Shown one piece after another: positions 1 to 64,000 of a stretch of 64,000 nucleotides of DNA. A program made the translations under genes and the position numbers. The stretch is taken from the IMG/VR virus record IMGVR_UViG_3300033149_002847, one strand, 5' to 3'. Position 1 is the first letter of the stretch. Every line of letters starts with the position of its first letter. This stretch comes from an uncultured virus (IMG/VR IMGVR_UViG_3300033149_002847). Its lineage: Duplodnaviria; Heunggongvirae; Uroviricota; Caudoviricetes. The notes under the pieces were generated by a model. The model worked only from the letters and a program-made list of their open reading frames with translations, did not search any database and had not been told where the DNA came from.

Positions 1-266
1 TCACCTTTTGACTCATCATTTTCCGGGGTTTCCGGGGTTTCCGGGGTTTCCGGGGTTTCCGGGGTTTCCGGGGTTTCCGGGGTTTCCGGGGTTTCCGGGG
101 TTTCCGGGGTTTCCCCATCTATAGGTATACTATCAGGATTAGCTACCAGCCAAGCTGTCATAGTATCCCTAAGTTTACCCTCTCCCCAACGTTTATCATA
201 TTCAAAACCCTTAAGGGTTTCTGCAACTTTTTTTAATTCCTCAAAACTTAAACCTGTTAAATCCAT
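1..266 (-). CDS. Hypothetical head-region protein with (ETP)10 repeat, partial (runs off window edge)
   Basis: Not in the ORF track. SD AAAAGGAGAA precedes ATG at 266; reads [20 protein letters not shown]...DG(ETP)10ENDESKG with no stop before position 1. Confidence 0.8.
20..114. repeat. Perfect 9-bp tandem repeat (tttccgggg) x10
   Basis: Ten exact copies counted directly; encodes ETP on the minus strand. Confidence 0.97.
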
Positions 267-278
267 AAAATTCTCCTT

Positions 279-575
279 TTATACCCATGACATCCATGTA
301 ACAATCAAAAAATCCGATGATGTATCTGTCCCAACATCATTATTAATAACACCATCAGCCGATATTGTAAATTCGCTTGTTAAATCAGCAGAAAGAGCAG
401 CTGTTGAATGGTGCATAACACTTACTAACTGATCACCAATAGCAATATCCACAACTGTATGATCTCCAGCAACTCCACCAGCTATTCCTTTGCTCATTAC
501 AAGGGTTTTAGTCCTTTTTAGCAAACCACTGAAAACAGGAAAAGCCTTTATCAATCTATCTTTAAAATTAGCCAT
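279..575 (-). CDS. Putative head decoration/structural protein
   Basis: 98 aa, beta-rich, SD GGAG, directly downstream of the major capsid gene. Confidence 0.55.
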   Translation of the reverse strand: MANFKDRLIKAFPVFSGLLKRTKTLVMSKGIAGGVAGDHTVVDIAIGDQLVSVMHHSTAALSADLTSEFTISADGVINNDVGTDTSSDFLIVTWMSWV

Positions 576-587
576 ATTATCTCCAAT

Positions 588-609
588 AGAGGGGCGGTTA
601 AGCCCCTCT
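588..609 (-). other. GC-rich hairpin after the capsid gene (stabiliser or attenuator)
   Basis: agaggggc-ggttaa-gcccctct; no U-tract on the coding strand, and the next SD follows within a few bases. Confidence 0.6.
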
Positions 610-614
610 TCAGT

Positions 615-2036
615 TTAGAACCAGTCGATATCAGCATGACCAAGATTCTTAAGAATAGCGTTCTGTCTTGCTATCTTAAGATCAGGTGTACCATACCAAA
701 CTTCAAGGAAAGGCTGTGAAGCACGAGTTCTACCAAGATCAAATCTCATAAGATCCATAAAAGAATCCCACTGATAAGTAGGTGTAAAACCATCAGAAGT
801 AAGCATCAGTATTTCAGCAGTTCCTGGTAATTCATCGTTCTGATCAAGAGTATCAGTAGTAGCAGCTCCTGAATCAGCAATTCTGTACATTTCTCTCTGA
901 TCTGTTCCGGTTGTCACATCTTTCTTACCACGAGTAATAATATACCCAGTAGCCAGAGGAGCAGCACCCTTAGTAATAGTTATTTTAGCTTCCTCGCCAG
1001 TAGCAAGTACTACGTTCACAGCATTAGATACAACAGAGATTAACCCAGACGCATCAACAGCAAAAACTGAATACCTGTAAGTACCAGCAGTAGCAGCTAC
1101 AAAACCAGTACCACCAGAAGTAGCCTGAGCAACACCAACAATACTAGGCGCAGTAGGTCTAAGTGTACTAAGAGTGGAAGCTACAGGAACACCTTTAACT
1201 TTGTAAAGTTTGTCTACACCAGCCCGGCCAGAAATCCATACATCCTTACCATAAGAAGTCTGATAAGAAGTAAGTTTTTCACCAATAACCCTGGAAGAAT
1301 CGTTATATCTCATACGATCTTCAAGAAGATCCATAAAGTCTTTAGCTATAATTGGAGGAAAGAACATATCAGATACTTCTCCACCCTGTTCATACACCAA
1401 ACGGATAGTATCATCAATTATCGCCTTACCACCTGCATCAGACACTTTAAGACCTCTCATATCCTTAACGTTCTGAGCAGCTTCTTTTCTAATCATCTGA
1501 GGATAACCATCAGGAAGATTAGGAGAAGCAAGAGTATTACCCTGAAAACAGAAGTACTCAGTACCTTTCAAAAGTACATGCGCACCCAGTCTTTCTTCAG
1601 TTGCTTCAGCAGCTCCACCCAAAGTAGGATTAAGCATAATAGCCTGAAGGGATACTTCTCTTTTTGTCTGGAAATATTTCATATTACGTGTAATTCTTTC
1701 GAATTCAGCATTAGACTCAATAGGATCACCAAGTTCAGCAGTACCTATACCCTCATAGCTTCCAGATTCCTGTTCCTGAGTATATTGATGGACTGTAGAA
1801 CCAACTTTACGCTTAGGCTGTAGTCTCATCAATTTAAAATCCTCAGGACGTTCAGCAAGAGCCGATACAAGTTGAGGTTCAAGAGATTCAAACTGAAGTG
1901 TATTACCACTTGTTCCCATTGCTCCTGGATTAGCAGAGTCACCAGCAGTCAAAGCCTTATAAAGGTTCTGAGCAGCACTTGCACTCGCAATTTCATTCGG
2001 CAAACCCGAATCATTGAATGTTAAATTTTCGTACAT
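615..2036 (-). CDS. Major capsid protein (SPO1/Twort-like HK97 fold with beta insertion domain)
   Basis: KALTAG...TLQFESLEPQL N-terminus, STVHQY, EYFCFQGN, PDG, GTYRYSVFAV insertion; follows the prohead protease. Confidence 0.88.
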   Translation of the reverse strand: MYENLTFNDSGLPNEIASASAAQNLYKALTAGDSANPGAMGTSGNTLQFESLEPQLVSALAERPEDFKLMRLQPKRKVGSTVHQYTQEQESGSYEGIGTAELGDPIESNAEFERITRNMKYFQTKREVSLQAIMLNPTLGGAAEATEERLGAHVLLKGTEYFCFQGNTLASPNLPDGYPQMIRKEAAQNVKDMRGLKVSDAGGKAIIDDTIRLVYEQGGEVSDMFFPPIIAKDFMDLLEDRMRYNDSSRVIGEKLTSYQTSYGKDVWISGRAGVDKLYKVKGVPVASTLSTLRPTAPSIVGVAQATSGGTGFVAATAGTYRYSVFAVDASGLISVVSNAVNVVLATGEEAKITITKGAAPLATGYIITRGKKDVTTGTDQREMYRIADSGAATTDTLDQNDELPGTAEILMLTSDGFTPTYQWDSFMDLMRFDLGRTRASQPFLEVWYGTPDLKIARQNAILKNLGHADIDWF

Positions 2037-2039
2037 AAT

Positions 2040-3515
2040 TTACTCCTTCACCAGCATATCTACAATTTCAGGATCTACGGCAGATATACCACCTCTTCTG
2101 AAAGCAAGACTGGCAGTAGATCTCTTATCACCAGAGACACCCTTATCTACCATAGATTTCATCAAAGTTGCACTCGTAATACCCTGAAGCTTATCTACCT
2201 GAGCTTTTTCAAATCTATCAAAAGTCTTAAGGTTGCTTACTTCAGTAACTCTTGGTAGAGGCATATCAGCGATACTTTTAATAAGTTTAGAATCATTAAG
2301 AGCAACAGTTCCAAGAGATTTCATTACAGCTCCCTGTTTTTCTGTTGCTTCAATAAGAGATTTCACCATTCCTCTAAGTTCATCATTCTGACTTTTAAGG
2401 ATGCCTACATCTTTCTTAAGATCTACTACGTCCTGAGAAGCATCATAAACACCATTTAGTTCAAGATCTTCCTCGGAAATAGATTTTTCAACCGTTTTAG
2501 GTTTTTCCTCTTCATAAGCCGGAGCATCCTTATCTTCTGCCTCATACTTACCATCAGCAAGTTTTTTGTACATATATCCACCTTTACGGACATAAGTTCC
2601 ATCATCCTTGCTCTTTGACATACCACCATCCCCAAGATCTTCAAGAGCTTTCAACAGCTCATCGGTGGATGTGTCAATTTCATTTGCAGCATTTTCGTTT
2701 TCTGCCATAATCACATCTCCTAAATATTTTTTTAGCATCTTGAGGATATCCCTGGACTTCTCTTCTGAGACCCCAGAATTCACAAGATGTCTAATTGCAT
2801 CGTTAGACTTTTTTATTTCTTTATTTCTAATTTTATGTACTAGAGCTTTTATAGTATCTTTTTCACTGGATTGCATCTGTAGGGTATTCCCACCAGTCAT
2901 TTCAGCAGGATTTGCCGATGATCCAGCAGTTAAAGATTTGACAAACTCTTTAGGTGATAAGATTACACTTCCTAAAGTTTGATTGACTGGTTTGTGTGTG
3001 AGAGCAACCTCATCCCAATCTACACCTATAATTGTAGGAATTTCTTTATATGTTTTAGGATCAAATTTCATTGCCTTTTGAACTTTACGACCACCCACAG
3101 AGGCATAAATCGTACCTATTTTATCTTTAAGTTTACCTATAATCTCTTTTGCTATTGCATTAGACTTGGAAAGTGTAGCTTTTACAAAAACTGTAGGCTT
3201 CCCTGAATGACCTATACCTTCCCATGCCTTAGAGGGTTTACCCATGATATACTTTTCAGGATTCCATTCTGGGTCCCATTTATAGTTATCAGGTGAAGCT
3301 ATATGTTTATGGTCATAAGAAATAACACCGTTTTTTAAAAAGTACTCCCTACTATCCATAAGGGCAGATTTCATTACCTGTTCTTCTTGATAATCTAAAT
3401 TCTCATTTGAAGCCTCGATAATGATAATAGGATTTCCGTTTTTATCAGTTTCCCATTCATCATTTACTATCGACTTAGAGATGGTTGCTTCTGTATAAAT
3501 CCTGTTTTCTTCCAT
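2040..3515 (-). CDS. Prohead protease fused to a scaffold domain
   Basis: ASNENLDYQEE, ISYDH (His), ASVGG (Ser), EVALTHKPVN; acidic coiled-coil C-terminal half. Confidence 0.85.
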   Translation of the reverse strand: MEENRIYTEATISKSIVNDEWETDKNGNPIIIIEASNENLDYQEEQVMKSALMDSREYFLKNGVISYDHKHIASPDNYKWDPEWNPEKYIMGKPSKAWEGIGHSGKPTVFVKATLSKSNAIAKEIIGKLKDKIGTIYASVGGRKVQKAMKFDPKTYKEIPTIIGVDWDEVALTHKPVNQTLGSVILSPKEFVKSLTAGSSANPAEMTGGNTLQMQSSEKDTIKALVHKIRNKEIKKSNDAIRHLVNSGVSEEKSRDILKMLKKYLGDVIMAENENAANEIDTSTDELLKALEDLGDGGMSKSKDDGTYVRKGGYMYKKLADGKYEAEDKDAPAYEEEKPKTVEKSISEEDLELNGVYDASQDVVDLKKDVGILKSQNDELRGMVKSLIEATEKQGAVMKSLGTVALNDSKLIKSIADMPLPRVTEVSNLKTFDRFEKAQVDKLQGITSATLMKSMVDKGVSGDKRSTASLAFRRGGISAVDPEIVDMLVKE

Positions 3516-3518
3516 AAC

Positions 3519-3553
3519 AAAAAAAAGACCTACCCCGAAGGATAGGTCTTTTT
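3519..3553 (-). terminator. Intrinsic terminator with cUUCGg tetraloop
   Basis: GACCTATCC-TTCG-GGGTAGGTC followed by T8; ends 3 nt before the protease ATG. Confidence 0.85.
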
Positions 3554-3573
3554 ATAAAGCTCCTATTACTTGT

Positions 3574-3601
3574 AGTATAAGAACTTACATAATTATGTCA
3601 A
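3574..3601 (-). promoter_or_regulatory. Sigma70-type promoter
   Basis: TTGACA-16-TATACT. Confidence 0.65.
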
Positions 3602-3611
3602 GTACTAAAAA

Positions 3612-3962
3612 CTAAATTTGATCTTCTTCATTGTTTCCCTCCTTTTTTGTCCCTCTCCCAGTTACTAAAACTTCAATCTTGAAATTCTTTTTTATTTCAG
3701 TCTCGGCATCTTCTATCAATTTAACAATATCTTCAACTCTACTATGAAGATTTTCTACATTATCCCTACTATTAGGCTGTCCAGTAATACTTGAACCTAC
3801 TTCTTTACGCAAAAACCCAAGAAGTGCCTGGTAGATTACACCGTAAAAATATCTTATTTCATGTATCCTAGGATTACCTTCCTTGTCTTTGCCCTCTCTT
3901 TTTTCTATAAGAACAAATCCACCACTATCTTCTTCGATAGAATAAACATCATTTAAAATCAT
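3612..3962 (-). CDS. Hypothetical protein
   Basis: 116-aa ORF on the coding strand. Confidence 0.6.
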   Translation of the reverse strand: MILNDVYSIEEDSGGFVLIEKREGKDKEGNPRIHEIRYFYGVIYQALLGFLRKEVGSSITGQPNSRDNVENLHSRVEDIVKLIEDAETEIKKNFKIEVLVTGRGTKKEGNNEEDQI

Positions 3963-4032
3963 ACATACTGCTCTCTACTGGAATAGATCCTTTTTCTGAT
4001 AGCCAATATTTCTGTAATATTAAGCCCTTTCC

Positions 4033-4368
4033 TCATACTTTTAGGAATATGAGTTTATACCATCCTTTATAGCTATTAGGATTTTTATTAAAGATTTCAT
4101 CTTTAATAGGTTTGAAACGAGGTATATAAGCCATTGCAGGATCTTCTACAAATGAAGATGTGTTATTAAACAAGAACCTCATAAGTCCTTTAAATCCTTT
4201 CATCATTCCTGACATGAAAGAAAGAGAAATAAGAGCAAGCCAGGCTTTATCATTATTGTTAAAATGAATAGTCTCTTTTCTCCGGGACTTCTGCATAGCC
4301 CTATCGGCTTTTCCGTAAGCACTCATGTTTCCAAAACCTAATTGTGTTCTTCTTGATTTTCCCTTCAT
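4033..4368 (-). CDS. Hypothetical protein
   Basis: ATGA overlap with def. Confidence 0.6.
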   Translation of the reverse strand: MKGKSRRTQLGFGNMSAYGKADRAMQKSRRKETIHFNNNDKAWLALISLSFMSGMMKGFKGLMRFLFNNTSSFVEDPAMAYIPRFKPIKDEIFNKNPNSYKGWYKLIFLKV

Positions 4369-4802
4369 ACTGTTTCTCCTTTTGTTTTACATGAAATTCC
4401 GTCTAAATGATCAAATTCGTGTTGAAATACTTGAGCTTCTTTACCAGATAGCTTTCTATGCATTTCAACACCTTCTGAGTTAAACCAACTTACAAGGACC
4501 TGTTTAGGTCGTTTAATAATAAATTCAGTTCCTGGATAAGTCAGACATCCTTCCCTGAAAGTTCCAATTTTCTCACTGGGTTTTATTACCTGGGGATTGA
4601 TTATTAATACAATTCCTTTTAATCGATAATCTTTCATTATGAAAAATCTCTTAAGTATACCAACTTGTGGAGCTGCTAAACCGATACCATGATTATCTAC
4701 CATGATTTTTTTCATTTTATCAGCATCTTTCTTTACTTGTTCAAAATCATCTACAGGTATACATTTACAGCCTTCAACCTTCTTTGCTTCGACTAGCTTC
4801 AC
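4365..4802 (-). CDS. def: Peptide deformylase
   Basis: All three motifs: GIGLAAPQ, EGCLT, QHEFDHLDG. Confidence 0.95.
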   Translation of the reverse strand: MKLVEAKKVEGCKCIPVDDFEQVKKDADKMKKIMVDNHGIGLAAPQVGILKRFFIMKDYRLKGIVLIINPQVIKPSEKIGTFREGCLTYPGTEFIIKRPKQVLVSWFNSEGVEMHRKLSGKEAQVFQHEFDHLDGISCKTKGETV

Positions 4803-5013
4803 TTTCCAACCTCCTTACTTTAATCCAGTTTTCACGGGTAACTATTCTAACTCTTTTATCTTTATGTTCTGAAGCAGAAAGACTGTAATAATCTTCAGCT
4901 TTTTCTACCCATAGTGTTATATCCCATTCTGTTAAATCAGTAGATTTACCGTTTACATAAACAATTATAGGTATTTCTTTTGTTTCTCCAAATAAAGAAA
5001 ATTGAGCTGTCAT
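4774..5013 (-). CDS. Hypothetical protein
   Basis: Packed ORF in the operon. Confidence 0.55.
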   Translation of the reverse strand: MTAQFSLFGETKEIPIIVYVNGKSTDLTEWDITLWVEKAEDYYSLSASEHKDKRVRIVTRENWIKVRRLESEASRSKEG

Positions 5014-5164
5014 TATTCAACCCTATCAATAGTTTCTTCTAAAACTACAAGCTTTTCAACGTCCTGAGCATTTATATTACCAGTAACCCTAAAATCCTGC
5101 CTAAGTTGTCTTTTCAGCTCTCTCACTTTTTGTTCCCAAATTTCTTTCATGTGTTCTCCTTTAT

Positions 5165-5542
5165 TTATGCTATTTTGACAAACTTTTTATCCCACTTTCC
5201 TACGGTAATATTATAGAAAAAATTACAATTAGGATAATCAGCTCCCATATCTCCAGCATTTCTATCTTCAAATTGTTTTACATTATTGATAATCTTCTCA
5301 ATTCTATTAAAGACATATCTTAAAACATCATTATCCTTATAATTATCATCAATATAATAATGGTTTATTTCATAATTACCTTTGTTTTCAGGATCTAAAT
5401 TGACTTTTGATTCCATTATTTGTACACGTACTCCAGAACAATCTTCTTTAGTTATTGAAAACTTCCAACCTTTTTTTGCAGGAAATACTTTTTTAATTTC
5501 TGTTCTGATTGCCTTTACATCTTCAGTACTTATATAAGCCAT
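5165..5542 (-). CDS. LPD29-like (large polyvalent protein-associated domain) protein
   Basis: KAIRTEIKKVFP..WKFSI..SGVRVQI and ...DY..NFFYNITVG pattern; strong SD and its own promoter. Confidence 0.55.
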   Translation of the reverse strand: MAYISTEDVKAIRTEIKKVFPAKKGWKFSITKEDCSGVRVQIMESKVNLDPENKGNYEINHYYIDDNYKDNDVLRYVFNRIEKIINNVKQFEDRNAGDMGADYPNCNFFYNITVGKWDKKFVKIA

Positions 5543-5571
5543 ATTATTTCTCCTTATTTCATCACTATTAG

Positions 5572-5600
5572 AGTTTACACCTGTTTATATGTTGTGTCAA
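5572..5600 (-). promoter_or_regulatory. Early-type promoter with conserved AACRRGTG spacer motif
   Basis: TTGACA-CAACATATAAACAGGTG-TAAACT. Confidence 0.8.
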
Positions 5601-5611
5601 GTAAAATATTT

Positions 5612-5980
5612 TTAAAATCCTGCATCTTCATCAAAAAGAGTATAAGACTGTTCTTCACCATCTATTAAAACATAATGACTGGCTGTTTTCATTATCTGTT
5701 CATGCTGATAATGAACAGCAGCAGATATAGTTCTAAGCTGCGTACCATGCCAGGCTCTATCATAAGTTATACTATCCATATACCCACCCATAAACCAAGC
5801 ATCACCTTTATAGTATTGTGCTATTAACTCTTTTACAGCCCACCAATAAGCACCAAAAAACTGGTAATTGGTTTTATCTTTTAGGATTAACTCAGCCAAC
5901 CCTCTTGCAGCTTGGGGGAGATCCTTTTCTGTTTTGCCGTAACTCTTAGCTATTTCTGTTGCAAATTCTTCACTATACAT
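5612..5980 (-). CDS. Hypothetical protein
   Basis: 122 aa, overlaps the end of the DarB-like gene. Confidence 0.65.
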   Translation of the reverse strand: MYSEEFATEIAKSYGKTEKDLPQAARGLAELILKDKTNYQFFGAYWWAVKELIAQYYKGDAWFMGGYMDSITYDRAWHGTQLRTISAAVHYQHEQIMKTASHYVLIDGEEQSYTLFDEDAGF

Positions 5981-8900
5981 TACTTACTCTCCTATAATGA
6001 TATTCATATTCCCTGGTATCTTTGCTTCTCATATATTCAACTTCATATCCCATGGCTTTTACAGGTGAATGTTTTTCACTTAATTCAGGGGGAATAGGAG
6101 TCCATTCCGCACTATCCTTTAGTTTTATATTAGGAAAATCTTTTCTGAATTGATCTATTTCTGGTTTGTAAAAAGTATCTCTCAATCCTTGAGGTATGGA
6201 CGGATCTTTTAGAGCTTCTTTAATATAATACCTACTATTTATATTCTCTGTTGATTCATCAGTTCTATCATAATCTTTTTCGAATTCAATAATATGATCT
6301 TTTATTTTATCAAGATCTGCCTTGATGTATGGATTTAATAGTACACCATTATTATTTGAATAGATGGTTACTTTATTATCAGATAGATAAAAAGCAGCTT
6401 TAGAACCTCCATAGCTTCGAGTGTGATCTCCTATAGCAACATAACCAGGATAATACTCTTTTTTATGTTGATCTGAAAGAGTGAAAAACTCTCCTGAAAC
6501 AGATCTATTATATAATATTTCATCATCTTTGGTTTTTATTCCTGGCATAGGTATAACTGGATCTTGATATCCATAACCTCCAAATCCCTTTTTAATATTC
6601 CAACTAGGAAGTTCATAGCCTTCATAATCTGGACTTTTAGGCATATAAAATTTTACTTCTCCCTTCTTAAAGTCAATACTTCTTACTCTATACAGATTTT
6701 TCCCTTTACTGTAATAATCCCCTATTTTCATAACTTTTTTATTCTTAGAATCATACATAAAAGGAGTTCTTTCACCATTGGTCAGTTCATGATTATGGAA
6801 TTCTGGATTCCCCTTCAAGGCCTCTACATAAACAGATTCCTTATTCATCATGTTCTGGTACTGCCTGGTTCCTTTTTCGCCTGTATATGACTCTAAGGCT
6901 CCCCTGACAGTACTTAACTTCTTCATAGTATCATTCATGGCTATAATGTTTCTTTGTTTAACCTTAGCCTCTTTTCGCTCTTTTATCTTGATTTTTAAAT
7001 TAGTAGTATCTTCACCCCATTCACCCTGTAAGGATATCTGCATTTCATCCATATCGAATCCTTCACCATCTGGATTAGTAAATACTGAGCTTTTAGTTTT
7101 AAGGAGAGTATTAATCCAATTCTCTTTTCCACTCACCTTAGCAATAGAATAATTATCAGTAGTTCCAGCACTTGCATAGGTATGGAGTTCTACCGATTTC
7201 TGTTTATTCCCTTGCCTGTCAATTCGCCCATTACGCTGTATAAAATCACTCGGTCTATAAGGAATATCAATATGATGCAATGCAGCAGAATTTTTCTGTA
7301 AATTAACACCTTCTCCTATTGTTCCAGTTGTTCCTATTACAACTTTATATTTACCAGAGTTAAAACCATCTATAACATCAGATACTTTAGTTTGTAGAGC
7401 TTTTTCGCTTTGCGCAGCTCCAGATTTTGTTATACCATTAACTATTACTATTTCATCTGGCTTAAAGCCTTTATCAATAAGTTCCTGTTTAATTTTATCA
7501 TGCATATTAAATGTTTTATCTGAAGAAAGAACTCTATCACAGAAAATTACCTGGCCTCCATCGGTTGCTTTCCAGTTATCTATTGAATTTTGAGCCATTT
7601 TTTCCAGTTTAGGATTCTTCCAACCTTTATAAAGGGCAGGATCATATAACTCTAAATCTAATGAAGCTGTTCTCATCTTAGAAAAGAAGGTTAAAGTATT
7701 CTCATTACTATCTCTATCTGCTTTGGGTAATTTCTTATACCTAGCAAGTTGTTCTGATAGACTTTTTAATTCTGAAACCTGATCATCGTTTTGTGATAAG
7801 ATATTAGCACGTTTTGTTGATTCTGGCTTTTCTAGGCCTATTTTAGTAGGATCATTCTGTAAATCGGTATATTTAAAGAACATATCCTGAAGACTTCTTA
7901 AATTCTTAAAACCCTTCAGTACTTTCTTATTAACCATCTTATCGCTGGACCAGTCATATTCATCACTTTGCTTGATATCTGCAAAATTCTTGATAAAATC
8001 ATTAATATTACTTATCCCTAATCTAACAAACTCTTCAGGAGCTATATGTTGTAGCATATTGTAATATTCAAGAGGGGAATTTGTCAGTGGCGTTGCTGTT
8101 AATAAAAAGACATTCTTCCCATCGTTCTTTTTTCTTATGTACTCACATTTTTTATAAAATGATAACGCTCTTTCAGATCTTCTACCATCATTAAGTCCTG
8201 TTTCCCTGGATAAACTAGAACTGAATAAATTCTTGTAGTTGTGAGCCTCATCCGTAAAAATAGCATCTACTCCTAAATCTTCAAAGGTAATAGTTTGATT
8301 CTTTTTACCACTAATCATCCTACCCCTGAGAGATTCCTTAGCTTTTTCCTTTTGTTTCTCTGTTTTTAAATCTGGCATCTGGCTAAATACTACATCTGCT
8401 GTAATTACTGCATCTTCTTCTTCAGATAACTGTATTTCTGAAGCCGAACTTTCAGGAAGGATTAGAACATCATATTCATTATTAGCAAGTTCCTGATACA
8501 TTTGATATCTAGCATCTCTATTTGAATATCCTTTCTCTTCAGGATCAACTGAACCGATCTTAAGATCTGGCATTGCAGCCTTCATTATTCTTAGCCAGTC
8601 TTTTACCTTGTTATTAGGGACCTGAAAAAGAGGTCTTTTTATCTTTCCTTCTTGTCTTAATAGAGCCATGAGGCCTACACCAGCTAAGGTTTTACCAAAC
8701 CCTGTTCCCAAGGCAGACATCCCTTTGCCTTTTTCATACAAGTGATGTATAGTCTGCCACTGCCATGGATCTAAAGTATATTTATCCCATCCATCAATAT
8801 TAACAGGATAAGTTTTATTAGGGACTCCCAGCTCTGTGTTGAATTTACGATTATATAATTCTTCCATTTCTGCCCGAAATTCTTCATGTGTAGAAATGAA

Positions 8901-11849
8901 ATTATTAAAAGAATCTTCTGCTGATTGATTATAGCTTATTGTATTAGCTTCATTTTCTTCTTTTGAACCGCCTCTTTGTTTCTGGAAATTCATAAAATAA
9001 ACTAAAGCTTTATCATAACCTCCGGAACTATCCCATGTTCCATCGTCCCTACGGTATACAGTTTGTCCATATTCCTCTTCAGACCACTGCTGGAGTATAT
9101 GTTGGGGTATCCATGATGATTGAGGCATAACATCGGCATCTTCTATCGATACCCAGCCTATAGCTTTTTCAAGTTCATCGATCCCATATTGTATTTTTTC
9201 TTTATTGTCAGCACTATCAAGACTAGATCTTAGTTTATCAATCTTATCCCAGGCATCCCCAGCTATAAAATCTTCTCTTAATTTAAAATTACCTTCATGA
9301 TCTAAAAATACATCCTGATTTTCAATCATTAGTTTTGTCAAGGAATCTGCATCGGTAGGATACATACTTCTAAGAACTTCAGGAGAAGCAGTGGATAGTT
9401 TTTTTTGTATTTCCTTTAATGCGACTATATCAGGTTGGTGACCATCCACTATACTAATATCTTTTGCATATATATTCTGGTTATTCAAAATTCCAGATTC
9501 TAAAGTTACATTTACAGCTTCATGGATAGATTTAAGAGTAGGGTTCTTTTTAAGTAACTTATTTACTGATAAGTCTTTACTAGGATATGAACCATATTCT
9601 TTTTTATATTCTTCGAGCAATTCCCGGACTTCATTTTGAAGATTTGTAGGATTTATATCCTCCTGCATAGCCTTTCTGATTTCATTTACTTTTAATGAAA
9701 TTTTAGTAAGAACAGGAATTCTCTTTGTTAGTTCTTCCTGGCCTCCCACTCTTTCCCATCTATGGTTAGCATTTAAGAAGTAAGTGATACCATTGACTAC
9801 CTTAACACTACCTATTAATAAGGTTTTAGCCTGAATAGCTGAGGCTTCTTCTTTATTCACCTGAAGATCATCTCTTGGTTTTTCTGTTATTGGATCTGGA
9901 AGATTGGAAACATCAATATTTTGTATTTCAGGCTTAAAATTGGAAACTGCATTATTAAGAAGGTTATCTGTTATTTTTCCAGTTGTTATAATAGCACCAA
10001 AATTACCAGTAGCTTTCTCTCCTAGCCTATTTTCAGGGTGACTATCGTAATATCCACCATTAACCCATTCTTCACTCCAAGCACCTGATTCCTTTAATTG
10101 TTCCTCAGTAGCTGTTTTAAGCTTATCTATGACCTCTTGTGAATGTTTCTTGAAATAGTAAATATCAGGAGATACCCCTGTCTGTGTATGTTTAAAGGAC
10201 TCATTAGGTAATTGCATAGCACCTACGAACTGGCCTTTTCTCAACATTTCCTTTCGCCATTCAAGGTTTGTCTTATTATTCATAATCCCTGAATAAGCTA
10301 TCATTCCCATTGTTCCACCAGGTTTCAAGTTATCTAAGGATTTACTTATAAAATATCTATCAAGAGTATCTTCCCCTGGTAACTTTTTACCGTTTGCATC
10401 TGTATCTGAGTCTATAAAGGAGGTTTCGACAGATCTCTTCCCAAAAGGGCAATTACCTGTAACAATGTCAAAATCCCTACTACTATGTAAATTGAACTGT
10501 TCAAAACTACCAGTGTCTATTTCAGAGTCCGGTTGTAAGATATCTGCTGCTTTAGCTGTTCTAGGATCATATTCAACTCCTATTGTTTTTACTCCATCTG
10601 GAGCAACTTCCATAAATACACCAGTTCCACAAGAAGGTTCTAATATTTTATCACTAGATTTAATAGGATTTATCTTGTTTATTGCTTGAAATATCATCTT
10701 TGCTACTGGAGGGGAAGTATAATAATCATACAATAAACCTCTCTCATCAGCTACTTTAGTACCCCCGAACCCTGAGTAAAGTCTTATTTTATCTTTTTCT
10801 TCCTTTGTAAGAAAATCCTTATTAATAAGTTCTGCTATTTCCTGATTAAGTTTTTCTCTCTGTGCTGGTTTAAGATGTTTTCCTTCAGGATTCCATGACC
10901 CGTAAGATCTAAAATCTTTAGATACAATCTTTTTATTCAAGCTTTTTTGAATATCAATAACTTTCTCCTTTGATTTCTCTAATATGTCATAAGGGTTTAT
11001 TACTACATTATCTATATAATTATCCATCTTAACTTCAGCATAAAAAGTAATATCACCTTCATCTTTCTGGTAATAATAACCCATGATTTCATTTTCTGGA
11101 ACCAATTTATTTATTATATCATCGGCTTCAGATTCTTCCATCTCAAATGTACCATTCGCAAATTGTTTCTTCCTTTCTAATTTAACAATTTCTTTAATCC
11201 CAATTTCAACTCCCTTGGCAGCCTGAATAAATTCTTTAACTATTGGTAACATTTTACCCTTAGAGTCTTGGAACCTGGAAGCGTTTTCTTTAACTATCTG
11301 GAGAAGTTCTTCCATTGAATTTGCATTAGCTATCTTTCTACGTACATTACGGATTGCCTGTTTAGCACCTCTTGTTTCTGCTTCTTTATAAGTTCGTACC
11401 CACTTACCAGAAGCCATTTTTTTAAACTCTTTTCCCTTCCATGTTCTGATAGTACCTACAGCAAAGCCTCTGGCCTTCAATAATAGTTCTTCAGCAGCTA
11501 TAGGAACACTACCTGGGTAAAGGATATCATCTAAAGACTTCTCTAATCTTAGAACGTTTAAAAGTTTTGCTTTCCAATATTCTAAGTCTTTTTCTGTTTT
11601 AGCTTTTTTTAGCTTAAGAGGACCGGTTAAAAATACATGATTATTAAGGGATTTTTTCATCAATACAGGATACTGTTTTTCTTGAAATTCAATAAAAACC
11701 CATTTTATAGGGTCCTGGATACTTTTTTTAAGTTGTTTAGTTGATTTTTTAATTGATCGGCTTTCTTTTAAAGATATTTTCTTTGTTCCAATCTGGTTAA
11801 TATAATATGATTCTAAAAGTGGTATAATTTCAAATAAAGGAATTTTCAT
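5973..11849 (-). CDS. DarB-like polyvalent protein: N6-adenine methyltransferase plus SF2 (SNF2-like) helicase
   Basis: YYTSP, LEPSCGTG, GNCPF (motif IV variant); GTGFGKT, DEAHNYKN, TATP, QRNGRIDRQGN; 1958 aa. Confidence 0.85.
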   Translation of the reverse strand: MKIPLFEIIPLLESYYINQIGTKKISLKESRSIKKSTKQLKKSIQDPIKWVFIEFQEKQYPVLMKKSLNNHVFLTGPLKLKKAKTEKDLEYWKAKLLNVLRLEKSLDDILYPGSVPIAAEELLLKARGFAVGTIRTWKGKEFKKMASGKWVRTYKEAETRGAKQAIRNVRRKIANANSMEELLQIVKENASRFQDSKGKMLPIVKEFIQAAKGVEIGIKEIVKLERKKQFANGTFEMEESEADDIINKLVPENEIMGYYYQKDEGDITFYAEVKMDNYIDNVVINPYDILEKSKEKVIDIQKSLNKKIVSKDFRSYGSWNPEGKHLKPAQREKLNQEIAELINKDFLTKEEKDKIRLYSGFGGTKVADERGLLYDYYTSPPVAKMIFQAINKINPIKSSDKILEPSCGTGVFMEVAPDGVKTIGVEYDPRTAKAADILQPDSEIDTGSFEQFNLHSSRDFDIVTGNCPFGKRSVETSFIDSDTDANGKKLPGEDTLDRYFISKSLDNLKPGGTMGMIAYSGIMNNKTNLEWRKEMLRKGQFVGAMQLPNESFKHTQTGVSPDIYYFKKHSQEVIDKLKTATEEQLKESGAWSEEWVNGGYYDSHPENRLGEKATGNFGAIITTGKITDNLLNNAVSNFKPEIQNIDVSNLPDPITEKPRDDLQVNKEEASAIQAKTLLIGSVKVVNGITYFLNANHRWERVGGQEELTKRIPVLTKISLKVNEIRKAMQEDINPTNLQNEVRELLEEYKKEYGSYPSKDLSVNKLLKKNPTLKSIHEAVNVTLESGILNNQNIYAKDISIVDGHQPDIVALKEIQKKLSTASPEVLRSMYPTDADSLTKLMIENQDVFLDHEGNFKLREDFIAGDAWDKIDKLRSSLDSADNKEKIQYGIDELEKAIGWVSIEDADVMPQSSWIPQHILQQWSEEEYGQTVYRRDDGTWDSSGGYDKALVYFMNFQKQRGGSKEENEANTISYNQSAEDSFNNFISTHEEFRAEMEELYNRKFNTELGVPNKTYPVNIDGWDKYTLDPWQWQTIHHLYEKGKGMSALGTGFGKTLAGVGLMALLRQEGKIKRPLFQVPNNKVKDWLRIMKAAMPDLKIGSVDPEEKGYSNRDARYQMYQELANNEYDVLILPESSASEIQLSEEEDAVITADVVFSQMPDLKTEKQKEKAKESLRGRMISGKKNQTITFEDLGVDAIFTDEAHNYKNLFSSSLSRETGLNDGRRSERALSFYKKCEYIRKKNDGKNVFLLTATPLTNSPLEYYNMLQHIAPEEFVRLGISNINDFIKNFADIKQSDEYDWSSDKMVNKKVLKGFKNLRSLQDMFFKYTDLQNDPTKIGLEKPESTKRANILSQNDDQVSELKSLSEQLARYKKLPKADRDSNENTLTFFSKMRTASLDLELYDPALYKGWKNPKLEKMAQNSIDNWKATDGGQVIFCDRVLSSDKTFNMHDKIKQELIDKGFKPDEIVIVNGITKSGAAQSEKALQTKVSDVIDGFNSGKYKVVIGTTGTIGEGVNLQKNSAALHHIDIPYRPSDFIQRNGRIDRQGNKQKSVELHTYASAGTTDNYSIAKVSGKENWINTLLKTKSSVFTNPDGEGFDMDEMQISLQGEWGEDTTNLKIKIKERKEAKVKQRNIIAMNDTMKKLSTVRGALESYTGEKGTRQYQNMMNKESVYVEALKGNPEFHNHELTNGERTPFMYDSKNKKVMKIGDYYSKGKNLYRVRSIDFKKGEVKFYMPKSPDYEGYELPSWNIKKGFGGYGYQDPVIPMPGIKTKDDEILYNRSVSGEFFTLSDQHKKEYYPGYVAIGDHTRSYGGSKAAFYLSDNKVTIYSNNNGVLLNPYIKADLDKIKDHIIEFEKDYDRTDESTENINSRYYIKEALKDPSIPQGLRDTFYKPEIDQFRKDFPNIKLKDSAEWTPIPPELSEKHSPVKAMGYEVEYMRSKDTREYEYHYRRVSNV

Positions 11850-11900
11850 AATCTTACCTCTTAAGATAAGATTACATTATTTTGATGGATTAATCTATAC

Positions 11901-12662
11901 TTATATTAAAGGCTCAATTGATTGTTCTATAGCTTCTATCTTTCCCATCGTTTCCTGTGCCATGTTGCGTATTCTATAAAAGAATTCTGAAGTTTTTACA
12001 GATATATCACCAAGTAACTGTATTTGTGATTCATATAAATCTTCTCTTGAGATCTTAAAATCATCTGTATCATAATGTTCATTATAAAATTCAGTCATAA
12101 ACCGTTTGTATTTTTTTATTTTCTTTGTGATATACTCTCTGTACTCTTCCTCATTCTGTTCTGCAAGATGATTTCTATCAATAGCCTCTCTTAGAAGTCT
12201 ATTTAATTCTTTGCTTAATTTTTCAGTCATACAATAGTAATCTTTCACATTTTCTAATTTCAATAAGCCTGAAATTTTATTATCATTAAACGGCCTGTAA
12301 AGTGTTAAATAATTGCCTTTAAATTTATCTATTACCTCATCAACAAACTCTTCTGCTATTCTGGTTTGTGCTTCTTTAGTATCATATCTTAATTCTACTG
12401 ACTTAGTGTTATTTTGTAACATTTCACGATTTAGTTTTTTAAAATACTCGAATTTTGGACAGGATTCATGATCTGACATCTTGGAACCATCACCCTTTTT
12501 TATCTCTTCCTTGTTTTTAGGTTCTTCTCTATCCTTTCCAACAGTAAACCATTTAGTTTTGATTTTTATAAAACCCATCTTGAAACCAACAATTACTGCT
12601 AATATTGCAAGAAGTTGTGCTAAAGCTCCAGAGCTTTTCCAAAATTCTAGTATATAATCCAT
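11901..12662 (-). CDS. Hypothetical membrane-anchored protein
   Basis: N-terminal TM (ALAQLLAILAVIVGF), helical body. Confidence 0.65.
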   Translation of the reverse strand: MDYILEFWKSSGALAQLLAILAVIVGFKMGFIKIKTKWFTVGKDREEPKNKEEIKKGDGSKMSDHESCPKFEYFKKLNREMLQNNTKSVELRYDTKEAQTRIAEEFVDEVIDKFKGNYLTLYRPFNDNKISGLLKLENVKDYYCMTEKLSKELNRLLREAIDRNHLAEQNEEEYREYITKKIKKYKRFMTEFYNEHYDTDDFKISREDLYESQIQLLGDISVKTSEFFYRIRNMAQETMGKIEAIEQSIEPLI

Positions 12663-12680
12663 TCTATTCCCTTCATGCCT

Positions 12681-13226
12681 TTATACTTCATACCAATTGA
12701 AAGCTATTGTGCTGTTTGCTACTGCATTTTCTGTATTAGTAAATCTAAACATATATTTACCATCTTTACGAGCATTAAAGACTAATCCCTCTTTAGATTC
12801 TCCACCAGCTAGAGAAACAGCAGCTATACCGTCTGAAAATATTGAAAACTCAACAGGCAGTTTAATACCTACATCTGTGACTGTGGGATCAAGTTTTACA
12901 ACTACATCAGCCGTATTTGAGCTTGTATTATCTCTGTTAATAGATCCCCATTCAGTACCATCAGAATCAGTAGTAACTCCAAAATACATATCAATTTCTA
13001 TTGGACCTGCTCCAAATGCCTTGAATACCGCAGGAAGAAAAACAAGATTATCACAAGTACAGGCCAAAGGATCTATTACAATATCATGGATTGCTAACCC
13101 TGCGAAAGTTAATCTTTTAGAAACTGAAAAAAGTATTTCATGGAAAACTTTTTCATTCTCAATAGAGATATTAACCAAAGCCCCAAATTTTGATAATGCA
13201 GCACCTAAAACATCTTCACTTATCAT
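12681..13226 (-). CDS. Hypothetical, possibly a virion protein
   Basis: 181 aa beta-rich acidic ORF ending WYEV. Confidence 0.55.
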   Translation of the reverse strand: MISEDVLGAALSKFGALVNISIENEKVFHEILFSVSKRLTFAGLAIHDIVIDPLACTCDNLVFLPAVFKAFGAGPIEIDMYFGVTTDSDGTEWGSINRDNTSSNTADVVVKLDPTVTDVGIKLPVEFSIFSDGIAAVSLAGGESKEGLVFNARKDGKYMFRFTNTENAVANSTIAFNWYEV

Positions 13227-13231
13227 GTTAC

Positions 13232-13756
13232 CTACCTATCATATTCATGAATACCAATATAAAAATCAATCAAAAATCCACTACCACCTACATTAGCACA
13301 TCTCATCCATACTTTTTCCCCAGAATCACACCGTTTATCCAATATTTCAGAAATACCAGAATCACCATTATTAGTTGCAGAAACATAAGGGAATTCATCA
13401 TAATCTTCTGCTGCAATTTTTGCTGCAAAATCTGCTGATTCACCTGTTATTAATTGAATTATGTAAGGATTAGTACTGTTTGTTGTTACTACAAGCATCC
13501 TATGTAGATCATATTTTGTTTTACCTGGTTGAACAGGAGTATCGTCACTCCCCAAGATCTGAACCCATGATCCAAAATCACTAACCCCAGCTACTAATTG
13601 GAAAGTTGGAATAACTCCGTTCATTCTGTCAGCTACATGAGTTTCCCCTACTGGTACAGCAGCAACACCAAACCATTTTTCAAAATTATGTATATGATTT
13701 TCTAATTCAGTAACTTCCTTTAATATTTGTAAGTCAAATTCTTCATTTATACCCAT
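13232..13756 (-). CDS. Hypothetical, possibly a virion protein
   Basis: 174 aa, SD AGGAG. Confidence 0.55.
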   Translation of the reverse strand: MGINEEFDLQILKEVTELENHIHNFEKWFGVAAVPVGETHVADRMNGVIPTFQLVAGVSDFGSWVQILGSDDTPVQPGKTKYDLHRMLVVTTNSTNPYIIQLITGESADFAAKIAAEDYDEFPYVSATNNGDSGISEILDKRCDSGEKVWMRCANVGGSGFLIDFYIGIHEYDR

Positions 13757-13764
13757 AATATCTC

Positions 13765-14010
13765 CTAAGCTACTGGATCTATTGCAATATTAGCTGGAAA
13801 ACCAACACTATATCCATACAGATCGCCATCTAATTTAGCAAAACCATAACCTCTTCTTGGAGCTATTATTTTTCCAGTAGGTTTACCAGTAGGAGGTGCA
13901 ACCGATTCTACTACATATATTTCTTTTTTATCTGTATTCTGGAAAGATACAGAAACTGTACTTATTAAAGTCCATTCATCTTTTGGAATCTTAACTGTAG
14001 ACGTAGCCAT
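13765..14010 (-). CDS. Hypothetical protein
   Basis: 81 aa, SD GGAGG. Confidence 0.55.
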   Translation of the reverse strand: MATSTVKIPKDEWTLISTVSVSFQNTDKKEIYVVESVAPPTGKPTGKIIAPRRGYGFAKLDGDLYGYSVGFPANIAIDPVA

Positions 14011-14013
14011 AAC

Positions 14014-14283
14014 TTAACCCTCCAAATCTTTTATCAATTGTAACTCATCAGGCAATGGAATTTCAAGTACTTCATAAACAGAAATTCCCCAAGACTCCCA
14101 TGCTGATAAAAGCTCTTCATAATAAACTATTATTTCTGCTAAATTCTGAACTGTTTCAGGCTCTTCCATCTCTAACCTGATAGGAGGATTAGCGTAATCA
14201 GGCTTAACATCTACATAAATGTATTCGGTTGTTACACAACCTGCCAGAATTAAAACTGTTAAAACTATTATTATTTTCTTCAT
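14014..14283 (-). CDS. o-spanin-like lipoprotein
   Basis: Signal peptide with LAGC lipobox, Pro-rich stretch, adjacent to an i-spanin-like gene. Confidence 0.7.
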   Translation of the reverse strand: MKKIIIVLTVLILAGCVTTEYIYVDVKPDYANPPIRLEMEEPETVQNLAEIIVYYEELLSAWESWGISVYEVLEIPLPDELQLIKDLEG

Positions 14284-14597
14284 CTTCTCTTATTATTCCT
14301 TTTGATAATATTTCCGATTGCAAGAATTGCCTCTTCATCTGTTTTAGCCTTCTTGATCTCTTTTTTAATTGGAGCTAATTCTTTTTCTGAAAGATGGATT
14401 CTTTCTGCATGTTCACGTATCATGTCTAAAGATTTATTTTTGAGATCAAGTTGTTTATTAAGTCCACCAACCTGTTTAGTCAGGCTTTCATTATCTTTTT
14501 CAAGGTTTTTCATTTTTCTTGACTCAGTTTTGATTACTACATAAATAACTCCAGCTTCTAGTAGAATAATACCTATTAAGATTAATATAAGTTCCAT
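14280..14597 (-). CDS. i-spanin-like protein
   Basis: N-terminal TM followed by a long coiled coil. Confidence 0.7.
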   Translation of the reverse strand: MELILILIGIILLEAGVIYVVIKTESRKMKNLEKDNESLTKQVGGLNKQLDLKNKSLDMIREHAERIHLSEKELAPIKKEIKKAKTDEEAILAIGNIIKRNNKRR

Positions 14598-14995
14598 TAT
14601 TTCTCTCCATCAATCTTTTCAGCTGTTTTAATTGCCTGGTTTCCACCCAGTACAGTTGCAGAGCAAATCCCAGCCATTGTAAATAATTCGTCCAATGGAA
14701 GCACTAAAGTAGGCTTCATGTACTGAACTATCAAACTCTCTATAATAATCACGTACAAGGCTATTAAGACCTTTAGAAGCTTATCCTTAGTACCCTGTGA
14801 TACTCCTGTTCCGGTTGGAAGAGTTTTAGCTGTTTGATACACTCCGACTGCTTTTAATCCGGTATAACCCGATATACTAGCACCTAAAAGGAATATCGCA
14901 CCTGAAAAAGGGATAGGAAATTCCACAAAAAAGGGTACTAGTAAAAATAACATAAACAGGATAATTGGTATCCATACGAAAATAATGTGTTTCAT
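14597..14995 (-). CDS. Putative holin (about 4 TM segments)
   Basis: Multiple hydrophobic helices, charged C-terminus, next to the spanins. Confidence 0.55.
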   Translation of the reverse strand: MKHIIFVWIPIILFMLFLLVPFFVEFPIPFSGAIFLLGASISGYTGLKAVGVYQTAKTLPTGTGVSQGTKDKLLKVLIALYVIIIESLIVQYMKPTLVLPLDELFTMAGICSATVLGGNQAIKTAEKIDGEK

Positions 14996-17607
14996 CTTGT
15001 CCTCACTATAATTATTGATTTTCTAAGATCTAACATACGTTTTAGCACATCTTCTTTTGATTCTACTTCTCCAAAGAAAATATCAGTTTGACCACTTGCA
15101 CCTTCACCTAAATTGGAATTCATCTTCTGCATAAAGTCTGCAAAATCCTTCTCTTTAAGTTCTAGTTTTTTTGCAAGTTCAATTGCAACATCGTTCTTTT
15201 CCTCAAACATATTAGACTGTTTTGCAAAATCATCTACTGATTTAAACTTATCTCCTGAAGCTTTGATCTGCATAACAACATCAATTGCCTGGTTCATTTC
15301 ATCACTAATGGAATATCCACCCATAGATTTATTCTGGACCAGTTGAGAAATAGCCCTTACAAGTTTCTTGCGTACCGACTTTGCATTATTTAACGCTCTA
15401 ATATTCTTTTCATCAACTACCGAACCTACCATAACAGTTTCAAGAAACTCTTTTCCAGCTCCAGTTATTCCATCTTCAGTTATATATTGTGGTCTATTGA
15501 ATTCACTTATAACACCACCTGATTCTAAAGTGTTGAATATTTCCATTGTAGCTTTTTTACTTGCATACAATTCCCCTAAAGTATCAAATTCTTGTATCTT
15601 ATCAGCTACACCTTTAATTGTATCAATATTCATAATCTTTGACATTTTAACAGCAAATTCAACAGGATTCATAGCCTTGATTTCTTTTACATTAAATTTA
15701 GCAAATTGTTCTGTTGAATAGTCTTCTTCTTTCTTGATTTCAAATATAACCCTGGGATTCTTAAATTTACCTATATCGTCTGAAGTAAAGCCAAATTTCT
15801 TAGCTCTCTTCTCTAATGCTACGATGTATTTCTTATCTGTTCCCTTTCTTGCAGCTATCTTACTACTCATAGTACGATTATTCCCAGATACAACAACTCC
15901 ATCCTCTGTAACTACTATTGGAGAATCAAAACTCAATGCTCTACCATCGAAATTTGAAGCTACTGAATTAACAATTTCTTGTGCTGCTTTATCCTTACCA
16001 TAATCTCTATCATTGATAGTTGAACCATCTGGATTAGTAGGAAAACCTTTCGTTTTACTGAAAGTAGTCTCATCATGACTAGCAGTAGGAGAATCAGCCT
16101 CTACCATTTTCCATTGACCGTCTATCTCTTCACTTCCTACATAAATAGTATCTGTATCACCTGAAATTTTATTACTTTTATTATAAATTTCTTTAATTTC
16201 TCCAGTTTCTTTGGATTTTTCAGTGCCTATATCACCTGGATATCCTCCTAGTGCAGAAACAGGAATATCTCTTCTTTGAGCAGAAGGACCTAGCCCTATA
16301 TACAATTGAACCATCATATCCGATCTATCCTGTCCCTTCCTGAGAGGATACACTTTGCTTATTATTGCTCTCATTCCAGCAAAAAGATCATCATGAGGTA
16401 CTGCTAATTCAACTTCCTGACCTACTTCTATACCAAAGTAAAATTCTTCTACAGGATCATCTTTAATTTTTTCTTTTTTCGGTTTTTTACCCTTCTCAGT
16501 CCCTCTAGCAGCAGTCATAAATTCTTTAACTATCGGCAAAGTCTTTCCAGATTCATCCTTAAACCGTTGCATATTTTTATTAACGATCTCTGCAAGCTCT
16601 TCTATTGTTGAAGCTCCTTGAATAGCTCTCATAACGTTTCGTATTGCCTGACGCTCTCCACGTTCTCCTGTGCCAGTATATGTACGCATCCACTTACCAT
16701 CTGATAACTTCTTATACTCTTTTCCAGACCAAGTACGGATTGTTCCTACTGCAAATCCACGAGCTTTTATAAGCAGATCCTTTTCGAGTGATTTAAGCAT
16801 TATTCCAGGATACAAAATATCTTTTAAAGACTTTTCTAGTACATCACCCTTTAAGACTGCAAGTAGTTTCTTTTTCCAATAGTCTAAGTTTTTTGATTTT
16901 ATCAATATATGTTTATATCCTATAGATTTCTTTAACCCTTGTTTTAACGCTGAATTTAAATCAGCTTCAAATGTCTCAGGGGTAAATGAAACATCACCGA
17001 CACCATCAATATAAGCATTATAAGTAGGTGTTCCACTTTTAATCTTACCCATAGTAATAACTACACGTTTACCTTTTGGATTCTTATAAAATGCCCTTAC
17101 ATATCCATCCCGTTCACCTGTATCACTAGGTGTACCGCCTGTTAATTTGAAAGTCTTTTTCAGCATAGAGCCGATACTCTCATTAAGAGTTTTAAACGCT
17201 TTTACATTGGTCTGCACATTAGCCTTTTTCGCATCTACAACTGTTTTAACCAAACCTCCAATACCGTACTCAGACCATTGCTCCTTAGAGATCAATTTAT
17301 TCTTATTTTTCCCAGTAGATAAATACGCTTTATATGTTGTTATATCTTCCCAGTTATTCCCTTTGCCTTGTTTTATTAATGTTATTATTACACCATCCAT
17401 ATGTTCTTTGCGTTCTATCGACATAGTGTATCCAGATTCACCGTTTTTTTTATCTAAAGACATGAGTTCTTTTTTTACTTCTGCATCAGTGATGGTAGTC
17501 TTACTGGAACTCTCTGATTTAACTGGAACCCACTTCCCTTCAGCGACCTTTTTACGACCCCTAGAGACAGTTCCTATCGCCATTTTACGTGACTTTATTA
17601 ATATCAT
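14992..17607 (-). CDS. Polyvalent protein with DdrB-like ParB domain
   Basis: VEADSPTASHD, NDRDY, PIVVTEDGVVVSGNNRTM; start re-assigned to MILIKS (SD GGAGG, ATGA overlap). Confidence 0.75.
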   Translation of the reverse strand: MILIKSRKMAIGTVSRGRKKVAEGKWVPVKSESSSKTTITDAEVKKELMSLDKKNGESGYTMSIERKEHMDGVIITLIKQGKGNNWEDITTYKAYLSTGKNKNKLISKEQWSEYGIGGLVKTVVDAKKANVQTNVKAFKTLNESIGSMLKKTFKLTGGTPSDTGERDGYVRAFYKNPKGKRVVITMGKIKSGTPTYNAYIDGVGDVSFTPETFEADLNSALKQGLKKSIGYKHILIKSKNLDYWKKKLLAVLKGDVLEKSLKDILYPGIMLKSLEKDLLIKARGFAVGTIRTWSGKEYKKLSDGKWMRTYTGTGERGERQAIRNVMRAIQGASTIEELAEIVNKNMQRFKDESGKTLPIVKEFMTAARGTEKGKKPKKEKIKDDPVEEFYFGIEVGQEVELAVPHDDLFAGMRAIISKVYPLRKGQDRSDMMVQLYIGLGPSAQRRDIPVSALGGYPGDIGTEKSKETGEIKEIYNKSNKISGDTDTIYVGSEEIDGQWKMVEADSPTASHDETTFSKTKGFPTNPDGSTINDRDYGKDKAAQEIVNSVASNFDGRALSFDSPIVVTEDGVVVSGNNRTMSSKIAARKGTDKKYIVALEKRAKKFGFTSDDIGKFKNPRVIFEIKKEEDYSTEQFAKFNVKEIKAMNPVEFAVKMSKIMNIDTIKGVADKIQEFDTLGELYASKKATMEIFNTLESGGVISEFNRPQYITEDGITGAGKEFLETVMVGSVVDEKNIRALNNAKSVRKKLVRAISQLVQNKSMGGYSISDEMNQAIDVVMQIKASGDKFKSVDDFAKQSNMFEEKNDVAIELAKKLELKEKDFADFMQKMNSNLGEGASGQTDIFFGEVESKEDVLKRMLDLRKSIIIVRTR

Positions 17608-18179
17608 ATATCCTCCATTATTAAATGACCCCATTTATTAGCCCCTGGCTTCACGTGTTCATTAAAATATTCTCTATTATACCTAATTCCATATCCATGT
17701 ACACTCTTATAGCCAGTATGAGGATCACCCCATGGATCAGCAGCTATCAATTCATCTGTTTTATCATCATATCCAATAAATACAAAGGCATGACCTAGTA
17801 ATCCGGGGAATTTCCCCGAAGTCATTACAGGTTTACATAATGCTATTTGATTAATAAAATCATCCCATGTTAAGTCTGTATGGAAATCTGAAATTCTTTT
17901 CCCTGTAACTAATGGGTCTAAAAATGAACCATACATACCATGAATTTCCGTTGGATGGTAGTCTGATAAATTAGGATATTTAGAGTCTCTAAACGCTTTA
18001 GCTCTATCAGAATCTAACAAACTATAGAAATAATCATCATCAGGTGTACCTGATTCATGCACATAAGCGATATTAGCAGCTTTATAGAACATTACCCTTG
18101 AAGTATTCATACATGCAGCAGTTGGATGTAATCTATTATTCCTTTGAGTATAATAATCTTCTGGTTCTAAAAGTATCAT
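17604..18179 (-). CDS. Papain-like (C39-like) cysteine peptidase, candidate endolysin
   Basis: QRNN...ACMNTS (Cys), GHAFVFIGYD (His), ADPWG (Asp); start re-assigned to MILLEP after GAGG. Confidence 0.7.
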   Translation of the reverse strand: MILLEPEDYYTQRNNRLHPTAACMNTSRVMFYKAANIAYVHESGTPDDDYFYSLLDSDRAKAFRDSKYPNLSDYHPTEIHGMYGSFLDPLVTGKRISDFHTDLTWDDFINQIALCKPVMTSGKFPGLLGHAFVFIGYDDKTDELIAADPWGDPHTGYKSVHGYGIRYNREYFNEHVKPGANKWGHLIMEDI

Positions 18180-18192
18180 AATTACCTCACAA

Positions 18193-20043
18193 TTATTCTT
18201 TCCTAAAAGCGGTATCAGATCTATACAGCATAGTTCCACGTTTCTCTTTTAGAGCATCTTTAAATTCATCAATAGTAAACTCTGAAACAGGACCCAGAAA
18301 ATCTGGTCTATCATACTGAGAGAGATATCCTTCTATTGCTGATTCACGACTTGGAAATTGACACATGGCTTTATCTTCATCATATTTACGTGTAAAAGGA
18401 TCTTGCTGATGTACTACATAAACCATGTCTGAAGTATCATCGGGACCCAAATAAATATCAACCCCTTCATTATCTACAGCCTTAGTCCCTCCAATCCTTC
18501 CATAATCGAAGTTCATGTAAGTTTTCCATGGTTTACCGTTAGGATCTTTGCCTTTTCGATATGATCCTTTTTTATTCTCTATTGCTATATCTAATCCATA
18601 AAACTTTTTACGACCTTGAAGTTTGTATTTACGGTCATATTCAGCAGAAGGTGTAGTAATCGTTTTTTGTTTACTCATTAATCCTTTTTTCATGGTTTTA
18701 ACTATAATTGACTTCTTGCCTGGTTTATTATCCTCTATAAGCTTCTTAAGATCGGGTGGATAATCCTTCTCATTTACTACTGGACCAAAATCATACATAT
18801 CATAAGGGGAAGGATCTTTCTTTTCATTAGAACTCTCTTTTATTGCTTTTGCCATAACTGCTCCGTTTTTTTGAGATATTAAATCAGGAGGAGGATCACC
18901 TGAAGAATCCCTAAATGACCATGATGAAGCATATTGTTTAATTGCATCAAAAGTTTTTTCATTAGAAGTATTAGATAATACAACCCCAACAGGTACATAT
19001 CTTCCAGTAGGACCGGCAAACCGTTTTACTGCTCTTTGAGCAGACGTTCTTCTGGGACAGTACATATAATGAGCTTTTATATCATATCCAGCGTTCTTAA
19101 AATTAACTACTTTGTCTACAGCAGACTTAGTAGTTTTCATAGTTGCATCAATTACAATGTTTAATTTATAAGCCTTAGCCATTGCCATTGCTTTTTCTAA
19201 TATATCACTTGATTCTTCATGAACCTCAAAAGCGTTCCAACCATCATATTCTGCAAGTTGTTTTTTTATTTCGTCTGAATCCATGATAATTGCTTTTTTG
19301 GGATCGTAAATATTCCCATCAAACCATGATTTTCCAGACCCCCCTCTTCCACCAAGCATCATAAAAGTAGGTTGTTTCCCTGCTCCCGGACTGGCATTTC
19401 TTATTTTTTCAGGTGACAACATCTTAAGTATAATCTCTTCATGCTTTTTAGCTCTGGCCTTATCATAAACAGCAGCAGCACCTTCACCACTTATTCTATA
19501 TTTATCAATAGTAGGAGTAACCCCTTTTATTTTGGCTTCAGTTTCTTTGATTTTAGCCTTAATTTCAGGGGAAGCGTTCTTTAAAACTGATTCAATGGTA
19601 GTCTCAGGATTGTTGTTTTTTTCATAATAGGAATTTGCATCAAATTGATTAGCAGGTATTTTCTCTTTGGTTACTTCTTCTTTTTTAGAAGGTTTTCCTT
19701 TTTCCTCAGTATACTTATAAACCCATTTACCATTTACCATTTTTTTAGAAATATACTTAGCTTTTTGAAGTCTTACTATTATAGATTTACTCACCTTTTT
19801 ATCACAGGCCTTTTCAACTAAACCAGCATCCTTGAGTTTTGTATAATATTCAGGATTTTCTTCCAAGTGATCTAAAGCTATTTTTCGAGCTTCAAACTGT
19901 CTATCAGTATGTTCCATTTCTTCTTTCTTGCCGATATCAAGTTGGTTTCTAATATGTTCTACTGATACACCATGTTTTTCTGCTAATTTTTGACATTCAA
20001 CCGATCCGTTAGGATTTGTCGGATTTGATTTCACTACTATCAT
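18193..20043 (-). CDS. Polyvalent protein: DUF5661-like domain, zeta-toxin-like kinase and inorganic pyrophosphatase-like domain
   Basis: EMEHT...IALDHLEENPEYYTKL; GGRGGSGKS, DSDEIK, VHEESS, IDATM; IAIENKKGSYR...DYGRI...DNEGVDIYLG...YDEDKAM. Confidence 0.75.
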   Translation of the reverse strand: MIVVKSNPTNPNGSVECQKLAEKHGVSVEHIRNQLDIGKKEEMEHTDRQFEARKIALDHLEENPEYYTKLKDAGLVEKACDKKVSKSIIVRLQKAKYISKKMVNGKWVYKYTEEKGKPSKKEEVTKEKIPANQFDANSYYEKNNNPETTIESVLKNASPEIKAKIKETEAKIKGVTPTIDKYRISGEGAAAVYDKARAKKHEEIILKMLSPEKIRNASPGAGKQPTFMMLGGRGGSGKSWFDGNIYDPKKAIIMDSDEIKKQLAEYDGWNAFEVHEESSDILEKAMAMAKAYKLNIVIDATMKTTKSAVDKVVNFKNAGYDIKAHYMYCPRRTSAQRAVKRFAGPTGRYVPVGVVLSNTSNEKTFDAIKQYASSWSFRDSSGDPPPDLISQKNGAVMAKAIKESSNEKKDPSPYDMYDFGPVVNEKDYPPDLKKLIEDNKPGKKSIIVKTMKKGLMSKQKTITTPSAEYDRKYKLQGRKKFYGLDIAIENKKGSYRKGKDPNGKPWKTYMNFDYGRIGGTKAVDNEGVDIYLGPDDTSDMVYVVHQQDPFTRKYDEDKAMCQFPSRESAIEGYLSQYDRPDFLGPVSEFTIDEFKDALKEKRGTMLYRSDTAFRKE

Positions 20044-20161
20044 TCTTTTCCCCCTGGAACCAAGGCTCTTCCTGTATAGTTTTATTTAACATATCACAAT
20101 TAAGACATACCATCATACCTGATTCCATTTCCATTTCTTTTCCACAATCTGGACATTTCAT
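20009..20161 (-). CDS. Small zinc-ribbon protein
   Basis: MKCPDCG...VCLNC; ATGA overlap with MuF. Confidence 0.55.
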   Translation of the reverse strand: MKCPDCGKEMEMESGMMVCLNCDMLNKTIQEEPWFQGEKNDSSEIKSDKS

Positions 20162-21261
20162 AATATTATATCTCCTATTTCTGGATAGTAGCGATCCCAT
20201 GATCCCCGGCAAAAAGGATGGTTTCCAGACTCGGACCACCACCAATCAGCCCTACTGCGACCTATGTTTGATTTCCCACTCCATAGAGCAATGGAAGCAA
20301 CAGGATCGTTTATATTCTCATTCTGGAGAGGAACATCACTCCAACGAGCTATGACCTGCTCCTGAGTAGCTTTTATGCAAAATGAACAAGTTCTATCATC
20401 TGAAAACTCTCTACGAATAAAATATAGAGATTCTCCTGGCAAAGCATCCTTCATTTGCTCTTCAATATATTCTGAGTTAAATATATTAACCCCTTCAGTA
20501 TCAACTATTTTATCCCAGTTCTTATTTAAGTCTCCAAAATTATAAAATAAATCTTGTGATATTTCACCCTTGCTTTTTCCGGCTAAAAATCCTTGATCTA
20601 ATGTATCTCTTATTTTTTTTCTGGTAGATTCATTAATATCTGTAATGTAATTCCCTACCACTCTTTCACGGAATTTTAGTCTGTTGTAGTTATCTGGAAA
20701 AGCATCATTCAGCTCTGAATAGTTAGTCAATGAACTCCATTTCTTGCCCTTCACTTTTAAAGAATTTAGTGAAGTATCTCTTAAATCTTCCAGTGAATTA
20801 GTTTTTCTTAAGTTTGCAATTATACGGCCTACCGAGGCCTGAGAGATTACAAACTCCTTTTTCATTGCTCCGACATTTCTGTTTAGGAATTTATCTATTG
20901 CATCCAATAATCTATCTAAATCTTTCTGGTTAATTACTTGACCAGTTTCAGGGTTCCAGATTATTTCTTTCCCTAACTTTGTAGCACCTGGTTCAATACT
21001 TTTTTTAAAAGTACTCACTGGACGTATACCAAGGGTACTACAGAGTCTTGAATACAGATCATCCATGATTAGACCAAACTTAGCTATATACTTGTCATAT
21101 AGCTCTTGTTGAGCAATAAAGGGGAAATTTTCCTTATGATATTCTTTATGTTCAATAGTTGCCGGGACCTGCATAACTTTAGATATTTCTTTAATTGCTT
21201 TCTGGAATTTATCTTTCCGGTTAGAATCGGTTAAATTTTCTATTTCAAGATTGATTACCAT
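20158..21261 (-). CDS. MuF-like minor head protein
   Basis: RKKIRDTLDQGFLAG, IVDTE, RTCSFC, HPFCRG. Confidence 0.8.
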   Translation of the reverse strand: MVINLEIENLTDSNRKDKFQKAIKEISKVMQVPATIEHKEYHKENFPFIAQQELYDKYIAKFGLIMDDLYSRLCSTLGIRPVSTFKKSIEPGATKLGKEIIWNPETGQVINQKDLDRLLDAIDKFLNRNVGAMKKEFVISQASVGRIIANLRKTNSLEDLRDTSLNSLKVKGKKWSSLTNYSELNDAFPDNYNRLKFRERVVGNYITDINESTRKKIRDTLDQGFLAGKSKGEISQDLFYNFGDLNKNWDKIVDTEGVNIFNSEYIEEQMKDALPGESLYFIRREFSDDRTCSFCIKATQEQVIARWSDVPLQNENINDPVASIALWSGKSNIGRSRADWWWSESGNHPFCRGSWDRYYPEIGDIIL

Positions 21262-21296
21262 ACCCTAAGAATATCAATCTTAGGGTATTAAATCAA
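21260..21296 (-). promoter_or_regulatory. Promoter for a leaderless MuF mRNA, overlapped by an 11-bp inverted repeat
   Basis: TTGATT-17-TATTCT-TAGGGT-ATG; ATACCCTAAGA/TCTTAGGGTAT; no SD. Confidence 0.6.
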
Positions 21297-21310
21297 GATG
21301 CTGTAAGGAT

Positions 21311-21838
21311 TTAATCCATTATCATAGGCATAATTATAGAAGTCATATTACCTGCTCTAAACTTTATAGCCTTATCTTCTCCAAATACGTCAACTTCCCA
21401 GTAACTACCACCTACTAATAAATCATCAACAAACTTTAAACTTATAGCATTTTTGTCGGATAATTTTCTATACAACTTAGCCAGCTCTTTTGAGTAGTCT
21501 CTGTAATATTCAAATGTAAAAGTTATATGCTCACCTTCAGGCATAACCCTTTTATAATTAGGGAATTCCCCTATAGTTTCTTTATCAGCTTCAGCAAACC
21601 AAACTGTTTTTGTATTAGCTTTCAATACTTTATACAATTTTTTATCTTCAAAATTATAATGATTGTCACCTAATTCTAAAATATGAAGCCTTCTACCATC
21701 CGTACTGATTAGTTTATTATTTTCACAGTAAACAAAATTCATAAAAAACCTGGTCTCATCATCAGACACCGCCTTGCTGACAAACATAAATTCCTTTGCA
21801 TGAACCTTTAGTATTTCAATAAACTTTCCGTATTTCAT
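21311..21838 (-). CDS. Truncated beta sliding clamp (DnaN)-like protein
   Basis: AVSDDETRFFMN.V, STDGRRL, GEFPNYKRVMP, IIMPM; only 175 aa. Confidence 0.7.
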   Translation of the reverse strand: MKYGKFIEILKVHAKEFMFVSKAVSDDETRFFMNFVYCENNKLISTDGRRLHILELGDNHYNFEDKKLYKVLKANTKTVWFAEADKETIGEFPNYKRVMPEGEHITFTFEYYRDYSKELAKLYRKLSDKNAISLKFVDDLLVGGSYWEVDVFGEDKAIKFRAGNMTSIIMPMIMD

Positions 21839-21861
21839 ACTATTCTCCTTTTCTTTTTAAT

Positions 21862-22206
21862 TTAATTATTCTTAATGTATAAAACATTATCATATACAAG
21901 CTTCCAGTCCAAAGGAAGTCCCATATTCATAACAATATTCACAGCTACCGATATAGCTTCCTTTATTTCTGGATCAGGATCTTCATTCAGGATAGCCAAA
22001 CTTTTGTAAAGATAACCACACTGTTTATTTATCTCTACACTTACCAATTCTGGATTATCACCCCAATTATAAATAGAATAAGCTTTAATAGAAGTATAAA
22101 TATAAGGGAAATTCTCTTTAGTCCAGATTGAATAGTCATTCAAGGATTCCCCAAATAAACTAAAAACCAGTAGTAACATTACTAATATAATAATTATTTT
22201 CTTCAT
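21862..22206 (-). CDS. Hypothetical secreted protein
   Basis: MKKIIIILVMLLLVFSLFG signal peptide. Confidence 0.6.
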   Translation of the reverse strand: MKKIIIILVMLLLVFSLFGESLNDYSIWTKENFPYIYTSIKAYSIYNWGDNPELVSVEINKQCGYLYKSLAILNEDPDPEIKEAISVAVNIVMNMGLPLDWKLVYDNVLYIKNN

Positions 22207-22487
22207 TTTTTATCCTCCGCAATCTTTATTCTCTCAATAAGATACATAACTGCATCTGCTCTTGATATTTGACCTTCTTGTCTAAGGTTATAGGCTATCT
22301 GTTTAAAGTCTTCTATGTTTTTATCCATAGGCCAATTACCTCTGGGTTCGTTCAGGTTTGCATTTTCAAATACATCACACTGAATAATAGTTCCTGCTAA
22401 TGGTCCAGTGCCAGCATATTCTATATCTGAATATAAAGCAGGACACAATCCAAATTGTGTAAATTTGCATTTTTTACATAGATTCAT
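22203..22487 (-). CDS. Hypothetical protein
   Basis: Coupled ORF with Cys motif. Confidence 0.55.
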   Translation of the reverse strand: MNLCKKCKFTQFGLCPALYSDIEYAGTGPLAGTIIQCDVFENANLNEPRGNWPMDKNIEDFKQIAYNLRQEGQISRADAVMYLIERIKIAEDKK

Positions 22488-22750
22488 GATCCCTCCTTAA
22501 TTTTTACTGTGCCACAGTCAGGACAAGCATACATAGCAACATGTGTACCAATCACCACAGCTTCATGATCATCACTATTAGGAATATTATTTCTAGGTGT
22601 TGATCTATAAGGTTCCGTTTCTCCACCTACTATTTTAATAAATTCTTTAGGTAAATCACCAGTATATTCATCTGTAGAATATCGATCTCTTCCATCATCA
22701 TATCCGCATATACATTTCATAGGGTTCTCCTTATTTTTATTATATTCCAA
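22484..22750 (-). CDS. Zinc-ribbon hypothetical protein
   Basis: CICG...ACPDCG. Confidence 0.55.
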   Translation of the reverse strand: MEYNKNKENPMKCICGYDDGRDRYSTDEYTGDLPKEFIKIVGGETEPYRSTPRNNIPNSDDHEAVVIGTHVAMYACPDCGTVKIKEGS

Positions 22751-22758
22751 TTTATAGA

Positions 22759-23034
22759 TTAAGTTAATAACCTATAAGCCTTATTCCCTAGATCTCTAAC
22801 ACCTTCAAGATCCACTTCACAAAACGAAACAAACCCTCTAAACCCTGAAGTTTCCTGGATCTCATTTACAAAATTATCAATAAATATCTCCTCCGGAAGT
22901 TCTATATTTAAACCTCTGGATACTTTTTCAATATCCATTGCCATAATTTGTACTCTCATTTGATCAGCTCTATCTAAGTCAGTTCCTGCCAACAAATCAA
23001 TTGTCATAATATCTGCTATTGGTATGTTTTCCAT
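22759..23034 (-). CDS. Hypothetical protein
   Basis: SD AAGGAGAG. Confidence 0.6.
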   Translation of the reverse strand: MENIPIADIMTIDLLAGTDLDRADQMRVQIMAMDIEKVSRGLNIELPEEIFIDNFVNEIQETSGFRGFVSFCEVDLEGVRDLGNKAYRLLT

Positions 23035-23046
23035 AGTCTCTCCTTT

Positions 23047-23232
23047 TTAATACTCCGCAGCCATATTCTGAATAAGTTTCAACATTTCACTTGCTCCAGC
23101 TTCTATTTGTGAACTTACAGAATGTTTCCTAAGATCATTAAGGGCAAACCCCAGAAGGTACAAATCACCTTCTGATAGCTCTACATAATGTACCAGATTG
23201 CCTTCATCTCTGCTTGTTCCATTTACTTGCAT
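23047..23232 (-). CDS. Hypothetical protein
   Basis: SD GGAGG, coupled ORF. Confidence 0.55.
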   Translation of the reverse strand: MQVNGTSRDEGNLVHYVELSEGDLYLLGFALNDLRKHSVSSQIEAGASEMLKLIQNMAAEY

Positions 23233-23717
23233 AATTCCTCCAGTAAAGCAATTTCTTTATGTTTAGCCTTAATATCATTTTTAGCGTTAATTAATGCATA
23301 CCTGTTCAATTCCCCAGAAACTACGTCTTTTGTTATTTTAGCTAAAAGCCTTTGTTGGTACTTAATAACAGCTTTTATTGCAGGTTTAAAATACTGGCTA
23401 TCTTCAGGAATAGTGAACCGATCTTTTTCAAAATAATCAGTATATACATCGGTATCATTCAGTATCTGGAATTCGGTTTTAATTTCTTCAGAAAAATCTT
23501 CATATGTTTTAGAATAAACTCTTAAAACCCGTTCATCTTTAGAATTATGACCATATGATATAAAGCATTTATGAAGTCTTCCAGTTGAATCTTTAATGCC
23601 ATTATAGAAGAATTTTAATTTACTGTTACTTTTTTTTATTCCTATAAAATCAATTATTTCAGTAATATTATCTTTATCATTTTTAACAGGCTCAGGAAGT
23701 TTTACTATTTTTAACAT
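23223..23717 (-). CDS. Hypothetical protein
   Basis: SD AAGGAGAG, 164 aa. Confidence 0.65.
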   Translation of the reverse strand: MLKIVKLPEPVKNDKDNITEIIDFIGIKKSNSKLKFFYNGIKDSTGRLHKCFISYGHNSKDERVLRVYSKTYEDFSEEIKTEFQILNDTDVYTDYFEKDRFTIPEDSQYFKPAIKAVIKYQQRLLAKITKDVVSGELNRYALINAKNDIKAKHKEIALLEELCK

Positions 23718-23751
23718 TTTTTCTCTCCTTTCGATACGGAATATCCCAGAT

Positions 23752-24012
23752 CTAAATACTTTCTCTATAATCTTCCAAAGTATATATCTTAGTATTCACA
23801 CCTGAAGAAAGTATAACAGGTTCTTCTATGAAGAATTCTTCTTCTTTACCGTTTAAAGTAACCCCGTCTAACCAAGTTAAGCCAATGCAGTGATTATTGA
23901 ATTTGGATTTGATTAAATAACCAGAAGCACCTTTAATTACTTCATAATTATCATTGCCCCAGAATACTTTCTTACCATCATCTACAGCCTGTTTAATTTC
24001 GTTAACGTCCAT
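23752..24012 (-). CDS. Hypothetical early protein
   Basis: SD AAAGGAGAG; first gene after a motif promoter. Confidence 0.65.
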   Translation of the reverse strand: MDVNEIKQAVDDGKKVFWGNDNYEVIKGASGYLIKSKFNNHCIGLTWLDGVTLNGKEEEFFIEEPVILSSGVNTKIYTLEDYRESI

Positions 24013-24050
24013 AATCTCTCCTTTAGGGTTTCTTACCCTCTCACTATTAT

Positions 24051-24079
24051 AGTTTACACCTGTTATCTGATATTGTCAA
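24051..24079 (-). promoter_or_regulatory. Early-type promoter with conserved AACRRGTG motif
   Basis: TTGACA-ATATCAGATAACAGGTG-TAAACT. Confidence 0.8.
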
Positions 24080-24098
24080 GGGAATTTAAAAAATAGAT

Positions 24099-24147
24099 AA
24101 AAAACCCCCAGGAAAGGAGAGTAACCCAGGGGAAAAGCGAGGCTTTT
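24099..24147 (-). ncRNA. Candidate small RNA of about 50 nt with an anti-SD loop; doubles as a terminator
   Basis: Promoter TTGACA-17-TAATAT (24181-24153), then AAAAGC-CTC-GCTTTT hairpin, CCCCTGGG-TTACTCTCCTTT-CCTGGGGG and T6. Confidence 0.55.
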
Positions 24148-24177
24148 AATGAATATTAGGGTTTATTTCCTTGTGTG

Positions 24178-25289
24178 TCAAGTAATTAAGCCTTTTAAAA
24201 TATGGACAATTATATCGACTGTCCATCCATCTCCTAAACAACTATATATTTGATTATCAGATAATCCAGAACCTTTGAAAAAATTATCTGGTACAGTTTG
24301 GAGCCTACAACATTCAATAGGTGTTAATTTTCTAACTTTATATTTATCCAAATCTATAACTACACTTTGCCTATCTACCGTATTTAGAGTGTATGATTTG
24401 TCTGGATCTTCTTTAAAACCTGCACCATTTTGATTTTTGTTTATGAATTGATCGGATATCAAATATAATCCAGGTTTTGCACCACCTCCACCGCCTTCAG
24501 CCTTTAAGGTTACTGATTTATTATTGACACCGTAAACTCTTCCTGTTGCTCCACCTGATTCATATAAATTAAACAATTCACCTGATATAAAAGTACCATT
24601 CCATCTATTAGCATATCCCTCTTGAATAGCTCTTGATTTTTCAGGGTTTAAATTACACCATTTTTCATTCTCAAGTATTCTTGCTTTCACATATTTTTCT
24701 GCTTTCACCGTTAAGTAATACTTCTCATCAACTTCACTTTCAGGTTGCAGAATGTCTTTTAATAAAATACCCTTATCTTCTGGTTGCTGTATTTCACTTC
24801 CAAATAGATCATTTCCTGTACCTGGAATATTGGTCCAATATAAACGCTTTCTTGATTGAGCAGTAAGAAGAGAGGAATTTATCTTCACAGGAAGTACACC
24901 TAATCTTCTTGAAATTTCTATTTCTGCTTGCTTGTTCATTGGTACATTTTCTAACAAGAAATATACATCAGGATTCTTTTCCCTCAACTCTCCTAGTATC
25001 CTAAAATAATCCATAATCAGACCCGATCTAGGATCATCAAATTTTAATTGTTTTCCCATAACAGAAAACCCCTGACATGGTGATCCACCCATTAAAATAT
25101 CTACATCATAATCATATCCTGAAACTTTCGTGACATCACCAATATAAATATTATCAGGGAAACAGTTTTGACTTGCTTTTATTTTTGATGGTGTAATTTC
25201 GGAAGCATAGTATTTGTCAACCTTTATTCCTATACGCTCTAAAGCAAGCCTACCCCCCCCATTCCATCGAAAAGTGATAATATATTCAT
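24178..25289 (-). CDS. C5 cytosine DNA methyltransferase, frameshifted at a G8 tract (25253-25260)
   Basis: MNILSLFDGMGG (motif I) in one frame; RLALER...YYASEI...GDV...GGSPCQGFS, LENV, QSRKR, RKLTPIECCRLQ, GDGW in the other; one extra G joins them. Confidence 0.88.
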
Positions 25290-25549
25290 GCTGCTATTTC
25301 TAATCCTTCATTGTTCCAGATTCTTCCATTGTAAGATATTTCAGCAATTTTAACACCATTTTCAAACACCTGACCACCATTCCAATTTCCACCACCAAGA
25401 TTATATTCTGAAATATATTTCCGGCATTTCTCCGATGCTTCTTGTAGAGTATCAACATGTTTTATAAATTCAGGACTAATTGAATGATAAGGATCTTGAC
25501 AATAATCGGGATTACCGCATGATTTTAAAGATACAACATATTTTTTCAT
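25286..25549 (-). CDS. Hypothetical early protein
   Basis: SD AAAAGGAGAG; GGGNW...ISYNGRIW. Confidence 0.65.
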   Translation of the reverse strand: MKKYVVSLKSCGNPDYCQDPYHSISPEFIKHVDTLQEASEKCRKYISEYNLGGGNWNGGQVFENGVKIAEISYNGRIWNNEGLEIAA

Positions 25550-25576
25550 TATTAACTCTCCTTTTACTACATAATT

Positions 25577-25605
25577 AGTCTACACCCGTTAACATGTTAT
25601 GTCAA
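25577..25605 (-). promoter_or_regulatory. Early-type promoter with conserved AACRRGTG motif
   Basis: TTGACA-TAACATGTTAACGGGTG-TAGACT. Confidence 0.75.
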
Positions 25606-26124
25606 TACATCTTTTATTATCTGGTCAATATTATAATCTGCATGAGACTTCCAGAAGGGTCGCCATTTATTATTTAAACATATTTTGTTTTCTATTTGTT
25701 TAAACCAAAATGGAACACTATAAACCAGACTACCCTTATTATAAAATAACATTGATTTTTTATTAGTTAATTTATTTGTAGTTCTTGGTCCATCAATTGA
25801 AATTATGTTAAATCCTGAATTATATTCACCAAGTATTTGTGTAATTCCTCCACCCATACTGTACCCAAAAATATATATTTCATGAGGTGCATATATATTT
25901 GATTGTTTAATTATAAAATCATTCATCCATCTTGCATATTTCTTGAATCCTTTATGGACTTTACAAGCTGCTAATATATCATATTCTCTAAAAGCAATAA
26001 AATCTGATTTCCAATCTTCTTTATGGTTTGTAGGTTTTAAGTAAAAGATAAGCTTTTCATTTACAAATTCAAACCACCCTTCTATCCCTTCGTTAGTATT
26101 ATCGTCATTGAAAGATATTCTCAT
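25597..26124 (-). CDS. Alpha/beta hydrolase (lipase class 3-like)
   Basis: VHKGF, GYSMGG nucleophile elbow, C-terminal His (SHADY). Confidence 0.7.
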   Translation of the reverse strand: MRISFNDDNTNEGIEGWFEFVNEKLIFYLKPTNHKEDWKSDFIAFREYDILAACKVHKGFKKYARWMNDFIIKQSNIYAPHEIYIFGYSMGGGITQILGEYNSGFNIISIDGPRTTNKLTNKKSMLFYNKGSLVYSVPFWFKQIENKICLNNKWRPFWKSHADYNIDQIIKDVLT

Positions 26125-27596
26125 ACTTTTATCCTTACTATATCATTGATTGATTTGCTAAACTCATCTTCATAACCACCACCAAATTCATCTTCGTTAA
26201 AATCTTCTTCTTGACCTTCCTCTGGTTGTTGTCCTGCTTGCCATGCCTGGAGAACTTGAGGACTCTGAAGACCTGGAACATCAGCCCAGTCTTCCTTGTG
26301 TTCCTTAAGATCGTTTTCACGTCTTATTTCATTCATAGATTTATATGTTTCAAGATCTGACTTAGTAGCTTTTAAAGTCATTTCAGCATCATCTTGCTCA
26401 AAACCATGGAATACTATTCTAAACCTTGAATCTATTTCATCAACATAATTCTGAAAATGTTGCTCTAAAAATGTAAGCGAATTCCCTATTCCTTTATCGT
26501 CTGAGTATTTCCGGCCTTCAGCAGAACCGGACTCCATAATCTTAGCTCCCTTTTCAGACTTTATACCCATAGACTCGATATCAACACCAAAAATAGAACC
26601 AATCGACATATAAAGAGTATCTTGCCAGCGTGAAAACTGCATATCTTGATTAGAAGATCCCATTGCTTGCCACTGAATAGAAGCTTTATCACTTCCCTTC
26701 CCGGAAGGAATTATTGGTATTCCCCATTTTCCTGAAGCTCCCGACACACCACCAGGACCCATAACATCAATTAAGTAGTCCTCAATCTCTTCAACTTCCT
26801 CAAATCCTATATCACCATTAAGCAGCAACATACCTCTAGGTAACTTATCTTCAGTAAAAGCTCCAGCATTAAAATTGAATGAATTAATAAGTGATACCAC
26901 AAGATCAACTGCTTGTTCTATTTTACTATAACCATATCCATAGTGCAAAATATCAGTCCGGGGATTTTGAAATTGGAATAGCATCATTCTATCAGTATAT
27001 TGAGTTTGTACCTGACTATGAATTTGTTGAATATACCGTATATCCTCATCCCCATCATAACCTTCTTCAGTACAGCGAACGATTGTAGCAGCGTCAATAG
27101 CCTCAAAAGCTAATAATTCACCGCCTCTCGTCCAAAGCTTCTCTGAGGCTGTCTGGTCAAGGGTTAGAACATCTCTTAAGATCTTCTTAGTATACATAAT
27201 TAGATTGTCTTCATGATCTTTACTGATCGCTTTACTATTTGCCATTTTAGGGGAATTAGTCGCAAGTATAAACTCTTGTATTTCCTTAGCTTTCTTTTTA
27301 TCTGACTTGGACATTTTTGCATCAGGATCTTTTAGCTCTATTGCAAAGCCTCTTTTACCTTTAGCAGACATAGGCCTCATATAAGGTATTGTCTTGTCAA
27401 TAATATGACCTATTACTGTGTTAAGTAACCAGGCTTTTTCTGCAATCCTCCTGAACAATCTCATAGAGTATTGTTTTTGAGGAGACATTAGCCCCCTGGC
27501 ATAATTACTGTATAAGGGATCATATCTTTTTGACTTAAACTTCTCTTGTCTTTCAAGTGATTTCATTGCTTTTCTCATTTCATTGGGTGATACCAC
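26121..27596 (-). CDS. Portal protein
   Basis: DVLTLD, IDAATI, NPRTD..GYGYSKIE, PRGML, DMQFSRW, MNEIR; directly after TerL. Confidence 0.9.
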   Translation of the reverse strand: MVSPNEMRKAMKSLERQEKFKSKRYDPLYSNYARGLMSPQKQYSMRLFRRIAEKAWLLNTVIGHIIDKTIPYMRPMSAKGKRGFAIELKDPDAKMSKSDKKKAKEIQEFILATNSPKMANSKAISKDHEDNLIMYTKKILRDVLTLDQTASEKLWTRGGELLAFEAIDAATIVRCTEEGYDGDEDIRYIQQIHSQVQTQYTDRMMLFQFQNPRTDILHYGYGYSKIEQAVDLVVSLINSFNFNAGAFTEDKLPRGMLLLNGDIGFEEVEEIEDYLIDVMGPGGVSGASGKWGIPIIPSGKGSDKASIQWQAMGSSNQDMQFSRWQDTLYMSIGSIFGVDIESMGIKSEKGAKIMESGSAEGRKYSDDKGIGNSLTFLEQHFQNYVDEIDSRFRIVFHGFEQDDAEMTLKATKSDLETYKSMNEIRRENDLKEHKEDWADVPGLQSPQVLQAWQAGQQPEEGQEEDFNEDEFGGGYEDEFSKSINDIVRIKV

Positions 27597-29184
27597 GGTT
27601 TCGCCTCCTGCCAGCGTTAATCATTCTATCTAATTCAGCATTTCCAGTATTAGCTTTTTTTCGTTTAGTTACAATATTAGTTTTTTGCTTTTTATATCCC
27701 TCGTAAAACCTGGACTTACGGCCTTCACTATCTTCTATCCCTACAGTAGCCAAGGCCAGTGACCAGAATTTATCAGCATGAGAATCTTTTGTAGATCCAT
27801 CGTACTTACTATATTTCATAGCCGTGAGAGTTTTTCGGATAGAATGAATATCTGCATGTAATCTCCGGTTCATTGGAAATACATACTCTCTTCTTTCACA
27901 TCCCAAGTATACTTTGTTAGCCATATCTTCTTTGGATTCATTAGTAAATTGAACACCATGAGCAACTAAAGGGAATTTCTTCTCAGCCCATTCAGCAAAT
28001 TCCATACCTAGACCATTTCTATCTATCAAGAATTGCCTTATTGGAAGAGAATTCAGGGCAAGGGTTACAAATTCCCTTTGTTCATCAAAAGGTGTATTCT
28101 TTAGATCGTAACTCATCCATATATGCTTTTTACCGTCCTTAACTCCGATCAAAGTAAATACTGAAGCATCTTTTGTACGTCCCATATCCCACCCGGCATA
28201 CAAAAACCCGTGAATTTCGGGATCATAAGCAGGAGCCGTTACACTTTCAAATATAGGTTTTCCGTCTGGAGTGAACCCTGTACATATTTCAGGTATATTA
28301 ACACCCTTTAGAAATTCACTTATATTCTGGTATTCATACTGCTCTACATCTTGAGGGGTACAGGACATTATCATTTCAAGACTTATAAAGGCCTCTGAAT
28401 CATCAGTGAATTCACATTCAAACTCTTGTTTGAATGAGGAAAGAGGCATTGAAGCAAATATTTCTTTAAGTGTATCTGTTCCAAATCTTTCCACTCTTTC
28501 CCATATAGTCATACCAGAAGCTTCAGCAATAGCCATTTTAACATCTTTACAGAGTGCTTCAGCCCAAAACCAAGGAATAGTTAATCTTGTATAGCTCTTA
28601 TATCGCTCTTTTTCTGAAAGTATTTCGTAAAATTTCCCAGACTTAGACAGTGGAGTAGATCCTATTGAAAGCAAACCACCTCTGGTTAAACAGGGAAGTG
28701 CCGATGTGTATATATTTTCATCATCTTGATGGAAGGCAAATTCATCTAAACTTATACCACCGAAAGGGTTAGAGGTTCCGAATCCTCTTAATCCTCTATT
28801 AGGTAATGATATTAATTGTGATTTACTTTTTTTGCCTTTATCCCAGAATTCCAATGATGTTTTAGAATCAGTTGCTAGAGGTTTTATCCATTCTTCAGGC
28901 ATATTCATGAGTGCATTTCTTGCATCACTTATTTTATTTACAGCATCATGCATCCCGTAGGAAACAAAAACATTCTGATATTTAGAAACATCTGGGGCAT
29001 TAGCCTCTATAACACTTTTTAATGATGTTATATAAGACCAACCTATACGCCTTGATTTGTTGACTATTAGAAATTTTTCACTTGCTTTAAGATACCAGTC
29101 TTGCCAAAAATCCAACTTAAACTCTGGATTCATCTCCGTAAGTGCAGCAGTAGCTATAATTGATTTCTGTTCACCGGTCCACAT
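27580..29184 (-). CDS. terL: Terminase large subunit
   Basis: KSRRIGWS (Walker A), LDEFAF, STP, FKQEFECEF, GWDMGRTKD, IDRNGLG, HADKFWSLAL. Confidence 0.93.
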   Translation of the reverse strand: MWTGEQKSIIATAALTEMNPEFKLDFWQDWYLKASEKFLIVNKSRRIGWSYITSLKSVIEANAPDVSKYQNVFVSYGMHDAVNKISDARNALMNMPEEWIKPLATDSKTSLEFWDKGKKSKSQLISLPNRGLRGFGTSNPFGGISLDEFAFHQDDENIYTSALPCLTRGGLLSIGSTPLSKSGKFYEILSEKERYKSYTRLTIPWFWAEALCKDVKMAIAEASGMTIWERVERFGTDTLKEIFASMPLSSFKQEFECEFTDDSEAFISLEMIMSCTPQDVEQYEYQNISEFLKGVNIPEICTGFTPDGKPIFESVTAPAYDPEIHGFLYAGWDMGRTKDASVFTLIGVKDGKKHIWMSYDLKNTPFDEQREFVTLALNSLPIRQFLIDRNGLGMEFAEWAEKKFPLVAHGVQFTNESKEDMANKVYLGCERREYVFPMNRRLHADIHSIRKTLTAMKYSKYDGSTKDSHADKFWSLALATVGIEDSEGRKSRFYEGYKKQKTNIVTKRKKANTGNAELDRMINAGRRRNRGITQ

Positions 29185-29190
29185 AATCTA

Positions 29191-29219
29191 AGTATATATG
29201 TTTTAGGAATAAATATAAA
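29191..29219 (-). promoter_or_regulatory. Promoter for a leaderless terL mRNA
   Basis: TTTATA-17-TATACT-TAGATT-ATG; no SD. Confidence 0.5.
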
Positions 29220-29231
29220 CCCTATAAGGAG

Positions 29232-29456
29232 TTAGATTATTCTCTCTTTCCATAGTTCACAAGATCCATGCTTTCTATCTGATATCATACCAGTATAATC
29301 TTTATCTGTATAATGAAAAACTATGCAAGCATATAAGCCTGATTCTTCTAATACAGAACCCTTAAACGGTTCTTTATTCCAAGGATGCTTTGTTAAGGCT
29401 AAATAATGTATACATTCACAACAACACTGGCCTTTATAACCTTTATCACAGCTCAT
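29232..29456 (-). CDS. Cys-rich hypothetical protein
   Basis: CCCEC...C...CELW. Confidence 0.55.
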   Translation of the reverse strand: MSCDKGYKGQCCCECIHYLALTKHPWNKEPFKGSVLEESGLYACIVFHYTDKDYTGMISDRKHGSCELWKERII

Positions 29457-29664
29457 TATCTTCTCTAATAATATTGTATTTTTCTTCTAACTCATACATT
29501 TGATACTCTTCAGGGTCTGAGTAGTCACATTCACCTTCTTGACACTCTACATACCATAGCCCTGTAGCTGTATCGCCATGTACTCCCTCTTCATAAAAAG
29601 CATATAGTAAAGATCCACAAACAGGACAATTATTATCTAATTCTTTCACTGGCTGGATTTTCAT
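29446..29664 (-). CDS. Zinc-ribbon hypothetical protein
   Basis: CPVCG...C..C. Confidence 0.55.
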   Translation of the reverse strand: MKIQPVKELDNNCPVCGSLLYAFYEEGVHGDTATGLWYVECQEGECDYSDPEEYQMYELEEKYNIIREDNEL

Positions 29665-29769
29665 GACTTCCTCTCTATCCCATTAAAATACAATCTATCC
29701 ATCACATACATGCAGCAGGGGCATATATTATTATCCATATTGAATTTAAACTGACAACCTTTGCATGGA

Positions 29770-30576
29770 TTATTCACCCTTTGCTTCCTTAAATTTTGGT
29801 GTATTATCTTTTATACTATTTGTAAAAGTTGTTAATTGAGATATACACATATTTAAATTTTCTTCCATCTCTGGTAAAAACATAGATTTCAACTCCTTTA
29901 GTCTATCTTTAATATCATATTTCAAATTCCATGTGCGATTTGTATTAATTCCTGAATCTGTTAAAACTTGTTTAATAATTGCATATTCTTCATTCTCTTT
30001 TTTTAGTCTTCTATTCTCTTCATCTACAAGTTCTATTTTTTCACGTATAATCTTCTGGAGAGTTTTGGATACTTTATATCCTAGTTCTGCATAATATTTT
30101 TTAGTTTTTAACCAATTCTCCCAAAACTCAGCTTTTGTCTCTTCATTGTAAAAACGATTATTATTTGTTATTTCTGCTCTGCTTATTAAAATATATTTAT
30201 ATATATCAGCAGGAATATCAACATTAATATAAGTTGCCTTTTTCTTTTTATAAAGACGTTTACCGTTTTTGGAAGTCCAATATAAACCTATGTTTTCTGG
30301 AAGTTCAGATGGATCTATCAATCCAGCAGGACATACAAAATAAAAACAATTACAGTATTTCAGGTAATGGTGCCATTTTTCATCTTGCATATAATCAGAC
30401 CTGGAAACTTTTATTTCATACCCTGTAACCATAGGATTTGCATAACTGCGAGCTATTGCAAGACCATCAAGTTTTAGAAGTCCCTCAACATAACTTTGAC
30501 CATTTTTACATTCAGGAACGTAGACATCTTTAGAGTGTTTTCTTTTTAACAATGCCTGTATGTCATGTGCTGTCAT
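29770..30576 (-). CDS. MmcB-like PD-(D/E)xK nuclease
   Basis: KLDGLA...GYEIKVSRSDY..DEKW..YL.YCNCFYFVCP. Confidence 0.8.
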   Translation of the reverse strand: MTAHDIQALLKRKHSKDVYVPECKNGQSYVEGLLKLDGLAIARSYANPMVTGYEIKVSRSDYMQDEKWHHYLKYCNCFYFVCPAGLIDPSELPENIGLYWTSKNGKRLYKKKKATYINVDIPADIYKYILISRAEITNNNRFYNEETKAEFWENWLKTKKYYAELGYKVSKTLQKIIREKIELVDEENRRLKKENEEYAIIKQVLTDSGINTNRTWNLKYDIKDRLKELKSMFLPEMEENLNMCISQLTTFTNSIKDNTPKFKEAKGE

Positions 30577-30669
30577 ACTCCCTCCAACACGTAAATCAAA
30601 GTTTTCTCTGGTTTATATTCAATATCCAAAGGATCGTATAATGTTGTTTCCTTAAACTCTTCTCTTATA

Positions 30670-30888
30670 TTATCCATTATATTTTATTCCTTGGCATAAT
30701 TTTATTATTTTAATACACTCAGGACAAGTAACCACTTTTTTATTAGTAGGGAATAGCTCTCCTCCGTTGTTAGAGTCTATAAGATCATATGCTAAACCGC
30801 ATAATGTAAACTCACCACCCATAAGTACAGAATTTATTAAATGAACTCCATTTTTATTCTTTAAATACTCTTCTATTTCAACTTTCAT
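30670..30888 (-). CDS. Zinc-finger hypothetical protein
   Basis: VH...TLCG...VTCPEC. Confidence 0.55.
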   Translation of the reverse strand: MKVEIEEYLKNKNGVHLINSVLMGGEFTLCGLAYDLIDSNNGGELFPTNKKVVTCPECIKIIKLCQGIKYNG

Positions 30889-31144
30889 TTTTTATATTCT
30901 CCCATGTGTCGTTGTAGACTTTTTCTATTATTTTTATTTCTTTTTTAAATAATTTTTCGATTTGTTTTGATGTTCTTGAAGATCCATAATCCTGTTTTAA
31001 TAAATCAATATAACTAAGTGTTAGTTTTTCTAACGCCTCAATAGCCTCTTTGTAGTCTGCTTCGAGTCGTCTTACAGGATCTTCAGGACATAATTGATAA
31101 TTACCAGTTAATACTTTAATAGTCTCTATACGTTTAATCTCCAT
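30878..31144 (-). CDS. Hypothetical protein
   Basis: Coupled ORF. Confidence 0.55.
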   Translation of the reverse strand: MEIKRIETIKVLTGNYQLCPEDPVRRLEADYKEAIEALEKLTLSYIDLLKQDYGSSRTSKQIEKLFKKEIKIIEKVYNDTWENIKNES

Positions 31145-31145
31145 T

Positions 31146-31658
31146 TTACACCTCTTTAAATTTATATTCCGGATATTGAGTTAAAAACAGTGATCTTTTA
31201 AGAGAATAAACTGAAGTTCTTACACCTTTCACATCTACCACTATCTTTTTACCGTTTTCAATATACATAAAGTCTGCAATATATCTTCTGGCAGCTAACT
31301 TTTTCCCATTCCATTTTACTGAAGGACATATTTCAAATTTGGGTTGTAAAACTAGATCCGTTATTAATCCGACATTTTCCATTATTTTCAATTCTGAATA
31401 ATAATTAGCCTCTTTCTTCGAGTCGAACTTAGTATTATCCACCACTGTTTTAATATTATTATATTTTGATTTCTTTTCTGGAAGAGAGATATTGCCTTTT
31501 ATATAAATTATTTTACCGCTTATTAGTAGACCATTTACTTCTTGATAACTATATTCTCTATTACCTAAATGAGAAAATAATTCTTCCCTAGTCATAGCTC
31601 CGTGTTCTTTAAGGACTGCTATTATTGAAGATATTGTATTACTCATACTTCCACCCAA
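31146..31658 (-). CDS. DUF1064 family endonuclease with N-terminal extension
   Basis: SKYNN...FDSKKEA..Y, LQPKF, YIADF.Y, VVDVKG. Confidence 0.8.
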   Translation of the reverse strand: MGGSMSNTISSIIAVLKEHGAMTREELFSHLGNREYSYQEVNGLLISGKIIYIKGNISLPEKKSKYNNIKTVVDNTKFDSKKEANYYSELKIMENVGLITDLVLQPKFEICPSVKWNGKKLAARRYIADFMYIENGKKIVVDVKGVRTSVYSLKRSLFLTQYPEYKFKEV

Positions 31659-31924
31659 TTTCCGTTATATTCCACTAAAGATTCAAAATTAGGATATCTA
31701 CACTCTTTAAGTTTATTCAAAGCTTTTATTATTACATCTATAGATTTGTCTGTTTTAAATTCCATTGCCATTATAGGCTCTGTAGGATCATCCCATGATA
31801 GAGACTCTCCTGGTTTATGTTTTACTGGCAACCTACCTAGTGTAACGGCTAAAGCTTTTGTTGTACTATTTCGTTGTATCCCTACTGCAATTGAACCATC
31901 AAAGATTAAAGTTGAATATCTCAT
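31643..31924 (-). CDS. Hypothetical protein
   Basis: Coupled ORF. Confidence 0.55.
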   Translation of the reverse strand: MRYSTLIFDGSIAVGIQRNSTTKALAVTLGRLPVKHKPGESLSWDDPTEPIMAMEFKTDKSIDVIIKALNKLKECRYPNFESLVEYNGNWVEV

Positions 31925-32295
31925 CCTTTCAACCTAAAATCTTTTATTGCTTCAGGTTTTGTTCTAGCCCAGAAAGTTACTTTTTCAATTACACCCATAT
32001 CATAAAATATGGATTTTTTAGCCATTTTAAACGATTTATGATATTCAGACACTTCTGTTTCATCACCACAAGAAGGACAATATTGATAATCTTTTTTTAA
32101 TATCTCAAAACAAGTAGGGCAGCGCATCGGGACCCCTTCTATTACCCATACCAATTCAGCTATATACATTACAGGCTTATCTAGTTTTTCTATACTACCC
32201 TCTAGCCTTTCAAAAGCTTCTTGAGGAGAAATAGTAAATAACCCCTCATTGGTCGCTCTTTCGCATGTTACAGTAACGCCAGTTGCTGTTGCCAT
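31921..32295 (-). CDS. Zinc-ribbon hypothetical protein
   Basis: CPTC...YCPSCG; SD AAGGAGAG. Confidence 0.6.
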   Translation of the reverse strand: MATATGVTVTCERATNEGLFTISPQEAFERLEGSIEKLDKPVMYIAELVWVIEGVPMRCPTCFEILKKDYQYCPSCGDETEVSEYHKSFKMAKKSIFYDMGVIEKVTFWARTKPEAIKDFRLKG

Positions 32296-32436
32296 AATCT
32301 CTCCTTTTTACTACCAACTATTTCCCCTTGGATTTCAACTCATCAATAGCAGCCTGTTTTTTATGATCATAATCTCCCCATTTACGGATTGATCTTTCAA
32401 GTTTTCTAATTTTATCTTCTGTTGTTAGTTTCTTTT

Positions 32437-32640
32437 TCATGAATCCTCCATTGGAGTAACCATTACAGAGGATATTTGATCTACACATATTACTAATGTA
32501 TTTTTACCAGGTGACAGAATACTATACCATCTACCTACTAAAGCTTTATCTGCAAACTCATGAGGTTCATAATTAGCATCTATTTCACTACTAGGGGTTG
32601 AACCATCTTTCATCATAAAGTCTAATTTTAATTTATTCAT
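32437..32640 (-). CDS. Hypothetical protein
   Basis: Start re-assigned to MNKLKL after AAAGGAG. Confidence 0.6.
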   Translation of the reverse strand: MNKLKLDFMMKDGSTPSSEIDANYEPHEFADKALVGRWYSILSPGKNTLVICVDQISSVMVTPMEDS

Positions 32641-32661
32641 ATATGCTTCTCCTTTATAATC

Positions 32662-32690
32662 ATTATACACTTGTTAACATGTAAAATCAA
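32662..32690 (-). promoter_or_regulatory. Early-type promoter, motif variant
   Basis: TTGATT-TTACATGTTAACAAGTG-TATAAT. Confidence 0.7.
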
Positions 32691-32695
32691 GCGTA

Positions 32696-33061
32696 TTACT
32701 TCTTATCATGAATAGTGCCAATTATTTCAAGCATTGAAGAAGTAGGCATATCTGAAAACCAAAATATACCTTTCTGGGTGTCTAAATAATAATGACCATT
32801 TTTATATTTTACAGTGCAAGTGTATTTTATGTATTTGATTATATCACCCTTAAAAATATCCTCTCCATGCATATCAACTTTATCAATACCTGGCTCAACT
32901 ATCCAGTCCTTATCATGAAAAACATGTCCCATATTATACATACATTCTGGGTCACTTTCTGCTACAAAATACATGTCATTCTTTTCTTCCACCCACTTTA
33001 AATAAAACATTATTTTTGCTTTGTCATGCTTATGTATTGCCCTGAATTTATATTCCTCCAT
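32696..33061 (-). CDS. YopX family protein
   Basis: YKFRA...DMHGEDIFKGDII...LEIIGTIHD. Confidence 0.75.
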   Translation of the reverse strand: MEEYKFRAIHKHDKAKIMFYLKWVEEKNDMYFVAESDPECMYNMGHVFHDKDWIVEPGIDKVDMHGEDIFKGDIIKYIKYTCTVKYKNGHYYLDTQKGIFWFSDMPTSSMLEIIGTIHDKK

Positions 33062-33072
33062 GTGATCTCCTT

Positions 33073-33804
33073 TTATATTTCTGGCAGCTCTGCCATTCTA
33101 CAAAGCTCTTCAGAATTACTACTCTTCATTGCTATTGTTACCCTTTCTGTTATTTGACTTATTTGTTTTTCTATTGAAATTGTACCACCCTCTTTTGCAG
33201 CTTTACTAAGTGCTTCTCTTTTGAATTTGTTTTCTAATTCTGCTTGAGTGGTTTCAAGAATCATCTTCACTATGCCTTCAAGTTTACCAATTGATTTTAG
33301 TAACAGTTCCCTGGGATCTGCTTGTTTGGTTGTTATATTTCTAATTATAAATCCACCTGCTTCAACAGCATGTATCATTTCCTGAAGAGAGGCTTTTTTC
33401 ATTATTTTTTCTAATCTGCCTGTTTCAGGATCTGTCTCTTGATAGGTTATATCTATCTCTTCACCTCTGGGACCAAGGAAGTATTTGTTAGGATCATCAG
33501 GATCGGTTAACCAGGCATCACAAGCCTGTACCAATTTATGTACCAAAGTTATATCTGCTTCGACTTGCTTAATTAGGGAGTCTCCTACTAATCCTTTTTC
33601 TTCATTAACCCTCTGAAGCATCCCACCCATACATTCTGATTTATGCCTTAGAAGAGTATTCCTTGTTATCCCTGATAATCTTACAATACTAGTGATTGAA
33701 TCACCATTCATGAGCATCCTGTTGATTAAAACAACACTCTTGCTGTCACATACTTTACATGTTTTTCTTTTCTGTCCTTTAGGTGTCATAATTATATAGT
33801 ACAA
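33073..33804 (-). CDS. Zn-finger/HTH protein, candidate small terminase
   Basis: CKVC...INRML..G.SI...LLRHKSEC followed by a helical body; not adjacent to TerL. Confidence 0.4.
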   Translation of the reverse strand: MYYIIMTPKGQKRKTCKVCDSKSVVLINRMLMNGDSITSIVRLSGITRNTLLRHKSECMGGMLQRVNEEKGLVGDSLIKQVEADITLVHKLVQACDAWLTDPDDPNKYFLGPRGEEIDITYQETDPETGRLEKIMKKASLQEMIHAVEAGGFIIRNITTKQADPRELLLKSIGKLEGIVKMILETTQAELENKFKREALSKAAKEGGTISIEKQISQITERVTIAMKSSNSEELCRMAELPEI

Positions 33805-33880
33805 TCTCTCCTTTAAGTGGTCAAGTTATGATTATTTATGATCAATCATCATCTTATATAAATAGTTACATAATATAGAG

Positions 33881-34204
33881 TTAAGTATGATCTTCTTTTT
33901 CCTCTATGACACTATTGTCAATTTTTTCACTATTTTCTGATGATTTGATTAAATTTTGATCATTTTCTGACACTTCTGTCAGTTTATTATCAATAATCTC
34001 TTTTTTCTTTACCTTATAACTCTTTACTACAACACGACTTACGGTACTTTCTACATGATTGACAAATGCATCACAATTAAAGTCGTTTTTGTCAACGATA
34101 CCTGTTATAATGCCGTCCCTAATGTGAATCAGGACCGACCCATAGTTTCCTTTTCTCATCTTTTGTGTTAGATGTTTGATTACATGCTCTATCTGTACAG
34201 TCAT
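33881..34204 (-). CDS. Hypothetical protein (YezD/DUF2292-like motif)
   Basis: YGSVLIHIRDGII. Confidence 0.45.
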   Translation of the reverse strand: MTVQIEHVIKHLTQKMRKGNYGSVLIHIRDGIITGIVDKNDFNCDAFVNHVESTVSRVVVKSYKVKKKEIIDNKLTEVSENDQNLIKSSENSEKIDNSVIEEKEDHT

Positions 34205-34346
34205 GAATAAGATAAACCTCCACTATTCTACCTGAAGCCTGGACACCTCTAACAGGTGAAGGATCACACTTTAGTGATCCTTCTTTCCTAGTCTCTATGT
34301 ATTTTACCTCATTATGACAATAATTACAAAGGGTTTGATCAGCCAT
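34119..34346 (-). CDS. Hypothetical Cys/His protein
   Basis: CNYC...HDC. Confidence 0.5.
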   Translation of the reverse strand: MADQTLCNYCHNEVKYIETRKEGSLKCDPSPVRGVQASGRIVEVYLIHDCTDRACNQTSNTKDEKRKLWVGPDSH

Positions 34347-34498
34347 TCTAATCAGCCTCTATTTTAAACAGAGTACTACATCCATCATAAAATATTTCAC
34401 CTGAATTTTCTGGATCATCTGGAGTTTCTAAGTAATCCCCACAACTAGGACATTCAACTACATATCTTGTCTCTTCACTAAAATCAGATAGTTTTATT

Positions 34499-34696
34499 TT
34501 ACTCACCACTTCCACCCTTACATATTCTTAATTCAATATGATCATAATACTTTGAATCTCCAGAAGGTATATCACTGGTTAGAAATATTTCTGTTAAATC
34601 TTTAATAGTCACATTTTCATCTACATTCAAGGCTACTATTCTTTTCTCTCCATGATCACCTAAGTTTTGAGTTATATGTAATAATACACTAATCAT
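34499..34696 (-). CDS. Hypothetical protein
   Basis: SD GGGAG, coupled ORF. Confidence 0.5.
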   Translation of the reverse strand: MISVLLHITQNLGDHGEKRIVALNVDENVTIKDLTEIFLTSDIPSGDSKYYDHIELRICKGGSGE

Positions 34697-35018
34697 TTAT
34701 TTCTCCCTTTTTATCTGTTTTAGGCATAACCGACAAATCAACATAATATGGTCCATTCAGCTTTATAGTATAGGCCTTTCGTCCATGGGGTTTATCCATA
34801 GCTTTGTCATATTTAGGTTCGTCAAATTCAGCTCTCATATCATATTTCTCTCTTAGCTCTTCCACTAAAACTTCTGGATCTTCAGCATCTTCTACCCATG
34901 GAACGGCTAATAAATCAAGATCCCTATTCATTGATCCATGGAGGGTTAAAGCATAACCGTGTTTTTCTGCAATCTTTTTCATACCGATGTATAAAACAGT
35001 ATATACAGGTGCTATCAT
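34689..35018 (-). CDS. Minimal nucleotidyltransferase-like phage protein
   Basis: HGS...RDLDLLAVPW, VDLS (GS..DxD..D pattern). Confidence 0.5.
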   Translation of the reverse strand: MIAPVYTVLYIGMKKIAEKHGYALTLHGSMNRDLDLLAVPWVEDAEDPEVLVEELREKYDMRAEFDEPKYDKAMDKPHGRKAYTIKLNGPYYVDLSVMPKTDKKGEIND

Positions 35019-35701
35019 TTTTTCTCTCCATAAAGATGATTTTTACCTGCTTCAATATCATCAAAGAGTACGGGTACCAATTCCCTTAATTCTCTTAAAA
35101 GTGGAATCATAAGTTTTCTTATTTGGGGATGAGCTGCATGTGCTGTCCGGAGTTTTAAAATATGTCTCCACTCTCTGATATTTGCAGTTACTATAATCTC
35201 AGTCTTTAGAGAGTTAGGTAATACTGACCTTGCTTCCTGGGGAGGACATCCTAATTCAATCATATCTTGATAGGCCTCTTCGGTTCTTTTCATAGCTCTA
35301 TTCCAGATATTAAATCTTTTCAAGTTCTTATCAAAGTTTCCTTGAATATCCTTAGAAACGGATTGTATATTTCCCCAATCAAATACAGGTCTTATAAACT
35401 CAGTATCACCATAGTACTTAACATATCGGGTGGACTCTTGAGCAAAAGAAGCAACCCTATGTCTAACAAGTTCATGTGTAACACCTCTATCTGTAATAAA
35501 TCGTACAGTGATATTACCATGTTCAATCATGGCTTCATGACCTCTTTTGATTAACATCCTACAGAACCCTTCAGCTGACTCATCAGTTATCTTATTTTCT
35601 GACTTATAACAAGTTCGTCCTGCAAGCTCTATCATTTCTGGTATATCTATAATCTCTTTTATTGGAGTTAATATTATATGACTCTGATCAATTATTTTCA
35701 T
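35015..35701 (-). CDS. thyX: FAD-dependent thymidylate synthase
   Basis: GHEAMIEH, THELVRHRVASFAQESTRY, EARSVLP, NIREWRH, AHPQIR. Confidence 0.95.
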   Translation of the reverse strand: MKIIDQSHIILTPIKEIIDIPEMIELAGRTCYKSENKITDESAEGFCRMLIKRGHEAMIEHGNITVRFITDRGVTHELVRHRVASFAQESTRYVKYYGDTEFIRPVFDWGNIQSVSKDIQGNFDKNLKRFNIWNRAMKRTEEAYQDMIELGCPPQEARSVLPNSLKTEIIVTANIREWRHILKLRTAHAAHPQIRKLMIPLLRELRELVPVLFDDIEAGKNHLYGEKK

Positions 35702-35939
35702 TTTGTCCTCTCCTTTTTATTCTATCTATCTCAAATTGGATATAAGTCTTTGCCTTCTCAAGATCTTCAATTTCCTTTTCTGGATTCTTAATACCACCCC
35801 GACAAATATATTTTACTATCGATCCCCTAGAAAAATTAAGATCCCATGATTCTATAAACTTGATTACTTCTATACCCTTATTGTAATAATCAGGGTGTTC
35901 TACTTCAGCCATTGCTTTGTTCTCCTTTTTCTTTTTCAT
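35688..35939 (-). CDS. DUF3310 (SaV-like) protein
   Basis: VEHPDYY..GIEVI.FI, VKYICR...K, EDLEKA..Y. Confidence 0.85.
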   Translation of the reverse strand: MKKKKENKAMAEVEHPDYYNKGIEVIKFIESWDLNFSRGSIVKYICRGGIKNPEKEIEDLEKAKTYIQFEIDRIKRRGQNENN

Positions 35940-36121
35940 TTTCTTTTTCTTTTATTCCATGCCTTATTTGCTAAAGCCTGAGTAGGATACCATCCAGTTT
36001 GAATCATACAGTTATTACAAATAACCTTATATTGCTTTCCAGGGTATCCAATACTGAAATGTTCTCTGGCTCTATAATTGCAGAAAGGACAAGTTTTTAA
36101 TCTACTCACAATTTGCACCAA
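35936..36121 (-). CDS. Lar-family restriction alleviation protein
   Basis: LKTCPFC...VICNNC...AWNKR. Confidence 0.7.
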   Translation of the reverse strand: MVQIVSRLKTCPFCNYRAREHFSIGYPGKQYKVICNNCMIQTGWYPTQALANKAWNKRKRK

Positions 36122-36456
36122 TTTTTTAAAAATCTATCTGCTGCCTTATTTGCAAGCATGTGCAGTTGCTCATAGTCTTCCTCAAACTGCATATGATCTC
36201 TTACTTCATCTATAAAAGCCATTGCAATATTAGCCTTATACCCTTGCATTAAATCTTCATCTTTAGAAATAGTTTTTGTTACCATTTTTACTGCTTCAGA
36301 AAAATCCATTTCATACTCTGGAAGATCTGTGTATTTTACATCATCACTTAATCTTCCTATCAAATTACGCTCTCCAGCAAGAACATTGTCAATTCTTATA
36401 ATTCCATTTTCCTGTACATATGCTTTGATATGTTTAATTGCTATTCCATCACTCAT
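36106..36456 (-). CDS. Hypothetical protein
   Basis: SD AAAGGAG; YKANIAMAFIDE. Confidence 0.6.
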   Translation of the reverse strand: MSDGIAIKHIKAYVQENGIIRIDNVLAGERNLIGRLSDDVKYTDLPEYEMDFSEAVKMVTKTISKDEDLMQGYKANIAMAFIDEVRDHMQFEEDYEQLHMLANKAADRFLKNWCKL

Positions 36457-36638
36457 TATTTTCTCCTTTCATAAACTTATCCATATATAAATCAATGCTG
36501 TGATTACAGTACCAATAAAACTTATTTTAAGTGTCCATTCACATATATCATCAAATAAATCACTAAACATACTTGTTTCTCTTAAATATATCCAAGATGG
36601 TATCATGGTCACTACAAAGGTTAATAATATTTTCAATA

Positions 36639-37421
36639 TCATGGTTTACTCCAAAATTTATAATCTCTATTAACACAACCACTCCAATAAGAATTAAGAA
36701 ACTCCCTGGAAACTCCTGCTTGTTTTAAAATTTCATCTTTAAAATACACAGTTGCATATCCTGTAATCTTTGGAGCCATAGCATCAATAAAAGCTTTGAG
36801 TTCACCTTTATCATATTTAGCTCCAGAAAGTGTTCCTATTTTGTAATGATTAACAAATTTAAGTGTTTTTTTAATCATTTTTATGCTTGTTTTAATATCT
36901 ATCACAGGTTCAATTGAAGCCCATATTTTAAACCCTTTACCGTACAGGTATTGCATAGCTTCAATTCTTTCAGTGTTTATTGCTGCTCCCTTTTCAAGCC
37001 CATCACAACCTGTCAGCGTAAAGCCAATACTTACATTATCAGGTATTTTATATTTTCCAATCCACCAAGTTTGTTTTGTGAGTGCTTTTACAGGAATTCC
37101 TAAATCTTCACATTCACACATTGCTTTAATGTTTAATTCAATAGTTTCTGCAAGGAAAGGATCTGAGGTAAAATTGAAAAATAATCCATGTTTTCTTAAT
37201 TCATCTTTATTCTTAAAAACTTCCCTCTTAAATATCTCTAAGGCCTTTTCTTCACTAATAAGAGTTTTCTTTATAGTCGGCTTATTAGACCATACAGTTT
37301 TAAGGACTCCTGTTTTACAATAGCAGTAATCACAATCAGCACTACAACCATTATAGAAGTTTACAGCCCAATATGAATATTCTCCAGCACGGCCTGAAGG
37401 ATTATATATAGCTTTACCCAT
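36639..37421 (-). CDS. Radical SAM protein (SPL-like/phage type)
   Basis: GCSADCDYCYC cluster motif, TSDPF, LTK, SIEP; start re-assigned to MGKAIY. Confidence 0.8.
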   Translation of the reverse strand: MGKAIYNPSGRAGEYSYWAVNFYNGCSADCDYCYCKTGVLKTVWSNKPTIKKTLISEEKALEIFKREVFKNKDELRKHGLFFNFTSDPFLAETIELNIKAMCECEDLGIPVKALTKQTWWIGKYKIPDNVSIGFTLTGCDGLEKGAAINTERIEAMQYLYGKGFKIWASIEPVIDIKTSIKMIKKTLKFVNHYKIGTLSGAKYDKGELKAFIDAMAPKITGYATVYFKDEILKQAGVSREFLNSYWSGCVNRDYKFWSKP

Positions 37422-38046
37422 TAGATTTATTTTCCATTGGAGGGGTTTTTGACGACTGTTTACCAATAAACCAATCTGCTGTCTTTTTTGAAACTGTATT
37501 ATAATTTTCATTCTGCATATGCTTGTGATGATAAATAGAATAAATTCCATTTCGATATCCAATAACTCTACACCAGACTCTAGTGTTTTTATCGTAATAC
37601 CAATTGTTAATTATCTTTTCATGGTCAGGAGTTCTTTCCCTATACCTATTTCTATATCTTCCAGATTTCAAAAGATCTAAAACAACTCCTCTTAGATCTT
37701 CTTCCCAATTAAGATCTTCTTCCCATGTATCATCTGCAAGGTATTCTACTTCATAATTGCCAGTCATAATATCTTTGGGTAGATTATGGATTACAAGTTC
37801 TTTCCATTCACCTTTTATGGATTCTAATTCTATTTTAGGTTTTAGCTCTGTAGATGTACTTTCAAATTGATCCCTTGCCCATCCCAAAACTCCTGCTTGG
37901 ATAATACCTGTATTATTTACAATACTTTCTAAATTCAAGCTTCCATGCACTCCATGACTCTCAAAATTCAGCCAGTGACCATCTTCTCCCTTCTTTAAAC
38001 TTAAACCCTCTGAAATTTCCTTAATCATTATTATTCTCCTTTTCAA
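37414..38046 (-). CDS. Hypothetical protein
   Basis: About 200 aa, coupled ORF. Confidence 0.6.
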   Translation of the reverse strand: MKRRIIMIKEISEGLSLKKGEDGHWLNFESHGVHGSLNLESIVNNTGIIQAGVLGWARDQFESTSTELKPKIELESIKGEWKELVIHNLPKDIMTGNYEVEYLADDTWEEDLNWEEDLRGVVLDLLKSGRYRNRYRERTPDHEKIINNWYYDKNTRVWCRVIGYRNGIYSIYHHKHMQNENYNTVSKKTADWFIGKQSSKTPPMENKSNG

Positions 38047-38224
38047 AACTTTCTATTTCTTCACGTACCAATTCTCTTTCTGCTGCACGTTCCATGCTAT
38101 GACAAATTCTTTTATTTTTCTTACCTGGAGATCTTGGTCCAGGCCTCTTGCTCCAATACTCATATCCACCACCTTTAGTACCATTCAAACTATGTCCTGT
38201 TCCATGCCCAAAGGTTCTACTCAT
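38021..38224 (-). CDS. Hypothetical basic protein
   Basis: MSRT...KGGGYEYWSKRP. Confidence 0.55.
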   Translation of the reverse strand: MSRTFGHGTGHSLNGTKGGGYEYWSKRPGPRSPGKKNKRICHSMERAAERELVREEIESFEKENNND

Positions 38225-38235
38225 TTACCTACCCT

Positions 38236-38475
38236 TCACCACAAATCTTCCGATGTTAAGATTGCTACAAAGCCTTCTGCAATTTGTCCACAATTTCTTG
38301 CTTCACTTCTAGCTATAGGTCTTGAGAGAAATTTACCTTTATGAGTTATAAATCCTTGCTCATTATTAGGAATAGGTGGTTTGTATCCTAATCGAACAAG
38401 ATATTTTATAATTTCACAATGTCTAGCTCCAGTAAAAACTATTCCCTTATGCTTTATTGCAGCAGCTACTATCAT
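38236..38475 (-). CDS. Hypothetical phage protein
   Basis: IVAAAI...RH...QGFIT..G.FL.R..A...L.SEDLW. Confidence 0.65.
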   Translation of the reverse strand: MIVAAAIKHKGIVFTGARHCEIIKYLVRLGYKPPIPNNEQGFITHKGKFLSRPIARSEARNCGQIAEGFVAILTSEDLW

Positions 38476-38688
38476 TTATCTTCCTCATAAATATAACAAT
38501 CTTTACCTTTAGGAACTGAGTATACTTCACTTAATACACAAGCTATAGGGAGACTGGGAAACATAAAATATTTACATCCATCATCACAAGGTCTTTTCTT
38601 TTTACCATCAAGTTTATCTAATTTATTGTTTATTTCATTAGCCATAATATCCCTCTATTTTACCAGAATTCCCTAAATTTCGCAAGCA

Positions 38689-39180
38689 TTATTTCTTGTA
38701 AATCTTGCGTTTCTTCCAGTACTTATCGCTTTCCAACATCTCTAATAATTCCGGCACAATAATACTTTTGTCAATCTCAAAGGACCTTAAAAGTTTTACA
38801 TAATATTCATCAAATTTCTGCTGTAAGATCAGAAATAAACCCATAATCATATGTTGCTCTGTTAATTCTTTAGTTTCTAAAATCTCAGGTGCAAAAACTG
38901 GTAATACTATACCCTCATCAAGTTTTATCCCATTAAAATTAGATCCTGTTATTGGTTGAATCATTCTAAGACTAGGTTTCTTTGCTTTCTCCATAGAGAC
39001 TCTAGCATTTTTTCGCCATAAACGCTTGATTGCGTGTCTGTGGGACGTTTTATCCATATCTTCGATACTTTTCAGCTCTGTATCAATAGAAATGCGCACA
39101 GGTTCTCTCTTTAAACCTTCTTTTAATGCATCAATTAGCTCTTTTTTAGCCTTTTCTTCGTAATATTTAAAATCTTTCAT
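38689..39180 (-). CDS. Hypothetical protein
   Basis: ATGA overlap with the loader gene. Confidence 0.6.
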   Translation of the reverse strand: MKDFKYYEEKAKKELIDALKEGLKREPVRISIDTELKSIEDMDKTSHRHAIKRLWRKNARVSMEKAKKPSLRMIQPITGSNFNGIKLDEGIVLPVFAPEILETKELTEQHMIMGLFLILQQKFDEYYVKLLRSFEIDKSIIVPELLEMLESDKYWKKRKIYKK

Positions 39181-39929
39181 GATATCCCCTTATTTCTATA
39201 TGATTCCCAATCCATTACAATCAATGATCCTGTTTTACTTTTTAATCGATCTATAACTCTTTCACCTAAATATTTTTCCATTTCTTTAATTGTAAGATTT
39301 GATAACAAAATTGTAGGTTTGTAATTTTCATATCTTCCATTAATAACCTCGAAAAGTAAAATCTTCTCCCCTTCAGTCCCGAATTGGACTCCAACTTCAT
39401 CAAGAACCAGAAGAGGATAATTTATATATTTATCAATAAGCTGTTGCTCTGAATAATTTCCACCTCGATAAGAGCTGCGTATATCTCGAATCATTCTTAA
39501 GGTGGTTGTATATTTTCCTGCCTGAATTTTTGTTTCAATAAGTTTTTTTAATACTGCAATTGCTAAATGAGTTTTTCCTGTTCCGTAATTACCACAATAA
39601 AACATAGAAGATCCTGTTTTTTGAACTTCTTTAAAGTTTTCAATATAACTTCTGGTTAATTCTAAGGCTGTTTTTTGATTTTTTGCAGTAGCTACGTAAT
39701 TTTCTAATGTACAATTTTTAAATCGTTTTGGAATTCCTGAATTACTCAAAGCTTTCTCAATTCTCTCCTGATTTTTTTTTGATTCTTCCTGATCTACGGT
39801 ATCTAAAGCTTTTTTATTAAATTCCTCGACACATGCAGGACATTTACTCCATGCAAGTATTCCAAATAAATTACCTTGGACTGACCTGTAGTCTCCATGA
39901 GCTTTACAGTGAATTATTTTAAATTCCAA
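39177..39929 (-). CDS. DnaC/IstB-like helicase loader ATPase
   Basis: CKAHG...CPAC, SGIPKRF, GNYGTGKTHLA, LVLDEVG, RYE..KPTILLSN, RVIDRL; probable TTG start at 39929. Confidence 0.88.
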   Translation of the reverse strand: MEFKIIHCKAHGDYRSVQGNLFGILAWSKCPACVEEFNKKALDTVDQEESKKNQERIEKALSNSGIPKRFKNCTLENYVATAKNQKTALELTRSYIENFKEVQKTGSSMFYCGNYGTGKTHLAIAVLKKLIETKIQAGKYTTTLRMIRDIRSSYRGGNYSEQQLIDKYINYPLLVLDEVGVQFGTEGEKILLFEVINGRYENYKPTILLSNLTIKEMEKYLGERVIDRLKSKTGSLIVMDWESYRNKGIS

Positions 39930-39930
39930 T

Positions 39931-40662
39931 TTACCACCCCTCTGAATAGTCTTTCTTTTCCTGCTCTTTTTTTGTTTCAGGATTATTTTTTTTATCCCAA
40001 TTCTGCATAACAAGAGAATGGTTTTTATACTTCTTACCTGAAGTCTCAATATACTCATCAAGCCTTTTAATCATTTCTTTCCGATCAGAAAGTTTATTAT
40101 TTAAATTTTTATATTCCTGGTCTGTCAGTAAAACATGTTTATATTCACCATATTTATGTTTTATATCTTTTCTTTTTATTATCTTTTTCTTTTCTTTTAT
40201 ATGTGTACTATCTGCTGTATTTACTGGGATTTCTGTTTCATTTAATTCGTTTATGCATACATTTTCGTTATTTATGTATACATTTATTTCTAATAACAAA
40301 TATTCTTTAATAAATTCTATTGATTTTCTTCTTTCACAGGCGAATAAATATCGCTTTTGTACCCCTAAACTTGTTAATATTTGATATTTTTTAAACATTT
40401 TTTGATTAAATATTTTATATTCTATAGCTGATTTTATAACATTATCCAATAAGGCTATATCAATATTTATATGTCTTGAAAGTAATTTTTTATCTCTTTC
40501 TGTTACACTAATATAATAGGAATTATTGTAAATTCTTTGATATAATTTTATTAATACCGCAAATCCTTCTAAACCATAATCAACTTGGAGAAGTTCTACT
40601 GAATCATCCATGTGTACGTCTAAAGGGAAATAATCAAGCCCTTTCTTTTGAGGTCGCCCCAT
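39931..40662 (-). CDS. Replication initiator (DUF4373/Lin1244-like N-terminus)
   Basis: MGRPQKKGLDYFPLD, LTSLGVQKRY, YGEYKHVLLT, GKKYKNH; upstream of the loader. Confidence 0.8.
   Translation of the reverse strand: MGRPQKKGLDYFPLDVHMDDSVELLQVDYGLEGFAVLIKLYQRIYNNSYYISVTERDKKLLSRHINIDIALLDNVIKSAIEYKIFNQKMFKKYQILTSLGVQKRYLFACERRKSIEFIKEYLLLEINVYINNENVCINELNETEIPVNTADSTHIKEKKKIIKRKDIKHKYGEYKHVLLTDQEYKNLNNKLSDRKEMIKRLDEYIETSGKKYKNHSLVMQNWDKKNNPETKKEQEKKDYSEGW
40161..40285. other. Candidate replication origin inside the initiator gene
   Basis: tttatg(c/t)atacattt twice, 21 bp apart (40250, 40271), beside a strand-asymmetric AT-rich tract. Confidence 0.45.
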
Positions 40663-40673
40663 TGATACACCCT

Positions 40674-40856
40674 TTATACTATTAAATATTTTTGAGCATA
40701 ACCTTTGCCCTTTTTCTCTATCCCAGCCTCTTTGACCATTCTTACAAGAGTAACTGTACTAATTCCTAATAGTTCAGCTGCTTTTTCGTTGGTATTTTCC
40801 ATATAAATCTTTTCAAGCTCTTCTTTTGAAATATTATCTCTCATGATTGCCTCCAT
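40674..40856 (-). CDS. Small HTH protein
   Basis: NEKAAELLGISTVTLVR. Confidence 0.65.
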   Translation of the reverse strand: MEAIMRDNISKEELEKIYMENTNEKAAELLGISTVTLVRMVKEAGIEKKGKGYAQKYLIV

Positions 40857-41078
40857 TTTGCAAGTTTAGTTTCTTTTCTTTTTCTTGTCAATTAGTAATT
40901 TATGACTAATTTCCTAATATGATTATAAGGTTCTTATCTTCTTTTCTCCCTTTCAGACAACTTATTTAAAGCTTCTTTTTCATTTTTATAAAACTCTTTC
41001 ATTACCTTTGTAGGCTTAAAATTATCCCTTTTGTAAATTATCCCTGTTATACGAAGAAATTCTGGTATGTATCTGCCA

Positions 41079-41441
41079 TCATATGTTGTCAATTTTTCGC
41101 TCCATTAACCATTTAATCAATTTGCCTAAATCAGGATATATCCCAGGGTTATTAGTTTCTTTTTGCCATAATTTATCAACTTCTATAGTTCTGGTATGTT
41201 GCAAATCAAATAATACTGTAAGCTCTTTATTTTTTTCTTCAAGAGTCTTTATCTTTTCTAATTGTTTTTCATATTCATATTTAAGGTTATTTACTTGATC
41301 TCTTTTATCTATCAAGTTTTCTACTAAAGGTGTTATTTCTGCTTTATAGTCTGAATATTTTATAAAATCGCCATCATTTTCTTCTACCCATTCTACCTGA
41401 TTTATATCTCCATTATAGACATAATAATTATATCTTTTCAT
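41079..41441 (-). CDS. Hypothetical protein
   Basis: Coupled ORF. Confidence 0.55.
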   Translation of the reverse strand: MKRYNYYVYNGDINQVEWVEENDGDFIKYSDYKAEITPLVENLIDKRDQVNNLKYEYEKQLEKIKTLEEKNKELTVLFDLQHTRTIEVDKLWQKETNNPGIYPDLGKLIKWLMERKIDNI

Positions 41442-41668
41442 TATCCTTTTAACCTCGCAGCTTCAACTCTCATAGCCTCTAAGACAGTATTTTCATGCTC
41501 TGGATAAACTACTATCAGGCACTTAAAAACACCCTTCTGAACCTCTTCTATGATCTTCTCAACAGTTCCACATATCGGACCATCTTTTTCTAACTGGTAA
41601 GGGATAATATTAGTTTTTACAGTGGAAAGATCTTCTTTATTTATTCTTAAATATGCTTCTACTGTCAT
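41441..41668 (-). CDS. Hypothetical protein
   Basis: Coupled ORF. Confidence 0.55.
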   Translation of the reverse strand: MTVEAYLRINKEDLSTVKTNIIPYQLEKDGPICGTVEKIIEEVQKGVFKCLIVVYPEHENTVLEAMRVEAARLKG

Positions 41669-41925
41669 TTGTTTTCCTTTAAAGCTTTTTCAACCCTAAA
41701 GTCAACACATTTCCTACATCTACAAATAAGTATTTGTGATTGATGAGGCACACCCCTTTCATAGTAAATACTTTTTCTATCTTTCAAAGCTTCTTTTAGC
41801 TCTTTTATTTCTTCATCATTCTCTCTGAAAGCTTTATTAATATCATGTGTATCATTGTAAGATAGGTTTTTGTACCTACGACCTATTTCTTCATGATGTT
41901 TAAAAGATTCTTTTATTTTATTCAT
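41665..41925 (-). CDS. Hypothetical protein
   Basis: Coupled ORF. Confidence 0.55.
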   Translation of the reverse strand: MNKIKESFKHHEEIGRRYKNLSYNDTHDINKAFRENDEEIKELKEALKDRKSIYYERGVPHQSQILICRCRKCVDFRVEKALKENK

Positions 41926-42382
41926 TATTCCCTCTTATTTCCTCAAGCAATGAATCAAATTTATTGTCTATATCTTCCATTTCTGACTCATGTTCTCTAT
42001 GATCCCAAAAGCCTATTTTATCAGCTTTTTTGTATAATTTATTTATTTTAGATATAATTTTAGGATCTCCATAAATAGCTTTTTGAACATCTGCAACACA
42101 ATAAGTACCTTCAAGAAGAAGTTTAACAGAAGGATTTTTCTTGCATATATTTATAGCAATAATTCTTATTTCTTTTTCAGAGTCAAAACCTCCTGTAGTG
42201 TCTCCGGCTTTCCATCTATAACCTTCATCTATATTAGTTTTTATTTCTGCCTCTTCTTTGGTTAAAACTTTCTGGAGTTCGATTTTTTCCCCTTGAATCC
42301 ATACATCACCATAACAATGAGTAGCTCCTATAGATATTCCAGCCCAAGAAGATATCTCTAAAATAGCAATTTTATCTTTCAT
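41918..42382 (-). CDS. Hypothetical protein
   Basis: SD AAGGAG. Confidence 0.6.
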   Translation of the reverse strand: MKDKIAILEISSWAGISIGATHCYGDVWIQGEKIELQKVLTKEEAEIKTNIDEGYRWKAGDTTGGFDSEKEIRIIAINICKKNPSVKLLLEGTYCVADVQKAIYGDPKIISKINKLYKKADKIGFWDHREHESEMEDIDNKFDSLLEEIRGNNE

Positions 42383-42633
42383 GTAATCTCCTTAATTCTT
42401 TTAGCCCAAGGGTTTTGATCTTCAGCATAAGAAACATCTATTTCTGTTTCGATTATTTCAGCCTGATACTTTATACCACCCCTATACTTCTCTTCCTTTT
42501 TAGCCTCATCAATGGCCTTCTGTTTTTTTGAAAATACACCTACAAAATAACTGTGATTTGCTCTTTCGCCCCACCTGAAAACATTTACTATATAGAGTTT
42601 CTTCTTACTCATTTTTCCTCCAAAATATTCCAT
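42379..42633 (-). CDS. Hypothetical protein
   Basis: RWG...HSY.VGVFS. Confidence 0.55.
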   Translation of the reverse strand: MEYFGGKMSKKKLYIVNVFRWGERANHSYFVGVFSKKQKAIDEAKKEEKYRGGIKYQAEIIETEIDVSYAEDQNPWAKRIKEIT

Positions 42634-42821
42634 TTTTTATTATACCTATCAAGGAATTCTTCTGGAAAGGTAAAGGCCCATCCGCAGGAAGGACAAATAC
42701 AACCATCGTTATTGTGATTTCTCACCATTCTTGGAGAAGTTGAACAAAGATTATGACCACAATAAGGGACATAATTTTTATCTTCCATCATTTTTTCACG
42801 GGTAAAAGTTTCTTCTTTCAT
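42609..42821 (-). CDS. Cys-rich hypothetical protein
   Basis: YVPYCG...CPSCGW. Confidence 0.55.
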   Translation of the reverse strand: MKEETFTREKMMEDKNYVPYCGHNLCSTSPRMVRNHNNDGCICPSCGWAFTFPEEFLDRYNKKWNILEEK

Positions 42822-42971
42822 GTATTCACACTCACATAATCAGCACTTAAATCTATACCTACTAAAGGATTATCCATAGTTAACCCTCCTTGGCACCCTA
42901 ACTCATATTCTAGCCACTTCTGAATATGATCATCTGAAATACCATCAGGTATCTCCATTTCAAATTCTACT

Positions 42972-43283
42972 TTAATATGCATTTTTTCTCCTTATTCCTA
43001 ACCAGTCAGCAAATGAATCACCAAACCAGTCAGCATCTAAATATTCTCTATATCTTTGCTGTGATCTGGTTAATTGTCTAATCTTTCCCATCTCCTCAAG
43101 ATATACTAATCCTGGATCTGTTGGATGAACATTAGAAACTACTCCTGGTTTATCGGAGTCGAAATTTACACCTACATAATTACCTCTATCCTCTGAAATA
43201 ATACCACCTCGACCTTTATAATCTATTCTTTTACCTATTTCAGCAGGTACACCATAAATTTCTTTTACATATTCACAATTCAT
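42972..43283 (-). CDS. Hypothetical phage protein
   Basis: YV...YGVPA.IG.R...HPT. Confidence 0.6.
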   Translation of the reverse strand: MNCEYVKEIYGVPAEIGKRIDYKGRGGIISEDRGNYVGVNFDSDKPGVVSNVHPTDPGLVYLEEMGKIRQLTRSQQRYREYLDADWFGDSFADWLGIRRKNAY

Positions 43284-43437
43284 TCTACAAACCCCTTACA
43301 AGCAGGAATATTTTTAGATGATTCTTTTTCTTCTTCTGTTTCCTGTCCAAATATTTTAACACTTTCATTATAGCATTTTTCAAATATCTTACAGTCTCCA
43401 CAAGTTTTCTCTTTAACAGGAAATTGAATTATATTAC

Positions 43438-44175
43438 TCATACCCATAACTCCATATCCATAATACGTAATTCATTTAAAGTCTTATCTGGTAAAGAGTA
43501 ATGAGGATCAAGCTTAGGCATATTAAAGAATATTATTTCCTGTTGTGTCTCTTTTCTCTTAATATTTGACTGCATTATTCCTTTTTTTGGATTCCTCCGG
43601 ACTTCATCTTTCTCATTGTCAAAGTCTGAATTTGGGAATACATCCAAGGGTAATGAAACTATAGAGGTTATTTTTCCGAAATTATCCCGGATATTACGGT
43701 ATCTGTCACCTTGCTTTTTAGTATAGCATCTGGTATTCAATCTAAATCCCATAGGTGTAAACATTATCATTCTTACATCTTTTCCAAATAATTCAAAACA
43801 CTTCGCTGCAAACAATTCAGGGAGCAAAGAGGACCTTCCCCATTTTTTACGGCTTTCCTTGGAATGATTGTATGGTGGATTCATAATTACTAAATCCATT
43901 TGAGGGAAATTTCCATTCCATGTAAGGAAATCATCTTCCCAGAACTGGTTAATATTCGGTTGGAAATCAACTATATCACATCCTAGAGTAGTCTTATCCT
44001 TAAAAGGGTCTAATAGGTTACCTGAACCGCAAGCAGGGTCAAATATCGTCTCTATGTTAATTAACTCTGGTTCAAGTATTTCAGCAAGCCAGTTACAAAT
44101 TGGTGGAGGGGTAAAGATCGTGTGATTCTTTTCATTATCAAAATATCGGTTTCTACTGGTTCCTATTGCGTTCAT
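43438..44175 (-). CDS. Amino (N6-adenine) DNA methyltransferase
   Basis: IFTPP, FDPACGSGNL, IMNPPY. Confidence 0.85.
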   Translation of the reverse strand: MNAIGTSRNRYFDNEKNHTIFTPPPICNWLAEILEPELINIETIFDPACGSGNLLDPFKDKTTLGCDIVDFQPNINQFWEDDFLTWNGNFPQMDLVIMNPPYNHSKESRKKWGRSSLLPELFAAKCFELFGKDVRMIMFTPMGFRLNTRCYTKKQGDRYRNIRDNFGKITSIVSLPLDVFPNSDFDNEKDEVRRNPKKGIMQSNIKRKETQQEIIFFNMPKLDPHYSLPDKTLNELRIMDMELWV

Positions 44176-44797
44176 AATTCTCCCATGTTTTAGGCTCTAT
44201 TGGATTAGTTAATATTTTTTTACTTTTTCTCACTACTTTAAATCTATTCATAGTCTTAATAAAATCCACATCTATATAAATAGAATCAACCTCTTTAAAA
44301 GCCTCTCTTCTTGCTTCTTTATAGGTTCTACCCTTTACGGTACCAATTGAACCAAATTCACAAGGTTCAACAGGATCTTTAATTATTATATCCCAAGAAT
44401 CCGTTTTGATAATTTTATATGTTTCCTGGTGAGTATGAAGCCATTTACAATCATCTTTTATTATAAAGCAAGTATGATCAATTCTACATTCATCTTTTAA
44501 CAAGAAGGGATCTATTTTCAGTATACCCCTGGTATAACTGTTGCTTATTACAATAAAGCCTTCTTGAGGGGAATATTGAGGCTCATAAACAACTTTAGTC
44601 CATAATTTATCAACAATTTCTTGAGGAATAGGAAAAGCTGATCCATGACCGGTACTTGCTATAGTAAAGGCCTCTTTTTTATCATATAGCCCTATATTAT
44701 CTTTCAACATTGAATATCCAGAACTATTTCTACCCCAGAATTTGAGAGCAAAATCACCTCTATATGTCCATTTTACGGAAAATAAATAATATTTCAT
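44153..44797 (-). CDS. Hypothetical protein
   Basis: 214 aa, SD GAGG. Confidence 0.6.
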   Translation of the reverse strand: MKYYLFSVKWTYRGDFALKFWGRNSSGYSMLKDNIGLYDKKEAFTIASTGHGSAFPIPQEIVDKLWTKVVYEPQYSPQEGFIVISNSYTRGILKIDPFLLKDECRIDHTCFIIKDDCKWLHTHQETYKIIKTDSWDIIIKDPVEPCEFGSIGTVKGRTYKEARREAFKEVDSIYIDVDFIKTMNRFKVVRKSKKILTNPIEPKTWENYERNRNQ

Positions 44798-44963
44798 CCT
44801 ATCCTCTCATAAATTTTATCAATAACAGCTTTCTGCTTATCAGTAAACTCTTCTTTAAAATACACGTTATTCAGAAAATCAGTTTCCCAGTCATTAACTT
44901 CTAACTGACATACATCCAATGCTTCTGTTATTGTTTGTAGTTTTTCGTGATAATTATCATTCA

Positions 44964-45584
44964 TTACTTTTTTACCTCATCGTACTTCTGAATAGTCCAT
45001 ACAATAGCCCACAAGCACCATATAAAGTGATATGTTTTACTATTAACCGATGATTCCCAAAAATCAGTAAAATCAAAGTTGGTTTTTATTCCATAAGTTG
45101 AAAACTTATTTAAAGATGATACTAAAGACCATTCAGAATCCTCACTGTAATCAAAAATCTGTTCCTGGATCTCATCCCATACCTTTTTTTTCTCTTCAGA
45201 ATCATTATCTTCAAAGTAGGTATCAAAAAACTCTGTAACATTCTCCTTGAATACAACAGGGTTGAATTTCTTTATTCCATCACCAAATAAAGACTCTGAT
45301 TTGCACTTTTCTTCCCAGTAACCTGTATTTATATTTATTTCTCCTGTCTCCTTATTTATACCAGTCCTGAAGAAGTAAAACATATCTTCAGTTCTCTCAA
45401 ATTCATATGTTCCCATATCTCCAGTATAAAGTAGTCCTCCTGGAAAAGTTATTATATTAAATCCCATATTCCAAGTCTCTGGTTTTTGACACTTGATGTG
45501 TCTATAAATTCCATCATCTTTAAGTATTTTAATTTGATGATCTTTAACACTTTTTAAGAATTCTTCCCTATCTGGTTGTCTCAT
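44964..45584 (-). CDS. Hypothetical phage protein
   Basis: DDGIYRH, TFPG.L.YTGDMG, FIWCLWAIVW. Confidence 0.65.
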   Translation of the reverse strand: MRQPDREEFLKSVKDHQIKILKDDGIYRHIKCQKPETWNMGFNIITFPGGLLYTGDMGTYEFERTEDMFYFFRTGINKETGEININTGYWEEKCKSESLFGDGIKKFNPVVFKENVTEFFDTYFEDNDSEEKKKVWDEIQEQIFDYSEDSEWSLVSSLNKFSTYGIKTNFDFTDFWESSVNSKTYHFIWCLWAIVWTIQKYDEVKK

Positions 45585-45968
45585 TATTTCTCCTTTTAAT
45601 GATTTGCTCTGATTAATATATATGATTCCAATTGTCTGTAAAAATCTTCTACGGTATCAGATTTATTATAAATCTCTCTTATAATCTCAATATCCATATC
45701 GTAATCTCTAGCAGTGTGATGAAGAAAATTTTTACTTGGAATATCTTTCATTGTATATCCCTATAGGTACTTTAAAGATGATTTAAAATTATCTTTAAAG
45801 TATGGTTGTTCTAATAACTCTCTCTTGGCAAACATTTTAAAACCATCCATTTTTAGTGTAGGATTAGTTTCAGCAATTTTATTCTATTTTCTTTTGCAGC
45901 TTTAAGGACTTCTGCAAGCATTTCTTTGTTTAACCTATCAGCTGTTTTCAGTACAACATCATCTTTCA

Positions 45969-46418
45969 TCAAAAATCCCCTTCTTCAACCTGAAGGCATT
46001 TAACTCCAAGTGAACGCCATTTCTTAACCATAGAATTTCTATCTTCTAATACAAAGTCTATTTCCTGTAGCATAATTCCAGAACTTGCGACTAATTCTGG
46101 TTTAGCCTCTGAATCAGGTCTATGATCTTTATTAGCTCTCATTAATAATACTTGGTATGTGAAATTTGGAGGGAAATATTTCTTTATCCATTTTTCTGTT
46201 CTATCTCTGATAGCCTCTTTTCTTCCAGTACAGAATACAATTTTATACCCTCTTAAAGATAAAGTATGAACTAAATCAATTATTTCCTGAATTGGTTCAT
46301 CTTGAAAAGCATGTCTATAAAAAGAATCCCAGTCTTTAGGGGTATCAAGCAGGTATTTTATTCTATCACCAACTTTTGAAATTGTGCCGTCAATATCTAC
46401 TATAATTATGTTTTTCAT
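45969..46418 (-). CDS. HAD phosphatase (T4 PNK 3'-phosphatase-like)
   Basis: VDIDGT, CTGR, LMR...D.RPD..K, EDR...W. Confidence 0.85.
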   Translation of the reverse strand: MKNIIIVDIDGTISKVGDRIKYLLDTPKDWDSFYRHAFQDEPIQEIIDLVHTLSLRGYKIVFCTGRKEAIRDRTEKWIKKYFPPNFTYQVLLMRANKDHRPDSEAKPELVASSGIMLQEIDFVLEDRNSMVKKWRSLGVKCLQVEEGDF

Positions 46419-46419
46419 A

Positions 46420-47004
46420 TTACCATCCTAACTTTTTATAACGTTGAAGCAATTCTTTACTCCAAGAGCCTTGCCATTCAACCTTCTTTCCAAATTTACG
46501 ATGCAATTTTGTCATTTCTGAAAGATTATTGGTATCAAAATTATCCCATATATCATACCAAGCCATATTATATTCAACTCCTTTTACAGGATTCCAATCA
46601 AAAATAGATGCACAATGAAAAGATATTTTACCAGGATATAATTGATTATAATGATCAGAAACAAGATCTATAACTTCTTGAGATACTTCTACAACATCTA
46701 TATGAAGTACTTCTGGCTTTAAAGCTATAGCATTAAGAACCATTCCTATTCCAAGACCTGCTATCAAACAATTGCCTTCAGTATTTTTTACAGCTAAACG
46801 ATGATCTTTTTTTTCATCAGGTGTATCACTCATAACTAGAGTATTATTTCTAAATAAATAAGTATAAGTTCCTGGAACATAATTCCTTCCATCCCTTTTC
46901 ATCCTTGCTGCCAACATAGGATCTTCTGGTATTGTTTTTCTTTTTATCGTAAAATCACCTATTTTATTTTCTGGAACTGTTACAAATGGTATTAATTCAT
47001 ACAT
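46420..47004 (-). CDS. SAM-binding protein (spermidine synthase-like fold)
   Basis: VMSDTPDE, LIAGLGIG, VVE, YDIW. Confidence 0.7.
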   Translation of the reverse strand: MYELIPFVTVPENKIGDFTIKRKTIPEDPMLAARMKRDGRNYVPGTYTYLFRNNTLVMSDTPDEKKDHRLAVKNTEGNCLIAGLGIGMVLNAIALKPEVLHIDVVEVSQEVIDLVSDHYNQLYPGKISFHCASIFDWNPVKGVEYNMAWYDIWDNFDTNNLSEMTKLHRKFGKKVEWQGSWSKELLQRYKKLGW

Positions 47005-47119
47005 ACTCTTTCTCTCCTTTCTAAGTATATTAACATACGTTTATTGCTTTGTAAAGCTTATAAATTTAATTCTAAATTTAGTAAAGTATTTTAGAAATAA
47101 ACACTTTCCCTGTATAGAC

Positions 47120-47503
47120 TTAGCTATTTAGTTGGTAGTCTTCAATCTCCTGTCTGGTTGTAAATTCTCCATTCTCTAATTTTACAAGAATTTCCTTTAA
47201 TATTACTATCTTTTCCTGTACTGCATACTTTTTTGTAATTATCCTGGATAATTGTTTAAGCTCTTCAGTATCATATCTTTCCATGAATGAATCCATAGGC
47301 TTTGTGTTGTATTCATGGAGGGAATTACAAGATCTACACTGTCTAAATACATTTCTTAAGTCCCATCTTGTACCTTTAAAAGATCGGGTTATCCAGTGAC
47401 CAGTTTCTAAACCATAAGGAGTATTACAGCAGCAACATCTTGCAGGAAGGTGTTTAAGGATATCTCTGATTAATTGATCTGCTATTTTAACCGTTTTTTT
47501 CAT
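47120..47503 (-). CDS. NinG-like endonuclease
   Basis: CCCC...GHWITR....RWD..NV..QC..CN. Confidence 0.75.
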   Translation of the reverse strand: MKKTVKIADQLIRDILKHLPARCCCCNTPYGLETGHWITRSFKGTRWDLRNVFRQCRSCNSLHEYNTKPMDSFMERYDTEELKQLSRIITKKYAVQEKIVILKEILVKLENGEFTTRQEIEDYQLNS

Positions 47504-47506
47504 TAC

Positions 47507-48028
47507 TTATTCCTTAAATCCTATTTCTTCCAATATCTCTTGAAATTTCTTAGCCTGTCTTGTATGCATTACATCCGTTTGAAGCATTTCCCTAATAAGA
47601 TTCTCCACAACATCAATCATTTGTTTCCGGGTATAATCAGCCATACTCTTAAGAACGCCCTTTATACGCTGTTTATTGCCCTCTGTGAAGTCCTTTAGGA
47701 CATAATCAGGCACTTCTTCCAGTTTATCTACTCGGATTATCTGATAGTCTTTATCTGCATATTCATATCGTTCAAAACCAGCTCCCAGGTTCTTTTTTAT
47801 CTGGTCTCTTAATCCTAACCAATTATCAGCAGGATAAGAATAAACGCCTGAATTATAATAAAGTCTAACTAATGGGTTGAAAAGCTTTCTTTGCTGATCT
47901 GTCTGGTTATTGTATTCTACTAGTTCGTAAACTAGAGCAAGTTTTGGTTTACCTTCAAGGATTATTCCTTTTAACCATCCTTGTTTAAAACCTTGGGAAG
48001 GTTCTAGTCCGACTATTTTGATTTTCAT
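47507..48028 (-). CDS. Hypothetical protein (NinB-like position)
   Basis: TDQQRKLF...KSMADYT..QM. Confidence 0.5.
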   Translation of the reverse strand: MKIKIVGLEPSQGFKQGWLKGIILEGKPKLALVYELVEYNNQTDQQRKLFNPLVRLYYNSGVYSYPADNWLGLRDQIKKNLGAGFERYEYADKDYQIIRVDKLEEVPDYVLKDFTEGNKQRIKGVLKSMADYTRKQMIDVVENLIREMLQTDVMHTRQAKKFQEILEEIGFKE

Positions 48029-48708
48029 ACTTCGACTAATCTTGATATATAATCAAGTCCTTTCTGATATACAAGAGTCTTGATACTAATTTTAATCTCT
48101 CCATGCTGTGTATATTTCTGTTCCACAACCCTAAAATAACCAGCATCAATATATTTTTGGAAAGGTTCATTGTTGTATCTTAAAAGTTTCTTGTCTCTTA
48201 GTAATTCAAAAAGTCTATTTCTACCAATTCCCATATTTAAAACTTTAGCTACTTTTGACATTTCTATAGCATCTTTAGAACTAGTAACGGCTTTATAAAA
48301 ATCAACCGCTGGCTTCATTTGTTCAATCTGTTTTGATTGATCATCCATTATCTTTTGAGCTTCAATAAGAGCTGTTGCAATTAATACTTGACCTGTTAAT
48401 GGTTTATTTTTTAACTTCTTTTCACATTCTATAAAATATCTTCTTGCTTGTTGTCCTTTCTCGCTTCGGGATAACATAGATAATTCCTTAGCCATATCTA
48501 AAGTAATATAATATTCTGTTATTTGTTGCTTATTTTGAGGGTGTACCATCTGGTACGGGGTATAATCAATATGCTTTGCAAAACCAAATTCAAGCATCCT
48601 TGAAAACCATTTCGAAAATCGTTCTTTATTTTCAAGGAATTCATATAATTCTCTTGCACTTACGGTTTCAATTCCATCTTTCTGTTCAATTTTGATTAAT
48701 TTATTCAT
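48025..48708 (-). CDS. Antirepressor (AntA/AntB plus KilAC domains)
   Basis: VSARELYEFL, LDMAKELSM, ARRYFIECEK; AKVL..GRNRLF..LR, GYF.V.E, YQKG. Confidence 0.9.
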   Translation of the reverse strand: MNKLIKIEQKDGIETVSARELYEFLENKERFSKWFSRMLEFGFAKHIDYTPYQMVHPQNKQQITEYYITLDMAKELSMLSRSEKGQQARRYFIECEKKLKNKPLTGQVLIATALIEAQKIMDDQSKQIEQMKPAVDFYKAVTSSKDAIEMSKVAKVLNMGIGRNRLFELLRDKKLLRYNNEPFQKYIDAGYFRVVEQKYTQHGEIKISIKTLVYQKGLDYISRLVEV

Positions 48709-48882
48709 AAAAAAAGCTCCTTAAGTCTCCCTGTCACGATCCCATAGTCAGCAACCAAGGAAAACTGAAAACAGGCAGGGAGGCTTAAAAAGCTATTCCA
48801 TACCCTTAGTTTATTAACTATCCGTGAAGATAGTAAGTCAACGACTCACAAATATATTATCATAAGCCGTTGAATAAATCAA
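48709..48882 (-). promoter_or_regulatory. Promoter and structured leader sequestering the antirepressor SD
   Basis: TTGATT-17-TAATAT; AGCTTTTTAAGCCTCCCTG pairs with CAGGGAGACTTAAGGAGCT, then a T-tract and ATG. Confidence 0.65.
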
Positions 48883-49287
48883 CTAAAAGTTGTCATTATT
48901 CCCGAAAGATCCACCTGAAGAGAATCCACCAGAACTACTGCCTGACTGCTGGCTGGATTTATCACCACCCAGTAATTGAACATTGGAAGCAACAATCTCA
49001 ACCTTGCTTCTATTTTGGCCGTCTTGCTCCCATCTGTTTTGCCTAAGTTCACCACTCACTGCAATTTGTTTACCCTTGTTAAGATACTGTTGGATAGCTT
49101 CACCTTGCTTACCCCATACAACCACATCAAAATAGGATACTTCATCTTCCCAGTTATCCCCATTTCTTTTTTTTCTGTTTACTGCAATACTATATTTTGC
49201 TACAGCAGTACCACCATTTGTGTATTTAAGCTCTGGATCTCTTGTTAATCTTCCTACAATAGAAACTATATTAATATCACTTGCCAT
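48883..49287 (-). CDS. ssb: Single-stranded DNA-binding protein
   Basis: IVGRLTRDPELKY, SIAVN, KGKQIAVSGELR, Gly/Ser tail ending NDNF. Confidence 0.95.
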   Translation of the reverse strand: MASDINIVSIVGRLTRDPELKYTNGGTAVAKYSIAVNRKKRNGDNWEDEVSYFDVVVWGKQGEAIQQYLNKGKQIAVSGELRQNRWEQDGQNRSKVEIVASNVQLLGGDKSSQQSGSSSGGFSSGGSFGNNDNF

Positions 49288-49481
49288 TATTTCACTTCCT
49301 CCCATTTATCTAATATCATTGCTGGACTTTCTGGTAATTCATCAATTAACTTCTGAATTGCTTCTTTTTTTTCTTCATCTGTGAGTTGTTCCCATTCTTC
49401 AGGGAAATAATTAGTTTCACTAAGTTCAAAGGTTACTGATCCCTCTGAATGAGTCACATCCCATGTAGCTTTTATTTCCAT
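49287..49481 (-). CDS. Hypothetical protein
   Basis: Coupled ORF. Confidence 0.55.
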   Translation of the reverse strand: MEIKATWDVTHSEGSVTFELSETNYFPEEWEQLTDEEKKEAIQKLIDELPESPAMILDKWEEVK

Positions 49482-50038
49482 CCTCCCTCCAATATTACTC
49501 TTTTACTTCCACCACTCCATGATATAGGGGATACTGCTTTCAACCAATCATTAACTATAGTTTCTATTTCTTCAGCAGAATATAGATCACTACTTAATTC
49601 CATTGCATCTGCATCTTCAGGCAATATATCTTCAAGATAATCATTCAGGTCTAAATAAGCAGGACGATTAGGTTCGCATACAACTAATTGTAGATCCTGG
49701 ATCTTTACTTCTACCTCACTATCTTCACAATAATTATAGATATCATCTTCACTGAAGAAATAAATATCAGTATCCCATATCATTAAAGGAATTTCACTAT
49801 CCCATTTGACTAATTCAAGTTTAAGATATCTTTCATTACTACGTTTTTCCCGACATTCAGGACAAAAAATATACGAAGTACCCTCGAATTCCTTACCACA
49901 CTCGCAAATTTGACCTGTGGCAGCTGCATACTCAGCAGTATGTCTATCCTGGTATTTATATCTGCTACCATCAAAAGTATACATAGTTTGTTGAATTTCT
50001 CTTATCTTTTTATTGTCTGGAAGAATGTATTTACTCAT
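49472..50038 (-). CDS. Zinc-finger hypothetical protein
   Basis: CECG...CPEC, LVVCEP. Confidence 0.6.
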   Translation of the reverse strand: MSKYILPDNKKIREIQQTMYTFDGSRYKYQDRHTAEYAAATGQICECGKEFEGTSYIFCPECREKRSNERYLKLELVKWDSEIPLMIWDTDIYFFSEDDIYNYCEDSEVEVKIQDLQLVVCEPNRPAYLDLNDYLEDILPEDADAMELSSDLYSAEEIETIVNDWLKAVSPISWSGGSKRVILEGGWK

Positions 50039-50366
50039 GAGCTTTTATCCTCCATTCATGACCACCATATCCACTAAAAGTAACCCAATATCCATCTTCC
50101 CCACCTGAACCACCTGACATTCCACCTGAACCCACATCAAATCCACATGTAAAATCCTTTCCTACCACTTGGAAAAAGGCAGAGTCTTCTCCATTAGGGA
50201 TTAATTCAATATCTGTAATTTCTGTCTGTAGGGAGTTTTCACTTGTTAATCCTATTGCTCTATCTATAAAATCCCCTGAGTCGTCTAAAGTTCCACCAAT
50301 CCATTTTTCTTTATTTTCTACAAATTGACTCCATAAGGGATATTCTTTTCCATTTACTTTAATCAT
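50031..50366 (-). CDS. Hypothetical protein
   Basis: Coupled ORF. Confidence 0.55.
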   Translation of the reverse strand: MIKVNGKEYPLWSQFVENKEKWIGGTLDDSGDFIDRAIGLTSENSLQTEITDIELIPNGEDSAFFQVVGKDFTCGFDVGSGGMSGGSGGEDGYWVTFSGYGGHEWRIKAHE

Positions 50367-50653
50367 AATTCCCCCGGTAATTTGAGTATAGGCATCCAGT
50401 GAGTATATGTTGATTCATCATCTTCCCACCATTCTATTAGTTGTAAATCATTTTTATTATTAAATAATTTCCTGAATACTAATACCCTTTGTTGTATTTC
50501 AGGGAGCTTATCTTTAACACTTATCCAATTTTCCTTTTCTGTAGTATACCCTTCTATGAAATATCCAAAAATAACCCTAAGATCATCTCTTGAATAAATA
50601 TCTAATGGCTTATATTTCTTGATAGCTACATCAAGAGCTTCTTCTTTATCCAT
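50363..50653 (-). CDS. DUF551-like protein
   Basis: WISVKDKLPE...VLV...THWMP. Confidence 0.7.
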   Translation of the reverse strand: MDKEEALDVAIKKYKPLDIYSRDDLRVIFGYFIEGYTTEKENWISVKDKLPEIQQRVLVFRKLFNNKNDLQLIEWWEDDESTYTHWMPILKLPGEL

Positions 50654-50813
50654 AATCTCTCCTTATTTTCCTAAATAAAATTTGATTGCTGCAATTATCT
50701 TTAACTTGGATACACCTTCAGCTCTACATGAAAAACAATAATACCTATAAGGTTTTCCATAGCTTAAAATTACATCGTTACCACAATGATTACATTTAAT
50801 CATACTACTACCT

Positions 50814-51119
50814 CTATAAAAGAGATAGCAATATTTCTGGTTCTAATCCTGCAAGCTTTCTAAGCAAATCATCATTAACCACAAGATCCCTTTCAAGAAT
50901 CATTACAAATTCCTCTGGATTATTCTCAGCTCCATACCTATTGAGTTTTACATTGCCTACAATCTGTCTAAACAAATCATCTTTACTTTTAAAATGTTTG
51001 TAAATTACAGCAACACTATACCCAGCATCTTTAGTTATCTTTCTTAAAGATGCTTTTTCGTACCCCTTGGCTAGAAATTCCTTTCTAGCCGATATTAATA
51101 TTTTTTCCTTTATGTTCAT
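50814..51119 (-). CDS. Short TetR-family HTH regulator
   Basis: KILISARKEFLAKGYEKASLRKI...IYKHFKSKDDLF. Confidence 0.85.
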   Translation of the reverse strand: MNIKEKILISARKEFLAKGYEKASLRKITKDAGYSVAVIYKHFKSKDDLFRQIVGNVKLNRYGAENNPEEFVMILERDLVVNDDLLRKLAGLEPEILLSLL

Positions 51120-51121
51120 TT

Positions 51122-51541
51122 TTACTCCTGTAATGATTTTATATCGAAGATAATTCCCTTACACCACAATTCATTTTCATCATTTATAATATTAAATGTT
51201 TCGTGAGGAATATTAGTTGTTATTAACCATATTGCATCTGATTCTTTGGGATCAAATTCAGCTTTAATGTAAAATTTAGCATCTCTTTCTTCTTTTAAGA
51301 AATATAGACAATCTTCACTCTCACACTTATTCTCAATAACACCACCACTATTCAATTTAATTTCAGTGCCGTTATAAGCTCCGTATTCATCCCTCATAGC
51401 ACCTTCAAGTTCCAATAGATCATCAGATTGACCATAAGCTATTACAAACCCTAATTCTTTTAAATCAATGTCTCTAAAAAAACAGCCTTTGATATCAATA
51501 TTATTTCCATTTAATTCTTCTGCAACTTCTTTTATATTCAT
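51122..51541 (-). CDS. Hypothetical phage protein
   Basis: GQSDDLLELEGA..DE, TNIPHETF.I, CKGIIF. Confidence 0.65.
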   Translation of the reverse strand: MNIKEVAEELNGNNIDIKGCFFRDIDLKELGFVIAYGQSDDLLELEGAMRDEYGAYNGTEIKLNSGGVIENKCESEDCLYFLKEERDAKFYIKAEFDPKESDAIWLITTNIPHETFNIINDENELWCKGIIFDIKSLQE

Positions 51542-51542
51542 T

Positions 51543-54500
51543 CTACAAACTCCTTACATCAACCGATACAGTTGATCTATGTTTAATTTCAGGTGAATGA
51601 CTAACACAAATTGCCGTTCTACCCTCTGTTTCACCTTCGATCATATCCCAGAAATTATTTAAATAATCACTTGATACATGACTATCTGGTTCATCCTCAA
51701 ATAATACCATCCATTCTTCAAGCGTATTTTGCTTACTAATCTCTCTAAATGCCGATCTTAAAGCTATCTGCACAAACTGTCTTTCTTCTCCACTCAAAGA
51801 GTTAATAGGCTTCTCTCTACCAGTCTCCTGATTGATTACGGATATCTGGAACACTTCCAGTTCTTTCTTGCCTGTAGCGTCCATTTTGGTAGTTTCTGAA
51901 TGTACTTTATACACTGGGTAGTACTGAGAAAGAATATTATTAGCCAGTTGATCAACATAGGGACCTGTATGTTCTAATATTCTGGCAGGGATTCCTTTAG
52001 GACCCCATTTATCACGCATATCTGACCAGAATAAATAGTCAACTTCATACTCAGCAATACGCTTATCGTATTCAACAAGAGACTCTCTTTGCCTGTTTAT
52101 GTCGTTAATTCTGGCCTGAATTAACTTGATATTTGTCCGGCAATCTGTCAATTCTGTTTGTATTGTTTTTACATTCTCTTCTGCCTTTTTAAGACTCTCA
52201 ACTGGAGTATAATCTATTTCAGATACTTTTTGCTGTTTTATTTGGGTTTCAAGATCGGTTATTCTTTTCTGAGTTTCAGTTATTTTGGTTCTTAATTCAG
52301 TAATTTTGTCCTCAGATATGTCTGAAACTTTGTCCTTCAAATTGTCATATTTTTGACGATCAAAAGTCGGGATAGTTTCATCTTCATACTTAGGTACTTC
52401 AGGAGCAGGGAAAAGGATTTGATTTAAAGGAATTTCTTTGTTGATTTCAATGTCTGCTTCAGCAATTTCCTTTTCTTCCTCTGTAAAATCCGGTTCAATA
52501 AGAGTATGTTCAGGAGGCTCTAAGCCAGATAATTCAACTTCTTTGTCAGTTTTTTCAACTTCCAGTTTTTTTAGATTATCTTCATAACTCTCTTTCTTTT
52601 TAACTGTTTCAGCATCTATATAACCACACTTAGGACACTCTATAATATTTGATATCATATCCTTTCCAGTTCCAATTCTTTCTCCAAGAGTCTTAACCTC
52701 ATCCTTTATGGTTTTTTGTTGAAGTTCAAAATTCTGATCCATAGCATTGTTAGTCTCAATTGTTGCAGTTTCAGCCTTAGTTACCTTTTCGATCTTTCTC
52801 TTTTCAGCAGCAACCTTTCGGGTTTTCCACGATTCTTTTGCATCTTCCAAAAGTTTAATTGTAGAATTATGTGCTGTTACCTCCAAATTGTCCTTATTAC
52901 GTTTATCAACTACAATATCATAAGCTAATTTAAGATCTTTATTCCTTTTCTGGATTTCTGGCAATTCTTTAAGTTTATTATCGTACTCTGTTTTCTTGCC
53001 TTCAAGTTCGATAATCTCTCTATTGATTGCTTCTACATTAACATTGCCTATTTCTGCTAAATCCATCTCTAAAGTGGTTTTTTTGTCACTTTCTGACGTT
53101 ATTTGCGTATTAAGTGATGTTATTACAGCTTTTATCTCTGAATTCTCCTTTTCTACCTTCCTGATAGAATCAACTAGAATCTGTTTACTAATAACATTAC
53201 CTTCAGCAGCAGATAGGTTAAATTCTGTTCCATGGCTCTGTGTTTCGGCTTCTTTAAGCTCATTCTGAGATATTGTAACATCTGGTATATTCTCTTCTAC
53301 TCCTGACTTTTTAACCTGTTCAGTTTCGATAGCATCCTTAAAAGAATCAGCCTGTTTTTTGCACTTTAATTCAAGGTGTTTTAAATCGGTTCCAGCTAGT
53401 TCATGAAAAAGCCCTTTTAATTCAATATTAGTTGCCTGGAAAATTGACGGATTAATAGGCTGTCCCATAAATTGTGCCTGATTATCGTCAAATTGGGTAT
53501 TTAATACTGAAGTAGCATATTTTCTGGGAGTACCAAACATTTTTACACACCATTCGTCAAATGGTTTTCTATTTCCATTCAACCCTAGAATAGGTCCTGA
53601 TTCATCAAAAGCATAATACTCAGCTTTAGGCATACTTAAAGTAGGTTTGAAAAATTTCTCAATCCGGTACAGTTTACCGTTAATATCCCATTCCTGCTTT
53701 ACATAAGAATCTGCAAGTTCAAAAGTACTTAATAATGAGTTAGCTTGAAGGAAGAGTATTGAGAAAGGAGATATGTAATCAATTAAAGTTGATTTACCGT
53801 GACCTCCTGGACCTATTAACATAGTTAAATCATTATAATCCCTTAAATTAAACTTAACCAAGTCTTTTCCCATTCTCTCAGAAAATGCTTTTGACCCGTA
53901 TATCTCTATACTTAAAGGAGTTATGACTTTTTTCTGAGGTACTTTACCCTCTGCCCTATCTGCTTCCCAAAACTCTTCAGATACCTTCAGTTGACGATCT
54001 GTTGCTTCAAGATATACAGCTTTGAATTTATCTTGATAACTCACTGCTTCAATTACTGCTTTTGATCTGATTTTATGTTCTTTTTCTACCTCAGTAGTGA
54101 CTTTAATAAGTCCTGCACCTTTCTCTTTACAATCTGCTTCTGTCCATTCAGTTTGATTGTTTACTAAGTGTACGTCACACCCTGTTAAATCGGGTATAAC
54201 ATCCCCTGGATGCATCATTATCTTTCTTTTGATATTTATATCCAATTCATGCCTAGAAGCTGTCATAGTCTCCCAGTCAAATATAGTAATAGCTGGTTTA
54301 TAATCAGTTTCGTTAAAATCCCATGCAAAGGACCCAAGGTATCCACCTTTGATAAGTTCAAATTCTATTGGATTATGATAATGACCCCATGCGTAAAAAC
54401 CACAATTCATTTTTAATAGATCTGCTTCACTGGAATAGATTTCACTCGACAAGGCTTTTATTTCAGAAGTGTTCTTACCTCTCACTACTCCATGTCCAAC

Positions 54501-55025
54501 TGCTAAAGCTGGTATATTAGAATATCCAGCCCTTAAAGCACCATATCTATCATATAGTTGAACCATTGCAGCATTAACCGCAGCATTAGCCTCGTCACGG
54601 CTCATTTTTTTATTATCTGATAGTATCTGTGCTTTATGGGGATGGGGTACACCGAAAAGAAGTAATTCTGATTCAGGATCTACACCATCTAATATATAGC
54701 CATTTGTTAAACTATACCTTAAACCTGGTTCGAGGATTTTTACACCAACCCTCGTAAGGGTTTCAATCATACCTGGACGTTCATGTTTACCCTGAGTTGC
54801 CCTTATGGTTGCCACAGGCCTTATATTGGTTATTTCCTGCCATTTATCCAATAATTCATTATATCCACTCTGTTCAGTGAAATTGTATGGATTGTTGAAA
54901 TTTTCCCCTGAGTTCGTAATTAGCGATACATCAGGTGCAACCTCTTTTAATTGATCCAGAATTCTGATAACTTTTTTATGTCGTTCCGGACTATGATGTA
55001 AGTCTGCTATATGTGCTGTTTTCAT
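51543..55025 (-). CDS. Mre11/SbcD nuclease fused to Rad50/SbcC ATPase
   Basis: ADLH, GKHE, GHG, GHYH; GPGGHGKST, coiled coil with CPKCG hook, LSGEE signature, FEDEPD, VSH. Confidence 0.88.
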   Translation of the reverse strand: MKTAHIADLHHSPERHKKVIRILDQLKEVAPDVSLITNSGENFNNPYNFTEQSGYNELLDKWQEITNIRPVATIRATQGKHERPGMIETLTRVGVKILEPGLRYSLTNGYILDGVDPESELLLFGVPHPHKAQILSDNKKMSRDEANAAVNAAMVQLYDRYGALRAGYSNIPALAVGHGVVRGKNTSEIKALSSEIYSSEADLLKMNCGFYAWGHYHNPIEFELIKGGYLGSFAWDFNETDYKPAITIFDWETMTASRHELDINIKRKIMMHPGDVIPDLTGCDVHLVNNQTEWTEADCKEKGAGLIKVTTEVEKEHKIRSKAVIEAVSYQDKFKAVYLEATDRQLKVSEEFWEADRAEGKVPQKKVITPLSIEIYGSKAFSERMGKDLVKFNLRDYNDLTMLIGPGGHGKSTLIDYISPFSILFLQANSLLSTFELADSYVKQEWDINGKLYRIEKFFKPTLSMPKAEYYAFDESGPILGLNGNRKPFDEWCVKMFGTPRKYATSVLNTQFDDNQAQFMGQPINPSIFQATNIELKGLFHELAGTDLKHLELKCKKQADSFKDAIETEQVKKSGVEENIPDVTISQNELKEAETQSHGTEFNLSAAEGNVISKQILVDSIRKVEKENSEIKAVITSLNTQITSESDKKTTLEMDLAEIGNVNVEAINREIIELEGKKTEYDNKLKELPEIQKRNKDLKLAYDIVVDKRNKDNLEVTAHNSTIKLLEDAKESWKTRKVAAEKRKIEKVTKAETATIETNNAMDQNFELQQKTIKDEVKTLGERIGTGKDMISNIIECPKCGYIDAETVKKKESYEDNLKKLEVEKTDKEVELSGLEPPEHTLIEPDFTEEEKEIAEADIEINKEIPLNQILFPAPEVPKYEDETIPTFDRQKYDNLKDKVSDISEDKITELRTKITETQKRITDLETQIKQQKVSEIDYTPVESLKKAEENVKTIQTELTDCRTNIKLIQARINDINRQRESLVEYDKRIAEYEVDYLFWSDMRDKWGPKGIPARILEHTGPYVDQLANNILSQYYPVYKVHSETTKMDATGKKELEVFQISVINQETGREKPINSLSGEERQFVQIALRSAFREISKQNTLEEWMVLFEDEPDSHVSSDYLNNFWDMIEGETEGRTAICVSHSPEIKHRSTVSVDVRSL

Positions 55026-55318
55026 GTTTTCTCCTTTTTAGGAATTACATATTCTTTTATATTTCCAGTATCATCATCCAAAAAGAATAATCCACCTTTT
55101 CCCTCATCATTAATAGTATCCAATAACTCTTCCAAACTAGAAGGTTTTGCCTCATTATCTATAAAATCATTTAAAGCTTTTTTGTTCATCTTTTACATTC
55201 CTTTTCTCTCTCTTCATCCAATTAGTTTCTTTACCTTTCCAGTAAAATCTGTCGTACCATATACCAGCAATAGTAAAGCAAGTTATTTCAAGATCGAGTT
55301 CTTTTACGAATCCAAACA

Positions 55319-56293
55319 TTATTTCCCCCATGCCTGAAGGAAATACTTCCTAACTGTTGCATCTCCCTTTACTACAGATTCTTCCACTTCTTCTATTTTA
55401 GATATCCAATCTATAAGAGTAATCATTTGATCTGCTCCATTCAACTTACTGTATCCAAAAATATATTCCCGGAATTTCTCAAGTTCAAATTTCTTATTCA
55501 AGATAATTCCAGCCAATTTATAAATAGCAGGACGATCCTTTAATGTTTCCATCTCTGAAGAAATAGACATTTCAATCTCAAAGTTCTCATCTGGTACGGT
55601 TTCTTCTTGTTTCTGAACAATATCATCCTGTTTATGTTCTATTCTTCCAAATACCACACTGCCAGGGTTCTGACTTTCAAGGAATCCCTGTCTTACTTCT
55701 GGGTTACTCATATCGGGTACACATCTAAAACAAAATAAATGAGTTCCTACAAATTCAGGTTTTGCAGAAGGAAGTTTAAGCATTTTAATAATACCTCTTT
55801 TGTGTGATCCTGTATCAGCTTTAGATCTTCCTAGTACTGCAAGTTGTGTTACTACAAGCCTTTCTTGTGCTGTATTCTTATATTTTCGCTTGTCAGGACT
55901 ATTCATATTATAGACTTCATCCTTTAAAACAGTCTCTTCCCCTCTAATCTCAGCGTCAAATTCATATTCTGCTGAACAATGTTCTCTATTCCCAGAAGGA
56001 AGAAGTCTGTAAAGATTACTTTTTGAGAGATAAGAATATTTACTTAATTTTTCTGAAACAAAGGGAGCTGCTTCGATACCACATAATCCCCCAAGATCTA
56101 AAATAAAAGTTTTCTGATAATCTACAAGCTTACCATTTTTATCCCAATGGAAAGATTCTTGATTCATTTCTGTTTCAAATACTTCTATTTTTAGATAATC
56201 AATAGGTTTTTGACCCCTAAAATTCAATTCTCCATACTTAATTTTCTTATCATCAAGTATTTTTTTTCTTTGTTCATATTTGCTTAATGTCAT
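55319..56293 (-). CDS. Hypothetical protein, possibly a strand-annealing recombinase
   Basis: First gene of the leftward arm, upstream of the SbcCD fusion; start re-assigned to MTLSK. Confidence 0.5.
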   Translation of the reverse strand: MTLSKYEQRKKILDDKKIKYGELNFRGQKPIDYLKIEVFETEMNQESFHWDKNGKLVDYQKTFILDLGGLCGIEAAPFVSEKLSKYSYLSKSNLYRLLPSGNREHCSAEYEFDAEIRGEETVLKDEVYNMNSPDKRKYKNTAQERLVVTQLAVLGRSKADTGSHKRGIIKMLKLPSAKPEFVGTHLFCFRCVPDMSNPEVRQGFLESQNPGSVVFGRIEHKQDDIVQKQEETVPDENFEIEMSISSEMETLKDRPAIYKLAGIILNKKFELEKFREYIFGYSKLNGADQMITLIDWISKIEEVEESVVKGDATVRKYFLQAWGK

Positions 56294-56312
56294 ATTTATT
56301 CTCCTTTCCTTA

Positions 56313-56388
56313 AAACTATCATAATTATAAACGACTGTCAACTTAATATTTTACTTTCCCTTGACATTTACTTTTATTCTGATATACT
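56313..56388. promoter_or_regulatory. Back-to-back divergent promoters
   Basis: Minus: TTGACA(56341)-17-TAGTTT; plus: TTGACA(56361)-16-TATACT. Confidence 0.65.
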
Positions 56389-56410
56389 CCAGCTATAAGG
56401 AGTATATTAT

Positions 56411-56566
56411 ATGAATGAAAATATACAGAATAAAGACAAGAATAAGCCTATTGTTATTACAATTAAATTGTCTCATAAGGCTAAAGATAAAATTGAAAAT
56501 TTAGCAAAAAAGAATTTTCGATCCATGACAAAAGAAATTGAACGACTTATCATGGAAGCTGAATAA
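56411..56566 (+). CDS. Arc-like ribbon-helix-helix regulator (51 aa, absent from the ORF track)
   Basis: SD AAGGAG; ITIKLSHKAKDKIENLAKKNFRSMTKEIERLI; TAATG coupling to the next gene. Confidence 0.8.
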   Translation: MNENIQNKDKNKPIVITIKLSHKAKDKIENLAKKNFRSMTKEIERLIMEAE

Positions 56567-57060
56567 TGGGTAATTATGCTAATAATACAAGTGTGAGTCC
56601 TGAAAAATCTCAGGCAGAAATTCAAAATACTCTCCGTAAATATGGAGCTGATAGGTTTGGAACTATGGAAGAAAAATCCAAAGCCCATGTTATGTTTTCT
56701 TATTCTGGATTATCGATACAAATATCAATTACTCTTCCTGAAAAGTCTGTATTTGAAACTACTGAAACAGGGCGTGAACGTTCTAAATCTGCAATTGAAT
56801 CCAGTTATAATCAGGCAATCCGGCAAAGATGGAGAGCTTTGTTACTTGCTATTAAAGCAAAACTTGAAGCTATTGAATGTGGAATTTCTACTATTGAAGA
56901 AGAATTTATGGCTTTTGTTATAATGCCTGATGGAATGCCGTTATCCAGTCATATTTTACCAAAACTTCAAACTATGATAAAACTGGTAAAATGCCTAAAT
57001 TACTTTCTTATGGGGGAGAATAATGGCAATAATTTCAATACCATCAGTAACCAAAATTAA
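56566..57060 (+). CDS. Hypothetical phage protein (C-terminus probably frameshifted; true stop likely 57023)
   Basis: YA..TSVS.EKS..EI...L..YGA, RQRWRALLL.IKAKLEA, EEEFMAF. Confidence 0.7.
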   Translation: MGNYANNTSVSPEKSQAEIQNTLRKYGADRFGTMEEKSKAHVMFSYSGLSIQISITLPEKSVFETTETGRERSKSAIESSYNQAIRQRWRALLLAIKAKLEAIECGISTIEEEFMAFVIMPDGMPLSSHILPKLQTMIKLVKCLNYFLMGENNGNNFNTISNQN

Positions 57061-57223
57061 AAGAAAAGACAGAAAAAATAATTGGAGTGGGACAAATACT
57101 ATAAAACAACAAGCATATAACGCTTATAAGGAATTTTTAGCAACTAAAAAAGGAATGTTATATTCTGATGATGAAAAATCAAAAGTATTATTTATTGCTG
57201 GATTCATAAGAGGACGAAAATAA
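57023..57223 (+). CDS. Hypothetical protein
   Basis: SD GGAG, coupled ORF. Confidence 0.55.
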   Translation: MAIISIPSVTKIKRKDRKNNWSGTNTIKQQAYNAYKEFLATKKGMLYSDDEKSKVLFIAGFIRGRK

Positions 57224-57690
57224 TGAAATATAACTTTAAACAAGAAACTAATACAGCAAAGCTGCCGACCAGGCATACAGAATTATCGGCTGGAGTAGAT
57301 TTTTACGCTGATGAAGAAGTTTATATCCCTAACGGACAATCAAGGATAATTTCTACTGGTATTTCTTGGAACCCTGATACTTTTATTGAAAGACTTGGAG
57401 AATATAGAAATGTATGTCTTATTATTCAATCCCGATCTGGACTTGCTTTTAATGAAGATATAGAGGCTTCTAATGCAGGGGTAATTGATCAAGATTATGT
57501 TTCTACTAAAGAAAATAAAGCCATTATCAAGGTAAAACTATATAATCATGGAAAGAGGAATAAACTAATTTTGTTAGGTGATAAAATCTGTCAGGGTGTC
57601 CCTAGTTTTGTTCCATTCTTTGATGATATAGAAACTCTTGACGATAACCGAAATGGTTTGGGTTTTGGCAGTTCGGATAAGAAAGAATAA
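57223..57690 (+). CDS. dut: Trimeric dUTPase
   Basis: SAGVDF, SRSGLA, AGVIDQDY, GDKICQ, R..GFGSS. Confidence 0.92.
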   Translation: MKYNFKQETNTAKLPTRHTELSAGVDFYADEEVYIPNGQSRIISTGISWNPDTFIERLGEYRNVCLIIQSRSGLAFNEDIEASNAGVIDQDYVSTKENKAIIKVKLYNHGKRNKLILLGDKICQGVPSFVPFFDDIETLDDNRNGLGFGSSDKKE

Positions 57691-57878
57691 TGGAAACTGA
57701 TAAGGAAATTTTAGATAATATAGAATCTGCCTGTACATTTAATAATATAGGTGTTCTTATTGGATACGTAACAGCAGTTAGACATATAAAAGGTGATAAG
57801 ATTGCATCTTTAATGTATAGAATATTTACAGCTAAAGATGAAACTATTGAACTTATTAGGGAGGAGCTTAAATTGTGA
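57690..57878 (+). CDS. Hypothetical protein
   Basis: Coupled ORF. Confidence 0.5.
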   Translation: METDKEILDNIESACTFNNIGVLIGYVTAVRHIKGDKIASLMYRIFTAKDETIELIREELKL

Positions 57879-58174
57879 ATAGTTTAAATTCTGTGCTATT
57901 GGAAGGCGTTATAACAACAAACCCAGAATACAAAAAATCTATAAATAATATGTTAATCGGGACATTTACCCTTAAATCTACCAGATTTTATAAAAATAAC
58001 GATGAAACAGTAAAAGAGTTTTGCCATTTTAATATAGTTATGAACGGTAATCTTGCTGATGATATGAAAGAATTCTTAACAACAGATAAATCAGTTAGGG
58101 TTGTTGGTAGGCTTAATGAAAAATCTGGAAGTATAACTATAATTGCCGATCATATAGAATTCAAAAAAGGATAA
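57875..58174 (+). CDS. Second, tail-less SSB/PriB-like OB-fold protein
   Basis: LNSVLLEG, VRVVGRL, IIADHIEF; no acidic tail. Confidence 0.75.
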   Translation: MNSLNSVLLEGVITTNPEYKKSINNMLIGTFTLKSTRFYKNNDETVKEFCHFNIVMNGNLADDMKEFLTTDKSVRVVGRLNEKSGSITIIADHIEFKKG

Positions 58175-58178
58175 AAAT

Positions 58179-58844
58179 ATGAAAACTACATTGGTAATAA
58201 TAAGTTTTATTTATCTCTTATCGTATGGTCAATATTATATAACTGAAAACATTGCATTACGTGATAAATACAACACAATGAACAATTCCTGGCAGCAAAA
58301 ATATGATGGTATAGAAACTGATCGGGATTATCTCTTAAACCAGAAAGTATTTACTAAAACTCCAGTATTCCTATTTCCTTTAGTAATGGCTGATTATGAT
58401 GATATTTCTTCTTATTTTGGTAATCGTTTATATCCATTGAGAGGAAATGCAGGTGGAACACTTTACAAGCCTCATTATGCAATTGATATAGTCGGTTCTG
58501 AAGGAGCTAGGTGTAAACTTATAGCTAAAGCCAGAGTGAAAGATAAATGGCATGAAGCAGGTTGGCATTATGTTAATGGAGCCTGGAAAGAGTATTCTGG
58601 TCATGGTGATTATAACGGTTATGTAATATTTGAATTACTAGATCAATGGGAGGGATGGGAAGCTGGATATGGACATATAGCAAGTATCACAGTACATGAA
58701 AATGATACTATTGAAGCTGGATATGAATTTGCTATTATCAATCCTGAAGTAGATTCTAAAAGCACCGGTCCTCATACTCATTTTTGGTTAAAGAACCCAT
58801 CTGGTGAATATGTAAATCCTATGAATTATATAGGGAAAATCTAA
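58179..58844 (+). CDS. M23 family peptidase with N-terminal anchor
   Basis: SSYFGNR, HYAID, YGH, STGPHTHF, VNP. Confidence 0.85.
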   Translation: MKTTLVIISFIYLLSYGQYYITENIALRDKYNTMNNSWQQKYDGIETDRDYLLNQKVFTKTPVFLFPLVMADYDDISSYFGNRLYPLRGNAGGTLYKPHYAIDIVGSEGARCKLIAKARVKDKWHEAGWHYVNGAWKEYSGHGDYNGYVIFELLDQWEGWEAGYGHIASITVHENDTIEAGYEFAIINPEVDSKSTGPHTHFWLKNPSGEYVNPMNYIGKI

Positions 58845-59059
58845 TGAATGAATCAACTTGTTTAAATATAGTCGATAAATGGATTAAATCAACAAAAGAT
58901 CGTCAAATTAAGAAGCAATTCCTTACACTGAAAGATTTTATAATGGATGATTTAGAATATACTCATAGAGCTGATTCTATGCTGAAAATGGTAGAATTTC
59001 TTGATTCCCTGGATCAAAATAAAGAGGTAATAATAGTTAGAAACTATATTAATTTGTAG
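58844..59059 (+). CDS. Hypothetical protein
   Basis: TAATG coupling. Confidence 0.55.
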   Translation: MNESTCLNIVDKWIKSTKDRQIKKQFLTLKDFIMDDLEYTHRADSMLKMVEFLDSLDQNKEVIIVRNYINL

Positions 59060-59088
59060 TTGACAAAGTATTTAAACGGGTGTAAACT
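59060..59088 (+). promoter_or_regulatory. Early-type promoter with conserved AACRRGTG motif, driving the ncRNA island
   Basis: TTGACA-AAGTATTTAAACGGGTG-TAAACT. Confidence 0.8.
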
Positions 59089-59255
59089 TTAGTTACTTTT
59101 AGGAGTTTTTCTAAGATCTTTAAAACATATTTTGGAAAAGGGAGGTAATATATGTTCCCCCATAACCAAAGGAGATAGTACAAAAAATCCAATTGGTTAG
59201 GCCTTAAGCAAAAGGTAGTTATAGGAAAAGGGGATATTCTTACAACAACATTAAA

Positions 59256-59323
59256 GCCAGATTAGCTCAGTGGCAGAGCTGTTGTGCGCAATGTAAGCTC
59301 CGGTTCAACTCCGGGATCTGGTT
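59256..59323 (+). tRNA. tRNA-like RNA with a collapsed 4-nt anticodon loop (no assignable anticodon)
   Basis: Acceptor GCCAGAT/ATCTGGT; D arm GCTC-AGTGGCA-GAGC; T arm TCCGG-TTCAACT-CCGGG; middle arm GTTG-TGCG-CAAT. Confidence 0.7.
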
Positions 59324-59515
59324 ATATTGGACATGCCTTCTTAGGAAAGGATCACCAATAAAAACCTTATTATCATGGTAATAAGGGGTACGAAAGAGAA
59401 ATTGTTGATTTAGATTTTTTTTGATCGGTAGCCTTGTGCAAGCCAAGTTCTTTTTAATTGAGGTTGTAAAGAGTAGGTTCTATACAACATAGCCTTCCAT
59501 GAGAGGCTTTTACTT

Positions 59516-59669
59516 CGGCAAGTGGTGAAATTGGTAAACACATGAGTATTTTTAAATGTATGGTTATTCGTTGATTGAAAGGGCAGAATGTAAAATTTAA
59601 AACTTTCCCTTACGCACATTAGAGTGTGAAAAAACTCCATGCTTGCAGGTTCGACTCCTGCCTTGCTTA
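59516..59669 (+). ncRNA. tRNA-like RNA with an 86-nt insert replacing the anticodon loop
   Basis: Acceptor GGCAAG/CTTGCT; D arm GTG-AAATTGGTAAA-CAC; GAGT...ACTC; T arm GCAGG-TTCGACT-CCTGC. Confidence 0.7.
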
Positions 59670-59792
59670 TAACCCTAAAAACTTCTTAGAAGATATAAAT
59701 GGGGTTAATATCGGAAACGAACAAAGTTTATTACAAGCATGTATTTCCTGCTTACTCCGATAAGGTAGGGAATATTTTAAAAAGGAGAGATT

Positions 59793-60065
59793 ATGATTGA
59801 TATTAGTAAATTGAATAAAGCTGAAGTACTGGCAGGATTATACAACGCCTCTAAAGTTCAAGGTATGGGGTTTTTACAGGCTGTTGATGGAGAAATGACA
59901 ACAGAACAGGCAGAAGCAGAATTAAAAGAAACTCATAGTTTTGACTATCTACATGGTAAAGTAATGAAAATAGATCTATCTGATGATGAATTCGAAGAAT
60001 GGTTATATGACAGAGATAATGGTCAAGGAGCTGCACAATCGGTTATTGATAAACTATTAACATAA
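59793..60065 (+). CDS. Hypothetical phage protein
   Basis: Strong SD; LYNAS, FDYLHGKVMKIDL, YDRDNG. Confidence 0.7.
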   Translation: MIDISKLNKAEVLAGLYNASKVQGMGFLQAVDGEMTTEQAEAELKETHSFDYLHGKVMKIDLSDDEFEEWLYDRDNGQGAAQSVIDKLLT

Positions 60066-60089
60066 ATGATATGGTGAAAGGAGAATAAT

Positions 60090-60329
60090 ATGGCATGTGA
60101 ATGTTTAACAAAAAGTTTAAAAAAGCTTCAGGAAGAGTATAAAGATAGTGATGGAAGCTATAATACTGTTGGAACAATAAATTTTGTTACTGGGAAAGGT
60201 TCTACTAAATGGCCTTATTTAGTATTCAGTTATAGACGGAAAAAGAAAGATAATATCCCTTATAAAAATCAGGATCATATTAAAATTATGCCTAATTATT
60301 GCCCTATTTGTGGTACTAAATACGAATAA
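60090..60329 (+). CDS. Zinc-finger hypothetical protein
   Basis: CEC...NYCPICG. Confidence 0.6.
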   Translation: MACECLTKSLKKLQEEYKDSDGSYNTVGTINFVTGKGSTKWPYLVFSYRRKKKDNIPYKNQDHIKIMPNYCPICGTKYE

Positions 60330-61810
60330 TGTTAAGAAAACATCAAGTTGAAGTAGTAGAGGTTTGTGAAGAAATAAATCAAGGTAAGCCTATCAATAAG
60401 GTTTACCTTGATTGTCACCCTGGATCTGGAAAAAGTGGTGATTCTGTATTATTTGCTAAATATCTTATAGGAACTTCAGTAGATAAAATTTGTCATGTAG
60501 CACCCAGAAAATCCTTGGTCTATCAAATTGAAGAAGATATGATAGATCCTTTCTTTGATTCTGGGAGAATAATAAGAGTTGCCGACAATAGACCCGACCC
60601 ATCAAGAGGGTTAGATGGATTTGCAATTACTTATCAAGCAATAGTTTCTAATGCCGAAAATTTAATAGAAGATTTTAAAAAACATAAATACTGTTTAGTT
60701 TTAGATGAAAATCATCACATATTATTAGAAGGTAGTTGGGAGTTGCCTTTAAAACAATTGATAGAACTTTCAAAGTTAACCGTATTCCTTACAGGAACAG
60801 CGTTTAGAGGGGATGGGCAACCTATTTCCTATTTTCCTTATAAAGATGGTCACTTTGACAAAACACCCTCTGAGAACACTAGATTTATCACTTATACCCG
60901 ATCCGATGCACTCAAAGAACAGGCTATTATTCCAGTTAAATTAAATATGATAGATGGATCTGGTTCATATGAGAAAAAAGGTGAAATAATAGAATATAGT
61001 ACTATTACAAAAGAACACCTAAGAGCTGCTATTAAAAGTGATTATGCTTTTCAGGTAATTGATTCTGTCATGATAGATTTTATGGAATACAGAAAACATT
61101 ACCCATTAGCTCAAATAATTTTAGTAGGTACCGATATAAAGACTTCAAGATCTTACTCTGAACATATAAATAAAAAATGGTGTAAATGTGTAGCTGTAGA
61201 TTCTGAAATGAATGACTCTGTTGATAAGATTATATCTTTCAGAGAAGGCATGTTCCCAGCTCTAAGTAGCTGTAACCAAGCATATGAAGGGTTGGACGCA
61301 CCAAATACAGCTTTCATGATCATATTAACCCATATACGCTCCGAGCCTTGGTTAGTCCAATGTATAAATAGGGCAACAAGATCTAAACCATGGAAAGACT
61401 ATGCTTATATTACAGCTCCAGCAGATCCAGAATTCCAGCAATTTTTTAAACACTGGATATGGGAACAAGAACAATGCCTTGAAGAAAAAAAGGGAAAGGG
61501 TAATGGATCTGGTAACAGTGGACAAAAACCGGAAATAGAAATTCTTTCAGGAAAAGCTCATATAACACCATCCAGTAAAGAAAAGCTTCTCAGGGAAGAA
61601 ATAAATACAGTAATAAATTCCTACATATCAGAAAAATCCAAAAAAATGATAGATGGGGAGCTTAAATTTGTGCATACCGAGTCAATGAGGAGAAGGAAGA
61701 TTCTATGGTATCGAATATATGCTAAAATAGGTAGAAAATGTCAATTAAAAGAAATGACTTATGAGGAAATGGAAATTGCTAAAACTATGATGGAGGAGTT
61801 AACAAGATGA
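60329..61810 (+). CDS. Superfamily 2 helicase
   Basis: LRKHQ, PGSGKS, VAP, TYQ, LDENHH, LTGT, EGLD, QCINRATR. Confidence 0.85.
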   Translation: MLRKHQVEVVEVCEEINQGKPINKVYLDCHPGSGKSGDSVLFAKYLIGTSVDKICHVAPRKSLVYQIEEDMIDPFFDSGRIIRVADNRPDPSRGLDGFAITYQAIVSNAENLIEDFKKHKYCLVLDENHHILLEGSWELPLKQLIELSKLTVFLTGTAFRGDGQPISYFPYKDGHFDKTPSENTRFITYTRSDALKEQAIIPVKLNMIDGSGSYEKKGEIIEYSTITKEHLRAAIKSDYAFQVIDSVMIDFMEYRKHYPLAQIILVGTDIKTSRSYSEHINKKWCKCVAVDSEMNDSVDKIISFREGMFPALSSCNQAYEGLDAPNTAFMIILTHIRSEPWLVQCINRATRSKPWKDYAYITAPADPEFQQFFKHWIWEQEQCLEEKKGKGNGSGNSGQKPEIEILSGKAHITPSSKEKLLREEINTVINSYISEKSKKMIDGELKFVHTESMRRRKILWYRIYAKIGRKCQLKEMTYEEMEIAKTMMEELTR

Positions 61811-61902
61811 ATAAGATGGTAAAAATTGCATTTGGAGTATATACAATAGCTTTAATGATTTTTGGTATTTATGGGATAATATCCATGTTATTTGTTTGGT
61901 GA
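61807..61902 (+). CDS. 31-aa single-TM peptide (absent from the ORF track)
   Basis: MNKMVKIAFGVYTIALMIFGIYGIISMLFVW; SD GGAGG, ATGA overlap. Confidence 0.6.
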   Translation: MNKMVKIAFGVYTIALMIFGIYGIISMLFVW

Positions 61903-61906
61903 ATTT

Positions 61907-61929
61907 AAAAACCCCTCCGTTAAGAGGGG
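61907..61929 (-). terminator. Intrinsic terminator
   Basis: CCCCTC-TTAACG-GAGGGG-TTTTT on the minus strand. Confidence 0.7.
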
Positions 61930-62094
61930 AAACAAGGAAAGAAAATGAAAAGTAGAACTGGCGGTTCCTACTTACTATAATATAAAACCGTACTTTAAGT
62001 AAAGTGTAATTAAATAAATAATAAGAAATGATATTGTGATATTGACATTAAATTACTATTTTGTTGTATTATATATACAAAGAAAGGAGAATGT

Positions 62095-62406
62095 ATGGAT
62101 ATAAGAGGAAATTTAAAAACAATAAATAAACTAAAGAAAATTAAGACTAAAGTTAAGGATATAAATTTTAATATTGACGATAAAATAGAGTCTTGTGTTA
62201 TTATGCTTCAAACTGAAGAAAAAAAATTAGTGGAATGGACAAGAGGATATGATAATGTTTCTTCTTTTCTTAAATATGGATATGTACGAATTACTAAAAT
62301 GTGTCCATATCGGCATAGAAAATGTATTGGTGAGAAATGTAGCTTATATTTTATCATGAATAATACAGGTGATTGTGTTCATATATGGAATGTAATTCAA
62401 AATTAA
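62095..62406 (+). CDS. Hypothetical Cys-rich protein
   Basis: SD AAAGGAG; CPY...CIGEKC...C. Confidence 0.6.
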   Translation: MDIRGNLKTINKLKKIKTKVKDINFNIDDKIESCVIMLQTEEKKLVEWTRGYDNVSSFLKYGYVRITKMCPYRHRKCIGEKCSLYFIMNNTGDCVHIWNVIQN

Positions 62407-62414
62407 TTTTAACC

Positions 62415-63704
62415 TTATAAACATTTCCTTATATATATTATTGAATAAAATGCTGGTTTAGTGTCTATTGTATCATTAGCAAATCCACCATCTCCAGTAT
62501 CCATCGTTTTAGTATTAATTGTAATTGATCCTGTTTGTGTTGCACTATTCGTATCTCCTGGATCTTTAGCTACAATAAGAATATTTCCATTACCATCGGT
62601 ATTAACTGCAACCATTCCAGTAGTATTATTGGTATATAACCCACCCATACCTTTTACAGAAGTTGCACCAGATGTTTTAAATGTACCTGCTGAGTCTCCA
62701 GTTAAAGATAAGTTTATCGTATTAACACTGTGATTATGAGTTGGCATTGTATGAATATGGGAATTGCCAGAAAAAGTACCTGTATGGTTATGATCAGCAT
62801 TATGAGTATGGACCGGTAATTCTGCACTACTAATAGTGTGAGTATTATTTCCTCCTGTTGCTGCTACTCCTGCCACTACTTTACCCATTACAAATTTATC
62901 TACTAAATCAGGACAACTCTGAACTGAATTTCCAGCTATACATGCAAACCAACCAGGTAAAGTACTATTATCTACCCATGCTCCTGAATTTCCAGCACCT
63001 CCAGAAACATTGTTTGCATCAAACATAATAATTGTTCCAATTGGTAAGAAATCAGTATTGTCTACATAAGCTTTATTATCAACTATTTTTGTTTTCATAT
63101 CGCTTATCGATCCATTACGATAAATAGATGTTATGTCAGTTGTCCAACTTGTATTATTAGCTCCTATCTTTTCTGCATCTACATTATAAATATTTGCATC
63201 TACTACACTTACTGAAGCAGCAGGAACTAATATTTCTGCTATTTTAATCCATCCTGATTCTACAGCTAAAGCAACCCCGGTTCCTGGAGTTCCTGCTAAT
63301 ACCTTAATTTCTGTTTTGTATTCTGTTTTGGTATCGATAGTAGAGCTAGATATAGCTTTTGTAACAGGATCTTTGAATTGTCTTGTCAATGGGGTTGTAT
63401 CTTCAATAAATCTTCTAACCTCTATAATATCTCTTCTATCAAGTGTTGCATGAGAAGCAGTTATGATTCCTATTAAGGCTTCACCTATAAGAAAAGTACC
63501 CACAGTATCGTCTTTTGCTATTCCAGCCTCTATTTGTACTGTCATATCAGGTACACCTGCTTCAGATACAGACATTCCACTAACAATCATATTATCACCC
63601 AAAATATCTGTTGCAAAATCAAAGCTTTCCATCAAATCAATAGAATTCTCAACAACATCTACGGTGTAAATTATTTCATTACCTTCCCAACGTCCTATTC
63701 TCAT
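62415..63704 (-). CDS. Tail fibre / tail-collar domain protein
   Basis: PDMTV.I.AG, RRDII, GWIKIAEI.V, LPIGTIIMF, GW..C, PDL.DKFV.G, ELPVHTH and further HxH motifs, P.FY...YI.K. Confidence 0.8.
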   Translation of the reverse strand: MRIGRWEGNEIIYTVDVVENSIDLMESFDFATDILGDNMIVSGMSVSEAGVPDMTVQIEAGIAKDDTVGTFLIGEALIGIITASHATLDRRDIIEVRRFIEDTTPLTRQFKDPVTKAISSSTIDTKTEYKTEIKVLAGTPGTGVALAVESGWIKIAEILVPAASVSVVDANIYNVDAEKIGANNTSWTTDITSIYRNGSISDMKTKIVDNKAYVDNTDFLPIGTIIMFDANNVSGGAGNSGAWVDNSTLPGWFACIAGNSVQSCPDLVDKFVMGKVVAGVAATGGNNTHTISSAELPVHTHNADHNHTGTFSGNSHIHTMPTHNHSVNTINLSLTGDSAGTFKTSGATSVKGMGGLYTNNTTGMVAVNTDGNGNILIVAKDPGDTNSATQTGSITINTKTMDTGDGGFANDTIDTKPAFYSIIYIRKCL

Positions 63705-64000
63705 GTTCTTATCTCCCTGGTAAAAATCCCTTTAATTCCACTGGCTTTTACCGTATCTAATAATGACTGATAGTAGGTATCAGTATAACTTGATGTAGCA
63801 CTAGAAAACATAGCATCCTGATCTAAATAAGAAGCATTTTCGTAAATTATTCCAGCGTCCCATACCGATGCAAAATAAGTAGCAGGACCGGCATCTATAT
63901 ATACTAATTCGTAAAAAGGATATAATTTCAAACCAAATTCTATTCTATCCAATAAAAAATCAACTATTTTAGTAAATTTGATATCTACATTATAAGTTCC
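63701..64000 (-). CDS. Probable baseplate protein, partial (frame open to window edge)
   Basis: Frame open from 64000; ends LLDTVKASGIK; directly upstream of the fibre gene. Confidence 0.55.
   Translation of the reverse strand, partial: GTYNVDIKFTKIVDFLLDRIEFGLKLYPFYELVYIDAGPATYFASVWDAGIIYENASYLDQDAMFSSATSSYTDTYYQSLLDTVKASGIKGIFTREIRT

Follow-up and report, generated by a model that had tools for sequence, protein, structure and literature searches.

The window analysed here is a stretch of 64,000 nucleotides from an uncultured virus of the Caudoviricetes (IMG/VR record IMGVR_UViG_3300033149_002847), and the element under study lies on its minus strand at the junction of two transcription units. 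The upstream unit comprises terminase (27580-29184), portal (26121-27596), two small ORFs and, as its last gene, a C5 cytosine DNA methylase-like ORF with the C-terminus ...KGLIT*. The TGA of this ORF (24180-24178) falls within the TTGACA hexamer of a promoter-like site, P1, so that the near-consensus TTGACA-17-TAATAT overlapping the methylase stop, reported in a preliminary description of this DNA, is indeed present. P1 is contained in a gene relic that aligns with the C-terminal codons of a gene of ~146 aa, found at this place in the related phages L015, L004, L017 and L036. Two predicted hairpins and a U-tract follow, and behind them a second promoter, P2, is predicted. P2 belongs to a phage promoter motif with four copies in the window, where the motif scan gives 5 matches at up to 3 mismatches versus 0.61 expected. 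The first gene behind P2 encodes 86 aa, has no Pfam match and is the predicted target of the element (Table 1).

Table 1. Features at the junction, with positions in the window
Feature	Position	Strand	Description and basis
C5 cytosine DNA methylase-like ORF, 304 aa	24178..25092	-	Pfam PF00145, E 1.5e-24; PHROG 116
Gene relic LTHKEINPNIH*, containing P1	24146..24181	-	Translation; aligned with relatives' C-terminal codons
Promoter-like site P1	-35 TTGACA 24181-24176, -10 TAATAT 24158-24153	-	17-nt spacer; scan 10 of 12
Small hairpin	24133..24147	-	6-bp stem, loop CUC; fold
Putative terminator hairpin	24105..24132	-	8-bp G+C-rich stem (6 G-C, 2 G-U), 12-nt loop; fold
Anti-SD 9-mer CUCUCCUUU inside loop	24113..24121	-	Complementarity; pairs with 24016-24024 in the predicted read-through fold
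Terminator U-tract (U6, then A)	24098..24104	-	Sequence; predicted pairing with A-rich downstream leader
Predicted promoter P2, TTGACA-N13-GGTGTAAACT	24051..24079	-	Motif scan
Next-gene leader and SD (UAAGAAACCCU + AAAGGAGAG)	24016..24035	-	Complements terminator loop, 3' arm and U-tract
86-aa ORF, first behind P2, predicted target	23752..24012	-	PHROG 35422, E 1e-6

All sequence features that the preliminary description placed here are found on the minus strand. RNA from 24150-24090(-) is predicted to fold into the small hairpin and the terminator hairpin with an MFE of -15.5 kcal/mol (z -2.05), and 8 of 200 shuffled sequences fold as well. The plus-strand fold of the same region is weaker (-11.9 kcal/mol, z -1.29, 26/200 shuffles) because two G-U pairs turn into C-A mismatches there. 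The G-U pairs and the U-tract thus fit a minus-strand RNA, as had been proposed. A plus-strand reading, as the SD of an antisense ORF or a CsrA-type GGA loop, was rejected, as no start codon follows and the stems acquire the C-A mismatches.

The arms of the terminator hairpin (24132-24125 and 24112-24105; -12.0 kcal/mol for this hairpin alone) enclose the 12-nt loop UUACUCUCCUUU (24124-24113). The GC-rich stem, 46 nt behind the methylase stop, runs straight into U6, as expected for an intrinsic terminator. The loop exceeds the 3-8 nt allowed in the terminator scan, which finds only shorter alternative pairings at the site. The hairpin with U6 is one of only two convincing sense-strand terminators in the window, and the other (about 3520-3553) has a 4-nt loop. 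The earlier claim of a terminator with an unusually large loop therefore holds for a structure that is putative and derived from sequence and folding. The hairpin is best read as an intrinsic terminator that closes the upstream packaging-methylase transcription unit.

The PR'-tR' region of phage lambda is an arrangement with a promoter-proximal terminator. Within about 50-100 nt of P1, too, there is a strong terminator, with a long structural operon further downstream, and this layout is kept in five of six related junctions (see below). P1 might constitutively make a short terminated RNA until a phage antiterminator opens the downstream structural genes. This is the least probable of the readings weighed here: the terminator is immediately followed by P2, no gene for an antiterminator was identified in the window, and an anti-SD would silence the first late gene.

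Complementarity between the loop and neighbouring SDs is borne out by the positions of AAAGGAGAG, which lies upstream of the starts at 24012, 23717, 23034, 25549 and 59793, as first described, and also of those at 47004, 35701, 33804 and 32295. The 9-mer CTCTCCTTT has 10 copies over both strands of the window (1.29 ± 1.06 in shuffles). Nine of these are complements of SD sites, and only the copy in the terminator loop reads in the sense direction of local transcription. By loop-only energies, eight other starts (5980, 25549, 35701, 23717, 47004, 23034, 32295 and 59793) reach -13.0 kcal/mol or better. The duplex between the junction RNA and its own start has an energy of -24.3 kcal/mol, which ranks first among 107 start regions and is reached by none of 1000 shuffled start regions. 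Under a loose hairpin definition, which asks for CTCCTT in a loop of 8-15 nt on a stem of 5 bp or more, the window has one instance versus 1.3 in shuffles.

The preliminary description interpreted the element as a trans-acting mimic of the 16S tail that silences SD-led early or host mRNAs and lets leaderless late genes escape. The universal core of the 16S tail includes CUCCUUU, which the loop shares, and the exact complementary 9-mer occurs at nine phage genes. Global silencing of this kind nevertheless seems very improbable. SD cores are found in 23 of the 32 ORFs of the structural block 279-29184, within which the element itself is located, and in 36 of the 54 ORFs of 29232-56341; no late gene was shown to be leaderless. 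Nor does the loop behave as a fixed copy of 16S RNA: its motif instead varies with the SD flavour of the neighbouring gene, the tracts of L017 and L046 are of a CCCCC type that is no 16S copy, and the match of the window loop extends toward phage GGAGAG SDs, away from the 16S tail. Titration of all SDs by one small RNA would also be stoichiometrically implausible.

The window alone leaves chance possible, so the weight of the case comes from related phages. Six junctions were compared, those of the window, L015, L004, L036 (=G001:C47), L017 and L046, a small sample in which the window and L015 are not independent. The phages are collinear with the window (terminase 64-80% and portal 62-80% identical). 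Their junctions share an order in which the end of the upstream gene, with its TTGACA site, is followed by between one and three hairpins, a terminator, a second promoter and the SD of the next gene. Exceptions occur at the second promoter; there is no clear P2 in L036, and P2-like consensus sites are rightly placed in five of the six.

Seven hairpins on six different stem sequences bear CU-rich loops of 12-14 nt, including UUACCUCCUUUU and UUAUUCUCCUUU in L015, UUUCCUCCUUUU and UUAACUCCUUUU in L004, and UUUCCCUUCUCUUU and UUUUACUCCUUUU in L036. The terminator stem of L015 is identical to that of the window, and those of L004 and L036 differ. Each of these three relatives has two adjacent anti-SD hairpins; the window has one, with its small hairpin sitting where the relatives have the first. 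The occurrence of same-kind loops on unrelated stems supports the original recognition of the loop as an anti-SD, and selection appears, from these sequences, to keep such a loop when the stem changes.

Loop and SD also vary together. CUCCUU-type loops accompany AAGGAG SDs, with perfect complementarity over 9 nt in the window, 9 nt in L004 and 7 nt in L015. CCCCC-type tracts accompany GGGGGA SDs, with 7 nt in L017 and 8 nt in L046, although GGGGG start regions are rare (1/16 in L046, 1/20 in L017, 3/107 in the window). At the level of sequence, complementarity and co-variation across these phages are thus established. The correspondence is not uniform. L036 is mismatched, with AAGGAG-type loops, a GGGGGA SD and a longest match of 5 nt; the apical loop of L046 holds only CCCC, with UUC paired; L017 is without CU-loop hairpins; and in L015, whose hairpin is the same as that of the window, the fit to the cognate start is poor (-10.7 kcal/mol, fifth of 7).

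Cognate and permuted pairings were compared across the junctions, with GTG start codons for L017 and L036 that were chosen after the SD was seen. Summed over the junction RNAs, the longest match with the RNA's own downstream start is 45, a value reached by 4 of 720 permutations. The summed duplex energy of the cognate pairs is -99.9, which 5 of 720 permutations reach. By these sequence measures, each junction RNA fits its own downstream start better than the starts of other phages, with off-diagonal matches of up to 8-9 nt within the AAGGAG group. A cruder cross-table, built from 33-nt start regions and a misplaced L017 start, gave no clear diagonal.

These comparisons bear on the simplest alternative, a plain intrinsic terminator whose pyrimidine loop is kept for reasons other than the SD (shared ancestry, avoidance of purine-rich ribosome-binding sequence, or loop composition) and whose SD matches are incidental. 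That the hairpin is one of only two convincing sense-strand terminators in the window agrees with this, as does the lack of an excess over chance under the loose hairpin definition. Pyrimidine tracts complementary to an SD will pair with any strong SD, as the off-diagonal matches illustrate, and L008, which has a homologue of the 86-aa gene, lacks the element. That the matches are incidental is nonetheless improbable, because costly 12-14-nt loops are retained on six different stems, loop flavour changes together with the rare GGGGGA SD, and so few permutations equal the cognate pairings.

Further copies of the element are scarce. In the GenBank phage collection, the only close relative is a 138-nt methylase match. 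Travel of the element with the methylase was ruled out, since L002 and L003 (76%) have this gene elsewhere without the element, and use of the 86-aa gene as an anchor yielded L008 (62%), which is without it. A search of viral contigs for the exact stem with a free loop returned only an identical contig. The loop-plus-stem pattern retrieved only L004 and two chance matches, L037 and L039, which makes this a small family within the collections searched. L011 and L013 have the promoter motif in common with the window but are unrelated, and the L011 terminator is without an anti-SD loop. A loose hairpin search in C47 and L017 gave only noise besides the known pair. A gathering-threshold Rfam scan of the whole window found only a tRNA, an Rfam search of L010, L035 and L040 gave no match at E<=1, and the best scores besides LhrC (see below) stay under their thresholds (NsiR1, 20.8 versus 39; preQ1-II, 21.4 versus 47).

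The ~146-aa gene found upstream of the element in relatives raises the possibility that the loops are operators for its product, a Com-like zinc-ribbon protein, or for another RNA-binding protein. In L015 and L036 this gene matches Pfam Zn_ribbon_Com (E 1.1e-4 and 9.2e-4), with both matches under the curated cut-off (22.0 and 19.1 versus 22.9 bits). It adjoins DNA methylases, as com adjoins mom in the account given in the relevant part of PMC6483171, and the version in L017, where CU-loop hairpins are missing, has an HTH instead. Among 401 genomes of the phylum of G001, the gene was found only in G001 itself. A protein operator is hardly probable, however, because the window and L046 retain the RNA module although the gene is gone, and because a protein site is not expected to track the SD flavour of a neighbour.

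A rival reading gives the loop a different use. An RNA of ~49 nt made from P1 (24146 to about 24098), or a 3' hairpin released from the upstream mRNA, may pair in trans, as LhrC, RNAIII or cuckoo RNAs do. The adjacent P2 mRNA would be bound at its leader and SD by the loop, 3' arm and U-tail of this RNA, and initiation would be blocked, with weaker pairing to other AAAGGAGAG-led phage genes. Complementarity, co-variation and the rank-1 target fit this equally well. Five of the six junctions have P1-like sites in which a perfect TTGACA is followed by a spacer of 17-18 nt, with -10 elements TAATAT (window, L036), TAGTAT (L015, L017) or TAAAAT (L046), and the predicted P1 start of L015 coincides with the foot of its first hairpin. 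In the window and L046, the two junctions that are now free of coding constraint, two unrelated methylase genes both end on the TGA inside that TTGACA, which suggests that the -35 element marks the start of the conserved module.

Other properties of P1 argue against such an RNA. The site lies inside coding sequence in three of the five junctions and in a coding relic in the window. In L015, L017, L036 and L004 it forms codons for ...LLT(E/D/R)..., reading TTG-ACA in the first three and TTG-ACC in L004, so its conservation may be at the protein level. L004 has only this TTGACC, with a displaced -10. P1 is without the GGTGTAAACT signature of the phage's four clear promoters, and sites scoring 10 of 12 are common, at about one per 1.3 kb of the minus strand. 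Promoter-like sites are not enriched in 18000-32000 (78 versus 66.7 ± 8.7 expected). On balance, action in trans alone is possible but unlikely.

A bolder form of this idea, which is somewhat more doubtful still, treats the segment from the TTGACA at 24181 to the U-tract as a mobile, self-contained phage sRNA gene of ~50 nt that acts in trans with specificity for SD flavour. Unrelated genes would have recombined in up to the -35 element, twice ending on the TGA in TTGACA. The RNA would switch off the first gene of the adjacent operon and the other eight AAAGGAGAG-led phage genes, and would belong to a broader class of phage terminator-loop anti-SD RNAs that is as yet unpublished.

The twin anti-SD loops of the relatives resemble multi-site sRNAs of two kinds. 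LhrC of Listeria monocytogenes, in the passages of PMC4132741 that describe it, displays a CU-rich motif followed by U's both in the loop of a hairpin and in that of the terminator; the motif binds a target mRNA at the SD region and blocks translation. The element scores 21.7 bits against the LhrC family (RF00616), whose gathering score is 110. LhrC as described there is chromosomal, stress-induced and trans-acting with the motif UCCC, whereas the element is phage-borne, has CUCCUUU and finds its best target in the adjacent gene. The cuckoo RNAs of Alphaproteobacteria (RSs0680/CcsR, ar14, NfeR1) consist, in the part of PMC4615179 that treats their architecture, of two to four adjacent hairpins with variable stems, whose loops each carry one conserved anti-SD-like motif. 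L015, L004 and L036 are similar in having two such hairpins. The cuckoo motif CCUCCUCCC is absent, however, the loops being of the CUCCUUU type, and the window has only one such hairpin. The second hairpin here is also the terminator of a protein-coding operon, and host range and context differ.

Folding of the transcripts points to an action on the same RNA. The predicted probability that the SD is paired is 0.98 in the read-through transcript and 0.02 in the P2 transcript of the window, and the corresponding values are 0.68 and 0.02 in L015, 0.64 and 0.06 in L004, 0.93 and 0.16 in L017, and 0.99 and 0.09 in L046; for L036 the value is 0.68 for the read-through transcript only. Among window genes in general the mean is 0.44, with 2 of 68 at 0.9 or above and 11 of 68 at 0.64 or above. 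Genes of the relatives average 0.52, and 26 of 95 reach at least 0.64. These values come from MFE folds of 140-180 nt, which ignore folding kinetics, and a change of fold between read-through and P2 transcripts is accordingly a prediction.

Comparable switching is known from phage T4. According to the sections of PMC3014915 on e, soc, 49 and I-TevI, long transcripts pair upstream sequence with the SD or AUG, and transcripts from a promoter at or inside the 5' strand of this pairing lack the inhibitory sequence and are translated. The in silico pairing of the SD with upstream RNA (0.98 in the window, 0.64-0.99 in the five relatives) is of the type seen for gene e. L017 has the same local layout as T4 gene e in that description: the -10 of P2 falls within the 5' arm of a predicted 14-bp hairpin, and this hairpin occludes the SD. 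Unlike T4, the window, L004 and L046 have the 5' strand in the terminator loop of the preceding unit, 80-110 nt upstream, and a whole promoter intervenes between it and the SD. The hairpin here also doubles as a putative transcription terminator.

The element is best read as acting by occlusion, either in cis, on the model of T4 gene e, or in trans through a released small RNA, or in both ways. The form that we favour, with a probability of roughly 45%, is a dual-purpose terminator whose loop occludes the ribosome site of the neighbouring gene in cis. The enlarged loop would store an anti-SD aimed at the directly following gene. In a read-through transcript, it would nucleate pairing with the SD of the 86-aa gene ~90 nt downstream, and in the window this pairing would spread to the 3' arm and U-tract and thereby bury the ribosome site. 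P2 transcripts would start between anti-SD and SD and, being without the anti-SD, would be translated. The next unit would therefore rely on its own promoter for translation of its first gene, as with T4 genes e, soc and 49. We infer the P2 start sites, start codons, promoter use, read-through and the effect on translation.

If confirmed, such an arrangement would provide compact translational insulation of neighbouring phage transcription units. With the anti-SD of the next unit stored in the terminator of the preceding one, leaky termination could occur without proteins being made at the wrong time. The oversized, conserved pyrimidine loops of some phage terminators would then find an explanation as well; no paper found in our literature search describes this feature for phages. 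These loops could serve as a readable signal of operon boundaries in uncultured phage genomes and predict which gene is under promoter-dependent translational control.

Several observations run counter to action in cis. The terminator hairpin forms before the SD is transcribed, and its 12-nt loop cannot hold 9 bp unstrained. Efficient termination leaves little read-through RNA in need of silencing. One SD does not require the two anti-SD loops present at the L015 and L004 junctions, and the window loop alone fits several other SDs about equally well.

Two other bacterial systems assign further roles to 3'-end sequences. In Staphylococcus aureus, a C-rich anti-SD in the icaR 3' UTR pairs with the SD and controls translation, as set out in the icaR portion of PMC3868564. 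The icaR 3' UTR targets the SD of its own mRNA, whereas in the phage junction the match is between the 3' end of one unit and the SD of the unit that follows. The terminator loops of E. coli SdsR, RseX and ArrS regulate beyond termination and, in the portion of PMC11979758 concerned with fepA, probably do so without base pairing and far upstream in the fepA leader; the loop described here, by comparison, displays a direct complement of the SD.

At ~33% G+C, the window is a phage-like contig that encodes a terminase, portal, protease and major head protein, and its minus strand is the coding strand for genes from 279 to 56341. On this strand, a C5-methylase-like gene ends within a promoter-like site (P1), followed by two hairpins, the second a terminator whose large loop carries an anti-Shine-Dalgarno (anti-SD) tract. 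The junction closes with a second promoter-like site (P2) and the next gene's SD. The RNA fold of the site is better on the minus strand (-15.5 kcal/mol, z -2.05) than on the plus strand (-11.9, z -1.29); the latter has C-A mismatches in place of two G-U pairs, which accounts for the difference. The preliminary description, which proposed a small trans-acting RNA here, was correct in all its statements on the sequence itself, as checked by the order of parts and the folds of both strands; its interpretation is supported only in part.

Features of the junction, copies of the promoter motif, and the gene found upstream of related junctions
Feature	Position	Strand	Basis or remark
C5-methylase-like ORF, 3' end at site	24178-25092	-	Pfam PF00145
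P1 -35 TTGACA, holds methylase ORF's TGA	24181-24176	-	sequence
P1 -10 TAATAT, 17 nt after -35	24158-24153	-	sequence
Small hairpin	24147-24133	-	fold
Terminator hairpin: 8-bp stem, 12-nt loop UUACUCUCCUUU, then U6	stem 24132-24125 / 24112-24105	-	fold
P2 promoter-like site TTGACA-17-TAAACT	24079-24051	-	promoter scan
SD AAAGGAGAG inside 30-nt leader	24024-24016	-	sequence
86-aa ORF	ATG at 24012	-	next gene after P2
Promoter motif copies	5572-5600, 24051-24079, 25577-25605; 59060-59088	-, -, -; +	motif scan
~146-aa gene directly upstream of junction	L015 4581-5015; L004 5693-6133; L036 1501-1932; L017 8196-8645

In the region 24178-25285(-), the methylase ORF aligns to the Pfam C5-methylase model from model position 66 onward only, and the 193 nt upstream of it (25093-25285) contain stops in the single reading frame translated. 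This gene may be truncated at its N terminus or split; a full-length C5 methylase is present in L014 and L016.

No close relative of the window was found among GenBank phages, and a 4.6-kb contig (L001) is identical to a stretch of it and thus uninformative. Searches anchored on three genes (portal, ~146 aa and 367 aa) recovered five more junctions, on contigs L015, L004, L036, L017 and L046, all from phages collinear with the window. All six lie after the terminase, portal and one or two variable genes, and all share the same order of parts: a TTGACA site at the upstream gene end (TTGACC in L004), one to three hairpins, a second promoter-like site (no clear one in L036) and the next gene's SD. 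The last hairpin of each is a predicted terminator. L036 is G001:C47, an 84-kb contig of a Spirochaetaceae-labelled MAG. Most of its genes are collinear with those of the window phage (L041-L044; 33-72% protein identity), and it is either a clue to the host or a mis-binned phage.

The loop has been kept in kind while the stems have changed. L015 combines the window's stem with loop UUAUUCUCCUUU and carries ahead of it a hairpin with a different stem and loop UUACCUCCUUUU. Two further stems in L004 display loops UUUCCUCCUUUU and UUAACUCCUUUU, and two additional stems in L036 display UUUCCCUUCUCUUU and UUUUACUCCUUUU, so that one loop type occurs on six stem sequences (seven hairpins). The other two junctions display C-rich tracts instead: L017 has CCCCCAC in its first hairpin and a terminator loop of 4 nt, and L046 has a long terminator hairpin tipped by UUCCCCC.

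The displayed tract appears to track the SD flavour of the neighbouring gene. The genes behind the six junctions are not all homologous and use either an AAGGAG(AG) SD (window, L015, L004) or a GGGGGA SD (L017, L046, L036). GGGGG is rare in start regions (1/16 in L046, 1/20 in L017, 3/131 in L036 and 3/107 in the window). The longest perfect complement between a junction RNA and its own start region is 9 nt in the window and L004, 8 in L046, 7 in L015 and L017, and 5 in L036. Across the six junctions, the summed longest match of 45 is reached in 4 of 720 pairing permutations and the summed duplex energy of -99.9 kcal/mol in 5. Against such matching, L036 pairs AAGGAG-type loops with a GGGGGA SD, and L015's own start region ranks fifth of seven.

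In the window, the predicted duplex consists of the loop 9-mer, a 4-nt bulge, and then the 3' arm and U-tract against the leader's UAAGAAACCCU. Target prediction on the phage's start regions ranks the adjacent 86-aa gene first of 107 (-24.3 kcal/mol), an energy matched by none of 1,000 shuffled start regions. The wider role given to the loop in the preliminary description, that of a global 16S-tail mimic from which leaderless late genes escape, is not supported, given SD cores in 23 of 32 structural-block ORFs and the variation of the displayed tract with the neighbour's SD. By the loop alone, the window's strongest match is the SD region GGAGAGUAA (-15.0 kcal/mol) of a structural-block gene for a Ulx-like anti-restriction protein (5612-5980(-)). 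This block also encodes a DarB-like methyltransferase/helicase of 1958 aa (5973-11849(-)) and a peptide deformylase (4365-4802(-)).

Folding was compared between RNAs that start at the junction and reach the next gene and those from the inferred P2 start. In these thermodynamic predictions, which leave out of account that the terminator hairpin forms first, the SD is paired in the long, read-through RNAs and unpaired in the short ones. The probabilities of SD pairing are 0.98 versus 0.02 in the window, 0.68 versus 0.02 in L015, 0.64 versus 0.06 in L004, 0.93 versus 0.16 in L017 and 0.99 versus 0.09 in L046; L036, folded in the read-through form only, reaches 0.68. With equal context length, other window genes average 0.44 (at least 0.9 in 2/68; at least 0.64 in 11/68) and the relatives' genes 0.52 (at least 0.64 in 26/95). 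As predicted partner of the SD, the first hairpin offers its loop in L004 and its 3' side in L015 and L036, and the terminator offers its loop in the window and its tip in L046. In L017 the SD is predicted to fall within a local 14-bp hairpin whose 5' arm includes the P2 -10. This L017 hairpin (8767-8802), with TATACT in its 5' arm and the GGGGGA SD buried, has the textbook layout of T4 gene e.

The best reading of these six junctions, to which we give a probability of roughly 45%, is cis occlusion by a dual-purpose element, a terminator hairpin whose loop serves as an anti-SD directed at the gene that opens the next unit. This gene would be silenced on read-through transcripts, and transcripts from P2 would escape. 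The same promoter-dependent logic is described in excerpts of PMC3014915 for T4 genes e, soc, 49 and I-TevI, where long transcripts are silenced and those from downstream promoters escape. The window differs from T4 e-type occlusion in that its proposed inhibitory strand lies in the loop of the preceding terminator. This placement is new here; T4-e-type occlusion and RNAs with anti-SD loops are known.

Since the complementarity is identical, the P2 mRNA could also be targeted in trans, either by the 3' hairpin once released or by a ~49-nt RNA transcribed from P1. Such an RNA would resemble LhrC, which, according to PMC4132741, has three CU-rich SD-binding sites, one of them a terminator loop; it would likewise recall the cuckoo RNAs, which have several hairpins (PMC4615179). 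We regard a trans-acting RNA as unlikely. P1 itself has roughly even odds of being a working promoter. In its favour, a perfect TTGACA, a 17-18-nt spacer and TA(A/G/A)(T/A)AT are kept in five of six junctions, the L036 -10 incorporates the stop codon, and two unrelated methylase genes (window and L046, with no coding constraint left) end on TGA within TTGACA. Against P1, the site is degraded in L004, and P1 does not carry GGTGTAAACT, which marks the phage's clear promoters. In L015, L004, L017 and L036, P1 lies within the last codons of the ~146-aa gene (...LLT(E/D/R)...). The window lacks this gene, but 24181-24146 still reads LTHKEINPNIH*, alignable to those codons, and its P1 is therefore a coding-sequence relic.

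That the hairpin is a plain terminator is improbable, and the remaining readings, taken together, are equally so. Within the window alone, the element exceeds chance only partly. Promoter-like sites of P1 quality show no enrichment (78 observed, 66.7 +/- 8.7 expected in 18000-32000), nor do hairpins with CTCCTT in a large loop (1 observed, 1.3 expected per shuffled window). The exact anti-SD 9-mer has 10 copies versus 1.29 expected; nine are complements of real SD sites, and only the loop copy is oriented as a sense sequence relative to local transcription. A terminator scan found just two convincing sense-strand terminators in the window, this hairpin and another near 3520-3553 whose loop has 4 nt. 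The latter, a strong terminator (3516-3553(-); 14-bp stem, loop UUCG), is readable as a hairpin on both strands and stops a few bases short of the ATG of a protease/scaffold-like gene (2040-3515) that has no SD.

The element fits no Rfam family. Nor is there support for a protein operator bound by the Com-like zinc-ribbon protein encoded upstream: the Pfam matches are sub-threshold, and the RNA module persists in the window and L046, where the gene is missing. The ~146-aa product has an N-terminal zinc ribbon with these sub-threshold matches to Mu Com (E 1e-4, 9e-4), replaced by an HTH in L017. Its gene adjoins DNA methylase genes and is reduced to its last 11 codons in the window; a search of 400 further genomes sampled from G001's phylum did not recover it.

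Four copies of a promoter motif, TTGACA-N13-GGTGTAAACT, occur in the window, one reading TAGACT; at up to three mismatches there are five matches versus 0.61 expected. Its conservation well beyond sigma-70 needs suggests an extra recognition element. L004 also has the motif, L015 has a near-copy, and it recurs in L011 and L013, two viral contigs that are unrelated. Behind one copy lies a ~700-nt non-coding stretch (59089-59790(+)), with a tRNA-like segment near 59255-59330 recognized by eye only. ARAGORN finds no tRNA in 59000-59850. An Rfam tRNA match across 154 nt (59516-59669; 30.4 bits versus 29) may represent a tRNA that is degenerate or carries an insertion.

Follow-up and report, generated by a model that had tools for sequence, protein, structure and literature searches.

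The non-coding stretch and its two tRNA-like genes

The DNA analysed here is a stretch of 64,000 nucleotides, called the window throughout. It is tailed-phage DNA, with PHROG matches for a major head protein, portal, large terminase, SbcC-like nuclease, dUTPase and helicase, and a GC content of about 0.33. Genetic code 11 fits the window, with ORFs of at least 100 aa covering 84% of it; a reading based on stop-codon recoding and a suppressor tRNA was rejected, because code 11 suffices and none of the alternative codes does better. Comparison of the region with isolate phages (INPHARED, blastn) returned no DNA match, and the nearest isolate terminase, that of Brevibacillus phage Emery, is 36% identical. 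Relatives of the window helicase span 49-86% identity, several of them lying on contigs of 81-89 kb, and the closest (P0002-P0004, 74-86% identical) are known as proteins only. The labels of some helicase relatives, Spirochaetales or Oceanispirochaeta in two cases and an 84-kb contig of a Spirochaetaceae MAG in a third, give a hint, and only a hint, of the host.

In otherwise dense coding sequence, a non-coding stretch of 733 nt (59060-59792), flanked by small + strand ORFs that lead into the helicase gene, holds two tRNA-like genes, referred to as element 1 and, 193 nt downstream of it, element 2. A simple detector of T-arm/acceptor bodies found none in the window besides these two. The features of the stretch are the following.

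59060..59088, + strand: promoter-like site, TTGACA-17 nt-TAAACT, matching 10 of 12 consensus positions; a consensus match only
59256..59323, + strand: element 1, tRNA-like gene; RF00005 at 38.5 bits, E 2.8e-7; acceptor, D and T arms intact
59491..59508, + strand: hairpin followed by TTTACTT, ending 7 nt before element 2
59516..59669, + strand: element 2, tRNA-like gene with a tRNA-Leu-type chassis and an insert replacing the anticodon loop; Rfam RF00005
59516..59522, + strand: acceptor 5' strand CGGCAAG, forming 6 of 7 pairs with 59662-59668
59525..59541, + strand: D arm of class II / tRNA-Leu type, GUGA-AAUUGGUAA-ACAC; a 20-mer spanning the arm occurs in at least 121 viral loci
59543..59547, + strand: 5' remnant of the anticodon stem, UGAGU, at RF00005 model positions 27-31
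59548..59633, + strand: AT-rich insert of about 77-86 nt with hairpins AAGGG/CCCUU and CACAU/GUGUG; its ends are ambiguous owing to U and A runs
59634..59638, + strand: 3' remnant of the anticodon stem, ACUCC, from the Rfam alignment
59639..59644, + strand: short variable region AUGCUU, 6 nt in the Rfam alignment
59639-59644 together with 59637-38, + strand: in an alternative role, the 3' strand of a closing helix resembling a variable arm, GUAUGG/CCAUGC in the MFE fold
59645..59661, + strand: T arm GCAGG-UUCGACU-CCUGC, with a perfect 5-bp stem and a canonical T loop
59662..59669, + strand: acceptor 3' strand CUUGCUU and discriminator A73 (59669), with no encoded CCA

Promoter-like sites number 2 against 4.4 in shuffles. 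Terminator-like sites number 3 against 0.6 expected, one of the three being the T arm of element 2 itself; the hairpin at 59491-59508 may act as a weak terminator or serve in processing.

Element 1 is matched by Rfam solely when a small region is searched, being missed by the filters at window scale, and ARAGORN in default mode makes no call on it. Its acceptor has seven pairs, one of them G.U, and 14 unaligned nucleotides replace the 17 positions of the anticodon arm, which leaves the anticodon loop short by 3 nt. These 14 nucleotides can form a GUUG/CAAU stem (5 pairs when U59280.G59293 is included) closed by the 4-nt loop UGCG.

Element 2 aligns to all 71 positions (1-71) of RF00005 with a score of 30.4 bits, which exceeds the cut-off of 29 by 1.4 bits only, and with an E-value of 0.025 when the 64-kb window is searched and 7.4e-5 when 191 nt are searched. 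The alignment leaves 83 nt unaligned, all within the anticodon loop, and this bears out the central claim of an earlier note made from the sequence alone, namely that a tRNA scaffold carries here an insert in place of that loop. The D arm, perfect T arm and six-pair acceptor described in the note can likewise be read from the sequence. The D arm is of Leu type, with a 3-bp stem plus A.A and an AAUUGGUAA loop, and the identical T arm is found in 40 viral loci. In the acceptor (CGGCAAG/CUUGCUU), C1.U72 is mismatched and G2.U71 is a wobble pair. All the elbow nucleotides (U8, A14, G18G19, U54-A58, C56, G53-C61) are kept, and the GC content of the chassis is 0.49 against 0.33 for the window. ARAGORN in default mode calls no tRNA in element 2; its intron mode proposes an unconvincing tRNA-Lys(CUU) interrupted by an intron of 59 nt; the anticodon stem of this model contains an A.A mismatch, and its variable arm is odd. 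Under explicit criteria, a 5-bp/7-nt anticodon arm at positions 27-43 is absent. Element 2 has the intact upper body of a class II, tRNA-Leu-type molecule (acceptor, D arm, T arm and elbow) and no codon-reading arm; it is unable to read codons, since about 85 extra nucleotides occupy the site of the anticodon loop.

Folding and composition of the insert

The GAGU of the 5' remnant can pair with ACUC at 59634-59637 with a probability of 0.30-0.54, and the U5 and A5 runs can do likewise, leaving A59548 bulged; over the whole proposed closing helix, GAGU(A)UUUUU / AAAAAACUC, pair probabilities lie between 0.18 and 0.54. The two hairpins within the insert, AAGGG/CCCUU and CACAU/GUGUG, reach 0.6-0.8. 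A rival closing, in which GUAUGG at 59558-63 pairs with CCAUGC at 59637-42, is about iso-energetic (-23.0 vs -21.0 kcal/mol) and would give element 2 a variable arm of 85 nt, whereas the Rfam alignment assigns it a variable region of 6 nt. Compared with dinucleotide shuffles, the MFE reveals no excess stability for the 86-nt insert (z +0.52), the 103 nt that separate the D arm from the T arm (z -0.06), the 75-nt core (z +0.41) or the whole 154-nt element (z +0.56). The helices named in the earlier note (GAGT/ACTC, TTTTT/AAAAA, AAGGG/CCCTT and CACATT/AGTGTG) exist in the sequence, but its description of the insert as structured does not hold in view of these z-scores, the closing-helix probabilities and the equally good rival closing.

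The GC content of the insert, 0.29, is near that of the window. In a search of the element alone (191 nt), no Rfam model matches the insert at E<=10, those of group I introns, ribozymes and tmRNA included. It contains one reading frame, an AUG followed by 13 codons to a UAA, which begins at 59556 without a Shine-Dalgarno sequence and whose ending is unlike that of a typical tmRNA tag. Three exclusions made in the earlier note agree with our results: the insert is no group I intron, being too short and lacking an Rfam match; it shows by inspection no bulge-helix-bulge, the U5/A5 helix having no two 3-nt bulges 4 bp apart; and the element is no tmRNA, both ARAGORN and Rfam returning no such call.

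Two further readings of the insert were rejected. It is present in a single copy within the window, with no repeat and no flanking direct repeat resembling a target duplication, which argues against a MITE or other repeat. Pairing of its 3' part (59590-59650) with the leader of p90 (59725-95), calculated at -30.8 kcal/mol, was put down to chance. Pairing as strong as this occurs in 2 of 901 genome windows and in 2 of 1000 shuffles, and the best duplexes of 19 control regions of equal size range from -24.2 to -33.5 kcal/mol, with 4 of the 19 at or below -31.6.

Origin, relatives and known counterparts

The 20-mer spanning the D arm of element 2 links it to a large population of tRNA genes. Among its occurrences in IMG/VR, the tRNAs called by ARAGORN all have class II bodies (95/95, 75-99 nt), and 83 of these 95 are tRNA-Leu, mostly with the anticodon UAA; counted alternatively, Leu accounts for 85 of 100 first ARAGORN calls. 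The distance separating the D arm's end from the T loop is 107 nt in element 2 against a normal 27-39 nt. One normal relative (L045) has the same D and T arms together with a variable loop of 5 nt, and because it shares these arms while having a short variable loop, a single insertion into the anticodon loop is the most economical origin of element 2. Read as UU-U / insert / AA-AA, the leftover loop bases would fit the loop of a tRNA-Leu(UAA) split between U34 and A35. A break between U34 and A35 is a genuine group I intron site in another viral locus (L121), and UAA is the commonest anticodon on the Leu chassis (51 of 65 canonical genes). No register of element 2 yields a 7-nt loop together with standard spacing. 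A group of loci (L003) that at first resembled intron-bearing tRNA-Leu genes proved to be 5' halves of tRNA-Leu fused to unrelated coding sequence, as in att-like fragments.

To define a Leu-chassis set, we required that the D arm be of Leu type, that the T stem have 5 bp and that the acceptor form no fewer than 6 of its 7 pairs, and applied this to 161 viral loci and the window. This gave 90 distinct genes, the window's included, 65 of them with a canonical anticodon arm (27-43) and 25 without one. About 15 of the 25 are grossly aberrant or oversized (including L031, L085, L126, L130, L132 and L054), and one locus, L100, holds three aberrant genes in tandem. RF00005 spans 105-170 nt in 9 of the 18 loci tested (L085, L100, L125, L126, L128, L130, L146, L153 and L031). 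A pattern made of the element 1 D arm with shortened spacing finds 80 loci, among them unrelated phage genes (L269/L292/L306 and L310) whose anticodon arm is replaced, as in element 1, by a stem of 5 bp closed by a loop of 4 nt. In a family from the same 80 loci that shares a GGAATG..CATTCC acceptor (50 loci, 37 distinct), the T stem and the 3' acceptor strand, which the search pattern does not force, are at least 90% conserved, and the middle and the flanks vary. Since all these sets were chosen by sequence pattern, their counts show recurrence and not population frequency. In the literature, subscription journals being outside our coverage, we found no description of anticodon-less phage RNAs with a tRNA-Leu body as a family.

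At the locus itself, relatives were obtained through alignment of the helicase: L162 (on a contig shared with L208), L209, L210, L211, L214 and L215, six loci that represent four or five distinct phages. Their helicases are 54-67% identical to that of the window, the value for L214 coming from 37 residues only. None of the six has a tRNA match at E<=1 in the helicase flanks examined. The order in L214 is p221-p71-[409 nt]-p79-helicase, the gap seemingly containing, by eye, an ORF of about 87 codons; the syntenic gap of L210 is only 192 nt, and both carry other sequence there. Three ordinary tRNA genes, probably Met, Gly and Gln to judge from the record order, lie some 40 kb away from the helicase in the relative on the MAG contig, and an 81-kb IMG/VR relative has no tRNA genes. 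As the six loci are without the element, the tRNA-like block, like the 90-aa ORF next to it, is specific to the window phage among the relatives examined. The insert, compared with the 161 viral loci by blastn-short, has no relative there (top match 14 nt, E 0.035), and the exact junction pattern has no match in metagenome contigs. The earlier note had named an Rfam family match and a lack of conservation as findings that would speak against its proposal; no Rfam match was found for the insert, and the absence of the element from the six related loci weakens the strong form of that proposal.

The closest known counterpart is RNA1 of phage T5 (NC_005859, 30501-30644), annotated as a 'tRNA-like stable RNA with unknown functions', and with this annotation already in place the suggestion in the earlier note of an undescribed ncRNA class does not hold. 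Like element 2, RNA1 is phage-encoded, is spanned by the Rfam tRNA model (24.0 bits over 131 nt) and has a canonical T arm, and its D arm is equally of Leu type (GCCGGAAUUGGUAGACGG). Its anticodon loop is replaced by a 47-nt insert closed by an anticodon-like stem, a layout resembling that of element 2, and the first acceptor pair is mismatched in both (U1.U72 in RNA1, C1.U72 in element 2). The two differ in that RNA1 has a long variable arm, where element 2 has a short variable region in the Rfam alignment; in the discriminator, U in RNA1 and A in element 2; and in their surroundings, RNA1 lying inside a tRNA gene cluster and element 2 next to only another tRNA-like gene. They differ also in the insert, which in RNA1 is conserved with covariation, whereas the roughly 83-86 nt of element 2 have neither an excess of structure nor relatives found. 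Homologs of RNA1 are present in 487 isolate phage records, and most of the 40 matches listed have no annotated feature or lie under a 'hypothetical protein' CDS. Among nine sampled members of the family, compensatory changes affect 11 of the 37 predicted pairs, some of these within the insert; because the insert covaries, RNAs in which a tRNA body presents a structured insert are a real and conserved type of phage RNA. The likening of element 2 to engineered tRNA-scaffold RNAs in the earlier note is therefore sound as far as the architecture goes, which exists in T5 RNA1 with its conserved insert, but no sign of a functional cargo was found here.

Other known RNAs are more distant. Species 1 RNA of phage T4 (rnaC, NC_000866 70908-71046) is a small stable phage RNA with a canonical T arm and an acceptor-like stem, as rnaD (species 2) is a small stable phage RNA too, and PMC9697503 describes RNAC and RNAD as RNAs of unknown function, confirmed by Northern blotting as late RNAs. 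Compared with element 2, rnaC is a looser tRNA look-alike, its best Rfam match being tRNA-Sec (17.5 bits, E 0.54) and its D arm not of Leu type, and it lies where a true tRNA cluster ends, unlike element 2. Sequence comparison of element 2 with T5 RNA1 (blastn-short) gives matches of 8 nt only, with E>=1; it shares with RNA1 and rnaC only the universal D- and T-loop motifs, and its insert resembles nothing in the T4 and T5 RNAs. A tmRNA resembles element 2 in having a tRNA-like acceptor/T-arm domain and a long region in place of the anticodon arm, but element 2 is 154 nt long, has a full D arm and, as its third acceptor pair, G3-C70 where tmRNA has G3.U70; neither ARAGORN nor Rfam detects a tmRNA in it. 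The tRNA-Leu(UAA) gene with a group I intron in L121 shares with element 2 the D-arm 20-mer and an interruption position compatible with U34/A35; its intron, however, is about 250 nt long and matches Intron_gpI (RF00028) with 42 bits, whereas the insert of 77-86 nt has no such match. The t-elements of plant mitochondria, finally, are described in PMC1920247 as tRNA-like cleavage signals for tRNA-processing enzymes that define mRNA ends; they belong to a different system and organism than element 2, and the mRNA-end setting is known for the t-elements.

Competing explanations and biological meaning

The reading that we favour, at about even chances, is that element 2 is a non-decoding, tRNA-Leu-derived, tRNA-shaped RNA of the T5 RNA1 kind. 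It is supported by an intact chassis whose aberration is confined to the anticodon region, by a defect of the same kind in element 1, by the layout that T5 RNA1 shares with element 2 and by the recurrence of aberrant middles on Leu-chassis genes of other phages. It is opposed by the absence of the element from the six relatives, by an insert without structure and by the marginal Rfam score, as well as by the weak acceptor end, the terminator-like hairpin directly upstream, the lack of homology with T5 RNA1 or rnaC beyond motifs, and the variable region and discriminator, which differ from those of T5 RNA1.

The main rival reading makes element 2 a recently inactivated gene of the tRNA-Leu(UAA) type, struck by an insertion of about 80 nt in its loop, as its neighbour was by a deletion of 3 nt, and now functionless and in the course of being lost. 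This explanation is possible, though we hold it to be rather unlikely. The element is missing from all relatives examined, the insert has a genome-like composition and no surplus structure, and the acceptor end has a mismatch and a wobble pair besides the marginal Rfam score; the GAGU/ACUC remnants and the short, L045-like variable region fit one insertion event, and the residual loop bases fit tRNA-Leu(UAA), whose anticodon is the commonest on this chassis. Neutral decay, however, would not be expected to lesion two neighbouring genes only in the 7-nt anticodon loop and to leave some 55 chassis positions untouched in each. The compact genome, moreover, keeps 733 nt non-coding here, both types of lesion recur in unrelated phages, and the equivalent architecture of T5 RNA1 is clearly under selection.

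Were the insert spliced out, the product would be a tRNA-Leu(UAA), by way of the U34/A35 break, or a tRNA-Lys(UUU). The position is compatible with the intron site in L121, and exon 1 ends in U with one register ending the insert in G before AAAA; the U before the 5' splice site and the terminal G fit that one register, and the U and A runs permit many. The intron mode of ARAGORN also offers its tRNA-Lys(CUU) with a 59-nt intron, and the window encodes a stand-alone PNK-type phosphatase domain (45969-46418, minus strand). We nevertheless consider an intron very improbable. With 77-86 nt the insert falls far below the length of a group I core (roughly at least 200 nt), it has no Intron_gpI or ribozyme match at E<=10 and, by inspection, no bulge-helix-bulge; the ARAGORN model requires the A.A mismatch in the anticodon stem and the odd variable arm, and no register combines a 7-nt loop with standard spacing. 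Bacteria are not known to have a splicing endonuclease. Within the window, outside which lie about 21 kb of the 85-kb contig, neither an RNA ligase nor a kinase nor RtcB was found, and a role of the locus in tRNA healing and sealing was also rejected, the PNK-type phosphatase domain standing there without any of the three. The functional part, alternatively, could be the insert itself, presented by the tRNA body as an aptamer, a protein decoy or an antisense domain. T5 RNA1 shows that such inserts can be conserved and structured, and the two local hairpins as well as the calculated pairing with the p90 leader are of the kind that a cargo would provide. That pairing is unremarkable beside the 19 control regions, and the insert has no excess stability, no Rfam match and no relatives found, which makes this reading improbable.

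Mechanistically, a non-decoding RNA of the T5 RNA1 kind would arise as follows. Transcription of elements 1 and 2 would accompany that of the early/replication genes on the + strand, perhaps driven by the promoter-like site at 59060, and both tRNA-like RNAs would be excised by host RNase P, 3' trimming and CCA addition. Processing by these enzymes is proposed because they read the acceptor/T-arm half of their substrates. By analogy with T5 RNA1, both products would accumulate as stable tRNA-shaped RNAs. The insert of element 2 would more probably be filler that the RNA tolerates, or a module peculiar to the lineage and evolving fast, than an aptamer under conservation. The determinants of E. 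coli LeuRS, as set out in PMC9976931, are A73, A15-U48, G18G19, A20a and contacts that join the D loop to the T loop. All of these reported determinants are retained in element 2 (in our own numbering), and since they are present, leucylation without decoding is plausible: the RNA may be charged with leucine and yet be unable to decode. T5 RNA1 has U73, so that leucylation would not be a general property of the kind. Candidate roles for element 2 are to titrate tRNA-body-binding proteins, as a decoy or sponge, and to mark where the leader of the p90-p79-helicase operon is to be cut.

On a wider scale, phages may commonly encode tRNA-shaped RNAs that are anticodon-less by design and act on proteins recognising the tRNA body, the window then holding two such designs, one capped by a tetraloop and the other bearing an insert and probably chargeable with leucine. 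This generalisation is speculative, and we think it doubtful. If it were true, these RNAs could serve as decoys for host defence nucleases or toxins that target tRNA, as charged but non-decoding leucine donors or as sponges for LeuRS, and their hypervariable middle would be an evolving interface. An anticodon-less leucine-tRNA body with a variable middle recurs in unrelated uncultivated phages, and one phage can carry two such genes side by side. Because it is not conserved and its insert bears no sign of selection, the window locus is valuable mainly as a further instance. T5 RNA1 and the species 1 and 2 RNAs of T4 were annotated long ago; if functional, RNAs of this kind would make up a class of phage non-coding RNA that has been neglected and that escapes standard tRNA finders.

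A second tRNA-like gene and small reading frames

Element 1, a second tRNA-like gene of the window, lies upstream of the main element (element 2, a tRNA-Leu-type body with an insert in place of the anticodon loop) and was detected neither by the tRNA finder ARAGORN nor by an Rfam scan of the whole window.

Small features in and around the tRNA-like block (window coordinates)
59150-59176, + strand: mini-ORF of 8 codons (ATG..TAG), preceded by a strong ribosome-binding site, GGGAGG
59256-59323, + strand: element 1, tRNA-like gene
59556-59600, + strand: 14-codon frame (AUG..UAA) within the insert of element 2

By sequence and Rfam alignment, the D arm, T arm and acceptor of element 1 are all intact, while its anticodon arm spans 14 nt instead of the usual 17, with a short stem capped by a UGCG loop. 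The context of the mini-ORF resembles that of the start of p90, the 90-aa ORF downstream of the block (direct repeat D1, 74% over 23 nt). The mini-ORF may be all that is left of a gene whose place the tRNA-like block took. As for the 14-codon frame, it has no Shine-Dalgarno sequence and does not resemble a tmRNA tag.

Elsewhere, the window encodes several auxiliary genes, all on the minus strand.

Auxiliary genes (window coordinates)
4365-4802, - strand: peptide deformylase
5973-11849, - strand: DarB-like methyltransferase/helicase polyprotein, 1958 aa
35015-35701, - strand: ThyX
45969-46418, - strand: stand-alone PNK-type phosphatase domain

Non-canonical tRNA-like genes at other IMG/VR loci

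Unrelated phages (L269, L292, L306, L310) have tRNA-like genes whose 'anticodon' stem is 5 bp long and capped by a loop of 4 nt (UGUC, UGCC or AUAA); ARAGORN labels these genes tRNA-??? with a 2-nt anticodon. Another family, with the acceptor GGAATG..CATTCC, comprises 50 loci (a subset of L262-L341), mostly on ~45-kb contigs from a single IMG sample. These loci have a conserved chassis, a shortened and variable middle and highly variable flanks, and ARAGORN gave no tRNA call in nearly all 50.

At L100, three oversized tRNA-like genes (106-116 nt) lie in tandem.

Tandem tRNA-like genes of L100
211-326, - strand
349-454, - strand
571-676, - strand

Their acceptors are unlike one another and all three anticodon arms are non-canonical. 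Within the variable-arm region, all three carry the conserved motif ..ACGAAAA(A)GTAAGAGTAATC(T/C)GAAAAGTAGTT.., and L031 has the ending AAAAGTAGGTTTT in common with them.

Loci L005, L018, L034, L036, L041, L114, L129 and L134 hold class II (Leu-type) bodies that measure 84-87 nt and have the 3' end ..GCCA. ARAGORN calls them tRNA-Asn(GTT); their loops read CTGTTYA/CTGTTTC, with discriminator G and a pyrimidine at position 37. Seven further loci (L003, L021, L037, L050, L077, L119, L120) hold 5' halves of tRNA-Leu(UAA) that stop in the anticodon loop and are followed by unrelated, apparently coding sequence; these halves look like att-site fragments, not introns.

Annotation of T5 RNA1 homologs

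T5-like phage records (for example, OR896824.1, 76304-76438) contain a homolog of T5 RNA1, the 'tRNA-like stable RNA' of phage T5, and in most of the 40 listed it is unannotated. Several T5-like records place a 'hypothetical protein' CDS over it; in these an RNA gene has probably been mis-annotated.
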